From NCBI GenBank assembly GCA_035221665.1, contig CM069131.1, forward strand, positions 128,960,001 to 129,024,000: a DNA stretch of 64,000 nucleotides. The letters are read 5' to 3'. Of this stretch, positions 1-64,000 are shown piece after piece (positions within the stretch are counted from its first letter, which is position 1; every line of letters starts with the position of its first letter). The position numbers were made by a program, and so were the translations under genes. The notes beneath the pieces were generated by a model. It was not told the DNA's origin, ran no database searches, and saw only the letters and a program-made list of their open reading frames with translations. This stretch comes from Okamejei kenojei. Lineage: Eukaryota.

Positions 1-440
1 CCTGTCACTATACCTCCTCCCTTGACTCTGTCCAGGAACCCCGACGGTCTTTTCAGGTTAGACAGAGATTCACCTCCAACCTCAACTATTGTATCTGTTG
101 TTCAAGATGTGGACTCTTATACACCGGCGAGACAAAACGCAGACTGGACGATCGTTTCGCTGAACACCTTTGCTTAGACCACCTGGACCTACTTGATCTC
201 CCGGTTGCAAAACACTTTCCTTCCCCTTCCCATTCCCACACTAATCTGGTCTGAAGAAGGGTCTCGACCCGAAACTTCACCCAATCTTCTCTCCAGAGAT
301 GCTGCCTGTCCTGCTGAGTTACTCCAGATTTTGGTGTCGACACACACACTGACCTTTCTGTCCGAGGCCTCCTCCATTGTTTAGAGTGAGGCAAAACATT
401 AATTGGAGGAACAGCATCTCATATTTCGCTTCGGCAGCGA
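1..440 (+). mobile_element. Penelope-like element, GIY-YIG endonuclease region (decayed); its 3' part resumes at ~3686-3789 and ~8593-8795
   Basis: Translates as SFQVRQRFT..YCICCSRCGLLYTGETKRRLDDRFAEHL and LEEQHLIFRFG, the same motifs as the better copy at 19399-20302; the downstream UTR sequence resumes after the inserted elements. Confidence 0.85.
248..283 (+). ncRNA. Minimal type I hammerhead ribozyme motif in a short Penelope-tail insertion (~243-344)
   Basis: GGT-CTGAAGA-A-GGGTC tc GACCC-GAAA-CT-TC-ACC: CUGANGA and GAAA boxes, stem II hairpin, stem I ggt/acc. Confidence 0.6.
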
Positions 441-446
441 ATTTAC

Positions 447-3400
447 TCACGTCATCATATGGCGCCGTGAGCGGCAGCCTCGCCAGCAGTGTGCCTGTCA
501 TTTCGACCTTTTTTGTTTTTTTAATATGTCTAAATGTATGTGTTAATGTTTCTCGGGGGGGGGGGGGGGGGGTGGGGGGGAATATGGGGAAACTGTTTCC
601 AGTCACTTACCTGGGGGGGAGATGCGACTTTCCTTCTTTTTTTTTTACTTTTTTTTTTAGTTTCTTTATAGAAACATATTTATGAAAGTTACAATGTTTT
701 ACATAAACAAAAATACATCATTATATACTTTCATAATATTAATAATAATATCAATATTATTAATATTATGTTTAAGACTGTGTTTAAATTTGACTGTATG
801 CTTCTATACGCTTTTTTAATTATTTTTTTATAAAGTAGGAAAAGATAGAGATAAATAATGAAGAAAATATGAAAGCGAATGGAGTGTTAATCATTAATCC
901 GTCATTGGAGATATAGGCATGATTTATTATATATATTTCTTCATCCATTCTAATATTCAGGCCTCAGTCAAGCCCTCGTACCGAGCTGTTATGACTCTGT
1001 AAATATTAAATATATGGAGACCATATCCCTCTGAAGAGATCTAACCTGTCCATTAGGACAAGCCTCAATCTCTCCAGATGAAGAGTCTCCGACATTTCTG
1101 TATTCCACATTTTGATTGTAGGGGATGTAGGGCCTTTCCAAAATTGTTATATTATTTTCCCAATTATTAACCCATAATCAATAAAAATTCTTTGATTCGT
1201 TGTTACTAATTGTTCTGTTTCCAGTATTCCTAGTATTATTAGCTTTGAATCAGGTGTCAAAGTTATATTAACAACATTCGAAATAATCCTAAATATTTCA
1301 GTCCAGAATTTTGTAATTTGTATACAGATTGTAAATAAATGTGACAAATTGGCTTCTAAATGTTGACATTTATCACATATGGGGGATACTTTTGGAAACA
1401 TATTATGTAATTTGTATTTTGAGTAATATAATCTATGTAGTATTTTAAACGGTATAAGAGAGTGTTTAGCGTTTAGCGAACAATGATGTATATGTTGTAA
1501 ACTATCATCCCATACTTCTGGTCTAATAGTTTGGCATAATTCATTTTCCCAAGATTGTCTATGTATTTCTGTTGATGGAACATCACCTTCCAATAAGATA
1601 TTATATATATATGAAATCATTTTTTCTGTATTCGGATGTTTATTTAAACATTCATCTAATATTTCTGTCTTTCTATTTCTGAGTTCTTGCGTATTTGCTT
1701 TAACATAATCTCTAATTTGTAAATATCTAAAGTAATCTTTAAAGTGTAGTCCATAAATTTGTTGTACATCTTGAAATGAAAGGAAAGAGTTTTCCCTATA
1801 GAGATTACCGATCTTAATAATTCCATTATTTTTCCACTGTAAAAAAGCTTTATCCATCATTGAAGGTTTAAACGTAACATTATTTACAATGCTAAGAGAT
1901 AATGGTATAGATTTTAGTTTTAATGTTTTCTTTATTTGTTTTCCAAATACGTATTCCACTTCCTATTATTGGGTTTTCACTATAAGATTTCTTAGCTAGA
2001 TTAATATTAGCGAATATTATAGAACTAATTTCAAAAGGCGAACAATCTTCTTTTTCCATATTTAACCAAGTTGGTTGGTTATCTATTTCTTCTAACCAAA
2101 AATTCATATTTTTAATGTTAACTGCCCAATAATAAAACATAAAATTTGGTAGTGCTAGACCTCCGTTTATTTTTTGATTTACATAAATGTTTTTTATTTA
2201 TTCTATGGCTCTTATAATCCCAAATGAAGTTAGTGACTAGAGAGTCCACCTCTTTAAAGAAATTTTTTAGGGAGATATATCGGGATTGATTGGAAAAGGT
2301 ATAATAATTGTGGAAGAAAAAAAACATTTTTATTATATTAATTTTTACCTAACATTGAAATAGGTAAAGTTTTCCAATATAAGATATTCTTATTTAATTT
2401 ATTCAGTAATAATGGAAAATTAGCTTTAAATAATGAGTCAAATCTTTTTGTTACGAAAAATTCCAAGATATTTAATTTTTTCATTTGTTATCTTAAAAGG
2501 GAATTGTTGTAATATGTGTAAATTATTTACCGTTATTGGCATGTTCACTTTTATTCCAGTTAATACTATATCCTGAATAGGATCCAAATTCAGTTATTAA
2601 TTTTAACAAATTACGAATACTAGTTTCTGGTTTTGTGATGTAAAGTAGTACATCATCCGCATATAAAGAAATTTTATTTTTAGTGTCTCTAGTATCGTAT
2701 CCATATATTTCCGGATGTGATCTCACCCTCAGAGCTAGCGGTTCTATTGCCAGTGCAAACAGTAAAGGGGATAAAGGGCAACCTTGTCTACAACCTCGAG
2801 ATAAATTGAATTTAGGTGATAACATTTGGTTTTGTATATAGCAATTTTTTTGGGCGGATTTGTATATAGCAATTTGATCCAGGTAATAAACTTTTCTCCC
2901 AGTTTGAAAGCTTCCATAACCGAGAACAAATAAGGCCATTCCACTTGATCAAAGGCTTTCTCTGCATCTAACGAAATAACTACTAGATCTCGGGGGGGGG
3001 GAATATGGGGAAACCGTTTCCAGTCACTTACCTTGGGGGGAGGTGCGACTTTTCTTCTAGTCGTATTTTCGCCTCCTTCGCGGCATGACAACTTGGATTG
3101 GTGTGACCTTTCCCGGAGACGGCCCAGAGCTTCAGCAGCAGGCGCGGCACAGACTTCCATCGCGGAGCCAACAGAAAGGCTCCGACCGCCGGCCTGCTGA
3201 CTTTTACATCATGAGGCCGCGGTCTGCGGAGCTTCTAGCAGCAGGCGTGGAGCGGACTTTACCATCCCGGAACTAGGGATCCCTCGCCGGGGATCACCAG
3301 AGAAGAGCCCCGACCGCTGGCCTGCCTGTGGCCTATAACATCAAGAACCTGCCGTCTCCGGTAAGAAAGTGGCCAATTCGGGCTCTCCAAGCCCCAAGAG

Positions 3401-3692
3401 TGTGCTCCATCCATCCTGACGTCAGAGCTTCGATCATCCCGACAAGAGAGCCTGTACATCTGGCTGTCCGTAGCGGCGACTACAGAGGGTCAAAGCCCCA
3501 AACACGGGTGAACAAAAAGGAGGAAGACTGACTGAACTTTATTGCCTTCCATCGCTGTGATCACTGTGGTGGATGTTTATGTTAAGTTCTATCGTGTATT
3601 GTGTTCTTTTAATTGTATGGCTGCATGGTAACTCAAATATCACTGAACCTTAATTGGTGCATGTGACAATAAATATGAACTTGAATGAACTT
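447..3692 (+). mobile_element. Non-autonomous GC-rich retroposon, copy 1 (parts ~447-637 and ~2988-3692, split by L1)
   Basis: Head ATGGCGCC..GGCAGCCTCGCC and tail ..CATGTGACAATAAA(TGAACT)n are shared with copies at 47003-47826 and 57718-58415; no coding capacity. Confidence 0.7.
638..2987 (-). mobile_element. 5'-truncated L1-clade LINE (ORF2 RT and C-terminal part, frameshifted)
   Basis: VISLDAEKAFDQVEWPYL, RGCRQGCPLSPLLFALAIEPL, ISLYADDVLLY, C-terminal CDKC..HLFTIC; poly(A) seen as a T-tract at ~637-660. Confidence 0.93.
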
Positions 3693-4003
3693 GATTTCTC
3701 TAACTTTAAGTAAACCCTGCATTCCCTCTCTCTCCATCCCTCCCCCACCCAAGTCGCACCAGCTTCTCGTTCTCTCAGAGGAAACAGCTAAGATTAAACG
3801 AGAACTTACCAGTTTGGTTTGATCTTTATTTTATGAGGAGTTACGATGAGGGATTACGTGAAGAAGCCCCGCAGGCGCATGCGCGTCATACTTCAAAGCA
3901 GCGGCATGAAAACACAGAAACTATAGCCGAAATGATATAGTAAGACTCAGAAGACTAGAACTACCAGATGATCTTTGCGATTATGAGGGCCGGGAGCGGA
4001 GGG

Positions 4004-4116
4004 CACGTAATCCCTCATGGTAAATCCTCATGAAATAAAGATCAAACGTCAAACTGGTAAGTTCTCATTTAATCTTTCTATTTTACTTCGGAGTCACGTG
4101 AGTGACTACGTGAAGA
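4004..4116 (-). other. DIRS internal complementary region (ICR)
   Basis: 4004-4075 is the reverse complement of 3790-3860; 4078-4116 is the reverse complement of 8554-8592. Confidence 0.9.
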
Positions 4117-4329
4117 TTTCAAAGCTCTGTGATTTCATGCCGTAGAACCATTCCATACACACACTGCTTCAGTTGACACAGTAGTGAATAATGTATTGAA
4201 CATTGCTTCGAATTATCCAATAATCATTTTTTAAATAACCAAACAGTAATAACCCCTCTATTCCAGGGGAAATTACAAATGAAATTTATAAAGACAAAGC
4301 AAATCAAACGGAACCCAAAACAGCATGCC

Positions 4330-5230
4330 CAAATCTGGCACTGTCAGGACAGGTTTATCATAAATTTTTAGAAAAGTTGATTCTTTAGACCATCCTGCGG
4401 CCTCGCTGCGGATGTTGATGCCGCCCTGGTGGAGTGAGATTTAAACACATGAGTGTCTACTCCAGCGGAATCCAAAACCTGGTTTACCATCTAGAAATTG
4501 TTTATACTAACACCTTTTTATGAGGGTTTTTGTGACTGGTGAGCATTGCTGTCTCAGAGCCTCTGAGACTCTTAGTTACCTCGACTTAGTTATTGTCTCA
4601 GGTGCTTAACTACACATAATGTTTGGTCAACGGGGTATGCTTTAAAACTTATTTTGGCTCCGGCCATTCCTGGCCTGCTTTGTTTGATTAAATCATACAC
4701 ATAAAATGTAATGTTATCTGCAGAAGAATACATGCTATATAGTCATAACTTTTGCAATGTTTGCACTCATTGCACTGATACTAGCGCCATGAGCTTAACC
4801 ACTTTAAATGTTAACTTCTGAAAAGACAATGACATATTTGGAGCCCATTGCCGAAGCAGTGTGAGAACTATACTGACATCCTAGATTTCTGTATATCTAG
4901 GTTTAGGAGGATTTTTGTTAAAGATTCCTCTCATGAATCGGGACACTAATGGATGAGACCCGATAGGTTGTTGTTCTGAAACTGCCCTAAATAGGAGGAC
5001 AAAGCACTCCGAGCACTATTAATGGCACTATAATTCAAGTTTTCATCAAAATGCAATGTAGCAAGGAACTCCAATACATCTGGTATGCTTGCAGTATGAT
5101 AAGATATATCTGACTGTAAACAACATCTCCCATTTCTTAATATGAGACACATATCGTTTCTTAGTGCTATCTCTCCAAGCTGCAGTTATCACATCCATGG
5201 TCCTATTTGACTGTCCAAGGCCTTCAAACA
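4330..5230 (-). pseudogene. DIRS tyrosine recombinase (disrupted)
   Basis: N-terminal DVLEFLATLH..YSAINSARSALS; LMALVSVQ*VQTL (catalytic Arg position is TGA at 4767-4769); FKSHSTRAAS (HxxR); AGWSKESTFLKIYDKP. Confidence 0.88.
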
Positions 5231-5249
5231 GTCTGGTCAGAACATGCAG

Positions 5250-7100
5250 ATGAACAAATTAATATGATCATGTAATGGATGACTTTCTCCTGTTACTGGA
5301 TGCACCCACAAATTACTGCAGTTAGGGACAGTCATGAATGGGCACCAATGGGAACCATGGCTGTGTAGGCCAGTCCGGAACCACCAAAACGCCTAAGGCG
5401 GAGTCCTGCTCTATTTTGGTGAGATATTGCCTAATCAGGCAGAATGGGGAAAAAGCATAAAAGAATGTTCGTCCCCAATGTAGCGAGAATGCATCCACCG
5501 ATACTGCTCCTAAATCTGGTTCCCATTAAACATATTTAGGCAAGTGGTGATTTAGCCTGTTTGTAAACAGATCTATATCTGGCAAACCATAGTGGCTGAC
5601 AATCATTTTAAAAACATCAGGATTTAACATCCATTCTGTGTTGTCATTAAATTTTCGTGACCTGTTGTCTGCCACCACATTATCTCTACCTGGTAGGTAG
5701 ATAGCTGAGACCCAGATGTTTCTGGAAATACACCAGTGCCACATGAGGTTAGCCAGATTATCACATGATACTGACCTTATTCCTCCCATGTGATTGATAT
5801 ATGCCACAGCCGTGATATTATCAATCTGTAGTTGAACATGTAAATTATTCATTGTTGAACAATAAGCTTTTAATCCATAGAATGCACCCAGCAATTCTAA
5901 ATAATTTATACCATGCCTGTGCAGGATTAAATCCCCTTGCACACTCCATCTACCACCACAGCTAGACTCGCTGTCCGTAGCTCCCCATCCGGCAGCACTC
6001 ACATCTGTCTGTAAAACCACTGAAGGTTGCTGAACCAAAATGTTTTTGGTAGTTTGTACAATATTGATAATCCACCATTGTAATGGAGCTATGGCTCTGG
6101 TTGGTAACTGCATAGGTCTATCAAAATGACCTGCATGTTCTTTAAGTGCTAGTTCTCTAGCTCGTTGCAGACTTTGATAGTGCAGTAGTACAAACTGCAC
6201 TGCAGGGAAAGCTGCCACCAATTTACCAATAACACTGGCTACTTCCCGGATGGAGGGATATTGTTTTTCAGCGAGATTAGTACAGACCTCTCTGATCTCC
6301 ACAGCCTTGGCTGTAGGCAAAGTCACTGACATATCGACTGAATCAATGACAAATCCCAAATAATCAATTTTTTGGGATGGCTCTAACTTGGATTTGGTTG
6401 GATGGACCAGGAACCCTAACCTTTCAACGGATGTTTGGTTGCTGAACCCGATTCCTTAGCTGTCTCCGGAGTGTTACTTATGATTAAAATATCATCTAGA
6501 TAAGCCATTACCATGTGAATCTGGGCCCGAAGTAGCGCCAGCATTGGTTTCAACAATTTCTTGAATAGCCTAGGAGCTGAGGTTAACCCCTTGGGTAATG
6601 CTTTAAATTGCCACAGCTGTTCCATCCAACTAAATTTCAAATATCTCCGATACTGATGATGAAATGGTACTGAATAATATGCATCTTTCAGATATATAGT
6701 TGCCATATAACAGCCTTGTGATAACAGCAGTTTCGCAGTATTGAAGGTGTCCATTTTAAAAATGCCTATACTGAACATAGGAATTTAACTGGTTTAGTTC
6801 CAGAATGACTCTACATCCCCCATCTTTTCTCTGTCTGGGGAATATATTGGACACAAATTGTTGAGGATGGTTTGTCGTCCTCTCAATTACCCCTTTTTTG
6901 GGACAAAACCATAATTTCTTCTTTTACCTGCTGAGTTTCTGGTGCAGAAAAAAAAAACAATACTCTATTAGGCATATTCTGTACAGGCGGATCAATTCCT
7001 GACATAAACTCTATTCGAGCCTGACACAGTGTCTAGTATAAACCGATCAGATGTTATGCAGCACCATTCATCATAAACAATTGCAACCTACCCCCAATCA
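5250..7100 (-). pseudogene. DIRS reverse transcriptase / RNase H / methyltransferase-like ORF (frameshifted)
   Basis: GGRLQLF, KDAYYSVP, GLTSAPRLF, MAYLDDILI; RNase H TDVSAAGWG..LELLG..IDNITAVAYINHMGG..LPGRDNVVAD; PDIDLF..VDAFSLHW..YAFSPF..VVPDWPTQPWFP. Confidence 0.92.
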
Positions 7101-8210
7101 GAGGTTGTTCCCCAGAAATCTTATCCTGGACAGAATGAATCACCTGTAGCTCTACAGTCGGCCTTGAAGTGCTCCTTCTTCCCATATTGGGGTTGTAGCT
7201 GGGATACACAGGTGGGTAATACCGTCGTCCCACTGGCCCCACTCTGCTTGACCCTGCCCCTGGATCCGTCCCCTTTCGCGCAGAAAACGACCTGCGAGGT
7301 GGTATCCTGGCAGAAGGGATGTATGTCTTCATGAGACGGATTGTTTTGGCCTCTTCCTCCAGGTCCTTGACTTGTTTGAGGAGGTCCACCCCAAATAAAT
7401 AATCTGGGCTTGGATATTGGTGGACCTACACAAAGCTGCAAATTTCGGGTTCAGCGTCAGCTTTATAGCTATTTTTCTTATGCAGTTGACCTCAAAATAT
7501 GCCTGCTGCCACCAACTTGAGGACACGCTGTAACATGATTTCTTGTCCACGTATCGTTGCACTCATTCGTGCCCATATAACAGAGTTTACGGTGGGCACT
7601 TTGAGCGAAGCACAATTAACAGATGTTTTATATCTTGTGGCCGTCTCTTCCATAATCGTATCCTGGAGCTGGTGAGAAGCCATGTAATTAACATTGGTGG
7701 CTAGATTTTCCTCGATAGCCTCACCAGTCCCTTCCGGAATAGCGAAGTTTAACGCTAAGTCCTGGACACCTGGAGCATGGCTCATGTGCTCTGGTGGCCC
7801 GCGACACCAGCTTCAGGGTCAGACTCCTCCTGCTCTGGCTCTCCCCTGTCATGCTCTAGGGAGGTCTCTTCCAGCCCTAAACAAGGTGCTGGAGAGGATG
7901 ATTCCCACTGTGTTTTCTTCTTCGCTGTATGGACCTCTGCGAGAGGCTGTGTGGGGAATCCAAAGGGCATTCGACCCCGATTGAAATTTTACATGGCTCT
8001 TTAAATTTGGAGCATTTTCCCATTTGGTTGCGCCATCCCCATACCTTTACATTAAAAGGAGGGGAGTCTTCCACATCATCAGACCCATCAGATTAGATGA
8101 GCCTGAGAGTACTTTGTTTTGGCATTCCTCCCTGGTGGAGTAGCCTCAGTGCCCTGAAGCACTGGAAACTGATGGAGGCAGTTGAGCTGCCGGTAGAAAC
8201 AGTAGCCGGT
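7054..8210 (-). pseudogene. DIRS gag-like ORF1 remnants
   Basis: Fragmented ORFs (e.g. NCASLKVPTVNSVIW) upstream of and overlapping RT, as expected for DIRS ORF1. Confidence 0.65.
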
Positions 8211-8213
8211 ATT

Positions 8214-8325
8214 GGAGCCGGCATTAGCGCAGCCGTTATCTCCAAACCCAATCTATAAGCAGTAATCGCGGAGCCGGCTTTAGCGCAGCCGTTATCTCCC
8301 GACCCGATCTATAAGCGGTAACCGT
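8214..8325. repeat. Two-copy 56-bp tandem repeat in the DIRS leader
   Basis: ggagccggcattagcgcagccgttatctcc...atctataagc starts at 8214 and again at 8270. Confidence 0.85.
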
Positions 8326-8697
8326 GGTCCCTGCGCATTCCGCTCCACTAGGTCAGTTTATATTTACAATACCTCCATATTACTAACTCTAGCTGGCTCT
8401 CCGAGCCAGACTTACAGAGTTTAAAATACCTGCAGGGAGGGTTTAACATTGACTTACCTGCGGGTTACTACTTACCGCTGGTGGAGCTGAGCTTTCCAGC
8501 ACGTCGGTGCGCCATGCGTCAGATGTAATGACGTGCATACACCTGGTGGGGCTTCTTCACATAGTCACTCACGTGACTCCGAAGTAAAATAGCCTGTTTC
8601 CTTTACCATTGTTACTTTTTTGCATATCATTAATTCATTTGTCCTATATTTCTCCACATCACTGTCTATATCTCTCGTTTCCCTTTCCCCTGACTCT

Positions 8698-8733
8698 AGT
8701 CGGAAGAAGGGTCTTGACCCGAAACGTCACTCA
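8698..8733 (+). ncRNA. Hammerhead motif (core mutated, CGGAAGA) in the Penelope 3' tail
   Basis: AGT-CGGAAGA-A-GGGTC tt GACCC-GAAA-CG-TC-ACT. Confidence 0.5.
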
Positions 8734-9139
8734 TTCCTTCTCGCCAGAAATGCTGCCTGTCCCATTGAGGTACTCCAGCAATTTGTGTCTATCTTTTGAG
8801 GAACAGCAGCCCCCTTCCATCATTCATTCACAAGGCAACCCTGGTGTCACTCTAAGACAAATATTCCTTGTCCTCTCTATCCTTCCTCCAACATTACCTG
8901 CAACTTAAAACTGTTCTCTCACTTTCCCAGTTCTGAAGAATTTTGATCTAAAATATGAGCTCCTTTCTCTTTGTATTGAGGCTGAGGATTTGCTGAGGAT
9001 TTTTAGTATTTTCTGTTTTGTTTCAGATCTCCTGCAACTGCATTATTTTTTGATTATCATTTGTTAAATGATTGTCCTGATTTCCACACCAGTGTGCTTT
9101 AATATCTGGTTATGGTAATGTACATACTGTATTTGTTCA

Positions 9140-9875
9140 TAAGACCGTTCAGAAGCCCATTAACAGAGTGGAAGAAGCTGTTCCTGAGTCTGGTGGTGAC
9201 CGCTTTCAGAAGTATCTTCTGCCTGATGAGAACAAGGAGAAAAAAGAATGACCGGGTGGGCCAAATCATCGAGTCATAGTCATAGAGTCATAGGGTCTAG
9301 CACTGTGGAAACAGACCATTCTGCCCAACTTGCCAACACGGGCCAACATGTCTCATCTACACTAGTTTCACCTGCCTGCGGTTGGCCCATATCTCTGTCT
9401 TTGATTATGTTGGCTGCTTTTTCGAGGCATAATGAAGTGTATATGGAGTCAATGATGGGTAAACTGTGAAGTATATTCTGTGTCATGGACTGGGCTCCAT
9501 TTACAACTCTGCAATTTATTGTGCTCTTGGGCAGAGCTGTGATGGACCTGACTCTATGCTTTCTGTGGTGCATCTGTGGAAGTTTGTAAGAGTCATTGGA
9601 GACATGACCAATTTCCTCACTCTCAAAAGGAAGTAGAGGCGCTTGTGTGCATTCTTGGTTGTCACATCAATGTGGTTGGTCCATGACAGATCGTTAGTAA
9701 TATTAATGCAAGGAACTTGGAGCTCTCAACCATTTCCACTTCTGCACTATTGGGGCTTGTACACAACCACACTTCCTGAAGTGGATAACTAGCTCCTTCT
9801 TCTTGCTGATATTGAGGGAAAGATTGTTGTCCTGGCACCATGTTACTAAGTTCTTTATCTCCTTCCTGTACTCCC
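9140..9875 (-). mobile_element. Rex1/Babar-type LINE 3' fragment, with a CR1 tail inserted at ~9270-9395
   Basis: LPIIDSIYTSLCLEKAANIIKD and VEMVESSKFL, homologous to the copy at 38275-39507. Confidence 0.7.
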
Positions 9876-9877
9876 CA

Positions 9878-10070
9878 AGTCAATGGATATTTTTAAGGCA
9901 GAGATAGATAAATTCTTGATTAATACGTGTGTCAGGGGTTATGGGGAGAAGGCAGGAGAATGGGGTTGAGGTGGGGTTGAGAGGGAGAGATAGATCAGTC
10001 ATGATTGAATGGCGGAGTAGACTTGATGGACCGAATGGTCTAATTCTGTCCTATCACTTATGGATATGAA
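9878..10070 (+). mobile_element. CR1 LINE 3' end fragment
   Basis: gatatttttaaggcagagatagat..ggggagaaggcaggagaatgggg..gattgaatggcggagtagacttgatgg tail. Confidence 0.75.
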
Positions 10071-10387
10071 CTCCATCTAATTATTGGGAGTAGCCAGGCG
10101 AAGAAAAGGATAGTTTATGTCCCCCAGAATCAACTCATCCAGGCTACTGAAAATATCCTGTGGTGCATATGCCCTTAGAATCAATGAGTCACATACCTCC
10201 AAGAAGCTTGCTCATATCACTAGGAGCAAGTTTATCTCATTGTTTACAATTACTCATTCAGGATGAGGAAACACTTCCTATTCATAAAAGGACTGGGTCA
10301 TAAAGGAAAGGTTTTAAAGGCATATGAGTGCAGTCAGTCATTGCTATGGGAAATTCAGTTCCGTGCTATTGAATCACGGCCTATCCA

Positions 10388-10970
10388 CATTGGAAGAATA
10401 GCATCTTATATTTCACTTGGGTAGCTTACAAGCTTACAGGGTGGTGAATCTGTGGAATTCATTACCACAGAGGGCTGTTAAGGACAAGTCAATTAATATT
10501 CTTAAGGCAGAGATTTATAGATTCTTGATTAGTAAGTGTGACAGGGGTTATGGGGATAAGGGGTTGAGAGGGAAAGATAGATCAGACATGATTGAATGGC
10601 GGAGTAGAGTTGATGGGCCGAATGACCTTATTCTGCTCCTAAAACGTATGAACCCAGCGGTATGAACATTGAATTCTCTCATTTCAAATAACAAGACAAA
10701 TAAATTTGAGCCTTCTACTAACATGCCACCCCCCCCTCCCCCAACCTCCTCTTGGCCCCTGCTTCACCCAATCAGTTCCATGGTTCACGGAATTGTATCT
10801 CTCTTGAGATCATACCTTCCCGAACCAACAATCGGTCTTCCAGAGAACCATCCTGCCCGAGGTCATCTGTTGCAAGCCCTGATTTGTCTTGGTGTTTTCT
10901 CTCTCTTCCAGTTCGACCTCCCCCACCCAAAATGTCACCTATCATTTTTCTCCAGAGATGCTGCCTGACT
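10388..10970 (+). mobile_element. Penelope 3' fragment with a CR1 3' fragment inserted at ~10438-10650
   Basis: ttggaagaatagcatcttatatttcacttgggtagctta..cccagcggtatgaacattgaattctc; ends ctccagagatgctgcctga. Confidence 0.7.
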
Positions 10971-11024
10971 TCAGCAGTTGAGATATGCCAGCACTTTGTG
11001 CCTGTCCACATTGCTGCTGTGCAG

Positions 11025-11355
11025 TGTATATTCTGCAAGTGATCTTGATCGATTGGCCAGGTGGACTGAGGAATGGTTGATGGAATTTAATACCGAGAAA
11101 TATGAGGTGTTGTATTTTGGAAAGATAACATGGGCAGTGCCTACACAGTGAATGGTGGGGCTCTGGAGAGGAGGTAGTTGAGGCAGGGACTATCCCAACA
11201 TTTAAGAGACAGTGAGACAGATACATGGATAGGACAGGTTTGGAGGATATGGGCCAAACGCGGGCAGGTGGGAATAGTGTAGCTGGGTCATGTTGGCCGG
11301 TGTGGGCAAGTTGGGCCGAAGGGCCTGTTTCCACACTGTATCACTCTATGACTCT
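11025..11355 (+). mobile_element. CR1 LINE fragment (internally deleted)
   Basis: gaatggttgatggaatttaat..gggccgaagggcctgtttccacactgtatcactctatgactc tail. Confidence 0.75.
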
Positions 11356-12202
11356 TAAAAGCTCAGGAACTCCATAAATATATGTCCCAATTTTAGATGG
11401 ATTCCTGGACATGGGCCCATTGGTAAGCTCTGTTTGACTCTGCTTGTGCACACCAGCACTGTGGTACGCAATAGCTGAGGTTGCTCAGCACCTGCACTGG
11501 GCAACTTGCTCACAAATCCTCTGCACATCTGTTCAGTCCAATGACGCCCTCAGAACTGCAAAGAATAACTCCCTGTCTGTGATGCTGAGATTCTATAAAT
11601 CTAGCTAATATTTTAGTATTTATCTAATATTTAAATCTTATGATTTAAAAATGTTTTAGGTGCTTTTAGATGATTTACTTATATTTTACATTATTCTATT
11701 TAAACTGTTTGTTGTTTATTTCAGTTTAGGTTGTTTATAACATTTTCTGAAGCTTGACAGCTTTGTCAGATGGCAAAGCTGGACAGACAACCTCATCATC
11801 TGTCAGATTTCCATTGTTGCTCCATTCGCAGGGCTTGTGCTGACCTGTTTGTGACCTGAATACTTGACACAAGCCCCATGAACCACACAGCACCTTGCCA
11901 TCAGTGGCAGTGGGCTCTCAGCGAGGGGGGTCGGCTTTACAGATCCAAGCCAGGCCAGCACAGGTGGTGCGGAAAGTAAGCAGCAGCTTTGGGCAGTGGG
12001 CCCCTCTCAGTGAAGGCTGTCTTATTGCGTTGGCAGGAAAGGTGGTTGCAACAGCCATAAGATGAGCCCTTCATTGGGCATTTTGACAGAACATGGAAGG
12101 GGTAAGGAAGAGCTGACTTATTCAGCAACATAGTCATTTTCATCGGCTCCCATGGTGACATCTACATTAACGCTCCCTCCCCACTCTGAACAACAGGATA
12201 GT

Positions 12203-12318
12203 GGCAACACAGTGGCACAGTGGTAGAGTTATTACCTTACAGCACCAGGGACCCGGGTTTGATCATGACTACGGAGAGCCAGTTTCAACACTGTATCTCT
12301 AAAGTCTAAAGTCTAAAG
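12203..12318 (+). mobile_element. HE1/V-SINE-like SINE, internally deleted
   Basis: A-box/B-box head (gtggcacagtggtagag..gggtttgatc) joined directly to a (tctaaag)n tail. Confidence 0.7.
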
Positions 12319-13079
12319 AAAAGGTGAAGAGAGGGAGTATAAATGAAAATTGTCTCCTGTGCCATGTGCAGCAAATAACACTGTGACTGAGTTAGATGCA
12401 AGCAATTTGAGGTATGATCTCTGGCTTTTGTGATAACTCTTCCCCTTTCTACTTGGAGATTAATTTAACATTATGATCACTATTTCCATGGTATTCATCC
12501 ACATTTAGTTTGTCTGCCTAATTAATTTCCTTATGCATAACCTGGTCTAGCAAATTATTTACCCTGCTGAATTGACTAATGTACCGCTGCGATAACATTT
12601 GCATCAGCATTTTTGCAGCATTATCTATGTCATGATCAATGGTGCAGAAAATTATTAATTCCAGACTACAATCGCGAAAGGGCAGCGTATCTAGAGTCCT
12701 CCTTGAAGAGGTTGAACCGAGGATATCCCAAGATTGGTTTCTGGGTCTGGTCTTGATAATTGGGGTGAATTGCTAGGCGCCGTCAAGACACCAGGGCCAG
12801 CTGCCTATATTCCATGGAGTCAATTAACCTACTGGCATCTGTCATCAGAAACGTTCTCCAAACAGAGGGGAATAGAACAGGAGGATTAAGCACTAGCCTC
12901 ACAATAATAATTACAGCGCGAGTGAGCCTGCCCCTCCTGGACCCACATTAAGGTAAACAGAAAATCCCACTGGGAAGATTCTGCTGGAAGGTTTGAATGG
13001 TGGTAGATGTTCTTTAGTTTGGTTTAGTTCAGAGAGAGAGAGATGATGTTTTTGATGAAGTTATAGTATTTGTAGCAAG

Positions 13080-13515
13080 GTTTAGGTTTAGAGATACAGT
13101 GTGGAAACAGGTCCCTTCGGCCCACCAAGGGATATAGGGAAAAGGTAGGCACGGGACACTGATTTTAGATGATCAGCCATGATCATATTGAATGGCGGTG
13201 CTGGCTCAGAGGGCCGAATGGCCTACTCCTGCACATATTTTTCAATCTTTCTTCTATGTTTCTAAGTCTGTGCCAATCAGTGACTAGTGACAGAGTGTCA
13301 CTGCCCTATACCTACTTAGGACAACTTACAATTTTACCAAGCCAATTAACCTACAAACTTGTACATCTTTGGAGTGTGGGAGCTCCCGGAGAAAACCCAC
13401 TCAGGTCATAGGGAGAATGTACAAACTCCATACAGACAGCACCCGTTGTCAGGATCGAACCTGGGTCTCTGGCGCTGTAAAGCAACAACTCTCTCGCTGC
13501 GCCACCATGCCACCC
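13080..13515 (-). mobile_element. HE1/V-SINE-like tRNA-derived SINE with a CR1 tail inserted at ~13129-13265
   Basis: Reverse complement of ggcatggtggcgcagcg..cccaggttcgatcctgac head, conserved central domain and CR1-like tail. Confidence 0.85.
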
Positions 13516-16500
13516 TGTGGTCTATTCTCCATGAACAGGGGGTCTGATATAGACTTCCCAGTTCTCCCCATCCTTCTTGCCTCTTGAATGTTTATATGTT
13601 TCTCCTTTGTTTCAACTGACAGGTTTATTTCCTGGGCGTATCTCTTTCCTGGCTTTATTATATAATTATTTTTCTGTCCAACCATTTTGCCAGCACATTA
13701 CCACACAGCATATTCAGATGTCACCAATCCAAGTGGAACAGCTTCCATCTGTTCAGGAAATGGTGCCAAAGCCTAGCAAAGTCAGATCTCTTTTTCTTCG
13801 ATCACAACATTAGCAATGCACAGATTTCCTAATTTTCCTGTCCTTTCACATTCTCTTCCTTGGAACTAAAATTATTCCTGACATTTTTATCTATAAAACC
13901 TTGCTTGTTTAATTGTAATTTGGTTACATGTAAAGGACCTGTTTCCACACTGTATCACTCCATAAATAACATGAGAAGTGGTAGCAAGAACAGGCCATTC
14001 ATCTCTTTACTGCTTCTTGAACTTACCATTTAATAAGAACATGGCTACTCTTTCAGATCAGCTCTACTAACCCAATATCCCAAAATTAATTTAATGCCTA
14101 AATACATCTATTGGTCTCATTCTTGAATATACTTAGCATCATGCCTCTGTCGCTCTCTATACATTCTGATCAGCAGCCATAACTTCATAACTGATGGAGA
14201 ACTAGCTTGCATGTGAAGCATGGCTTTCAATGGAAATTCCTAGAGAATCTTTTTTCTAATATGCTCGCTTTCTTCATTTCCTTTATTATTTCCAGTTTCA
14301 TACCTTCCTTCACTGACATGGAATAGGTTGATGATTTGCTCTCCCTCCTCTTTCAAAATATTTTGTTGTTTATGTAATGCATCCCTTGCATTTGAGAAGC
14401 AACAAATGTAATTTGTTCTGTGTCTTGAGTGCAATAGATTAAACTGTTCCTCCATTTATTGGATCCACATCCCAGTAACATTATCAGCCATGTTGCCAAT
14501 CTCATCCTTAAATGTTAATTGTTGATACAAAAGAAAAATACAAAATGTATATCAATGGTATCTCCTTATTTATTCCATAACAAGTTGAGGCATAGATACA
14601 GAAGACACAGAACATTTTCCCAAGTGGAAACATCAAAGGCTGGCGGGCAAAGAAGGGTCTCATCTTAAAGAAGTTTAAAGGAGATGTGTGGGCATGTTTT
14701 TTACAAGAGTGGTGGGTACCTGGATTGCTCTGTCAAGTGTGGTGATGGTGGCAGATACGATAGAGGCTTTTATACTAAAAGAGTATTTTATGCTTTATGG
14801 TCTAAGCTAAAAACCCCAAATAATTTTGACAGCACATACTGCTCTCAGCTCTCGTGTTCTAATCTTTCTTTCCTTTCCATCGGCCATTCACCTGTTCGCT
14901 ATTCTTCTCTACCTCTCTTCTATATCTCTGAGAACCAAGAGTACATGGACTCCCCTTGTCCCAAATGTATTAGAGAGATCCTCTTGTGAACTGAGCAGTA
15001 GGAGTTAATGCCTTTCTCCATGGACCATTGCTCACTGCTCCCTTATCCTGCTGTTACAATGCACTGACTGTTTATCCAGAGCTGAGATTTTCAGGTTTTG
15101 CTTGCTCTGTATAATTGTATATTAGAGCAGTTTGCACCTAATGCCACTTTAAATCCGTTTTAAACGTATGAAAATAAACATTGCCTCATTGTGGGAGAAA
15201 TGGCAAGGTGAGTTTCCACGTCATGCTTACGTGTAGTGCTGATTTTTTGAAATGTTCGGCAGTGTATCTTCAACTGAATTAGTGAAAGGGTGATAGAATG
15301 AGTTGCTGAAAGGATTGAAAGGCTTACCATTAGTCATCAATGTGAATGATGTCAGTCGATTCAGCAGGCGCACTAACCTTGCTATTCCACTGGTTCTGTT
15401 TCTCCCCAGCAACAACAGATGAAGCAGTGTGATGCACAAAGTGCTGGAAACATTCTGCAGTTTGAAAGTCAAAAATCAGACCGAGAACAAGCTAAAGATT
15501 AAAACATTTTTATCTGGCAGGCAGACTAAAAAAATCATAAATTGGCCCTAATGTGTAGGTTAGTGTTAGAGTACGGGGTGACGGGGTGATCGCTGGTCAG
15601 TGTGGACTCGATGGGCAGAAGGGCCTGTTTCCATGCTGTGTCTCTAAAGTTTAATATTTTAGAGACAACTGGACAGGTACATGGATAGGATCGATTTAGA
15701 GGGCTATGGGCCAAGGCAGGCAGGACTAATGTAGATGGGGGATGTTGGATGGCGTGGGCTGCTGGTGGAATCCCTTCTGGCATTATTGTGTTCCAGAAAC
15801 ATAGCTCACTGTCGAATGTCCGCATCTGACATTGCTGCCTGTCACCGTCAGTGCTGAAACTAATGTTTTGATGAGGCCCTAATCACCAATATAGTGCCCC
15901 CTTAGTCGTTAGCTAAAGGGGGGGGGGGGGGGGGGGGGGAGAATTGTGGAACCCTCTCTCTCAATAGTCTAGCTTTGCCCGGGGCTAATTTTCAAGGCAG
16001 AGATTTTTGCAGAGCCAAGATATATGACACGATAGACCTTTATTTATCCCAGGAGGAAATTAAAGTGATGAATGGAAAGGATTGGGGATGTGCAAAGATT
16101 GGGGAAGGTGGGGGGTGAGGGGAGTCAGTCTACCCCATAACAGAAGGGGAAGGATTTGTATAGTTTCACGGGGTTCAAAATAATTGGTAACCAACTAAAG
16201 CATCAGGACAGAAAAATAGCAAACACACACAAACAGATCAATTAAGGGGAAATATTCCTTACATCAAACCATAGAAACTTACAACATGGAAGGAGGGCTA
16301 TTGTTGATTCTTTCCATGCTGGCTTTTGAAAGAGCTGCAGTACCCGTCATCTCAGTCGAGGTCTACCTCCGATGAATCCTTGAAAACTTTGTGTCTTTTG
16401 TAATGGCCAAAGCTTTCCACAAGACATAAGACAATGATATGTTGTCAAATAGACAAAGCTTTTCACTGTACATCAGTACACGTGACAATAAACTAAATTG

Positions 16501-16519
16501 TAAACAAAAATCTATATCG

Positions 16520-16795
16520 GGTCATAGAATCATACAACACGGAAACAGGCCCTTCATCCCAACTCATCCATGCTGACCAAGATGCCCATCAACTGTAAAC
16601 TAGGGTACACAAAATGCTGGAGAAACTCAGCAGGTGCAGCAGCATCTATGGAGCGAAGGAGATAGGCAACATTTCGGGCCGAAACCCTTCTTCAGACCTG
16701 TAAACTAGTCCGTTTTCAGAACTGTAAACTAGTCCCATTTGCCCACGTTTGGCCCATATCCCTCTTAAGCTTTCCTATTCATGTACCTGTCCAGG
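16520..16795 (-). mobile_element. CR1 3' tail containing a hammerhead mini-element (16604-16697, minus strand)
   Basis: TSD ctgtaaactag at 16593-16603 and 16698-16708; insert reads GGT-CTGAAGA-A-GGGTT tc GGCCC-GAAA-TG-TT-GCC on the minus strand. Confidence 0.8.
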
Positions 16796-17114
16796 GTGGT
16801 ATTTTATTGTTTTAATGAACTGACCCCATGCATCAGACGGATCATTCAATCTTTAATTTATGCGCTCTTGTGATGTAGTTCTTTATTAGTGCAGAAGCAT
16901 TAAAATTAGCCTTTTACTTCAACATTGGAGGTAATGTTGAGCATGGTAATTAAGTCACTGTACATTCACACATAGAATGGTAAGAAGTAATGTTAAATAC
17001 TTCTTTCAGAAAACAGTGGTGAATAACTATTCCAAAAGAGGCATTGTCAAAGCTATTTACAGTGGCTCTGAAAATCAGCAGGATAAGTTCATTTAAAAAG
17101 TCCCTTTCTTCTCT

Positions 17115-17545
17115 TAGTTTAGTTTAGTATAGAGATACAGCGTGGAAACAGGCGCTTTGGCTCACCGAGCCCACGCCGGCCACCAATTTCCCATTCATAT
17201 TAATTTAGTTTAGAGATACAACATGGAAACAGGCCCTTTTATGCACCAAGCTCGAAGGGCCAAATGGCCTCCTCCTGCACCTATTTTCTAAGTCCACACT
17301 GAACCGTGATCACCCTGTGCACTAGTACTATCTGTACAAACTAGGGACAATTTTTACCATAGCCAATTAACCTACAAACCTGCACGTCTTTGGAGTGTGG
17401 GAGGAAACTGGAGCACCTGGAGAAAACCCAAGGGGTCACGGGGGAATGTGCAAACTCCGTACAGACAGCACCCATAGTCAGGATTGAACCTGGTTCTCTG
17501 GCACTGAGAGGCAGCAGCTCTACCACTGCGCCATTGTGCTGCCCC
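17115..17545 (-). mobile_element. HE1/V-SINE-like SINE (composite, two tails)
   Basis: Head ggggcagcacaatggcgcagtggtagag..ccaggttcaatcc and (ctaaa)n tails. Confidence 0.85.
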
Positions 17546-17973
17546 ACAGCTTCTGTACCTCTGGCCTTCTGGGGGTTTTTTTATCATTCATATTCTGTTA
17601 CTTTTTGGAATCCCAGATAGACTTTTGCCCAATTGGTATTGGCTTCTTAGTCTCTACCACTCTCGACGTAAAATAATTTCTTCTCACTTAATCTTTTCTA
17701 ATTTTGTCTGTCACTTTACACCTGCATCCTGGTTCTGGAAACACGTCTAATGGGGACAGTTTTTAAACAACTCACCCTTTCAAAAGTTGTCAAGATCTCA
17801 GGCACATCAATCAAAAGTCCTCTCGAATTGCTCTGCTCCAAACTGAACAGCTCTAGTTTCTCATTTCTAATCTTGAAGATGAAATCACTTGTCCCATTCC
17901 CACAGAGCTTTCTTGCAACCTCTCTATCACCCTTGCACTCTTCCTACAATCAGCACTTCAGAAGTGAAATACA

Positions 17974-18033
17974 TGTGTGTGTGTGTGTGTGTGTGTGCAC
18001 GCGTGGGTGCTTGGGTGTGTGTATGGGTGTGTG
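17974..18033. repeat. (GT)n microsatellite
   Basis: Direct reading. Confidence 0.9.
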
Positions 18034-18109
18034 CCCCTAAGAGAATGGGATGGAAAATCACCATTTTCATGTCTGGAAATGAAGGGATATGGATGATATA
18101 AAGACAAAT

Positions 18110-18363
18110 NNNNNNNNNNNNNNNNNNNNNNNNNNNNNNNNNNNNNNNNNNNNNNNNNNNNNNNNNNNNNNNNNNNNNNNNNNNNNNNNNNNNNNNNNNN
18201 NNNNNNNNNNNNNNNNNNNNNNNNNNNNNNNNNNNNNNNNNNNNNNNNNNNNNNNNNNNNNNNNNNNNNNNNNNNNNNNNNNNNNNNNNNNNNNNNNNNN
18301 NNNNNNNNNNNNNNNNNNNNNNNNNNNNNNNNNNNNNNNNNNNNNNNNNNNNNNNNNNNNNNN
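18110..18363. other. Assembly gap (254 N)
   Basis: Run of N. Confidence 1.
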
Positions 18364-19398
18364 AATCTCCATTTTCATGTCTGGAAATGAAGGGATATGG
18401 ATGATATAATGACAAATTAGATTAGTTTATCTTCCACTAAAAATTATTCCCATTAGTCCCTTTATCATGTATCTGTACACTGCGGATGGCGCGACTGTAG
18501 TCATGTATTGTCTTTCAATAGACAATAGGTGCAGGAGTAGGCTTTTCACTGTACACTTGACAATATATCTAAACTCAATCTTGGCATTATGTTTTGCACA
18601 GATATTGTGGGCCGAAGGGCTGTTTGAACTTTGTTCAATGTTCTATGTAGTTGGGCATTTAATGAGAGGATATTATGCGGTAAAATGGCCAATACGTCCT
18701 GCTGGAACTAAACTTTGCTTTCTCAAGTGAGTGAGTGTTTTATTGCAGTATGAACTGGGAACAAAAAATAAAGTCCAAGATATCGAGAGAACTAGCATAA
18801 CAATTCAGGTACACTGATTCCTCACTGATATATATTTTCCTGCTTTCTTTTGTGTTTCTCTTGTTTTCTCAAGCTTGGAGTTCAGTTTTACCTGACATCG
18901 GTATCGGGTTCATCTCGCTAAATTTTTGCAAGCCTGAAGGGTTGCTGTTGAAAAATAATACATTGTGAATTCCTTGTCAAGAATAAACAGCAAAGATTTG
19001 GTGGGAACAGGAAGCAGTGGGTTGAAGTAATAGTGTTTGACTGCAATCAGAAAAAGCCTTTTCCTGATAGGAAACAGCTTGAAGATTAGCACATGTCAGC
19101 AAGCCCAGGGCCGACACAAGCTGATGCTGCATCCAACTCCTGCTGAAAGCCAGAGCTTTAATAGCACCAGGATTGTGGCCAACTGTTCCTCATTTGTGAG
19201 AGTTATCTCGAGTTTTCTATTTTTCTATTAAACATAGACGTTTGTAAGCAATGATGATTTATTATTTAGCAACGGATTTTACTGAACCTCCATATTCTCA
19301 AAAAAAAAACCAAGGTGCTGGAGGACATTTAATGTCTGAAGAAGGGTCCTGACCCGAAATGTCACCTATCCATGTCCTCCACAGATGCTGCGTGACTT

Positions 19399-20302
19399 CA
19401 GTTCCCTCCCCTACCATAGATGAGGCTCTCACCAGGGTCTCTTCGATACCCCGCAACACTGCTCTCTCTCCCCATCCCCCCACTCGTAACATGGGCAGAG
19501 TCCCCCTCGTCCTCACATTCTACCTCACTAGTATACGACAAATAGTCCTCCGCCAGTTTCGCCACCTCCAACGTGACCCCACCACTCGCCACATTTTCCC
19601 ATCTCCCACCCTGTCTGCTTTCGGCAAAGACCGCTCCCTCCATAACTCTTTAGTCAGTTCTTCCCTTCCCTCCCGCACCACCCCCTCCCCGGGCACTTTC
19701 CCTTGCAACCGCAAGAGGTGCTACACCTGTCGCTTTACCTCCCCCCTCGACTCCATTCAAGGACCCAAGCAGTCGTTCCAGGTGTGACAGAGGTTCACCT
19801 GCATCTCCTCAAACCTCATCTATTGCATCAGCTGCTCTAGATGTCAGCTGATCTACATCGGTGAGACCAAGCGTAGACTTGGCGATCGTTTCGCCGAACA
19901 CCTCCGCTCGGTCCGCATTAACCAACCTGATCTCCCGGTGGCTCAGCACATCAACTCCCCATCCCATTCCAAATCCGACCACTCTGTCCTAGGCCTCCTC
20001 TATGGCCAGAGTGAGGCTCACCAGAAATTGGAGGAACAGCACCTCATCTTCCGCTTGGGCAGTCTGCACCCTAGTGGCATAAACATTGAATTCACCACTT
20101 TCCGGTAGTCCTTGCTGTCTCCTCCCCTTCTCAGCTCTCCCTCAGCCCTCGGGCTCCTCTTCCTTTCTTCGCCCCCCCCCCCCCCCCCCCTCCCCCGCCC
20201 TACATCAGTTTGAACAAGGGTTTCGGCCTGAAACATTGCCTAATTCCTTCGCTTCTTAGATGCTGCTGCACCCACTGAGGTTCTCCAGCACTTTTGTCTA
20301 CC
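19399..20302 (+). mobile_element. 5'-truncated Penelope-like element (linker, GIY-YIG endonuclease, 3' UTR with decayed hammerhead)
   Basis: RVPLVLTF..GTFPCNRKRCYTC..SFQV, then LIYCISCSRCQLIYIGETKRRLGDRFAEHL..VAQHIN..LEEQHLIFRLGSLHPSGIN; 13-bp TSD tgctgcgtgactt at 19386-19398 and 20303-20315. Confidence 0.92.
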
Positions 20303-20393
20303 TGCTGCGTGACTTGCTGGGTTACTCCAGCACTTTATGCATTTTTTTTTTGTAAACCAGCATCTGCATTTCCTTGCATGTCCATATTCTCCA

Positions 20394-20920
20394 GTTTAGT
20401 TTAGACATACAGGCCCTTCGGCCCACCAAGTCTGAGCTGACCAGCGATCCCTGCACATAAACACTACCCTGCACACACTAGGTACAATTTTACATTTGTA
20501 CATTGATACCTAGCCAATTAACCTAGAAACTTGTGGAACTCTCTGCCACAGAAGCCAGTGGAGGCCATTTCACTGGTCGTTTTCAAGAGAGAGTTAGATT
20601 CAGCTCTTAGTGATAAGGGAATCAAGGGATATGGGGAAAAAGCCGGAATGTGGTATTGATTTTGGATGATCAGCTGTGATCATATTGAATGGCGGTGCTG
20701 GGTCGAAAAGCCGAATGGCATACCTCTGCAACTATTTTGTATGTTTCTGTGTATCTATGTATGTCTTTGGAGTGTGGGAAGAAATCGAAGATCTCAGAGA
20801 AAACCCACGCAGGTCACGGGGAGAATGTACAAACTCCATACAGACAGCACCTATGGTCAGAATTGGACCCGGGCCTCTGGCACTGTAAGGCAGCAGCTAT
20901 TCCTCTACGCCACCGTGCCA
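20394..20920 (-). mobile_element. HE1/V-SINE-like SINE with a CR1 3' fragment inserted at ~20533-20760
   Basis: Head ggcacggtggcgtagag on the minus strand; plus-strand CR1 tail ending (tctatg)n. Confidence 0.82.
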
Positions 20921-21879
20921 TCATTGCTAATGTTGCTTATGGGGCAAGTGCTCCATAGATCATGTAGAAAACAAAACAATTACATATTAACATTTTCTTA
21001 AATCAACTCATGAGTGGAAAGAAATGCATATTTTGTTTGTTGGTGGTTGCAGGTATGACATACACTTTCAAATAATACTTTTGAAGCTAAAGTTAGTTAC
21101 CATTGTTGCAGACCCAAAATGTTAATTGTACGGATTGTCTTTCTACAGATGGTGCCTGACTTGCTGAGATTTTCCAGTATTTTGGCATTTCAAATTTCCA
21201 GCATCTGCAGGGTTTTTTGGATTTTCACCCATATTGTGCAGGATTGTTTTATTTCCACCAATATTTTCATACCTCATCAATGTTGATGGTTTATAGTCAC
21301 ACGACAATGAACCGGGTCTTACCATCCACCATGTCCAAGCTAACTATCAAGTAGCTGTGCATTTTAATCCCATTTGCAAACATGGTCCATTGCTTTTAAT
21401 GCTTTGATGATTCAAGTCCTCAAGCAATTCAAGCAAAATGATTAGAAAACCCGCAGCCCTTTGTAGTTTAGCTAAAATGCCATCTCTCAGCTGTAACTGT
21501 GGGGTGCAGGTCCACATGGTCTACTTATTTATTACATATTTCAGTGGAGCATGAGATTTAAATTTCTAATGTGCATACACAGTGAATAAGTTTCCTTCCA
21601 GAAACCAGAGATCAAACTCTTCTGCTCCCATAAGTGTTGGCATCTCTTCTACTTTCCACAGGTTGCCTTCATTTTTCATCAGGACATAACACTAACTTCT
21701 GACCTTATCCCAGTCATGTTGAAGGTCATTCAAGTGCTCCCACTTCCCTGACCGAGGTCAAAAATTAGCCTTCATATCACCATTCTGTTTTTCTTGGAAG
21801 ATGATGCATAATTTGCACAATGAGTGAACTTAACCTTCCTTCCTTCTATTCCCCAATCTAAAATATAATATTTTTCTAA

Positions 21880-22160
21880 AAAGACACAAAGCACTGGAGT
21901 AACTCAGCAGGTCAGGCAGCATCAAGTAATGGTCCCGCCCCAAATCCATGTTCTCCAGGGACGTGTAGGAAGGAGCTGCAGTTGCAGTTGCCACTGCAGG
22001 TGCTGGTTTACACCGAAGAGAGACTCAAATAGCTCAGTAGGTCAGACAGCATCACTGGAGAACAGGAATAGGTGACGTTTCGGGTCGAGACCTTTCTTCG
22101 GACTTAAGATGCCAGGGATGCTGCCTGACCTGTTGAGTTAGTACAGCATGTGCATTTCCT
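21880..22160. mobile_element. Nested Penelope-tail mini-elements
   Basis: Inverted ctggagtaactcagc..gcagcatc arms; inner minus-strand copy with a hammerhead-like motif, flanked by ccaggga repeats. Confidence 0.65.
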
Positions 22161-22759
22161 TGTTTCTATATAATATTTAAATCTGACTGAGTATTGGCTT
22201 TACATTTTGAGCCAAATTCCGTCAGGCAGTAAAAACATCGAGAGGGGTTGAAATGTTCAGCCCGTTAGTAGACTGCATATGATTTTGATATCAAACCAAG
22301 CAAAACCAATTCATTTCCTTTCCATTAATAATATTAAAAATGAGTCTTTCAATGGTCCTGTCAATGCAAATAGTTCAGACTACATATAATTGTTTGTCGT
22401 GAGCATATTAGAAAAAAGCTTCTCTAGGAATTTCGATTGAGAGCTATGCTTCACCATGCAAGCTAATTCTCCATCACTTAAGAAGTTACGGCTACTGATC
22501 AGAACTTATAGAGCGCGACAGAGGCATGATGCTGAGTATATTAAAGAAAGAGACCAATAGATATTTAAGCATTATGTGAATTTTGGGATAGTGGGTTAGT
22601 GCAGCTGAGCTGAAAGATCAGCCATGATCTTATTAAATGGTGATTTAAAGAGGCAGTAAAGAGATAAATGGCCTACTCTTGCTACCACTCATGTTATTTA
22701 TAGTGATGCAGCATAGGTTCTAAGCATGTACAGTTACAAGGCATTGAAAGTGGCATGTA

Positions 22760-23140
22760 TATTATAATAATAATAATAATAATGACATTTAAGTGACCAG
22801 TTATTGCACAGCACATATATAATATTGCACAAACATGAAATAAAATGATGGAGTGGAAAAGTCCAGGATGAGGGATGTGCAAAGACACTGGGGGGGGGGG
22901 GGGGTGGGTTAGGACAGTGCGGGGGGACTCCACGGCAGAAGTGGAAGGAGTTGACGCAGGGGAAAAAGATCTCCTGTGGCATTCTTTGCTGCACGTCGGT
23001 GGGACCAGTCTGTTGAAGAAGGTGCTCTCTCAGGTTGACCAATACGTCAGCGAGGGAGTGAGTTGCATTGTCCAAGATGCTCCGTAGTTTGAGGAGCATC
23101 CTCCTTTCTGAGACCACCTCCAATGAATCCAACCCCACCG
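22760..23140 (-). mobile_element. Rex-Babar-group LINE 3' end with (ATT)n tail
   Basis: LDSLEVVSERRMLLKLRSILDN; same family as 51303-51755. Confidence 0.75.
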
Positions 23141-23159
23141 TGGTGTTAGTGGTGGAGTC

Positions 23160-23307
23160 TTGCATTGGGGAATGGGTTGCATCGGGGGACCAGGCCTCCT
23201 GTGGGGGCTATGGGTGAGTGGTCGAATATTGCATTGGGGGAGTGGGTTGCATTGGGGGACCTAGCCTCCAGCGTGACAGGGACCCAACGGGTCCCACTTG
23301 GTCTAAT
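23160..23307 (+). mobile_element. Probable Helitron 3' terminus
   Basis: Perfect hairpin GGGACCC-aac-GGGTCCC (23279-23295), followed 7 nt later by CTAA then T (CTRR|T); preceded by short G-rich repeats. Confidence 0.5.
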
Positions 23308-24974
23308 ACTTATTAAAGATCAGTGTTACCTCTCTCAGAAACACGCACAAAATTAATTAAATCTACAGTGTTTTGTGGCTTTACGCAAACAGATTTTAGG
23401 CCATAGTCTGTTAAATACCTCAGAATCACTTGCACTTTTGTGTGACTAAATGTGAAAAGAGATTTATGGTCAGATTACATTGCAAGGGTCTGGTCAATTC
23501 TGTTACAAATGCATTGGCTGATGTCTGACACATCATCAAGCACGTTGTCTTTGGTGTGCATTTGAAATGTCATATGCTTTATAATCTTGACAAATCCTCC
23601 TCAATTTCACATCTGCACCATATACTCTCAGTGTGTACTTCCTTAGTTGTAGCTTCTGTTTCCTGGTAAGAAAGGGCTGCTGACCCTGATTACTAACCAC
23701 TCTTTTGCACTGCTTTGTGTTCATAGCCTAGTGTCCTTATGATGTACATTTGAAAATGTCATCTCCTGAAAGAGTGATGTGCCTGGCCTGAGGTTCCAGC
23801 TGCACAGGAACTGGTGATGATGTCTTTGCCTGTTAGATACCGGGCAAAAGGAAATAAGAATAAAAGGAAATGTGACAGGATATTCTACTTAGGAAGCTGA
23901 ATGAACATACTGTCAGCCTATCGGGTAACAGGCTTATCACCAGACTTAGCACGTCATCATGAGTCCAATCATGTTCACAGAACAGTTTAAGGCAGAGCAA
24001 AGGAGCTGAAGATCAATCACTTTGTAAACCAAAACAATTCTAGTGATTTTCCAATGTCAGCTTAATAGCCATAAAATTACATAGAATCCAGCCAGGCTTT
24101 GAAAGGAAATTTCAATGTTCTGCATCTCTGTTCCCACTTAACACTTTCCTAGCCATCAATTTTGAAAGTTTCTTTTCAAAAACAGTCTGGACAGTATTTT
24201 TATAAATGTATAAAATTATCTGTCGACTCTGCAAACTGCATCAATTATTGGCCATTTCCTGAACAGTAATGGAACAGAAACATATTTTACCGAGTACAGA
24301 ACATGGTAGTGATTATCTTGCATTGAAATCATGATCATTGCAAAATTCATCTGGGCACATCCGATCACAATCCATTTATGCCAAGCTGCGTAAGATTTAC
24401 ACCGAGCTCGGCCCCTCGAGTGCTGTCAACATCCTTGTAAATCCTTTCTACAATCCAACTTAATGACATCATTCGTGCAGCGTGGGCGACTACAACTGAA
24501 CACAGTATGTGGGATCAATGCAATTGGGTGGATGATAGTTGACGCAGATTTAGTAAAAAAAAAATGGGCCTGTCCCTTTCTTTATGGCTCCCCGACTCCA
24601 TATCATCAATGCATGAATCCCTGATCCAGTGACTGAACTTGATCGATACAAGCATTTCTAATTATCTGAACCCAACCTCACCATACCTTGAAAATAAATA
24701 AAATGTACATCCCCATTGCTCCATTGAGTTGCATTTCTCACACCTGAGAAGACAAATATTAGGTTCCAAAAAAGATGCAAAATCCATTTGCTAGTTACAT
24801 GCATCAACAGGATCTGCTGTACTTTAAATCTTGTGAAACAGAGATATTTATTTCAAATGTTGTCAGCCAAAACGTCAATTAACATAGTTCAGTAATGTGA
24901 TGAAAATCTTTAATTCCTAAAAGTGTCGGAGAGTGCAAAATGCCAGAGGCACTCACCTCAATTTGTATTTTCAT

Positions 24975-25535
24975 CATTGCACAAGACATTGGTCAGGCCA
25001 CATTTAGAGTATTGTCTTCCGTTTTGGTCACCCTGTTATAGGAAAGATGTTGTTAAACTGGATAGGATGCAGAGAACATTTATAAGGATGGTGCCAGGGC
25101 TCGATGGCCTAAACGATATGGTGAGAGGTTGAGCAGGGCAGAACGTTATTCCTTGGTGCACAGGAAATGAGGGATGATCTTGCAGAGGTGTATTAGAACA
25201 TGAGGTGAATAGATAGGGTGGTACACAAAGTATTTTACCCATAGGGGAATCAAGAACCAGAGGACATAGGTTTAAGGTGAGGGGGGAAAGGTTTAATAGG
25301 AACTTGAGGGCAACTTTTTCCACATAAAGGGGGCAGGGGGGATTTTGAATGAGCTGCCAGAGGAGGGAGTTGATGCAGAAACTATAACAACACTTAAGAC
25401 ATTTGGACAGGTAAATGGATAGGAAAGGTTTAGAAGGATATGGGCCAAATGCAGGCAGGTTTGTAGTGTAGATGGGGCATCTTTGTTGCTGTGGGCAAAT
25501 TAAATCAGAGGGCATGGTTCCATGCTGTATGACTC
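24975..25535 (+). mobile_element. CR1 LINE 3' fragment
   Basis: LHKTLVRPHLEYCLPFWSPCYRKDVVKLDRMQRTFIRMVPGL. Confidence 0.88.
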
Positions 25536-25715
25536 TTCTCCAACAAAATGAAAGGAGTGGCTCTTACACTTAGCACTAATAAACAAAGACACATTTCTTC
25601 CCCATGGCCAGAACCTTTTTTCAAGGGTGAAAATATCTGAGTGTATATAACTTTAAGGTGAGAGGGACAGGTTTTAAAGAGGATAATTTAGACAGAGGTT
25701 AGTTTAATTTCCTCT

Positions 25716-26040
25716 GTGGGTGGCACAGTGGTGCAACTGGTAGAGTCGTTGCCTCACGGCGCCAGAGAGCCAGGTTCGATCTTAACATCGAGTGCTGTTT
25801 GTGTGGAGTTTGCACGTTCTCCCTGTAACCGCGTGGTTGTTCTCCGGTTGCTCTTTTTTCCTCCTACTTCCCGAAGACATGAGGTTTGTATGTTAATTGG
25901 CCTCTGTAAATTGCCCCTGGGGTCTGGGGAGCGGATGAGAAAGTGGGATAACATTGAACCAGCGTGAATGGGTGATCGATGGTCCGCACAAACATGGTGG
26001 GCCGAAGGGCTTGTTTCCAGCTGTACCTGTAAAACTAAAA
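25716..26040 (+). mobile_element. HE1/V-SINE-like SINE, full length
   Basis: A box gtggtgcaactgg, B box ggttcgatc, central domain, tail ggtgggccgaagggcttgtttcc. Confidence 0.88.
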
Positions 26041-26214
26041 ACAAATCTGGCATCATAGTCAACACGATCATTGGGAGCCAGAGCTGACCTGTACCTGATG
26101 TTCCTGTGCTGTCCTGTTTTATGTCGTATGTTTTATGTTCTGTAGTAACATACATCAACTCTTTAAATTGTTCAATCCATTGCCAATCCTAGCCAAGACA
26201 ATAGTCTTCCTTTA

Positions 26215-26448
26215 GGGTACACAAAATGCTGGAGAAACTCAGCGGGTGCAGCAGCATCTATGGAGTGAAGGGGATAGGTAACGTTTCGGGTCGAAACCCA
26301 AAGGTTTCTCTCAAAGGGTTTCTCTCAAAGGGTTTCGGCCCAAAACATTACCTATCTCCTTCGCTCCATAGATGCTGCTGCACCCGCTGAGTTTCTCCAG
26401 CATTTTGTGTACCCTCGATTTTCCAGCATCCGCAGTTCCCTCTTTAAC
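26215..26448. mobile_element. Palindromic Penelope-tail insertion with 17-bp TSD
   Basis: Arms ~26214-26300 and ~26329-26415 are reverse complements; TSD acaatagtcttccttta at 26198-26214 and 26449-26465. Confidence 0.9.
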
Positions 26449-27487
26449 ACAATAGTCTTCCTTTATTTTGTATACACAATGGGTGCAGCATTTCTCCCTA
26501 AAGCCAAATTAGGTGTTAAAATAGAATAATGTTGAATTGACATATGAAGAAAGCACCACTGTGGTTTTCTACACCATTTAAAGCTGGCACCCATCCCATT
26601 CACACACTGCTATCCGGGAAGAGGGTCAGTGCAATTTAAAATCCACAGAGGGTTCCCATGGAAAAGTGGCAAATTGGTTGCAGGGCAGACGGGATCATGG
26701 GGAGTGGAGATGGAGAGGCAAAATGGGAGGGTTTGGGCGGGAGGGGGGTGTCAGAAATCATCAGAGTAGGAAATGTCAAGGGAGAAAGAAATAAAATATA
26801 TCAGAGGAGGGAGAAGATTAAGCAGGTAAAAGGACCCCAATGGTGTGGAGAAGGGGAGATAGAATAGGGTGATGGTAGGAAGAATATGTTCTGCATGACA
26901 GTACAGGCTGAAACAATGAGCCCACTGGACTGGCCTGCTAATGGGTTGTGTGGAGGGGGTAGTAGTGGCTTCTGCAGCATTTTGAGGCAGAAAGCTACAG
27001 AGGGATCCTTCCTAGAGAAAAGGTGTTGAGAGTTAATGACAATGTAAAAGTGTTGTTAATGATTCTTCAATTTGATGATTTCTATACATGGGAGATGACT
27101 CAAGAGTTTGATCTTGGAATAAACAAACCAACCCACTGAAGGTACAAACATTTCTTGCTCATCGGCTGCCTGAGACTTCTTTCTTGAATCTTCCTCCACT
27201 CTTTATTTCTCTTTAATTGCCTCTCCCGTACGGAGGATGTGACACCATTAGTGCAAAATCCGTTTTGCTTCTCCCAGCCTGTGATGGTTATTCTATTTTC
27301 TTAATCTCCACTGGTATTTCCACTGGCAATGGTGGATCTCTAATCGTGGGTGAACTGGGAGCAGAGAGCTAGTTTGAGGAGGCATGAATCTGGCAAGTGC
27401 TCAGGATGTCCAGATCAGTGGGGTTGGTTCATGAGGATCATTGCCTCAAAACTGATGACATTGATTTCAGGTCAGAATAGCAGCATT

Positions 27488-27750
27488 AGTTTAGTTTAGC
27501 TTATTGTGACGTGTACCGAGGTACAGTGAAAAGCTTTTGTTGTTTGCAAAACCGGTCAGCGGAAAGACAATACATGATTGCAACCGTGCCACCAACAGTG
27601 TACAGGCACATGACAAAGGGAATAACGTGAATAATGCTTAGTGCAAGAAAAAAGCCAGTAAAGTCCGATCAAACTTAGTCTGAGGGTCTCCAATGAAGTA
27701 GATAATAGCTCAGGTCTGCTCTCCTGTTGTGGGTAGGATGGTTCAGTTGC
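27488..27750 (-). mobile_element. Rex1-type LINE 3' UTR
   Basis: Minus-strand tail gcttttcactgtacctcggtacacgtcacaataagctaaactaaac. Confidence 0.6.
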
Positions 27751-27829
27751 ATTCAGTTAATGCTGTAATATTCCACCTGATGGGGAGAATCTTCCACAGG
27801 GATTGTCGAGCTTCACTGAAGAAGCTTAG

Positions 27830-28210
27830 GATGTTGAAACTCAAAACAAAACTGCGGATTTCTGGCAATCTGAGCCAAAAGAGCCATTTTGAATACCGAA
27901 TGCAATACATGTGACTGGAAGAAGAGTAAGCGTGTTACTGCTTCGCCTAGAAATACTATTTGGATTCCTGGATGGTGGAAAAGGGTAAAACAGGAGTGGC
28001 ATATCCTGTGGTTGTTTGGGAAAATGTTAGAAAGAAGAGGGGTGGTCAGTGGGGAATGGAAGAATGGGTCAGTGTTTTGCGAAGGGAATGGTCTTTTCAA
28101 AATATTTAAGAGCGGTGGTGGAATCCTTTTGAAGCTGATGCTCATATTGATCCATTGAATGATGAGGCTAAGAAGGTAGATGAGGAACAGGGGAATGCTA
28201 TCCTTGCTCC
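27830..28210 (-). mobile_element. Old Penelope fragment
   Basis: Degraded match to 19490-19850 (IPLFL..FPNNHRICHSC..HMYCI). Confidence 0.55.
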
Positions 28211-29252
28211 CAGACGCAACAATGAATCCTTACAGCTTCAATAAATTTGCATTCTTTGCCTGATTCAGAACAGGCCATTTCTGCTGTAAGTCATTCACTT
28301 GTGAATACAGTACAAAATAATTCCAAGGTACATCTTCTCAGATGAGACTTTAAAAAAAAAAGCTGTACCCGATTAGTTCCATGTGTAAAAATATGGCCAT
28401 ACAAAACGAAGAGCAGAAAGCTCACCTGCCCAATGAAACATAAAACATGTCATTCATTCACAGTCAGCGGGTCTTTTCTGTGGAACTGGAGGTGAAATTA
28501 AAGGTTTTGAAGGAATTGATCTGCATATTGATCTTGACAACTATGTGACTCAGAGTCATTAGTTTAGTAATAAAATATTTTAAACTTCAAATAGGCCCCG
28601 AAAAAAAATACAAGATTTCACCTTCTGATGTTTTTTTCTAATACCAGGTTTCAAATGTGAAGCATGTGTTTGGACCTAGCCGATGAACTTCGAGTATTTT
28701 CTAGGTTAAGATGAGTTTCTTGTTCAGCGTCTGGGGATGTGGGTCATACAAGCTGCATCCTCTGACTAATTTGCCACACCTCAGTGTTTTGTTATGCTTC
28801 ACCGTTTGCAAAGGAAATCTCAAAGGAAACTGCAGAAGGACTGGTTGCCACTTGCAAACTTTCAGATGACATTGACACCCCTAACCTTCGCTGCACGCTT
28901 CCTGGTTCTCATCTGGGTAGATACCCGTGCTGCTCTGGTTTACGTGCTGCTTATGTGAAGAGGTTACACAGGCTTGAGGTGTCTGCTCTGCACTCAGCCA
29001 TTGCTGTGCAGTGTGGAGGTGTTAAAATGCATGAGAATTGACACCTGCTTCCTCTGCTGACATCAGCAGCAAATGATGGAACAAGATGAAACAATAACTC
29101 GTTGAAGACGTGACATTGCCTTCTCCCCCACCCTCCACTTGTACATTAACCCATTCGCTGGAGAAAAACCTGACAGCATATGTTGATCAGATGTGTTGCA
29201 AAAATGAAAAATGTAACATTTATATCAGTAAAATCCTGCACAAAGATTTTGT

Positions 29253-29522
29253 TTAGTTTAAGTCTAGAGATACAACATGGAAATAGGCCCTTCAGTTCAC
29301 CGAGCACGCTGACCATTGATCACCCCTTCACACATGTTATCCCACTTTCTCATCCACTCCCGACACATCAGAGGGAACTTACAGAGGCCGAACAAACCCA
29401 CACATCTTTGGGATGTGGGAGGAACATAGAGCACGTGGAAGAACACATTCAGTCACAAGGAGAAAGTGCAAACTCCACACAGACAGCATGTGAGGTCAGG
29501 TTCCAATCTGGTCCCTGGTGCA
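29253..29522 (-). mobile_element. HE1/V-SINE-like SINE (older, diverged)
   Basis: Central domain and tail on the minus strand. Confidence 0.75.
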
Positions 29523-29576
29523 ATGAGCCAACTATTAATTCATATAATTTGTGATATGCAACTCACAATGTTTATA

Positions 29577-29708
29577 TGTAGGAAGGAACTACAGATGCTG
29601 GCTTATAATGAAGATAGACACTAAATGCTGGAGTAACTCAACCGTACAGGCAGAATCGTGGGATAGAAGGAATGGGTGACATTTCGGGTCGAGGCCCTTC
29701 TTCAGACC
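29577..29708 (-). mobile_element. Hammerhead-bearing Penelope-tail mini-element with 9-bp TSD
   Basis: TSD atgtttata at 29568-29576 and 29709-29717; minus strand starts GGT-CTGAAGA-A-GGGCC tc GACCC-GAAA-TG-TC-ACC. Confidence 0.82.
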
Positions 29709-30182
29709 ATGTTTATAATTTGATCCGTTTTTATCATACAAGTTTGTATGCATAGAGTAATATTAAAGTGACTATGACTTACGGTGTGTCTTTGATTCTC
29801 AAAAATGCTGTACAAGAAGCAAACTATTGGCAGCAGCCATGACATGAGGATTGCCTGAAAATTCAATTGCATTATGCAACGTGATTAAAAATTCTCATTC
29901 TCATGTGTGCAGAACAATGATATCCACTTCTGTTCTTGGTCAACGGAAAACCTAAGTGGGCACTTCCTGTTCTGAGTCACTCTTGTGAACTTGCTACAAA
30001 TTTTGTGTCAGGAGCAGAAGGCATGAGCTCATTCCCGTTGCAACGTTCCTTTTGGAGTAGTACAGGAGAATGTAGACCATGTCGACCAGGGTTAGACCCT
30101 TGCTGGGCATTGCCAATACAATAAGCTGTTACTAGAGCTAGAAGGGTCAGCACAGAGGAGCAGCGGTAGAGTTGCTGCCAAG

Positions 30183-30913
30183 TGGGCCTGACTTTTTAGG
30201 TGACTGCAGTCACCACATGGTCGTCACATGTTGCCGTGGAGTCGCCTTCATGATCGCGAGGAGTTCCCGCATTCTGGGAACTAGTCGCGGCCTCATTATG
30301 GTCACCGCATATTTTTCAACATGTTGAAGAATTAGCTGCGACTAGAATGAAGCCGCCACGGAGAGTAGCGAGAATTCTCGTGCCATAGGTGGGCCGCCAG
30401 GAGGTCCTAATGGGTTGCCAAGCGATCGAAGATCCACCGAGGTTCTCGTAGGTTGCAGCCGGCGCTGACCAGTGAAGTTCATTGGCTCATTGGGGAAAAA
30501 AAAGTAAACAGTAGTTTTCAGAACCAAGGATAACCGACCGGTAATGTTAAATGACCGCCGAGCTTCACAGCCGTGTATCTCTGGCTTCTTAAAAGTTGTC
30601 TATACTCATTCTACCCCCCCCCCCCCCTTTTAAAGGACTTACCGTACACTGTGCTTTCACTGTCTAAATTACAGCGCTAACCTTCCTGTTCATCGCGATG
30701 TGTGTCTGTATAACCTTGGCTTTGCACCGTGTGAATTTTTTAAGACAACGCTCCCCCCGCTTGGCCTGTCCCCCGCCTGCATAACGGGCTGGTGAAGGAA
30801 GCTCTCTCTGTCTCTGTGTCTCTGTTCCACACTGACAGTCGTCGTTCCTGTTGCCAGTTTTTCAGGCGACTGCCGGCAACTTGACAGTCGCTGACAGAGG
30901 TGTGACAGGCCCA
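30183..30913. mobile_element. Non-autonomous DNA transposon (MITE-like, possibly Harbinger group)
   Basis: Terminal inverted TGGGCCTG / CAGGCCCA; interrupts the SINE next to a TTA; left TSD is not intact. Confidence 0.55.
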
Positions 30914-31034
30914 TTACAGTGCTAGAGACCCAGTTTGATCCTGACCACAAGTGCTGTCTGTACGTACTTTGTATGTTCTTCCTGTGACCGTGTGGGTTTT
31001 CTTTGGGTGCTCCAGTTTCCTCCCTCACTCCAAG

Positions 31035-33787
31035 TGCCAGAAGGCCCCGAAATGGAAAGGAATCGAATGTAGGCTCACCGAGAAGTACTGAAGAAAACCC
31101 AAAATCCAGACGCCAATGGAACCAAAAGAAATAGACCAGGAACTGACAGAACCAACAGAAATATGATCAGCCATGATCATATTGAATGGCGGTGCAGGCT
31201 CGAATGGCCTAATGGCCTACTCCTGCACCTATTTTCTATGTTTCTAACTCAGAACTGCTATGGAACCGACAGAATGCAGAACTGATTAGTCGGCACCCAA
31301 TTGGTGATAGACTAATTAGGAGAGCAGATTAAATGCAGATGTGACTCCTTATAGCTCAGAGGAGGAGTGTGGAAAGAGTCTCAAGTGTCTGGAGGCATGG
31401 CAAGTGTGGCCCCCCTCCCATGGACCGCTCCTGGTGTCCTCTTTGGCTGGTCCAGATACTACTAATGAAAGTCACTGATCAGGGAGGGGTCCAGGATGTC
31501 ACGGGCAGGAATCCAGATCCTCTCCTCCGGACTGTAGCCCTCCCAGTCAACCAATTACTGGATCCCTCTGCCACACCGCCGGGACTTCAGCAGTTGCTTC
31601 ATCATGTACAACGATGTGGGATGGCAGAGGTAGCAGAGGAGCGGGAGACAGGGAGCTGGAGGACATGGGCTTAACCCGGGATACGTGGAAGGTGGGGGTG
31701 AATCTAGTCTAAGGTGGACAGTCTACGGCGGAAAGCAGAGCGGGTAATGATCTTGAGAATCGAGAATGGGCCAATAAACCAGGGGTGCCAACTTACAAGA
31801 CTCCACGGGGAGGAGGAGATCTCGGGTGGACAGCCATACCCTCTGACCAGGGCAAAAGTAGGAGCAGGGGTCTGGTGACGATCCACCTGTTGTCCGTACC
31901 TGGAAGCGGTGCGGAGCAGGGAAGAACGGGCTTCCTTCCAGGTCCGACGTCCATGGCGCACAAACTCCTGGGAAGAGGGAAGGGAGACCTCCTCCTCTTG
32001 GTCTGGGAACTGAGGTGGCTGATAACCAAGGGAGCCATGGAATGCAGACAGACCGGTGGCACAACTGGGCATATTCGATCCATACCAATTTGCTAGACCA
32101 GGTGGTAGGGTTGGTGGAGCAAAGGCAATTAACACAACAATCCTCCCCCCAAGTGGAGATTCTTGCCAGTGGACCAGTCTTCAGTGGGGTTGTGAGTCGT
32201 CAGCCATGAGGTGAATTTATCAGGAGCAAATGAATTTTCTCCCGGTGGCTTCCATTAACACAAGGTTCTGGAGGGAGAGTAGGGAGTGAAGCCATACTGA
32301 TCATTCTTCCATCAAGTACACTGACTTGGCAGGGCTCTTCTACTTTAACAGTCAGAATCAGTAATTTCCGAGCAACAGTGATATCAATGAAGCTAACATC
32401 TGCCACCCCCCACCCCCCACCCCCCCCCCCCCCCCCCCCCCTCGGAGTGAGTATGGTGGAAATAGGAGGGAAATAAACCTTGCTCACCCATAATCCCTCT
32501 CTTGCTGGGGAGCATCAACATTTCCCAGGCAAGTAGCGATGAAGAGTCCAGGACCTCCACAGTAGAGACAACACCTCTCCCGTATGCTTCTCTAGCGTTC
32601 GGCCTCGCTCAGCCAGGTGCGGCCAATCTGCATAGGCTCACCCTCCACTGGATCAGGACTGGGATGCGTGGGGCTTCTTCTTTCCGAGGGAAGTGAGACA
32701 ATTGGCTCACTAGGATGAGAGGGGTGTGATGGGCAAGGACACTGTTTGAGATCTGCTGATAGCTTGTCTCGCTTCCGCTCTCGGTGCCACTTATCAATCT
32801 GGATGGTTAAATCAATCAACGCCTCCAGATCCGAGGGAAGGTCCCGAGAGGCCATCTCATCCTTCAGGTTCTCATTGAGGCCATGGATGAAAATACTGAG
32901 CAGAGCGGTATCACACCAACTGCTCTCTAAAGCAGTGGTTTGAAATTTAATAGTGTAATCAGCAACAGAGCATCCTCTGGGCTGCCTCTCTTCCAACCAA
33001 AGGGTGGTCAAAAATCTTTCTCAGCTCTGCTGAAAAACAAGCAAAGTCCTGGCAGATGTTTAGCTGTCTCTCCCAGACAGCTGTAGCTCAGACTGAAGCA
33101 GACAGTTGTAGCTCAAAACCCAAGGAGCACTGGGATAGGAATGACCTGCAGGTGGAGGGATCACCATGGTACCTCTCCGGGGTGGGAAGAACTGGTTCCA
33201 GAAAGGGCTGGAAGTGGACAGAGGTGGAGAGGCATCAGCAGAGACAGGAGGAATTGGCAGCGGTGCGAGGTGTGACAGGACCTGGCTGCCAGTGTTTGCC
33301 AACTGCTGGATGGTCGCTACGAGTTGGTCTATTCAAGCCTCATGGGCACCAAGAGTGGAGCCTTGAGGTTGAACAGCCCTGCACAACCGAGCCAGTAATT
33401 CCTCAGGTTCGGAATCTGGGAGCGCCAAAATTCCAGTCAGCCTGTCAGAATTGCCTGCCGAGTCCATACAGGCCAACTAATCTGTCACAAGGCCCCAAAA
33501 TGCAAAGGACTGAAATGCTGGCTCACTGAGAAGTTCTGAAGAAAACCCAAAATCCAGCCACGAATGGAACCAAAACATTTATAGACTAGGGACCGACAGA
33601 ACTCAGAACTGTTATCGAACTGACAGATTGCAGAACTCATTAGTCAGCATCCCATTGCTGATGATCTCCGGTATTTATACCAAGTGATAGATTAGGGGAG
33701 CAAATTAAATGCAGGTGTAACTCCTAATAGCTCAGGGGAGGGGTGTGGACGGAGTCTCAAGTGTCTGGAGGCATGGCAAGCGTGACA
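31035..33787 (-). mobile_element. Sushi-type Gypsy (chromovirus) LTR retrotransposon, internally deleted
   Basis: LTRs 31035-~31411 and 33483-33787 (TG..CA), TSD CCAAG, PPT ~31411-31420; gag ([33 protein letters not shown] knuckle), protease remnant, integrase C-terminus (RVWLSTRDL, FIGPF, TFHVS) and chromodomain ([23 protein letters not shown]). Confidence 0.93.
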
Positions 33788-33944
33788 CCAAGACGTACAG
33801 CTTTGTAGTTGGCTTTAGTAAAATTATACATTGTCCCTAGTGTGTAGGATAGTGTTCGTGTTCGTGGTAACTGCTGGTCGGCGTGGTCTCACTAGGCTGA
33901 AGGGCCTGTTTCCATGCTGTATTTCTAAAGTCTAAAGTTTGAAT

Positions 33945-34517
33945 TCCAGAGCTTGCTAGCTAGAGCAATAAATAGTGTGGCTACAAGAGCAGGTCAGAGG
34001 TTGATCCTCACCTCTGGCACTTAAAGCATTTCCACCATCTACCTAGTGGAAGTTCGGAGTACGATTTAGTACCCCCCCTTATGCATGTACCAACGCAGCA
34101 TAAATAACATTCAAGAAGCTGATTGCTATCCAGGACAAAGCAGCCTGTTTGATTTGCACCTGATCAACTACTCCAAACATTCATCCACTATACTACTAGC
34201 ACTATGTGACTGCAGTGTGTGTCATCAACAAAATACAATGCAATTATTCACCTTCCCTGCTCCAATAGTTACTCCTAAATCATGGGGGCATCCACTATTT
34301 GTAGGTTCTCTTCCTAATTGCACACCATCCTGACGAAAATATATTGCCTGTTATTCTTGTACTCAGTTTAAATCTTGCAACAGCATAATGGAAGTAACTT
34401 CATCAGAAACGCAAGAATTCAACAAGGCAGCTCGCCATTGACAACTCAAAGTCAATAAGGGATGGGCAATAAATGTTTGCTTAGTCAGTGATGCCCAGAT
34501 CCTGAAAAATAAATAAA
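33945..34517 (+). mobile_element. Ancient LINE 3' end (L2/CR1 group)
   Basis: KKLIAIQDKAACLI-like remnant; tail agggatgggcaataaatg..gatgcccagatcc followed by an A-rich end. Confidence 0.55.
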
Positions 34518-34699
34518 TCTAAACATTGTTGTGCCATGGCCTAATGCATTTCTTCTGTGATCTCTCCCCACCCACGCAAGTGCCAAAGCATCTTTGACCT
34601 CTCCATCTACACAAAGGACAGGCATGAGGCCCCAATTCCTTCCTCTCCACCGACGCCTCCCTTCCAAAACAAAAATTAAGAGCTGTAATAGCCCAGCTT

Positions 34700-35100
34700 C
34701 CTAAGCCCAGCCTTATGCAAAGAAGATAGGTTGGGATATTTTAACATATAAGAATTTTTAACAACTCCTATACTCATTGCTCAATGCCTTGACCAATGAA
34801 GGCACACATACCATATGCCTTCTTCACCACTCTGCCTACCTGTTGTCACGTTTCTACCACTTAAGCCAATTTTGTATCCAATTTGCTATCTCACCTTGGC
34901 AACAGTTCCATGTATTCTAATCTCCTGGACCAGCCTACTATATGGTACCTGGTCAAACACCATGCTAGTGTGCATGTAGGCAATGTACACTGCCCTGCCC
35001 TTGCCCTCTTCAATCCTCTTGGTCACCTCCTCAAAAGAACTCAATCAAATTTGTAAGAAATGATCTCCCATGCACAAATACAAGCTGACTATCTGTAATC
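34700..35100 (-). mobile_element. Old CR1 RT fragment
   Basis: Degraded minus-strand match to the CR1 at 56150-56830. Confidence 0.6.
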
Positions 35101-35109
35101 GGCCAGTAG

Positions 35110-35290
35110 AACAACCTTTACAGGTGGTACAAAGGCCAATGAAAGATATGCAAAAAAGTTACGATGGTAAAGGAAACAGGCCATTGTTAGCTGTTTATTG
35201 GGTGAAAGCAAGAAGCTGGTGCGACTTGTGTGGGGGAGGGATGGAGAGCGAGGAAATGCCGGGGTTATTTGAAGTTAGAGAAATCAATAA
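35110..35290 (-). mobile_element. Penelope 3' UTR fragment (uninterrupted paralog of the DIRS target site)
   Basis: Reverse complement of 3690-3790 joined to 8590-8630. Confidence 0.8.
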
Positions 35291-36134
35291 TTATACTTCT
35301 TTTGGGGTTGGTGTCTTCTCCCAGTTGATCACCACCATACTTAGAGTGCAGTGAACCACCAATGCCAAAGATTTCCAGAGACATGACTATATAACGGCAT
35401 AGATTAATAAATCATCCTTGTATGTCCTTCACATTCCAGCAGCACTCAACAAAAGCAGATTCTATTAAACAGCACCTCTAATACAGTAAAATGCTCCGTT
35501 GTTGCTCAGTGATGGTCAATGGTCTTTTATTACCACTTGTACAGAGGTAGAATGAAATTATTTTTTTGCATAAAGTGCAGTAAAGAAAGTGCAGAAAAAA
35601 AAACTGATGTGATCAGGTGAAAAGCAGCACCTACCAATATTCTTGCCAGATTGAAATTATAATATGGGTCTTCATTTGTGCCACATTTCCCAAGGATTTC
35701 AAACCTCTAGAAGTCCCTAATATTCTCATTTGTCTGACATTTTTCTGTCAGGTCATCAGTATTTCCTGATTAACAAAACACCTTTCTCTCATCTTTTACA
35801 ATCTGCTGCATTTTGTGTTGTATCCCTTCAATCTGATTCCTCAGCAAAATATGTTTGTTTCAGTATTACTGCACATGAATTAAACTTTATATTTAAAAAA
35901 ACATCCAGAACAACAAGGTGGCAAAGGGTTAAGATGCACAATAAGGCTACGGTGATTGGAGGGAAAGCATGAGCTGATCTGAGCATTGCTGATTACTGCT
36001 GTTTATTCCAAAACCTGACGCTTTTGTCCCAGATTCTCCAAGGAAGCGCCAACTGTTTTGCTGTTCCCACATAGAAGTGCCAGTAAGTTTGGGATTTCTA
36101 TATAACAGAAGTTTGGCACGTTATCATTGGGGAA

Positions 36135-36545
36135 AGACAGGCCCTTTGACCGACATTGTCCATGCCGAACATGATGCCAAGATAAACTAATCTCATCTGA
36201 CTACACATGATCCATGTCCTTCCATTCCCTGCATTTCCATGTGCCCTCTTAAAAGCCTCTTAAATGCTACTGTCATATCTGGCTCCATCACCACGCTCGC
36301 AGTGAATTCCAGACACCATCCTCTGTGTAAAATAATTTTACCTGCACATCTTCTTTTAACTTTACCCTTCTAACCTTGAAACCATGCTGTCTACTCTTTG
36401 ACATTTCCACTGTGGGGAAAAAGGTTCCCTTTGTCCCCTATCTATGCCTCTCATAATTTGAAATGCTTCTATCAAATCTCCCCTCAAACTCTGGTGTTCT
36501 AGAGCAAACAATTCAATTTTGTGCAACCTCGCTTTGTAGCTAATA
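36135..36545 (-). mobile_element. CR1 LINE 3' fragment
   Basis: LFALEHQSLRGDLIEAFQIMRGIDR. Confidence 0.8.
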
Positions 36546-36647
36546 CCCACTTTTCCTGACACATTTCCTGACCCACTCTTACTGCTGAACTCCTCAAGGA
36601 GTTAATCAAGTGTACTGCATTCAGTGTTTCATGGTGTGGTCTCCTCC

Positions 36648-37800
36648 ATATTGGTGAAATCAAATGCACAATCAAGTGGTTACTTGGCAGGGCAGTTGGG
36701 TTCCTCCCTATTTCCTGCCACTTTAGTCCTTTATCCCACTCCCATACTGACCTATCTGTTTATACCTATCTGTTCTGAGAGCTCATGCAAAGAGCTGGGG
36801 AACTACCAAATCACTCTCATCCACTTTGTGAAGGAACACAAAATCAATACATCGCCAGTAAATCAGAATGAATTCTATCAATACATAGAAACGACAAAAC
36901 GTTTTATTTGGAGCTAAAGAATTCAGTGAACAAAAGATGGTCAGCTGCAGATGGGTGTTTGCTTAAAAAAAATCAGAATGTTGGAAGGCCTATAATTAAC
37001 CATCTGGTGCAAAGCTGACCCATTAGAGGCACAGGAAGAAAGCTTATTAATTATGAACATGATTACATTTATCATTTGGCTTTTGCTTTATTATTACAAA
37101 TAGTTTTTCATTATTGCATTTCTTTGACAAGAGAAAGAAATCTGATGTTTAACAATGAAGCTGGCTTTCAGATCATCCACATTAGTTGCCTGTATAATTC
37201 AGATGAATAATGGTGATGAGAATACAGCCGTCAGAGGGCTAGCGCAAAGCTGCCGTGACTACCACGTGTACTCCCGTGTACAGAGACAGGGCAAAGCTGC
37301 CGTGACCACAGCGTATACTCCCATAAGCACATCATCCACATTAGCTGCCTGTAGAAATAGAAACATAGAAACATAGAAAATAGGTGCAGGAGTAAGCCAT
37401 TCCGCCCTTCGAGCCTGCACCACCAGGCTCGAATATAATCAAACCAAGAGAACAACAGGGATTTGAATTCACAGATTGAAATTTGTTTTAAGCAATTTGA
37501 TCATTTAAGCAAGTACAGACTTCATTTCAATATGAAAATGGTAGCGCCAACCCCATTCAGTATCTATTCGCAAAGGTATGTCCATGAGGTTTTGTCAAAT
37601 CTGTTTCTAGGAAATATTGGTGAAATCAAATGCACAATCAAGTGGTTACTTGGCAGGGCAGTTGGGTTCCTCCCTATTTCTTGCCACTTTAGTCCTTTAT
37701 CCCACTCCCATACTGACCTATCTGTTTATACCTATCTGTTCTGAGAGCTCATGCAAAGAGCTGGGGAACTACCAAATCACTCTCATCCACTTTGTGAAGG
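36648..37800 (+). repeat. 187-bp direct duplication (36648-36834 and 37614-37800)
   Basis: One visible mismatch (tttcctgcc vs tttcttgcc); the content is an old Penelope GIY-YIG remnant. Confidence 0.93.
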
Positions 37801-38274
37801 GAAATCGTTTTTCCTGCGGCACATCTTTTTATTTAAGCTTTGTTATTATTGAAAATGTTATAAATATGTAAATATCTAGCATGGAAGTCATTGGAGCTAA
37901 GTTAATTAGTACTGCTTGCCTGTACAATGCATGCAAGATTCAGAAGATTCTCCCACCCACTGCTAAATCTAGTCCAACATCATTTCTCCTGCTACCTCTC
38001 TCCTACAATCTCATGTACATGTCTCCCTTCAATACACCTCCACATTCTCCAGCAGTTTTTGCTACTTTTTTGCTACTTTTTTCCATTACATTGGGAGAAT
38101 GCATACTGCGATTGGATATGCATCCAAAAAGTGCAAGATCATTTTACCTTTCCACCTTTTCAAATCCACAATTAGCAAGCAGTACATTGTCTCTTTATTC
38201 TTTTTAACAGGTGTCTCACACGTCAATTTTAATATATATGTGAGACAATTCACATATGTCTATACAATTCACAC

Positions 38275-39507
38275 ACGGCCTACCGCCAGAACAGGAGTAT
38301 GGAGGATGCCATCTCCTCGGCACTTCACTCCGCCCTCTCCCACCTCGACAACAGAGACACCTACGTGAGAAAGCTGTTCATCGACTTTAGCTCAGCATTC
38401 AACACAATTATCCCCTCCAAACTGATCACCAAACTCAATTACCTGGGACATCGACCGCTCCCTCTGCAACTGGATATTGGACTTTCTAACCAACAGACCC
38501 CAGTCTGTTAGGTTAGACAATGTCACCTCCTCAACCCTCACCCTGAACACAGGCGTTCCATAGGGCTGTGTGCTGAGCCCTCTCCTCTACTCCCTCTTCA
38601 CCTACGACTGCACACCTGTACATGGTACTAACACCATCATCAAGTATACAACGATGATTGGCCTCATCAGCGACAACGATGAGTCGGCCTATAGGGAGGA
38701 GGTCCAGCTCCTAGCAGCATGGTGCGCTGACAACAACCTGGCCCTTAACACCAAGAAGACCAAGGAGCTCATTGTGGACTACAGAAGGTCTAGGGGTGGC
38801 ACGCACATCCCCATCCATATTAACGGGACAGAGATGGAGTGTGTTTCCAGCTTCATGTTTCTGTGGGTCAACATCTCTGTTGACCTCTCTTGGACCCACA
38901 ATACCTCAACACTGATTAAGAAGGCTCACCAGCATCTCTTCTTCCTGAGGAGACTAAAGAAGGTCCATCTGTCTCCTCAGATTCTGGTAAACATCTACCG
39001 CTGCACCATCGAGAGCATCCTTACTAACTGTATCACAGTATGGTATGGCAACTGCTCTGTCTCCGACCAGAAAGCACTGCAGAGGGTGGTGAAAACTGCC
39101 CAATGCATCACCGGTTCCTCACTCCCCTCCATTGAGTCTGTCCAGAGCAGGCGATGTCTGCGAAAGGCGCGCAGCATCGTCAAGGACTGCTCTCACCCCG
39201 ACTGCAGATTGTTTACCCTCCTCCCATCTGGGAGGCGCTACAGGTCTCTCCGTTCCCTACTTAACTCTATGCCTTGGTGATTGCCAGTCACCCCCCCCCC
39301 CCCCCTCCCCACCCTCCTCGGACACTCCTTCCCCCAGTGACTGATCTCTCTCCCCGGAAATTGCACTAATGCTACTGTATATACATATATATATTTTACT
39401 GTTCCATTATTCTGTGTTCGCACTTCTGGGTGAGATGCTAACTGCATTTCGTTGTCTCTGTACTTGTACACTGCTCAATGTCAATAAAGTTTTGAATCTG
39501 AATCTGA
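38275..39507 (+). mobile_element. 5'-truncated Rex1/Babar LINE (RT C-terminal half)
   Basis: [75 protein letters not shown]; tail caataaagttt(tgaatc)n; flanking acaattcaca repeat. Confidence 0.92.
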
Positions 39508-39819
39508 CAATTCACATGTGCACTGAAATAAATGTAACAGTTGTGAATCCATTATTCCAGCTTATTAATGCCAATGTGATATCTGTTCTATTTTTATTTG
39601 ATATTTGCTATGTCACTTGGCAGATTGATCCAAGGACATTGGCTGTTCACTTCCATCGGCCTGATATTCCTTCACACTCACATTTGGGGTTGATTGTGCT
39701 GAAACAGATTGGGCTAAAAACTAACATGGTTTACAACATGATGTATTGCTGGTTCTCATAATGGTCAACACACAGTTCAGCAGGAATAATCCCACTGTCG
39801 CCTCCTTTTACCAGGATAT

Positions 39820-40375
39820 GCATTAAAGAGACCGCCTTTGGAGTTCTATGTTCAGTTTTAGTCACCCGGCTAAGACATTAAGCTGGAAAGTGTGCTGAGA
39901 AAATATACGAGGGCGTTGCCAGGACTAGGGAGACGTGAGCTAAAAGGAGAGGTTGGGCAGGCTAGGACTTTATTCCATGGAGTGCGGGAAACAAAGAGGT
40001 GATCTTGTAGAGGTGTATAACATCATGAGGGGGAAAAGATAGGGTGAATGTACTGTATTTTACCCAGACTGGGATAATCAAAAGCAGAGGACATACGTTT
40101 AAGGTGAAAGTGGCAAGATTTAACAAGAACCTGATGAGTCACTTTTTCACTCAGAGGGTGGTATGTTAGTATGCATATGGATCGAGCGGCCAGAAAATAT
40201 AGTTGAGGCAGGCACTATGATAGCATTTAAAAGGCACTTGCGTAGGTACATGGATAGGAAAGGCTTCGAGAGACATGGGCCAAATGCTGGGAAATGGCAC
40301 AAGCTTAGATGGGGTATCTTGGTCTGCATGGACGAATTGGACCAAAAGGCCTGTTTCTGTGCTGTATGACTCGAT
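39820..40375 (+). mobile_element. CR1 LINE 3' fragment
   Basis: RPPLEFYVQF-like start; IVEAGTMIAFKRHLRRYMDRKG end and CR1 tail. Confidence 0.8.
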
Positions 40376-40983
40376 GAATCTTTAGCACAATATCGGCAAC
40401 ACTCTTCCAGCTACAGAATAGAATTGGGACTTATCTTATCCATTACATAACAACACAGGAGAAGCAACACGGCCTATTATGTACCAGGGGAGAAGCCCTG
40501 TTAGTCACATTCCCTCACATGTGCCCATCAACTCCTCTGTGATTCTTTTTACTATTAATTTACATGAAGAGGTAATTTACGGCAGCCAAATAACTTACCA
40601 ACACATCTTTGGAAAGTGAGAGGAAAACAGACCATTTAAAGGAGCATGCAGACTCTGCACATGCACTGCAAAACAAAACATCCTATCGAGTTACTTCACA
40701 GTTTGGTTTGGCAACTGTTCTGCCTAAAGTTATGAACACAGTCCAGTCCATCCTATAAACTAAACATCTCCTATCAAGTCAACCATCACACTGCCTCGAG
40801 AAAGCAACCAACATGATCAAGGACCACTTACACCCTGACCATTCCATCTCCTCTCTCTCGTTAGGCAGTAGATACAAACACTTGAAAGCACATACACCAT
40901 GTTCAAGAATACCTTCTTTCCCGCTGTTTGTTGAGCATCGTTTGTCCTGTGACATGTCACATTGGCACGGTGTGCGGTACATG

Positions 40984-41440
40984 GAGGCACGGTGGCGCAG
41001 TGTTACTGCTTTACAGTGCCAGAGACCCGAGTTTGATCTTGATCACGGGTGTTTGTCTGGATGAAGTTTGTACTTTTAGTGTATAAAATTATGAAAGGAA
41101 TAGATCGGGTAGTTGCACAGAATCTCTTGCCCAGAGTAGTGGAATCGAGGACCAGAGAACATAGGTTCAAGGTGAAGGGGAAAATATTTAATAGGAATCT
41201 GGGGGGTAACGTTTCACACAAAGCGTGGTGGGTGTATGGAACAGTTGCCAGAGGAGGTAGTTGAGGCTGGGACTATCCCAACGTTGAAGAAACAGTTAGA
41301 CAGGTACATGGATACGGCAGGTTTGGAGGGATATGGACCAAGCGCAGGCCGGTGGGACTAGTGTTGCTGGGACATTGTTGGCCGGTGTGGCCAAGTTGGG
41401 CCGAAGGGCCTGAATCCACACTGTATCATTCCATGACTAT
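40984..41440 (+). mobile_element. SINE head (~40984-41077) fused to a CR1 3' fragment
   Basis: ggcacggtggcgcag..gagtttgatc followed by VYKIMKGIDRV..SRTREHRFKVKG. Confidence 0.78.
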
Positions 41441-44102
41441 GATTCTATTTGGAGCTGCCGACAACAATGGCACCTGCCAGGATGCCCACAGAGGGAAGCT
41501 GCAACACATCAAGAAGGGAAACCATGCTGAAATCAACAGTGTCAAATTCTGCCCAATCTTACCCAGGAAAATCAGCACATTGTTCTGTTAATCGTGCAAT
41601 TAAATGTATCATTATGCAAAGAGTAACCTGCAACTTTGCTTTAATAGCAAAAAAAATGGCTGTGAACAATTTCTGGATATTTTACACTCACTCTTCATCT
41701 TGAACTACTTAGTTTGATAAAATAATAACTCACAAAATTCTGTATTCCATAAATTGTATTCAATAAGTTTGATTTTGTTATATATTTAATAATACTTTTT
41801 CTTTCCAATAACTGTTAACTTCGCCTATTTCGTTTCAAGCATAATGTCAACTATCGAGAAATTGTTTAGACTTTTGCTGTTCTTGGACAAGCCACAGAAA
41901 CATATTGCCCTCCATTTTGACCTGTTCTTCAAATTCCAGCATTATTTTTCAATTTCCAGCATTAATATTTTATGAAAACATCACCCATTCCTTCTCTCCA
42001 GAGATGCTGCCTGCCCCGCTGAGTTGCTCTAGCTTTTAGTGTCTACCTGTCTAATATTTTATCAATTTATTAAAATCCTTCTAATCAATAATCACCAGAT
42101 CTCTGTCATTCCATTGTTCTACAGGCTCATCCTCCCACCTATAACCATTCCCATTAATCATCGTTCTTGGACAATATTTCATTTTAATCGGTTTCTTCCT
42201 CACTGCTCAAAACTGTGGATGTGTTTTGTTCTCTCCCACAGCCTTTTCTTGTCACAGCAATCATTAAAATCAAATCTTGGAACTGTCTAAATACCACTCT
42301 TTAGCACTTTGTCTTGGACTAATGGTCTTTCACCTCTGTCCAGGTTTCTGTGAAAAAAAAGGCGATGTTAATATAAAGCTAAACTACAATTGTTTTTTCT
42401 GATTTTTTCTCGCCGTATTACTGAACTGATAGAAATAATACTTACATATACAAGTCTCACACCATCCATTTCTGGTATTTGAAATGATCATTTTTTAAAT
42501 TCCACTGCTTCACTATCCACCTACATATTTTCACTAATCGTTGAAGTAGTCATCACACCCTCAGCTATGCTTCAGGTTACAAAGGAAAACAGCCAGGCGA
42601 GATCTCTTTGCCAAAACCTTAAATTGCAGCATAGGCATAACTTCCCACAGATGGCATTTAGTTACATTTCAAAGATCATTTTATGTTCATATCCAGATAG
42701 ATGCCGGTGGGATAATTTCTGAAGCAATGCTCATGAAGGTTTTGCTTTTTCTGCTTACTCTAATTGATTGTTGTGAAACTAGTTCCAGCTTCAAACCCAT
42801 AGCGTTACATCTGCAAAAGATGCTAATGGTATTCATTGATGTTACTAAACTTTATGAATATCATTGAATGCACTTATTTTGAACCATTTTGGCTTGACTG
42901 GCAAACCGATTAAATTCTCGTGACAGGACAAATTGAACACTTACTGAAACAAGGAAGCATAGGTTTACATAACTGCTAATTTTTAAATTCTGCAAAGGTA
43001 AAAGAAGCATAGTGATTCACCATTGGTGGCATTTTCAAACAGAATCCATCTGCTGCTGTGGTTCAAAGTTCATTTCATCGATCTTTGCCCCACAACATTA
43101 AGCGGCAGTTTAAAAACCCATCTGCGATTCCATTCTGAAGATAAATTTTGCACTGCAGACGTCATTTATACACTGGTCAAAGCAAAGTACTGGGAACTCA
43201 ATTGTCCATGAAAGCTACAGCACATTAATGGGATTTTTTAAGCTTCTCAGGAGATCGACTACTTCAAAAGAAAATGTTATATATTATGCACACAGAGTTC
43301 TGTTTCATCTGGAATTATTTAGTGCAGATAATATTTTTCAGAGTATCAATAAGGATTTCCAAAGAGTACACCTGGGAGAAATAAGCCACTTGCAATAGAT
43401 GACTGTTTTCATTTTTTAACACAACAAGAAATGGTTATGGAGTCTAGGCAGCTGCTCAGCCATCACTTTCATCATCAAGATGTTTCATCAAGTGTTATTA
43501 ATTTGCTAGGAATTTAGTTCTGGCAGCACAATTCAATCATGAACCATAGGCCAATGTTGTAGCTGCTGTTTATTTCAGTCGGAAGGCTCCTTTTCTGTTA
43601 ATAGTATTTGTGCAGCAATTGTTTGCCTGCTGCTGTCACTGGTTTCAAGGTCGTTCACTCTGCGTCATTACTTTGAACATGAACCTAGTATATCTGTACA
43701 AACGACCGCTTGCCCCTCCATCCGTACTGTGAATAAATACTCCTCTGCACATGAAGCACGTTTAGACATCTCCATGGCTATCGGGGCACTGAATAAGGTC
43801 TTTTGTATCACCGTCAATAAAATGGTGGAAACACTCGTCAATGACTTGCTACGGAGGCAGCCATAGTCCTATTCTATCGCTGATATTTCTTTTGTCCTAT
43901 CCATTCCACCCCCACCTTCTCCATATGTTTCGCAGTTATGATGAAAGATCTTCGACCTGAATGTTATCTCTGGTTTTCTTTCCACCGGTGTTATCAAATC
44001 TGAAACTTTCCATTTTTTATCTCATAAAGACCAATCAGACTTCAGCAGACCCATAGCACTGCTATTGGAATACTTTGACTCAAAACTCTACAACAAGGCT
44101 CT

Positions 44103-44388
44103 AGGGTGGCACAGCGGTAGAGTTGCTGCCTTACAGCGCCGGACTTCAGGTGATCTCTGTACAGAGCTTCTACGCTCTCCATGCATGGGTTTTTTCCTGA
44201 TGCTCTAATTTCCTCCACACTCCACAGAAGTATAGGTTTGTAGGGTTAATTGGCTTTGGTTAAAATTGTTAATTGTCCTTAGTGTGTAGAATAGTGCTAG
44301 TGTGTATGGGGATCACTGGTCGGTGTGGACTCGGTGCGCCGAAGGGCTTGTTTCCGCGCTGTTTTTCTAAACTCAACGGAACTAAACT
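44103..44388 (+). mobile_element. HE1/V-SINE-like SINE
   Basis: Head, central domain and tail present. Confidence 0.85.
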
Positions 44389-44480
44389 GATACCTTCACC
44401 CCTGGAGGAAGTTGTGCATTACACACCAACTTATCTGAATTATTGTTCATAAATTTATAAGTGATAGGAGCAGAATTAGG

Positions 44481-44776
44481 GCGACATGGTGGCGCAGCGG
44501 TAGAGTTGCTGCCTTACAGCCCTTGCAGCACTTGCAGCGTCGGTGACCCAGGCTTGATGTACCGAGTTTGTACGTTCTCCCTGTGACCGCGTAGGTTTTG
44601 TCTGAGATCTTTGCTTTCCTCCCACAGACGTACAGGATTGTAAGTTGATTGGCTTGATAAAACTGTAAATTATCCCTAGTGCAGTGTTAATGTGTGGGGA
44701 TCGCTGATCGGTGCTGACTCGGTGGGCTGAAGGCCCTGTTTCCATGCTAGATCTCTAAACTAAACTAAACTAAACT
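44481..44776 (+). mobile_element. HE1/V-SINE-like SINE inserted in a minus-strand CR1 tail (44455-44935)
   Basis: TSD aattagg at 44474-44480 and 44777-44783; (ctaaa)n tail. Confidence 0.88.
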
Positions 44777-45939
44777 AATTAGGCCATCGGCCCATTAAGT
44801 CTACTCCGCCATACAATCATAGCCTATCTATCTTTCCCTTTTTAATCCCATTCTCCTGCCTTCTCTCCATAACCCCTGACAACCGTACTAATCAAGAATC
44901 TACCTATCTCTGCCTTAAACATATCCATTGACTTGGATTCACCACCCTAAAGCTGGAGTTGGTGTTAGCATCTATATGTAATCATATTTCTGCTAAATGA
45001 AATCTCCTGTCGTCATCTAACCCCACTCACTCTTCAATAATAAAAATGCCCTTCCATCGTGATGAGCCATAAGGTTGTCAGTGAAAAGTAAGGGATGCTG
45101 GCACTGTGGTTCTTTAAAATAAAGGCATGAGGAACAGACAGGCTTTGTAATTCTGGCAGATAATATTAACTTGCCCAAATTTCAAAACACTCGTTTTGAA
45201 ACTCGCTGCTGGCTGTAAGTAGCTGCACTTCAAAGTGCCATATGTGATTACATTTGGTATTGGACAGGCAGGAAATGAAACTTGTAAAATGTAAGTACAA
45301 GAATGTAAGTACATTCAACTGCAAGAAAATGGTTCAATAACTGATAAACATCAAGAGGGGCCAGGCACCAGTCTCAACCAAACCGTGTCTATTAGGGATC
45401 GGAGTTAGTGATGGTCTTGGATATGGTCCTAAGGTTTGAGGAAGGAAACAATCCAAAGATTGGAATCAATACATTTGGTGTGTAGAATGGAATCTATAGA
45501 TCAGTGGCAGTAATCAGGTCAGGGATGCAGTATAGGGTTGAGGATTATGGTCCATATTTGATCCTCTGGGTCATAAAACAAAGAAACGGGACTTCAGGAC
45601 TTCATTGGATAAGCGGAGCGCCAGGTAGTTGGGAGGGAAGTGTCGAGGGTCTTCAGGAGCAACATCAGAGCATTCATTAGATTGCCATCCCATATATAAA
45701 ACAATGCTAAGTATCTATAATCAACCCGTGTCCTTCCAAATGCACATTAGCTGTGATCATCTCACTATAACTCCTATCTAGTTTCGCAGACAATCCTTTG
45801 GTCATCCATCCGCAGTTCCAGTGTCCTCATGCAGTCAGGCAGGAGCTGATACTGGATGCCCCTCCAACAGGAATCGTCATCAGGGATCCTAGAAATTTCA
45901 CTGACTTCCCACATCCTGCAGAAGGAGCATATCAATGCC

Positions 45940-46230
45940 CGGCACGGTGGCATAGCAGTAGAGCTACTGCCTTACAGCACCAGAGTCCCGGGTTTGATCC
46001 TGACAATGGGTGCTTGTTTGTACGGAGTTTGTACATTCTCCCCGTGACCTGCATGGGTTTTCTCCAAGATTTCCGTTTCATCCCACACTCCAAAGACCAC
46101 TGGTTTGTAGGTTAATTGGCTTGGTATAAATGTAAATTGTCTCTAGTGAGTGTAGGATACTGTTAGTGTGCGGGGATCGCTGGGGATTCGGTGGGGCAAA
46201 GACCCTGTACCTCTAAACTAAACTAAATTA
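45940..46230 (+). mobile_element. HE1/V-SINE-like SINE
   Basis: ggcacggtggcatagcagtagag..cccgggtttgatcc..ctaaactaaac. Confidence 0.85.
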
Positions 46231-46896
46231 AATGCTCCAAATGCCATCCCTATTTCACCAAGACCAACGAAGAGTTAACAAAAAATGACCTTATTTTGTT
46301 GTCACTCTGTTCAGCCTCTTTGCCGGGGCCTCGTGAAACAAGGTGTCAACACTTACCCTCAGATACAACACTTCACCTCAATGCAGCTGGAGGATAGAAA
46401 CTGTTCTACTTCATCAGGTGATGAGCCTCAATGTCCCCCCCAATTGTGACAGATTCATAGCTCAGGCATGGGTTAAACTGCAACTGAGGTTCTAATGACT
46501 TTTGGAATCTGGAGTTGAAGGCATCCATGAAAGCATGTTGTCAGGACCAGAAGTAAACGATAGTTTAGATTTCACACTGAACATGGTGCAAACCTATAGT
46601 GGAAGGCAGTTGTGGCTGACTGCATTGGCATGTTTAAGAGGCTGTTGAATTGAAGCACAGAGATTATATTAATAGTGTGAGTCGAGGTATCATTGCACAT
46701 TGTTCTTGGGTCGTGAGACTCGGCAGATGCGCTGCAATGGTCCGCTGTGCATTCTACTGCTTCTATTTAGAAAACATCACGTATGAATATAGACAAGATA
46801 CAAGATACAAGACACATTTATTTGTCAAAGTGTTGTGCGAACTAGGAGTTTTTTTAAACTTTTTTTTAATTTTTTTATTTTAATTTATTTTTCAGG

Positions 46897-46939
46897 GATC
46901 AGGTCTGAAGAAGGGTCTCGACCCGAAACGTCGCCTATC
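46897..46939 (+). ncRNA. Best-preserved minimal hammerhead motif in the window
   Basis: gat(c)AGGT-CTGAAGA-A-GGGTC tc GACCC-GAAA-CG-TC-GCCTatc: intact core, GUC cleavage triplet, extended stem I; lies in insertion 46828-47002 with 14-bp TSD acatttatttgtca. Confidence 0.7.
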
Positions 46940-47002
46940 TCCTTCGCTCCTTAGATGCTGCTGCACCCGCTGAGTTTCTCCAGCCTTTTGTGTAACCCCA
47001 CA

Positions 47003-47826
47003 ACATTTATTTGTCACATGTGCCAGATGGCACAGTGAAATGTGATTACCATACAGCCATACAATAAAAATAAAGAACACAACACACAATAGAATTCAAC
47101 ATAAAAACATACCTACACAGCAGAATCAAAAGTTTCTCACTGTGAGGGAAGGCACCAAAGTCAGTCATCTTCTAATGTTCCCCAATGTTCACCTGTGGTC
47201 TGGGCCTCCCGGAGCCCACCGCAGTCGCCACTACGCGCGGCCCGATATTCAGGCCTGCTCGCCGGGGTGATGTAAGTCCGACGTCGGGGCTGGGGGACCT
47301 CCTCAGCGGCCTGGACATCAGAGTCGGCCCCCTCCTAGCGGAGTCCGCGGCTCCCAAAGTCTGCAGGGCGCGCCAGGCAGAGATGCAACGCTGGCGGCCC
47401 TCGAAAAAGGGCCCCAGGACTCCGCGATGATGGTCAGCGCCGCCCGCATTGGAAGCTCTCCCAAACCGCAGCTCCGGAGCTCCAAACGGAGATCCAGGTA
47501 GGCATCGCCCGCTCCGCGGTCAATTGCACTGCGCTGCCGCTGTTGTCGCTCTGGTCCGGTTCCTGGTCCCCAGCAGGAAAGGCCGCTCCGATCCAGGTGG
47601 TAGGCCGCGAGGAGAGGGAGGAGGGGGGCGGCTCGGAGAAATAGTCGCGTCCCCGCCAGGAAGCGGCTGGGGAACAGTTTCCCCCTTACCCTGCCCCCCT
47701 CCCCCACATAGAAAAGTAAAAAGATTCCCCCATATACAGACTTTAAACTAACTAAAAAAAATTTAAAAGATTGAAAGACAAACAGGCTGTAGGCAGAGGC
47801 TGCCGTCAATGCGGCGCCCCTAGTGG
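47003..47826 (-). mobile_element. Non-autonomous GC-rich retroposon, copy 2
   Basis: Same head and 3' tail as copy 1; terminal (tcttgta)n displaced to ~46793-46813 by the hammerhead insertion. Confidence 0.75.
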
Positions 47827-48733
47827 AATATAGACAGAGGTTTACTTGAAGTTCAGCAATAAAAGAAACAATATTTATGCTATTTTAAAGCCTACATGCA
47901 GCGATCAGTGTGGAGCACTTATCTGCATTAAATTATCTAATTTCTGCCAGCTTTTATTGGTGTATCGGCATATATGGTAATCATACAGCAAAGGGTGACA
48001 AAGGCTATAAATATATACTTAAAATGTGTTAAATTTAAGATAAACATAAAGAGAACATAGTGGATGAAGATAGCAGCGGATTTGAATGGAAGTGCTGGAG
48101 CTGATAATGAACACCAGTGACTTTGGCTTGGTTCATCTGTCTGATGATGTACTGCAGGACTGATAAAGGCTTTCAGTGCTTTGAATCAGCTGGGTCTGTT
48201 CAGAATCATGGAAATACCAGTTCTGCAACCTCGCAGGAGAGACACAATGGGAATTAATCAGAGACAGCGAATGATTTTGGTATGCAGAGGGGATCCCACA
48301 AATTATAGTCAGTGACATAATGCACACAAGGCAGTTTTTGGAAATGCGATGGTAGGCGAGACCATCTGAAACAAAACTAAGCGAAAGGGCACATCAGGGA
48401 GCGATGACAACTGAGATAAGCAAAGCAAGCTGAGGTGTTACATACATAACAAGCAGTCTGTGCTGTTCTGCAAATGGCAGAACACAGCAGGAAAGCTTAA
48501 GCCTTGACAAGAGAATGATTCAAACATGGAAAATCTGAACCCCTAAAAGAAACCATTCCTGTTCAATTGGCCAATATTGCTGGCATGAAAGTAAAAGGGA
48601 AATCTGAAAGTAAAACGTGTTGCTGCCGATGTCAATGTGCAATTGCTCAGGTTATTCACAAAGTAAATAGTTTTGTTCAGGCCCAACCTCAATGTTGTGG
48701 TGAGGGGGTGTGAGGATGAGGGGGTGTGAGGGT

Positions 48734-48767
<34 letters not shown>

Positions 48768-48927
48768 GGGGGGGAGGGTGAGAGGATACATGGATACAGT
48801 TTTCACAAAATGTTTTGTGCATTTAAGGGCAGTATCTAATTCTCAAGCATTTTAATTACAATTTGAAATCAGTTTGCACTGATGTTGCAGCAGCATTAGA
48901 AATGCGACCAATATTAATGTGTTCATC

Positions 48928-49490
48928 AGTCATAGGAGCAGAATTAGGCTATGCAGCCCATCGAGTCTACACCGCCATTCAATCAAGGCTGATCTAGCTT
49001 TACTTCTCAACCCCATTCTCCCACCTTCTCCCTGTAACCTTTGACACCCTTACTAATCGAGAACCTGTCAATCTCCACTTTAAAAATATCCATTGACCTG
49101 TTGCAACGAATTCCACAGATTCACCACCCTCTGGCTAAATCAATTCCTCCTCATCTCCTTTCTTAAGATTCATCCATTTATTTTGAGGCTGTGCCCTCTA
49201 GTCCTAGACTCTCCCACTAGTGGAAACATCCTCTCCACATCCACTCTGTCCAGGCCTTTCATTATTCGGTAAGTTTCAATGAGGTCCCCCGTCATCCTTC
49301 TAAACTCCACCGAGTACAGGCGCAGAGCCATCAAACGCTCATCACAGATTAACCCAATCATCCCCATTAACCTTCTCGTAAACCTCCTTTAGACCTTCTC
49401 CAATGCCAGTAAATCTATCCTCAGATATGGGACCCAAAACTGCTCACAATACTCCAAATGCAGTCTGACCAGCACCTTATTATGCCTCAA
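48928..49490 (-). mobile_element. CR1 LINE 3' fragment
   Basis: RLYSVEFRRMTGDLIETYRIMKGLDRVDVERMFPLVGESRTRGHSLKI. Confidence 0.88.
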
Positions 49491-51302
49491 CAACACATTC
49501 AAATCATTTATGGTCAAAATTCCATTTGCAATATGGTGGAGTGATTGTTGCTTCTGTCAAGCAATGAGTTTCATTTCCCGCAAGGATTAAAGTCTCAGTA
49601 ACAAACAGGCGAGGGATAATTGTGTGGTTGATGGTCGTGGATTTGTTGGGGCGATGGACTTGTTCCTGTACGGTACCTCTCTATGACTCCATGACTAAAG
49701 CAAACTTTAAAGGGATCCTTTAGAAGTATTATGGAATGATAACGAAAACTGGAAGAGTTACTCCAATAAACTATACAAGAGTGACAATTATTTTGAAACA
49801 AGTGAAACCTTGTATTTATCATTTTCTTGGTACTTCAAACATTTTCTTCTATGCAATACCTACTGGGATGGAATTTAAACAATTTTTTAAATTATTTTGC
49901 TCCATTTCCACCAGATGGTAATTAAGTTCAGTGACTGGAAAAAAAGAAAGTGGAAGATGGTTTTAGATGGCAGTGAAGAGGGCGGGAATCAGAGGAGGAC
50001 AAGTAGAACCGGCAAGTAGAACCGGGAGAGCAGATGCTGCTGATGTGCTTACCAAAGAGTGACTGGAGACACAAAGTCGCAGTTATAGAATCTGTCACCC
50101 AGACATTGTTATTGTTAAGGGTGCTATGCACAGCATGACCTTTCATTGCAAAGTTACCAGAACCTTGTCAGGCTGCACTGAGTATTGGCAGTTACTATCA
50201 GTGTCAGGGTGCACTATTGTTTTTGCAGAGGCTGGTAGATACATGGAAAAAGCTTCCAGATAAAGCGGCAGAGATGGGTACATTTACAACAGTGCTTGGA
50301 TAGAAAACGTCCAGAGGGTTATGGGCCATACATAGGCAAATGGGTGTAGCTCAGGTAGGTATTTTGGTTAGCAAGGATGAGATGTTATAGAGAGCCCATT
50401 TCCATGCTGTATTACTCTATAACTCGATGACAGTATAACTTAAGCAGAAATGAAAATACCACAGAAGTAAGACTGCAATGAGGAAAGGTCTTGCAGAGGA
50501 GACAGCAGAATGGGGAGTCATCGTGACATGTTTGCTTGAGAACTCAAGCTATTGCCTTTGGTTCTTGCCACATGCTGCTCCCCAGTGCTTCCAGCATTGC
50601 CAAAAAATCTTAAATATTTATTTGAGGTTTTCTTTGGTGTTGTTTTTGAAATCCATTATCATACCAATGAAGGCAGTTGGTCATGGATTAAATCTCGCTG
50701 CTACAAGCTTGATCACCAAGCCCCATTTTTATGAGCTGCTTTTCAGATGACTAATTTATCTCTTTCTTTGAAGATGTTAATCCAACGCCCACTAAATCTC
50801 AATCTTTTGCAGTACTTCTTAATTACTGATTGGCAGAAGTTATAATTATTTAAGAATGTGGTTTCAATTGCACATTTTTCAAATAATTTGCAAGCATTTT
50901 TGTTCTTTCACCTGCAGTGGCAGTGCACTGGATTCCAATCTGGGGAATATTTCCCAAGAAAATTAGAGTTCAAGGATAGCAATATTAGATATCATTGAAG
51001 AGTCAGTTTAAAATATATCATTTATAATGTAGGATTAAAGCATAATTATATAAATGAAGTTGTAATTTCTCTTTACAAGTCAATTACACCAGCAATTTGT
51101 TTTCCTCTCATGAGACATAGAAAATAATCAATTGTTCACAATAAGAGGCAAAGTTGCAAATGTTGAAGAAGAGAAATGAGAATATTAATCACAAGAAAGT
51201 GTAATAGTATGGGAAAGGACACAAAGCTAACTTGTCATGTTGAAGACTCTTGCATTGGGCCTCGTGTAACAGTGCATGAGTCCACAACCAATAGGTCATT
51301 GG

Positions 51303-51755
51303 TTCAACAAACTCAACAGGAAGGCTGGCTCCGCCTTGGGAGCAGAGTTGGATTCATGGGAGGTGGTCTTGGAGGGGAGGATGCTCCTCAAACTGCCGAG
51401 CATCTTGGACAATACTACTCATCCCCTCCATGACACACTGGTCAACCTGAGGAGTACCTTCAGCAACAGACTGGTTCCACCAAGATGCAGGACAGAAAGC
51501 CACAGGAGATCCTTCTTCCCTGTGGCTATCAAACTTTACAACCCCTCCCCCTTCTGTCATGGGGTAGACTGAGACTGACTCCCCTCCCTCCCCCACCCCT
51601 TCCTCAATCTTTGCACATCCCCCAAGCCTTTTCGCTCGTCATTTTAATGTCATGTTTCAGGTATTTTGTGTTTTGTGTATTTTGGGTTTTTATGACTGTT
51701 GGCAGATCAATTTCCCTCCTGGGATAAATAAAGTTCTATCGTATTGTATCGTATT
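51303..51755 (+). mobile_element. Rex-Babar-group LINE 3' end
   Basis: NKLNRKAGSALG..ILDNTTHPLH..RRSFFPVAIKLYN; tail gggataaataaagttctatcgtattgtatcgta. Confidence 0.82.
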
Positions 51756-51829
51756 GTGGTAGTGGGATGGAGAATTAGAGTTGCAAGCAATGAGAAATTC
51801 AGCATCACTGCTGTGGACCGGACACAGGG

Positions 51830-51946
51830 ACACACATACACAGGTGTACGCATGCACATATGCACACACGCACGCATGCACGCATGCACACACACACACA
51901 CGCGCGCGCACACACACACACGCACACGCACACACACGCGCACACA
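51830..51946. repeat. Compound (CA)n/(CG)n purine-pyrimidine microsatellite
   Basis: Direct reading. Confidence 0.9.
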
Positions 51947-53274
51947 TGGTGGCTTTCAAATGAAGCCTCATGAAGAACCTGAAAAATGAACTCTGCTTCT
52001 TTTCCCATTGACACAAGCATTTACGTAACTTTTCAATGTTCTGTAAAGAACTAAAATCAAGATCTTGTTTCAAAGTAGAACATTTCCTTGTTCAACTCCC
52101 CACTGAGCACAAGCTTTGTTAATGATCACATTAAAATTTTAAATTGTGTAAGTACCATAAAAATGAATGAACCAAATATAGGCTTCCTACATAGATGAAC
52201 ATTATTTACTGTGGGAGGGTAGAATCTCAGTAACTGAGTCACCTCCTTGTTAATTTACTCTCTTTTCTGTTGAATATGACCTTTTTGTTACTTGTCTTGT
52301 TGAAGGAAACAGATGCATGGCTCAGAGAGATGTATCTCTGTTTTAATCCTGCACACACTTACTTCCATCAGCCAGATGTAAGTTAGCTATTAATTATGTC
52401 ACCGCTGACAAGATTATCTAGAGAATGGCAATCAATGGACTTGACTTCATAATGTACGATCAGCAGTGATATTTTGCTTGACAAAATTATTTTCAGTAGT
52501 TCATAAATCAGAACAGAAGTTTGCATGTCCTGAACTGGTAACATATCTGTAATAAAAAAGTAATAACTATTTGTATAAACTGAACTCCACACACTGAGAT
52601 CAATACCTTCTTCCATCATGCACAAAACCTCCTCTCATGGTATCACTCATTTTGTCAGGAAAAGGAGTGTATTGCAATATCCTTTTGTTGTGGATGCAAT
52701 AAACATTCCATAACATTTTATATTTGAATCAGAGGCAAAAGTCCAATTAGAGGGCTGCAGGCTACACAAATTGCATCGAGTAGTTTGGGATCCTTTAATA
52801 CAAAAAAACGATATGATGGAGCTTAGAGTATAGTCATTAGTGAACAAATTAAAGCCAAATGTGATCTTAAAACTTTAATATTAAAGCTTTCAAGTCTAAA
52901 CAGACTCTTGGCATGATACCTCTGTGGGAAATTAAGACTGCAATTCCACTGAATTAGATCACTATGCTATCTTTCAAACTTCGCCATTAGCTGATTGCAT
53001 ATGTTCCTGAGCAGTATTTTTCTGTTTACGTCAAAGGAATGAATTGCCTAACGGTAGTTTGATATAAATTAGTGTTTTTTAATCTCTGCTAGAGAGTTCT
53101 GATTGACTCAATTTTGTCACTGGAAAACAATTGGGAGTTCTTGCCGTTTACTAATCTCGAGACCCTTCAGGCTAACAGTTCCAGCTGCAACAAAAATAAC
53201 TTCCATTTATATAGCATCTCCACTGGCTCTAAAACAAATCCAGAGACTTCCCAGCAGCGCAGAGGAACTCATAT

Positions 53275-53454
53275 GTGTAAGAAGGAACTGCAGATGCTGG
53301 TGTAAACCGAAAATAGACACAAAAAGCTGGAGTAACTCAGCTGGACAGGCAGCATCTCTGGAGAGAAGGGTCTTGACCCGAAATGTCACCCATCCATTCT
53401 CTCCAGAGATGCTGCCTGTCCCGCTGAGTTACTCCAGCTTTTTGTGTCTATCTT
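53275..53454. mobile_element. Palindromic Penelope-tail insertion with 15-bp TSD
   Basis: Arms 53313-53367 and 53397-53451; TSD cagaggaactcatat at 53260-53274 and 53455-53469. Confidence 0.9.
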
Positions 53455-53971
53455 CAGAGGAACTCATATTCCTGAAATGTGATTTATCATATTACTTCCA
53501 TGTGGAGTTTGATGAATCAATCATCGAACACAGATCATAGAATAGTACAGCACAGGAACAAGCCCCTTCAGCCCTTGAACGCAGCATTCTGGTAAACTCT
53601 TCTGCATCCTCTTTAAAGCTTCCACATTCTCTTTGTATTCAGGCGACCAGAACTGCACACTATTCTACGAATGTGGCCTAACCAAAGCCAAAGAAGGTGC
53701 AGTGCAACTTCCCGACTCTTATACTCCAGCCAAAGTTTATCCAATCTTTAGGGCCTGTTGAAACAATGGCTCAAATTCCTCACCAGCACGCAAATGTTAG
53801 GAAGCTTGGAATTCTTGTTCCAGTTGAAACCTGCATGAACACTCATGTCCTGAGTTTCTGGGAGGTGCAATTGGCAGGGAAATTGAACGGGTGCAGTGCC
53901 TCTGTGAAAAGTATGGGGCTGGATGGATGGCAAAGTCACAGTAAGAGGACCGCGTAGAGCCGAAGTTAGGA

Positions 53972-54258
53972 AGTTTAGTTTGGTTTAGTTTAGTTTTGTT
54001 TAGTTTAGTTCGGTTAGATACAGCATAGAAAGGGCCCTTCAGCCCACTGGGTCCGTGCCGACCAACACTCACCCATACACTAGTTCTATCCTACAAACTA
54101 GGGATAATTTATAGAAACCAATTAGCCTACAAACCTACACCTCTTTAGAGTGTGGGAGGAAACTAGAGCAGCTGGAGAAAACCCATGAGGTCGCGGGGAG
54201 AATGTACAAACTCAGCACAGACAGCATCCGTGGCTAAGATCAAACCCAGGTCTCTGGC
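53972..54258 (-). mobile_element. HE1/V-SINE-like SINE (head truncated)
   Basis: (tttag)n tail and central domain. Confidence 0.82.
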
Positions 54259-55589
54259 GTAAATGGGTTGTGTTAACAATCCAGGTAGATGAAAGATGAT
54301 CAACTTGTAACATTAACTATGTTACTCACTCTATCTCTGTGGATTATCTTCAGCAGTCTCTGTTTCAGATTTGCAGCATCTGCAGAGATTTGCTTTCCGA
54401 AATGTGGGACTGGGTAGGATGCAATGTGCTACTTGTCCTTCTGAGGTGCTTCTCTAGTTGGAGGAGATCTAGCATCCACACCAGTTCTGTGGGTGGATGA
54501 AACCCAAGTGAAACCCGCCAAAGGTGGGGCAGAAGGTATTTGATGGAGCAGGTGAGTGGGTTGTTCATGACATGGGGTGTGTTTTGTGTTTAACACAGGG
54601 TGTCTGTGTTATCTTAAAACTGGGACTCATAGATCTCAAAACCATCCCAAATGCTCCTGTACAATTTTGAACAATCAAGGGCCATGGTTCCCATAAGTCA
54701 ATGGGGATGTTATATCTTTCGCGTGAGGCTTCAATAATGTTGCTGAACCATTTAATCTGCCCACCTGGTAACTAATTGCCGCAGAGGTGCTCTGATAGAA
54801 CATAATTGTTGGAAACATGGCTGTCCAACCAAGCTGAATTAGAGTTTCAGTACTGGAGACGTTGGCCTGGCAGTCATGGCGGTTCATTCATCCTGTCCAT
54901 GGATTGGGAGGATAACATGGAGACCACTTTGCTGGCATCTTTCCAGCACTTTGAGATCTTTGTGACAGGTAATCCATTAATCAGAAGCATACATGAAAGC
55001 AGTGATAACTGTGGCCCGAAATGCAATAAACTGTGTGTTGAGATTGAACTCTCAATCTTTAAATATACTTTTCCGCAGAATGCCATGAGTGGTTCTAATT
55101 ACCGGAAGGTGATGGTGAATATTTAAATGTATTATTGTCCTGAGGTGCTATGAAAAACTTTGTTTTATGTACTACTCAGGCAGATCATACCATACGTAAA
55201 TGCAACCATGCCATGCATAGGTACAACAGGTAGTGTCAAAAGAGAAAGAAAACAAAGTGAAGAATATAGTGTAACAGACACAGAGAAAATACAGCTAAAA
55301 AAGTGCAATGAGGTAGATTGGAAGATCAGGAATTCATCCTTAGTAAATGAAAGCTCCGCTCAAGAATTTGCCAAAAGCAGGGAAGATAAAGTTCTTAAAT
55401 CCGTGGTTCAAGCTGTATCTTCTGCAAATGTGAGAGAAGAGAAGAGGCAATGACGTGGGATGTAACTAGTCCTTGATTATGTTGGCTGCTTTCCCAATGC
55501 AGCATGAAGTGTGAATGGAGCCAATGAGGGTTAGGAGGTCGGAGGCAGGCTAGTTTGTATGACTGCATCCATAACTCTCTGCAATTCCT

Positions 55590-57660
55590 TAGAAACATAG
55601 AAAATAGGTGCAGGAGTGGGCCATTCAGCCATTCAATATGATCATGGCTGATCATCCAACTCAGTATCCTGTACCTGCCTTCTCTCCATACCCCCTGATC
55701 CTCTTAGCCACAAGGGCCACATCTAACTCCCTCTTAAATATAGCCAATGAACTGGCCTCAACTACCTTCTGTGGCAGTGAATTCCACAAAAATGTTTTTC
55801 TCGTCTCAGTCCTAAAAGATTTCCCCCTTATCCTTAATCTGTGACCCCTTGTTCTGAACTTCCCCAACATCGGGAACAATCTTCCTGCATCTAGCCTGTC
55901 CAACCCCTTAAGAATTTTGTAAGTTTCTATAAGATCCCCTCTCAATCTTCTAAATTCTAGCGAGTACAAGCCAAGTCTATTCAGTTTTTCTTCATATGAA
56001 AGTCCTGACATCCCAGGAATCAGTCTGGTGAACCTTCTATGTACTCCCTCTTTGGAAAGAATGTCTCTCCTCAGATTTGGAGACCAAAACTGTATGCAAT
56101 ACAACTGGTGTGGTCTCACCAAGACCCTGTACAACTGCAGTAGAACCTCCCTGCTCCTATACTCAAATCCATTTGTTATGAATGCTAACATACCATTCGC
56201 TTTCTTCACTGCCTGCTGCACCTGCATGCCTACTTTCAATGACTGGTGTACCATGACACCCAGGTCTCATTGCATCTCCCCTTTTCCTAATCGGCCACCA
56301 TTCAAATAATAGTCTACTTTCCTGTTTTTGCCACCAAAGTGGATAACCTCACATTTATCCACATTATACTGCAGCTGCCATGCATTTGCCCACTCACCTA
56401 ACCTATCCAAATTACCTTGCAGCCTCCTAGCATTCTCTTCACAGCTAACACTGCCCCCCAGCTTCGTGTCATCCACAAATTTGGAGATGTTGCATTCAAT
56501 TCCCTCATCCAAATCATTAATATATATTGTAAATAGCTGGGGTCCCAGCACCGAGCCCCACTAGTCACTGTCTGCCATTCTGAAAAGGATCCTACTCTTT
56601 GCTTCCTGTCTGCCAGCCAGTTCACTATCCACATCAATACTGAACCCCCAATACTGTGTGCTTTAAGTTTGCATACTAATCTCTTATGTGGGACCTTGTT
56701 GAAAGCCTTCTGAAAGTCCAGATATAACACATCCACTAGTCTCCCCTTATCCACTCTACTAGTTACATCCTCAAAATATTCTATAAGATTTGTCAGACAT
56801 GATTTACCTTTCATAAATCCATGCTGACTTTGTCCAATGATTTTACCACTTTCCAAATGTGCTACTATTCCATCTTTAATAACTGACTCTAGCAGTTTCC
56901 CCACTACCGATGTTAGACTAACCGGTCTGTAATTCTCCGTTTTCTCTCTCCCTCCCTTTTTAAAAAGTGGGGTTACATTAGCTACCCTCCAATCCTCAGG
57001 AACTACTCCAGAATCTAAAGAGTTTTGAAAAATTATCACTAATGCATCCACTATTTCTGGGGCTACTTCCTTAAGTACTCTGGGATGCAGCCTATCTGGC
57101 CCTGGGGATTTATTGGCCTTTAATCCATTCAATTTACCTAACACCACTTCCTGGCTAACCTGGATTTCACTCAGTTCCATCTCATTTGACCCATGGTCCC
57201 CTGCTATTTCCGGCAGATTATTTATGCCTTCCTTAGTGAAGACGGAAGCAAAGTAGTTATTCAATTGGTCTGCCATGTCCTTGTTCCCCATGATCAATTC
57301 GCCTGTTTCTGACTGCTAGGGACCTACATTTGTTTTAACTAATATTTTTTCTCTTTACATATCTATAAAAACTTTTGCAGTCAGTGTTTATGTTCCCTGC
57401 CAGTTTTCTTTCATAATCTATTTTCCCTTTCCTAATTAAGCCCTCCTCTGCTGGACTCTGAATTTCTCCCAGTCCTCTGGTAGGCTGCTTTTTCTGGCTA
57501 ATTTGTTTACTTCATCTTTTGTTTACGATACTATCCCTGATTTACCTTGTTATCCATGGATGTACTACCTTCCCTGATTTATTATTTTGCCAAACTGGGA
57601 TGAACAATTTTTGTAGTTCATCTATGCAGTCTTTAAATGCCTTCCATTGCCTATCCACCA
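55590..57660 (-). mobile_element. 5'-truncated CR1 LINE (RT domain), inserted in a Rex1 remnant (55380-55590, 58417-58580)
   Basis: KSPGPDRLHPRVLKE, PEDWRVANVTPLFKKG, YLDFQKAFNKVPH, LGPQLFTIYINDL, KFVDDTKL, LVRPHQLYCIQFWSP; (tttctatg)n tail. Confidence 0.95.
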
Positions 57661-57717
57661 TCTTGTAGGCTTATGCAGAGCAGTCGCCACACCCAACTGT
57701 GATGCATCCCAATAGGA

Positions 57718-58415
57718 TTTTCAAGGTTTCAAGGTCAGTTTATTGTCACATGTACCAATTAAGGTACAGTGAAATTTGTTACCATACAGCCATACTAAGC
57801 GAAAAACAACAAGACACACAACTATATAAAAGTTACCATAAACATCCATCACAGTGGATTCCACATTCCTCACTGTAATGGGATGGCAATAAGGTTCAAT
57901 CTTCTTCGTCTTTGTTCTCCTGCGGTCGGGCCATCTGCAGTCGGGGCGATCAAAGTCCCCGTCGGGGTGATCGAAACTCCCATGTCGGGGCGGATGAAAC
58001 TCTCGGCATGGAGCTCCCGAGTCGGCCTCCTCTTACCGGAGACCGCGGGCTTCACAAAGTTAAAGTCCACAGGCCCACGGTTGGAGCTTCGATCCCCGGC
58101 AAAGGGATCGCAAGCTCTGCGATGTTAAAGTCCTGCAGACACCCGCGGCTTGGAGCCCCCATCAGTCTCCAGGAAAGGCCGCCAACTCCACGATGTTAGG
58201 CTGCAGTGGGGACAGAGATACAATACGGAAAAAAATTGCATCTCTGTCGAGGTAAGAGATTGAAAAAAAGTTTCCCCCAAGCCCACCCCCCGCCCCGTCC
58301 CCCACATAAAACAACAACACTAAAACATACTTTTTAACACCTACTAAAAATAACAAAATGAAGAAGGACAGACAGACTTTTGGCGAGGCAGCCACTGCTG
58401 GTGGTGCCACCTGGT
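57718..58415 (-). mobile_element. Non-autonomous GC-rich retroposon, copy 3
   Basis: Head accaggtggcacc..ggctgcctcgcc; tail cactgtaccttaattggtacatgtgacaataaa(ccttgaaa)n. Confidence 0.75.
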
Positions 58416-58964
58416 CTATGGTGCATCTGTAAAAATTGGTAAAGTTATTGGAGAAATGTTGAAGTTCCTAAGTCTTCTGAGGAAGGAGAGGCATTGGTGT
58501 ACTTTCTTGCCATAGTGTTGGACCAGGTCAAATTGTTGGTAATATTTACACCAGGCTAATCTAAAGTTCTCAACCATCTCCACGTTAGAATAGCACAGGC
58601 CATAGTGGCCACATCCATACCTCCCCGGGCATACATTAATAACTAGCATGTTAATGGTGCATGCACATTAACATGAGCCAAAGGATCATGCAATGTTTGA
58701 ATGCAGTCACTAAATGCCAGAATAGCATTTGTGGCAAGAAAGCAGATGCCATTTCTCTTCCCTTTTGCCCTACTATGATATGTGAAGCCACTGCCTTGAT
58801 CTTAGATCTGGTCATTCCTTGCCCATTGAGCCTCATTCAGGGCTGTGACATCTCTGTCAAACTGTTCAAGTTCCCAAGCTATGGTAGTGGAGAAATATTC
58901 AGGTGTGTCACTGTGTTTTTGAATCATAAGGGGTTCCAGTATTTTTTAAGCTTGTTGGGCCAAT

Positions 58965-60620
58965 AGAAACATAGAAACATAGAAATTAGGTGCAGAAGTA
59001 GGCATTCAGCCCTTCGAGCCTGCACCGCCATTCAATATGATCAGATCATCCAACTCAGTATCCTGTACCTGCCTTCTCTCCATACCCCCTGATCCCTTCA
59101 GCCACAAGGGCCACATCCAACCCTCTTAAATATGGCCAACGAATGGCCTCCACTACCTTCTGTGGCAGAGAATTCCACAGATTCACCACTCTCTGTGTGA
59201 AAAAAACGATTTTCTCATCTCGGTCCTACAAGACTTCCCCCTTATCCTTAAACTGTGACCCCTTGTCCTGCACTTCCCCAACATCGGGAACAATCTTCCT
59301 GCATCTATAAGAATTTTGTAAGTCTCTATGGATCACCCCTCAATCTTCTAAATTCCAGCGAGTTACAAGCCGAGTCTATCCAGTCTTTCTTCTTATGGAA
59401 GTCGTGCCATCCCAGGAATCAGTCTGGTGAACCTTCTCTGTACTCCCTCTATGGCAAGAATGTCTTTCCTCAGATTAGGAGATCAAAACTGTACGCAATA
59501 ATCAGGTGTGGCCTCAAGACCCTGCACAATGCAGTAGAACCTCCCTGCTCTTGTACTCAAATCCATGCCAACATACCATTCGCTTTCTTCACAGCCTGCT
59601 GCACCTGCATGCACCTTTCAATGACTGGTGTACCATGACAACCAGGTCTCGCTGCATCTCCCCTTTTCCTAATCGGAGTCTACTTTTGCTTTTGCACCAA
59701 AGTGGATAACCTCACATTTATCCACATTATACTGCATCTGCCATGCATTTGCCCACACACCCAGTCTATCCAAGTCATCCTGCAGCCTCCTAGCATCCTC
59801 CTCACAGCTAACACTGCCCCCCAGCTTCGTGTCATCCGCAAACTTCGAGATGTTGCATTTAATTCCCTCGTCCAAATCATTAATGTATATTGTAAATAGC
59901 TGGAGTCCCAGCACTGAGCCTTGCGGCACCCATAGTCACTGTTTGCCATCCTGAAAAGGACCCGTTCACTCCTACTCTTTGTTTCCTGTCTGCCAGCCAG
60001 TTCTCTATCCACATCAATACTGAACCACCAATACCGTGTGCTTTAAGTTTGTATACCAATCTCTTGTGTGGGACCTTGTCGAAAGCCTTCTGAAAGTCCA
60101 GATACAACGCATCCAGCTTCACCCTTATCCACTCTACTAGTTACTTCTCAAAAAATTCAATAAGATTCGTCAGACATGATTTACCCTTCACAAATCCATG
60201 CTGACTTTGTCCAATGATTTCATCACTTTCCAAATGCGCTGCTATCTTTAATAATTGACTCTAGCAGTTTCCCCACTACCGATGTTAGACTAACTGGTCT
60301 GTAATTCCCCGTTTTCTCTCTCCCTCCCTTTTTAAAAAGTGGGGTTACATTAGCTACCCTCCAATCCTCAGGAAAATACTCCAGAATCTAAAGAGTTTTG
60401 AAAAATTATCACTAAGGCATCTGCTATTTCTGGGGCTACTTCCTTAAGTACCCTGGGATGCAGCCTATCTTGCCCTGGGGATTTATCGGCCTTTAATCCA
60501 TTCAATTTACCCAACACACTTTCCGGCTTACCTGGATTTCACTAATTTCCTCCATCTCATTTTGACCCACGATCCCCTGCAATTTTCGGCAAATTATTTA
60601 TGTCTTCCTTAGTGAAGACT
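58965..60620 (-). mobile_element. Second CR1 copy of the same subfamily, 5'-truncated
   Basis: LYLDFQKAFDKVPHKRL, PQGSVLG, KFADDTKL; collinear with 55590-57243. Confidence 0.95.
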
Positions 60621-61403
60621 TCCAGGTTATTGGGCTGGTGGGCATTAACATTTAAAATCATTAATGCGAGGTGATCTTCAAAGTCAGAATAAGCTGCAGC
60701 GGGTACTTGCTTAAACATATCTTTCAACGTTATAATGATGAGTAATTTATAACCACTGCATACTTGAGTCCAGAAACTGTCTGCCTCCACCCTGATTATC
60801 AAAAGTTTGTATGAAGCAAGGGATTTGCTTCCCCTGCTGTTTCTCCCACCCCACCCTGAAAAAACATTTTCTGTTTACATTCATATATAAAATAACTATT
60901 TTTTCCACCATTTTCAAATTTATATTGCATGCTTCAGCATGAAACACAAATCCACCAATTATTTATTTAAAAGTCTAAAATACCTGATGACCACTGTTTG
61001 GATTATGAGTGGGTGTAGACATCAAGCCTTATTTCAAGATTTGAACACAGTAATTCACCAGTTACACGTTATTATGTGTCACCAACCCAATCGCTACTTA
61101 ATACATTGCAACTTAAAATGGTGTTGCTTAACATTGATAGGCTTGCTTTCTTTATTTCAACATTGCATTTCATATGAATTTCCTATCCTCATGGTAGATG
61201 GACCTGAAGTTCAATTTTAATAACGCTATGGCAAACATATTCAATATTGTTAACACGTTTATCATTGTGAAAACATGTACTTCTCAGCAGTCAATCCAGC
61301 ACTCCCTGAACACTCAAATGAAAAATTGCTGTTTTTCTTCCTAATGCAGCATGGAAACAGGCCCTTTGGCCATCGAGTCCAGGCAGACTGATCACCCATT
61401 CAC

Positions 61404-64000
61404 ATTTTACTTTGGAGTCACGCGAGTGATTCCGTGAAGAACCCCGTCCAGGCCGCATGCGCGTCAGTACGTCAGCCGCACTGGCGCAAGCACCAGACTG
61501 GCAAGGCAGCGCTCCTGCCAGTGGTAAGTTAAACCTAAAAGGTCAGTTCATTTTTACTTACCTGGGGTTTTTTTCAAGCAAGAGCCTCTCTTCACAGAGG
61601 TTTTCCTGCCAGTTTCACAGCCCGACGTGTGAATCGGTTATGGACTGTGGGGAAACCCCAGTCCGACTGCGGAAGCGGATAACCGGCAAAAGATCGGGTT
61701 GTGAGATAAGGAGCCACTGACAAGGCAGTCAGTGGTTTCCAGCCTGCGGGGATGCCATGGAACGGCAAGGAAATAACGGCAGAGTCGTTGACAGTGCGGA
61801 CAGCGGCTCACAGACGTCGGTCCCCAGGCAGGGAATAAAATTGGTGAGAAAGGACTCGTTCAGCCCTATTTGGACTCGGGTGAGTTGGGCTACAAGGGTT
61901 TTTCTCTTAATAATAAAGTTTAATGTATGTTATAGTGTTTTTCTTAAAGTTAAAAGTTAAAGGCAAAGTTAAAGTCATAAAAAGTTATTGTCATATGTCC
62001 CTGACAATGAAATTCTTCTTGTTTAGCACAAGTTGCTGTGAAGGGTTAAAAATTGCTTTAACCCTTCACAGGTAAAGCTGTACACTAAAAGGTTTTGATT
62101 TAGTGAGCCTACACTGTAATAGTGCGGGCCTATGGGACAGGCCGCGCCAGCAGCGCCTGGGATAGGGCTGCTTCATGTATAATAGTGCGGGCCTATGTGA
62201 CAGGCTGCGCCAACAGCGCCTGGGATAGGGCTGCTTCATGTGTAATAGCACGGGCCTATGGGACAGGCCACGCCAGCAGCACCTGACAGGGCTGCTTCAT
62301 GTATAAAAGCGCCGGCCTACAGGAGAGCCGCGCAAGCAGCGCCTGATACAGGGCTGTTTTATATGTGACAATGCCGGCCTACGGGAGAGCCGCGCTAGCA
62401 GCACCTTGTACAGGGCTGTTTCATGTCAAAAAGCGCCGGCCTCTACGAGAGGCGGCGCTGGCAACGCCTGGGACAGTGTTGCTCAAGTTCACACATAAGT
62501 CTGCCAAGCCCACGGAGTCAGGGGATGATTCCCCACCGGGGCTGGTTAGCAAGGACCACGGAGTCGGGGGATGATATCTCACTGGGGCCGGATAGTGCGT
62601 TTGAAACGACTATCCCAAATGCAGCAACTGTTGCATACCGTGCTACAGCAGGGCACACGCCAACAGGAGGAGTGTCAGCACCACCCTGATCAAAAAATCG
62701 GCAGCAGTATCTAGTAGAGAACTGTTTGATAGCACCTTCATAGATGAGGAGGCGCGAGCCATGGGTCATTTTAGCTCTGACACCGACTCTGATGGTAAGG
62801 TTGAGCCAGAAGTTCCATCTCTGCAGGCCGCACCAGCAGCTCCAGTTGACAGAGCTGCTACAGGTCTCCCTCTTGGAGGCAGAGACCAAGACGGGTCAGT
62901 ATCCTGCTGACCCTGAGTCTCAGGGTATGGCCATGGGGCATACACCAAGGGATGAAGGGCACGTGTCAGAGGTACCTTTTTTCCTGACAACAAAGTTGCC
63001 ATCCCAGCAGAATGTTCTATTCGGGTATAGATCCAATGGGTTCATATCAGTATAGGTATCCTGCGGCCTGCGGCAGCGCCTGTTTAGGGCTGCCTATGTA
63101 TATCGCCCTCTCTGAGGAGGGAAGAGCAAAAGGTCAAAATATAACTGACTCCAGGCTCTAAAGAAGTCAATAGAACATACTGAAGCACATATGTGCCAGC
63201 AGTGAACAGCGCCAACAGGGGGATGTGAGAGCCAGCCGCCGAATCTGTTATTCAGGTAGGTCTATTCAACAGCGGAAGAAAACCTGGCAGATGAATCAAT
63301 TAAGGACAACGACGGGCAAAGGTCATAGTTTCAGAATGCACCCCAGGCGCTCATCGGCAGTAGGCAGTTCACTGGAGCTGGGGGCAGCATGATAGCTCAG
63401 AAATTCCATGCACCTTACCAACCCTACTCAACAAAGTAGGTCTAGCACTTCCAAAACATGGGTAAGTGCACCGTTCAGAAGTTGTAATATTTACATTTGT
63501 TTGTACAACACACAAGTTAAGGTTTGGAAATTCGGGCCAAAGTTCTCATGCAAACCACCCATGAAATAAGGCAGGAGTGGCATGTTTATTATGAAAAATG
63601 GAGAGTGTCGGGCATATGAACTTTCCGAATATGAAAACGTATTTTCCTGACTAACAACAGATTCATAAGGGTCTCAAAGATCCATGCTATGCAATTCCCA
63701 TTACAGAGGTTATCAAAGACAATATAACTGTACTAATAACAGTAAAACATTGCAGAATGGGATAAACTGTTCGTTGGTCATTGGGATTTACCCTTAATTA
63801 TTGATTAGCCTATGACTCCGCCCTGTGGCAAGAGATTGGAGTTAATAGCAACCTGTTATAAAACTGACTTTTATTTCATCAAGAGTAATTGGCAATATAG
63901 TAGCTGTGTTCCAGCTAAGCAAATCAAGGAACTGATATTGTGCAAAGTAGCAACCTCTCAAAGGACATGTAGACCATTGTTAACAACCTTATGCTATTGT
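61404..64000 (+). mobile_element. Second DIRS-type element, 5' part, heavily decayed, running off the window
   Basis: Starts attttactttggagtcacgcgagtgattccgtgaagaacccc..gcatgcgcgtca, matching the terminus of the 3790-8592 element; KDPCYAIPI near 63680 resembles RT KDAYYSVP. Confidence 0.75.
62115..62476. repeat. About six copies of a 61-63 bp tandem repeat inside the second DIRS
   Basis: taatagtgcgggcctatgggacaggccgcgccagcagcgcctgggatagggctgcttcatg; units start near 62117, 62180, 62243, 62304, 62366 and 62427. Confidence 0.92.

Follow-up and report, generated by a model that had tools for sequence, protein, structure and literature searches.

Short hammerhead-bearing insertions as probable retrocopies of the terminal region of a Neptune-type Penelope-like element

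EN+ Penelope-like elements (PLEs) of the Neptune clade, as described in the text of PMC8557442, have a single ORF with RT, a CX2-5CxxC linker and a CCHH GIY-YIG domain, together with partial-tandem pLTRs containing a hammerhead; heavy 5' truncation, inverted 5' copies and an optional tail of 30-40 bp are also typical. In the same text, the linker motif defines Neptune and is shared with Nematis. The elements analysed here share all of these features, and differ in that their 5' ends pile up sharply where the hammerhead begins on its upstream side, accompanied by an extra G, a pattern which that text does not describe; copies here reach about 400 arms/Mb. The optional tail of PLEs, again given as 30-40 bp, is enclosed by two sites at which RT starts internally (PMC11167929, PMC8557442). 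Two such sites bounding the tail, an uncleaved RNA template and a hammerhead at the pLTR-ORF junction are common to the present element and to the Poseidon element PAc of Anolis carolinensis (PMC11167929). In vitro, PAc primes internally on the pLTR-ORF junction, 172 nt of ORF are needed and hammerhead cleavage is dispensable, according to the text of PMC11167929. The ATG lies inside stem II in PAc, whereas here it follows about 164 nt after +1, and the linker here is of the Neptune type.

Minimal hammerheads (min-HHRs) of metazoan PLEs have an extra nucleotide after A9, G10.1-C11.1, a palindromic CG at 15.2-16.2 and no stable helix III (PMC4209133), all of which are shared by the putative ribozyme described here. 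Its helix I has 2 bp, as in D. virilis, against the 4-5 bp given for most min-HHRs in the text of that source. In D. virilis Penelope, the start site is placed 46 nt before a 75-nt intron, the 3' end of which abuts helix I (PMC2377424, PMC4209133). Non-LTR retrozymes are likewise derived from PLE pLTRs, non-coding and equipped with a type I hammerhead, and the text of 10.64898/2026.07.22.740005 describes them as tandem arrays with one hammerhead per unit. The great majority of the copies analysed here are, in contrast, flanked by TSDs and occur either as dispersed monomers or as head-to-head pairs; they are continuous with ORF-bearing copies.

In LTR retroelements, minus-strand strong-stop DNA is formed by priming near the 5' end of the RNA, run-off at the cap and transfer through the terminal repeat. 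We infer a likeness to this process, with the differences that the primer here would be nicked chromosomal DNA and not a tRNA, and that untransferred products would integrate. The present analysis bears on how PLEs regenerate the partial-tandem pLTR and on the role of the hammerhead. Proposals so far include circles formed once the RNA has cleaved itself (PMC4209133), self-priming by antisense RNA (PMC3846280) and transcripts that span several copies (PMC11167929), as set out in the texts of these sources; where the last proposes a multi-copy transcript, we propose priming on the 5' copy followed by transfer. The element class, the tail, the inverted arms, the min-HHR and the uncleaved template are already known. 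A search of the text of freely accessible articles found neither a 5' pile-up with a cap-like G nor a strong-stop model for PLEs.

Copies in the window and their source element

The window, the whole 64,000-nt stretch of Okamejei kenojei DNA that was analysed, contained 24 profile matches, UTR-only pieces included. Positions in the element are numbered from +1, the T of TCTGAAGA, with predicted cleavage 3' of C29. The recurrent hammerhead core proposed in a sequence-only reading of the window was found at 251(+), 16695(-), 19336(+), 29705(-) and 46905(+), and decayed or partial forms were present at 8698 and 20208 and near 22.1, 26.3, 42.0 and 53.4 kb.

The copy at 16604-16697 (minus strand) is 94 bp long and runs from -1 to about +93, comprising the hammerhead and 3' region of a PLE without the tail, between 11-bp TSDs at 16593-16603 (3' side) and 16698-16708 (5' side). 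Its minimal type I hammerhead core, from C3 to residue 17, occupies 16668-16695 (minus strand) when read against the min-HHR features in the text of PMC4209133. The copy is decayed, with both C26 and C29 changed to T and a stem II variant containing G-U pairs. The 11-bp repeat is indeed present three times, at 16593, 16698 and 16722. The third copy (16722-16732) and a decayed element start together form an apparent 24-nt duplication at 16709-16732 (minus strand), which looks like a duplicated 5' junction consisting of TSD and element start.

TSDs of 9 bp (29568/29709) and 14 bp (46814/47003) were both present, and further TSDs of 13, 15 and 17 bp were found around other window copies, in agreement with the idea of independent TSD-flanked insertions. 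The 9-bp TSD flanks a 132-bp short copy with tail at 29577-29708 (minus strand), with a single G between TSD and -1. The 14-bp TSD flanks a young copy at 46828-47002 (plus strand), in which the segment from -1 to about +96 (46902-47000) has an inverted piece of upstream UTR and T-rich filler on its 5' side. Read on the other strand, the filler at 46828-46902 begins with 11-12 nt of 3'UTR and continues as an A-rich run. The genomic locus L322 has a comparable A-rich filler.

A short copy without tail at 248-339 (plus strand) lies inside an older PLE GIY-YIG fragment (3-440, plus strand; 63.5% amino acid identity over 3-248), which it breaks at 248. An old short copy with tail at 19334-20377 (plus strand; 19334-19398 and 20303-20377) is interrupted by a younger insertion, whose TSD is 13 bp long (19386-19398 / 20303-20315). 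This insertion is a 5'-truncated PLE copy of about 900 bp at 19404-20302 (plus strand), which carries RT-thumb/EN sequence (ORF residues 950-1184, 83.8% identity), 3'UTR and a hammerhead at about 20208. A 5'-truncated copy of about 210 bp, including 3'UTR, was located at 8587-8795 (plus strand; core at about 8699), an old tailed copy (22108-21964), next to partial arms, at 21881-22160 (minus strand), and a copy truncated at about +22 at 41976-42048 (plus strand). Head-to-head inverted pairs, each with the tail in one arm, were found at 26213-26451 (17-bp TSD, 26198-26214 / 26449-26465) and 53270-53455 (15-bp TSD, 53260-53274 / 53455-53469). The description of these copies as mini-elements does not hold throughout: the hammerheads at 20208 and 8698 end the copies of about 900 bp and about 210 bp, the latter including 3'UTR. 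Since the window also holds these longer copies, the short copies are placed at the short end of one 5'-truncation series. A steep 5'-truncation gradient was also seen in contigs of probable DNA origin, which showed no sign of splicing. Other repeats in the window are a 63-nt tandem repeat in 4 copies (62117-62490) and direct repeat pairs of 187 bp (99%; 36648-36834 / 37614-37800) and 231 bp (91%; 56327-56557 / 59690-59920).

The suggested Penelope origin was upheld, as the closest genomic relatives include copies that run upstream into a GIY-YIG and RT frame. Protein searches recovered open frames of up to 1197 codons, and the loci L181 and L182 each contain an intact 1185-aa ORF between two pLTRs, in a unit of 3954 bp. 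The whole 1185-aa protein matched the Pfam families RVT_1 (E=5e-6) and GIY-YIG (E=0.004), both below the curated cut-off, and GIY-YIG was above the curated Pfam cut-off in the protein P0002; no integrase or RNase H domain was detected by Pfam in the 1185-aa protein. In the CCHH motif of this ORF, two His come after LIYCIRCSRCQMIYIG, and the stretch from GIY to YIG holds two cysteines; the linker before the EN in L181 and L182 reads CNRKKCNTC (CX4CxxC), which conforms to CX2-5CxxC. The intact element is an EN+ Penelope-like element, with a single ORF, RT and C-terminal GIY-YIG, CCHH, pLTRs, inverted 5' copies, tail and TSDs. Judged by its linker and CCHH motifs, it fits the Neptune clade, and the short insertions are, on sequence grounds, the hammerhead-plus-tail end (pLTR) of this Neptune-type element.

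The order in the upstream pLTR is hammerhead, first 3' site (+94), tail (to about +127-133) and ATG (about +164). The tail is absent from the 3' pLTR in L181, L182 and L184, and in these three, the complete elements seen, the 5' pLTR copy alone keeps both tail and ORF start. The upstream pLTRs of L181 (oriented 2222-6670), L182 and L184 differ in length, at about 500-900 bp. A 12-bp TSD brackets L181, which implies that an insert longer than one unit went in at a single event.

Across 108 tiles of 10 kb, spaced evenly (1.078 Mb), 431 arms with the 3' part were counted, or about 400/Mb, which by extrapolation gives about a million arms genome-wide; the earlier estimate of roughly one per 6-7 kb was too low. 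TSDs of at least 10 nt were found in 89/364 random copies against 15.6 in shuffled pairings, and an inverted arm in 53/195 core copies. L089 and L111, two almost identical inverted-tail insertions that share their flanks although the loci are unlinked, have probably spread within another repeat. The two classes of 3' end noted earlier were recovered as a bimodal distribution, at about +90..103 and +131..139, and are the already published 30-40 bp PLE tail. At the 3' junctions of L001-L030 and L234-L322, many targets start with C or CA beside the element's terminal CCC, which suggests priming through short C-rich microhomology.

Hammerhead core and stems

Column counts over 166 copies agreed with a minimal type I hammerhead, with conserved core, 5-bp stem II, extra nucleotide, G10.1-C11.1 and palindromic CG. 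An Rfam scan returned no hammerhead family at E<=1; min-HHRs are not captured by Rfam. Thirty query-like loci were excluded from the counts, because they had been selected by likeness to the query and a G at -2 is over-represented among them.

Covariation in stem I, which had been read from the window copies, was not borne out. The pair -2/+32 is A-C in 101/166 ungapped random copies and paired in only 30/166, so that the genomic stem I has 2 bp: only +1/+30 and -1/+31 pair, and a 4-5 bp helix with covariation was not found. The appearance of covariation is due to junction bases, namely target bases, a junction G and an inverted fragment. The G at -2 is target-derived in the 16604-16697 copy, lies outside the TSD in the 29577-29708 copy, and at 46900 derives from a short stretch of upstream UTR in inverted orientation. 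For stem II, the earlier claim of variation with preserved pairing stood in so far as pairing is kept through G-U variants; two-sided change was almost absent. MFE folding of monomer and dimer did not yield the active hammerhead fold, a result without diagnostic value.

5' ends and junction bases

When old and young copies were taken together, 183/422 alignment starts fell in -5..+4, a count inflated by unmodelled UTRs. HMM starts in old copies are biased, the 3'UTRs of some subfamilies being absent from the profile (10/195 were recognised, and more are likely), and the rate was therefore estimated from a single young subfamily. This sample comprised 99 arms from the first 7.3 Mb of one contig, mapped on L181, and counts arms and not events, with at least one duplicated locus (L249/L305). 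The 5' ends lay in +9..-8 in 54/99, in -9..-200 in 12/99 and further upstream in 33/99, corresponding to 4.64%/nt in +9..-8 against 0.16%/nt upstream. Downstream of this zone, 1/25 copies ends between +40 and +10, and 5/28 between +55 and +10; at the latter rate, about 7 ends would be expected in +9..-8, against the 54 observed. Exact genome-wide counts, which also reflect mutation and pattern length, were 44,660 (+40..+69), 31,564 (+10..+39) and 12,533 (-10..+39). The pile-up and these counts show that the 5' ends are not random, and the clustering just before the core that had been noted in the window is thereby confirmed, as a broad peak spanning -6..+9. None of the copies examined starts at +30, the cleavage site, in keeping with the proposed uncleaved RNA template, a use of uncleaved RNA that is already published.

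The base before A(-2) was read in template-jump tandems, where the sequence of each partner is known; of 325 matches, the first 100 were listed and counted by hand, a few of them sharing a locus. In 90 of these 100, the base at -2 is A, preceded at -3 by C (45), G (35), T (6) or A (4), and among the tandems listed, 33 of the G have a template in neither partner, so that an untemplated G stands before A(-2) in 33/43 informative cases (p=7e-9 vs 1/3). Cleaved 5' fragments were rejected as jump acceptors, there being no peak at C29 in the 100 listed junctions. Genome-wide, matches with G at -3 numbered 1152 and those with A or T 1958, a ratio of 0.59 vs 0.39 expected and a raw excess of only 1.5-fold. 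GAAG stands directly before +1 in 56 of the first 100 A/T matches listed, and without this class the G ratio is about 1.1. The GAAG class looks like the product of a cDNA end re-annealing on a downstream AG. About half of the 1958 belong to it, as do L057, L089, L211 and L212, and it resembles telomerase-like realignment at a template end. In a control with starts at +4, G preceded 56/100 listed copies, a high value attributable to an 'AG' class, outside which G was at chance level (16/47). AG before +4 starts was seen in 40 of the first 100 copies listed, often in short tandem arrays. Among simple unbiased copies with TSD (n=26), only 3/11 junction fillers end in G, and 15/26 junctions are blunt or show microhomology.

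An extra G marks capped full-length L1 insertions, as the text of PMC11702581 describes. The 5' boundary of the present copies is likely to be the capped start of the element's own RNA at A(-2). The sequence YCAGTCT at this boundary presumably fits the initiator consensus. Since the intron of D. virilis Penelope ends at helix I, the YAG at the boundary could also be a splice acceptor and not an initiator. The genome, with its intact elements and more than 30,000 near-identical young copies, allows junction statistics at the level of single bases, and these favour an RNA whose capped end lies two bases ahead of the ribozyme and speak against the use of cleaved RNA.

Proposed origin of the short copies and alternatives

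We consider it fairly probable that the short insertions arose as target-primed retrocopies of the hammerhead-plus-tail region at the end of the element, and that about half of the young ones stop at the likely capped 5' end of the RNA. In this pathway, Pol II would start at A(-2) of the initiator-like YCAGTCT in the upstream pLTR, giving an RNA with the hammerhead/tail region at both ends. The RT-EN protein would nick DNA and prime at +94 or about +130 within the 5' pLTR copy. Priming on the 5' copy is likely because PAc needs ORF beyond the tail, and because none of the three complete elements has the tail in its 3' pLTR. RT would run into the cap about 95-135 nt later, and the cap would sometimes be copied as an extra G. 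Joining of the cDNA to the target would give a short copy, fold-back or meeting with a second arm would give an inverted pair, and re-annealing nearby would give short tandems, a form found in 6/195 random core copies. Transfer of the cDNA to the 3' repeat copy, and on into 3'UTR and ORF, would give long copies, and the upstream pLTR would be restored by another such transfer. These copies would be made without any contribution from ribozyme cleavage. Long copies would also be expected from transcripts that read through tandem arrays; at L177, the upstream segment exceeds 1.3 kb.

More tentatively, PLEs could replicate via a strong-stop intermediate, with TPRT beginning on a terminally redundant RNA some 95-130 nt from its capped 5' end, an obligatory jump to the 3' repeat for the ORF and a second jump for the pLTR. 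If this were true, failed jumps would have left hundreds of thousands of hammerhead insertions of about 100 bp, the pLTR would be regenerated without circles or ribozyme cleavage, and replication would join LINE-type priming, LTR-type strand transfer and telomerase-like realignment at a template boundary. The junction statistics make such a strand-transfer model directly testable. They also carry a warning, in that the roughly one million 'dispersed hammerheads' of this genome would be insertion by-products and not a SINE family.

The breadth of the peak, and the blunt or microhomology junctions in 15/26 simple copies, would also be expected if RT primed at the 3' pLTR stalled at the upstream edge of the hammerhead, for example on splice-acceptor-bound proteins or RNA structure, so that the short copies were products of ordinary 5' truncation. 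A pyrimidine tract and YAG precede +1 in all subfamilies seen, and the D. virilis intron ends at helix I. However, stalling leaves unexplained both the untemplated G specifically before A(-2) and the restarts from -2 seen in re-annealing and jumps, and RT would already be past stem II at the stop; we regard this explanation as unlikely. We think it quite unlikely that an internal promoter at -2 drives transcription of solo pLTRs or short copies, and that the resulting short RNAs are mobilised in trans, in the manner of a SINE. The same capped 5' end would result, D. virilis Penelope has an internal promoter, the upstream UTR is kept in more than 12,000 young copies, and rare head-to-tail units of about 190 nt exist. 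Against this, no short-specific subfamily was seen. In the one young subfamily, short and long copies share diagnostic variants and are similar in divergence (zero mismatch in +40..78 in 43/54 short vs 32/45 long) and in tail frequency (17/54 vs 13/45, Fisher p=0.83), and the separate SINE- or retrozyme-like module that had been inferred from the window is not supported by these data. By analogy with PAc, solo copies would be without the post-tail sequence that PAc needs in vitro, and no SINE head with a tRNA, 5S or 7SL match was found in Rfam.

A circular source, either a spliced or back-spliced exon of about 163 nt (acceptor before +1, donor AAG/GT at the start codon) or a hammerhead-processed circle in the manner of a retrozyme, seems very improbable. 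Consensus-like donor and acceptor sites do flank the region, and the exact donor-acceptor junction occurs in the genome, with 3 matches at 2 loci. Two loci are few beside about a million arms, and a jump at AG microhomology accounts for the junction just as well. No long multimers were present among the 30 loci examined, no copy was seen starting at +30, and the jump acceptors were without a peak at C29. Back-splicing, or use of the ORF as an intron, was rejected as the main source, the exact junction being confined to 2 loci and a looser search giving 34 matches, of which the 30 examined were mostly other junctions. A retrozyme tandem family was likewise rejected, as the junction of the unit of about 190 nt has 10 matches genome-wide (<=1 mismatch). 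With 10 matches and 2 loci, respectively, neither the tandem units nor the donor-acceptor junction explains the bulk of the copies.

Head-to-tail units of about 190 nt, consisting of hammerhead region and ORF start, were found at 9/30 loci of the looser junction search. At L210, L215, L216, L217, L221, L222, L225, L226 and L228, the units are old, and the ORF start is joined to the hammerhead start at one fixed position, in three cases with a G before A(-2). The fixed position may reflect a favoured site of jumping, or the units may be a genuine derivative of retrozyme-like type.
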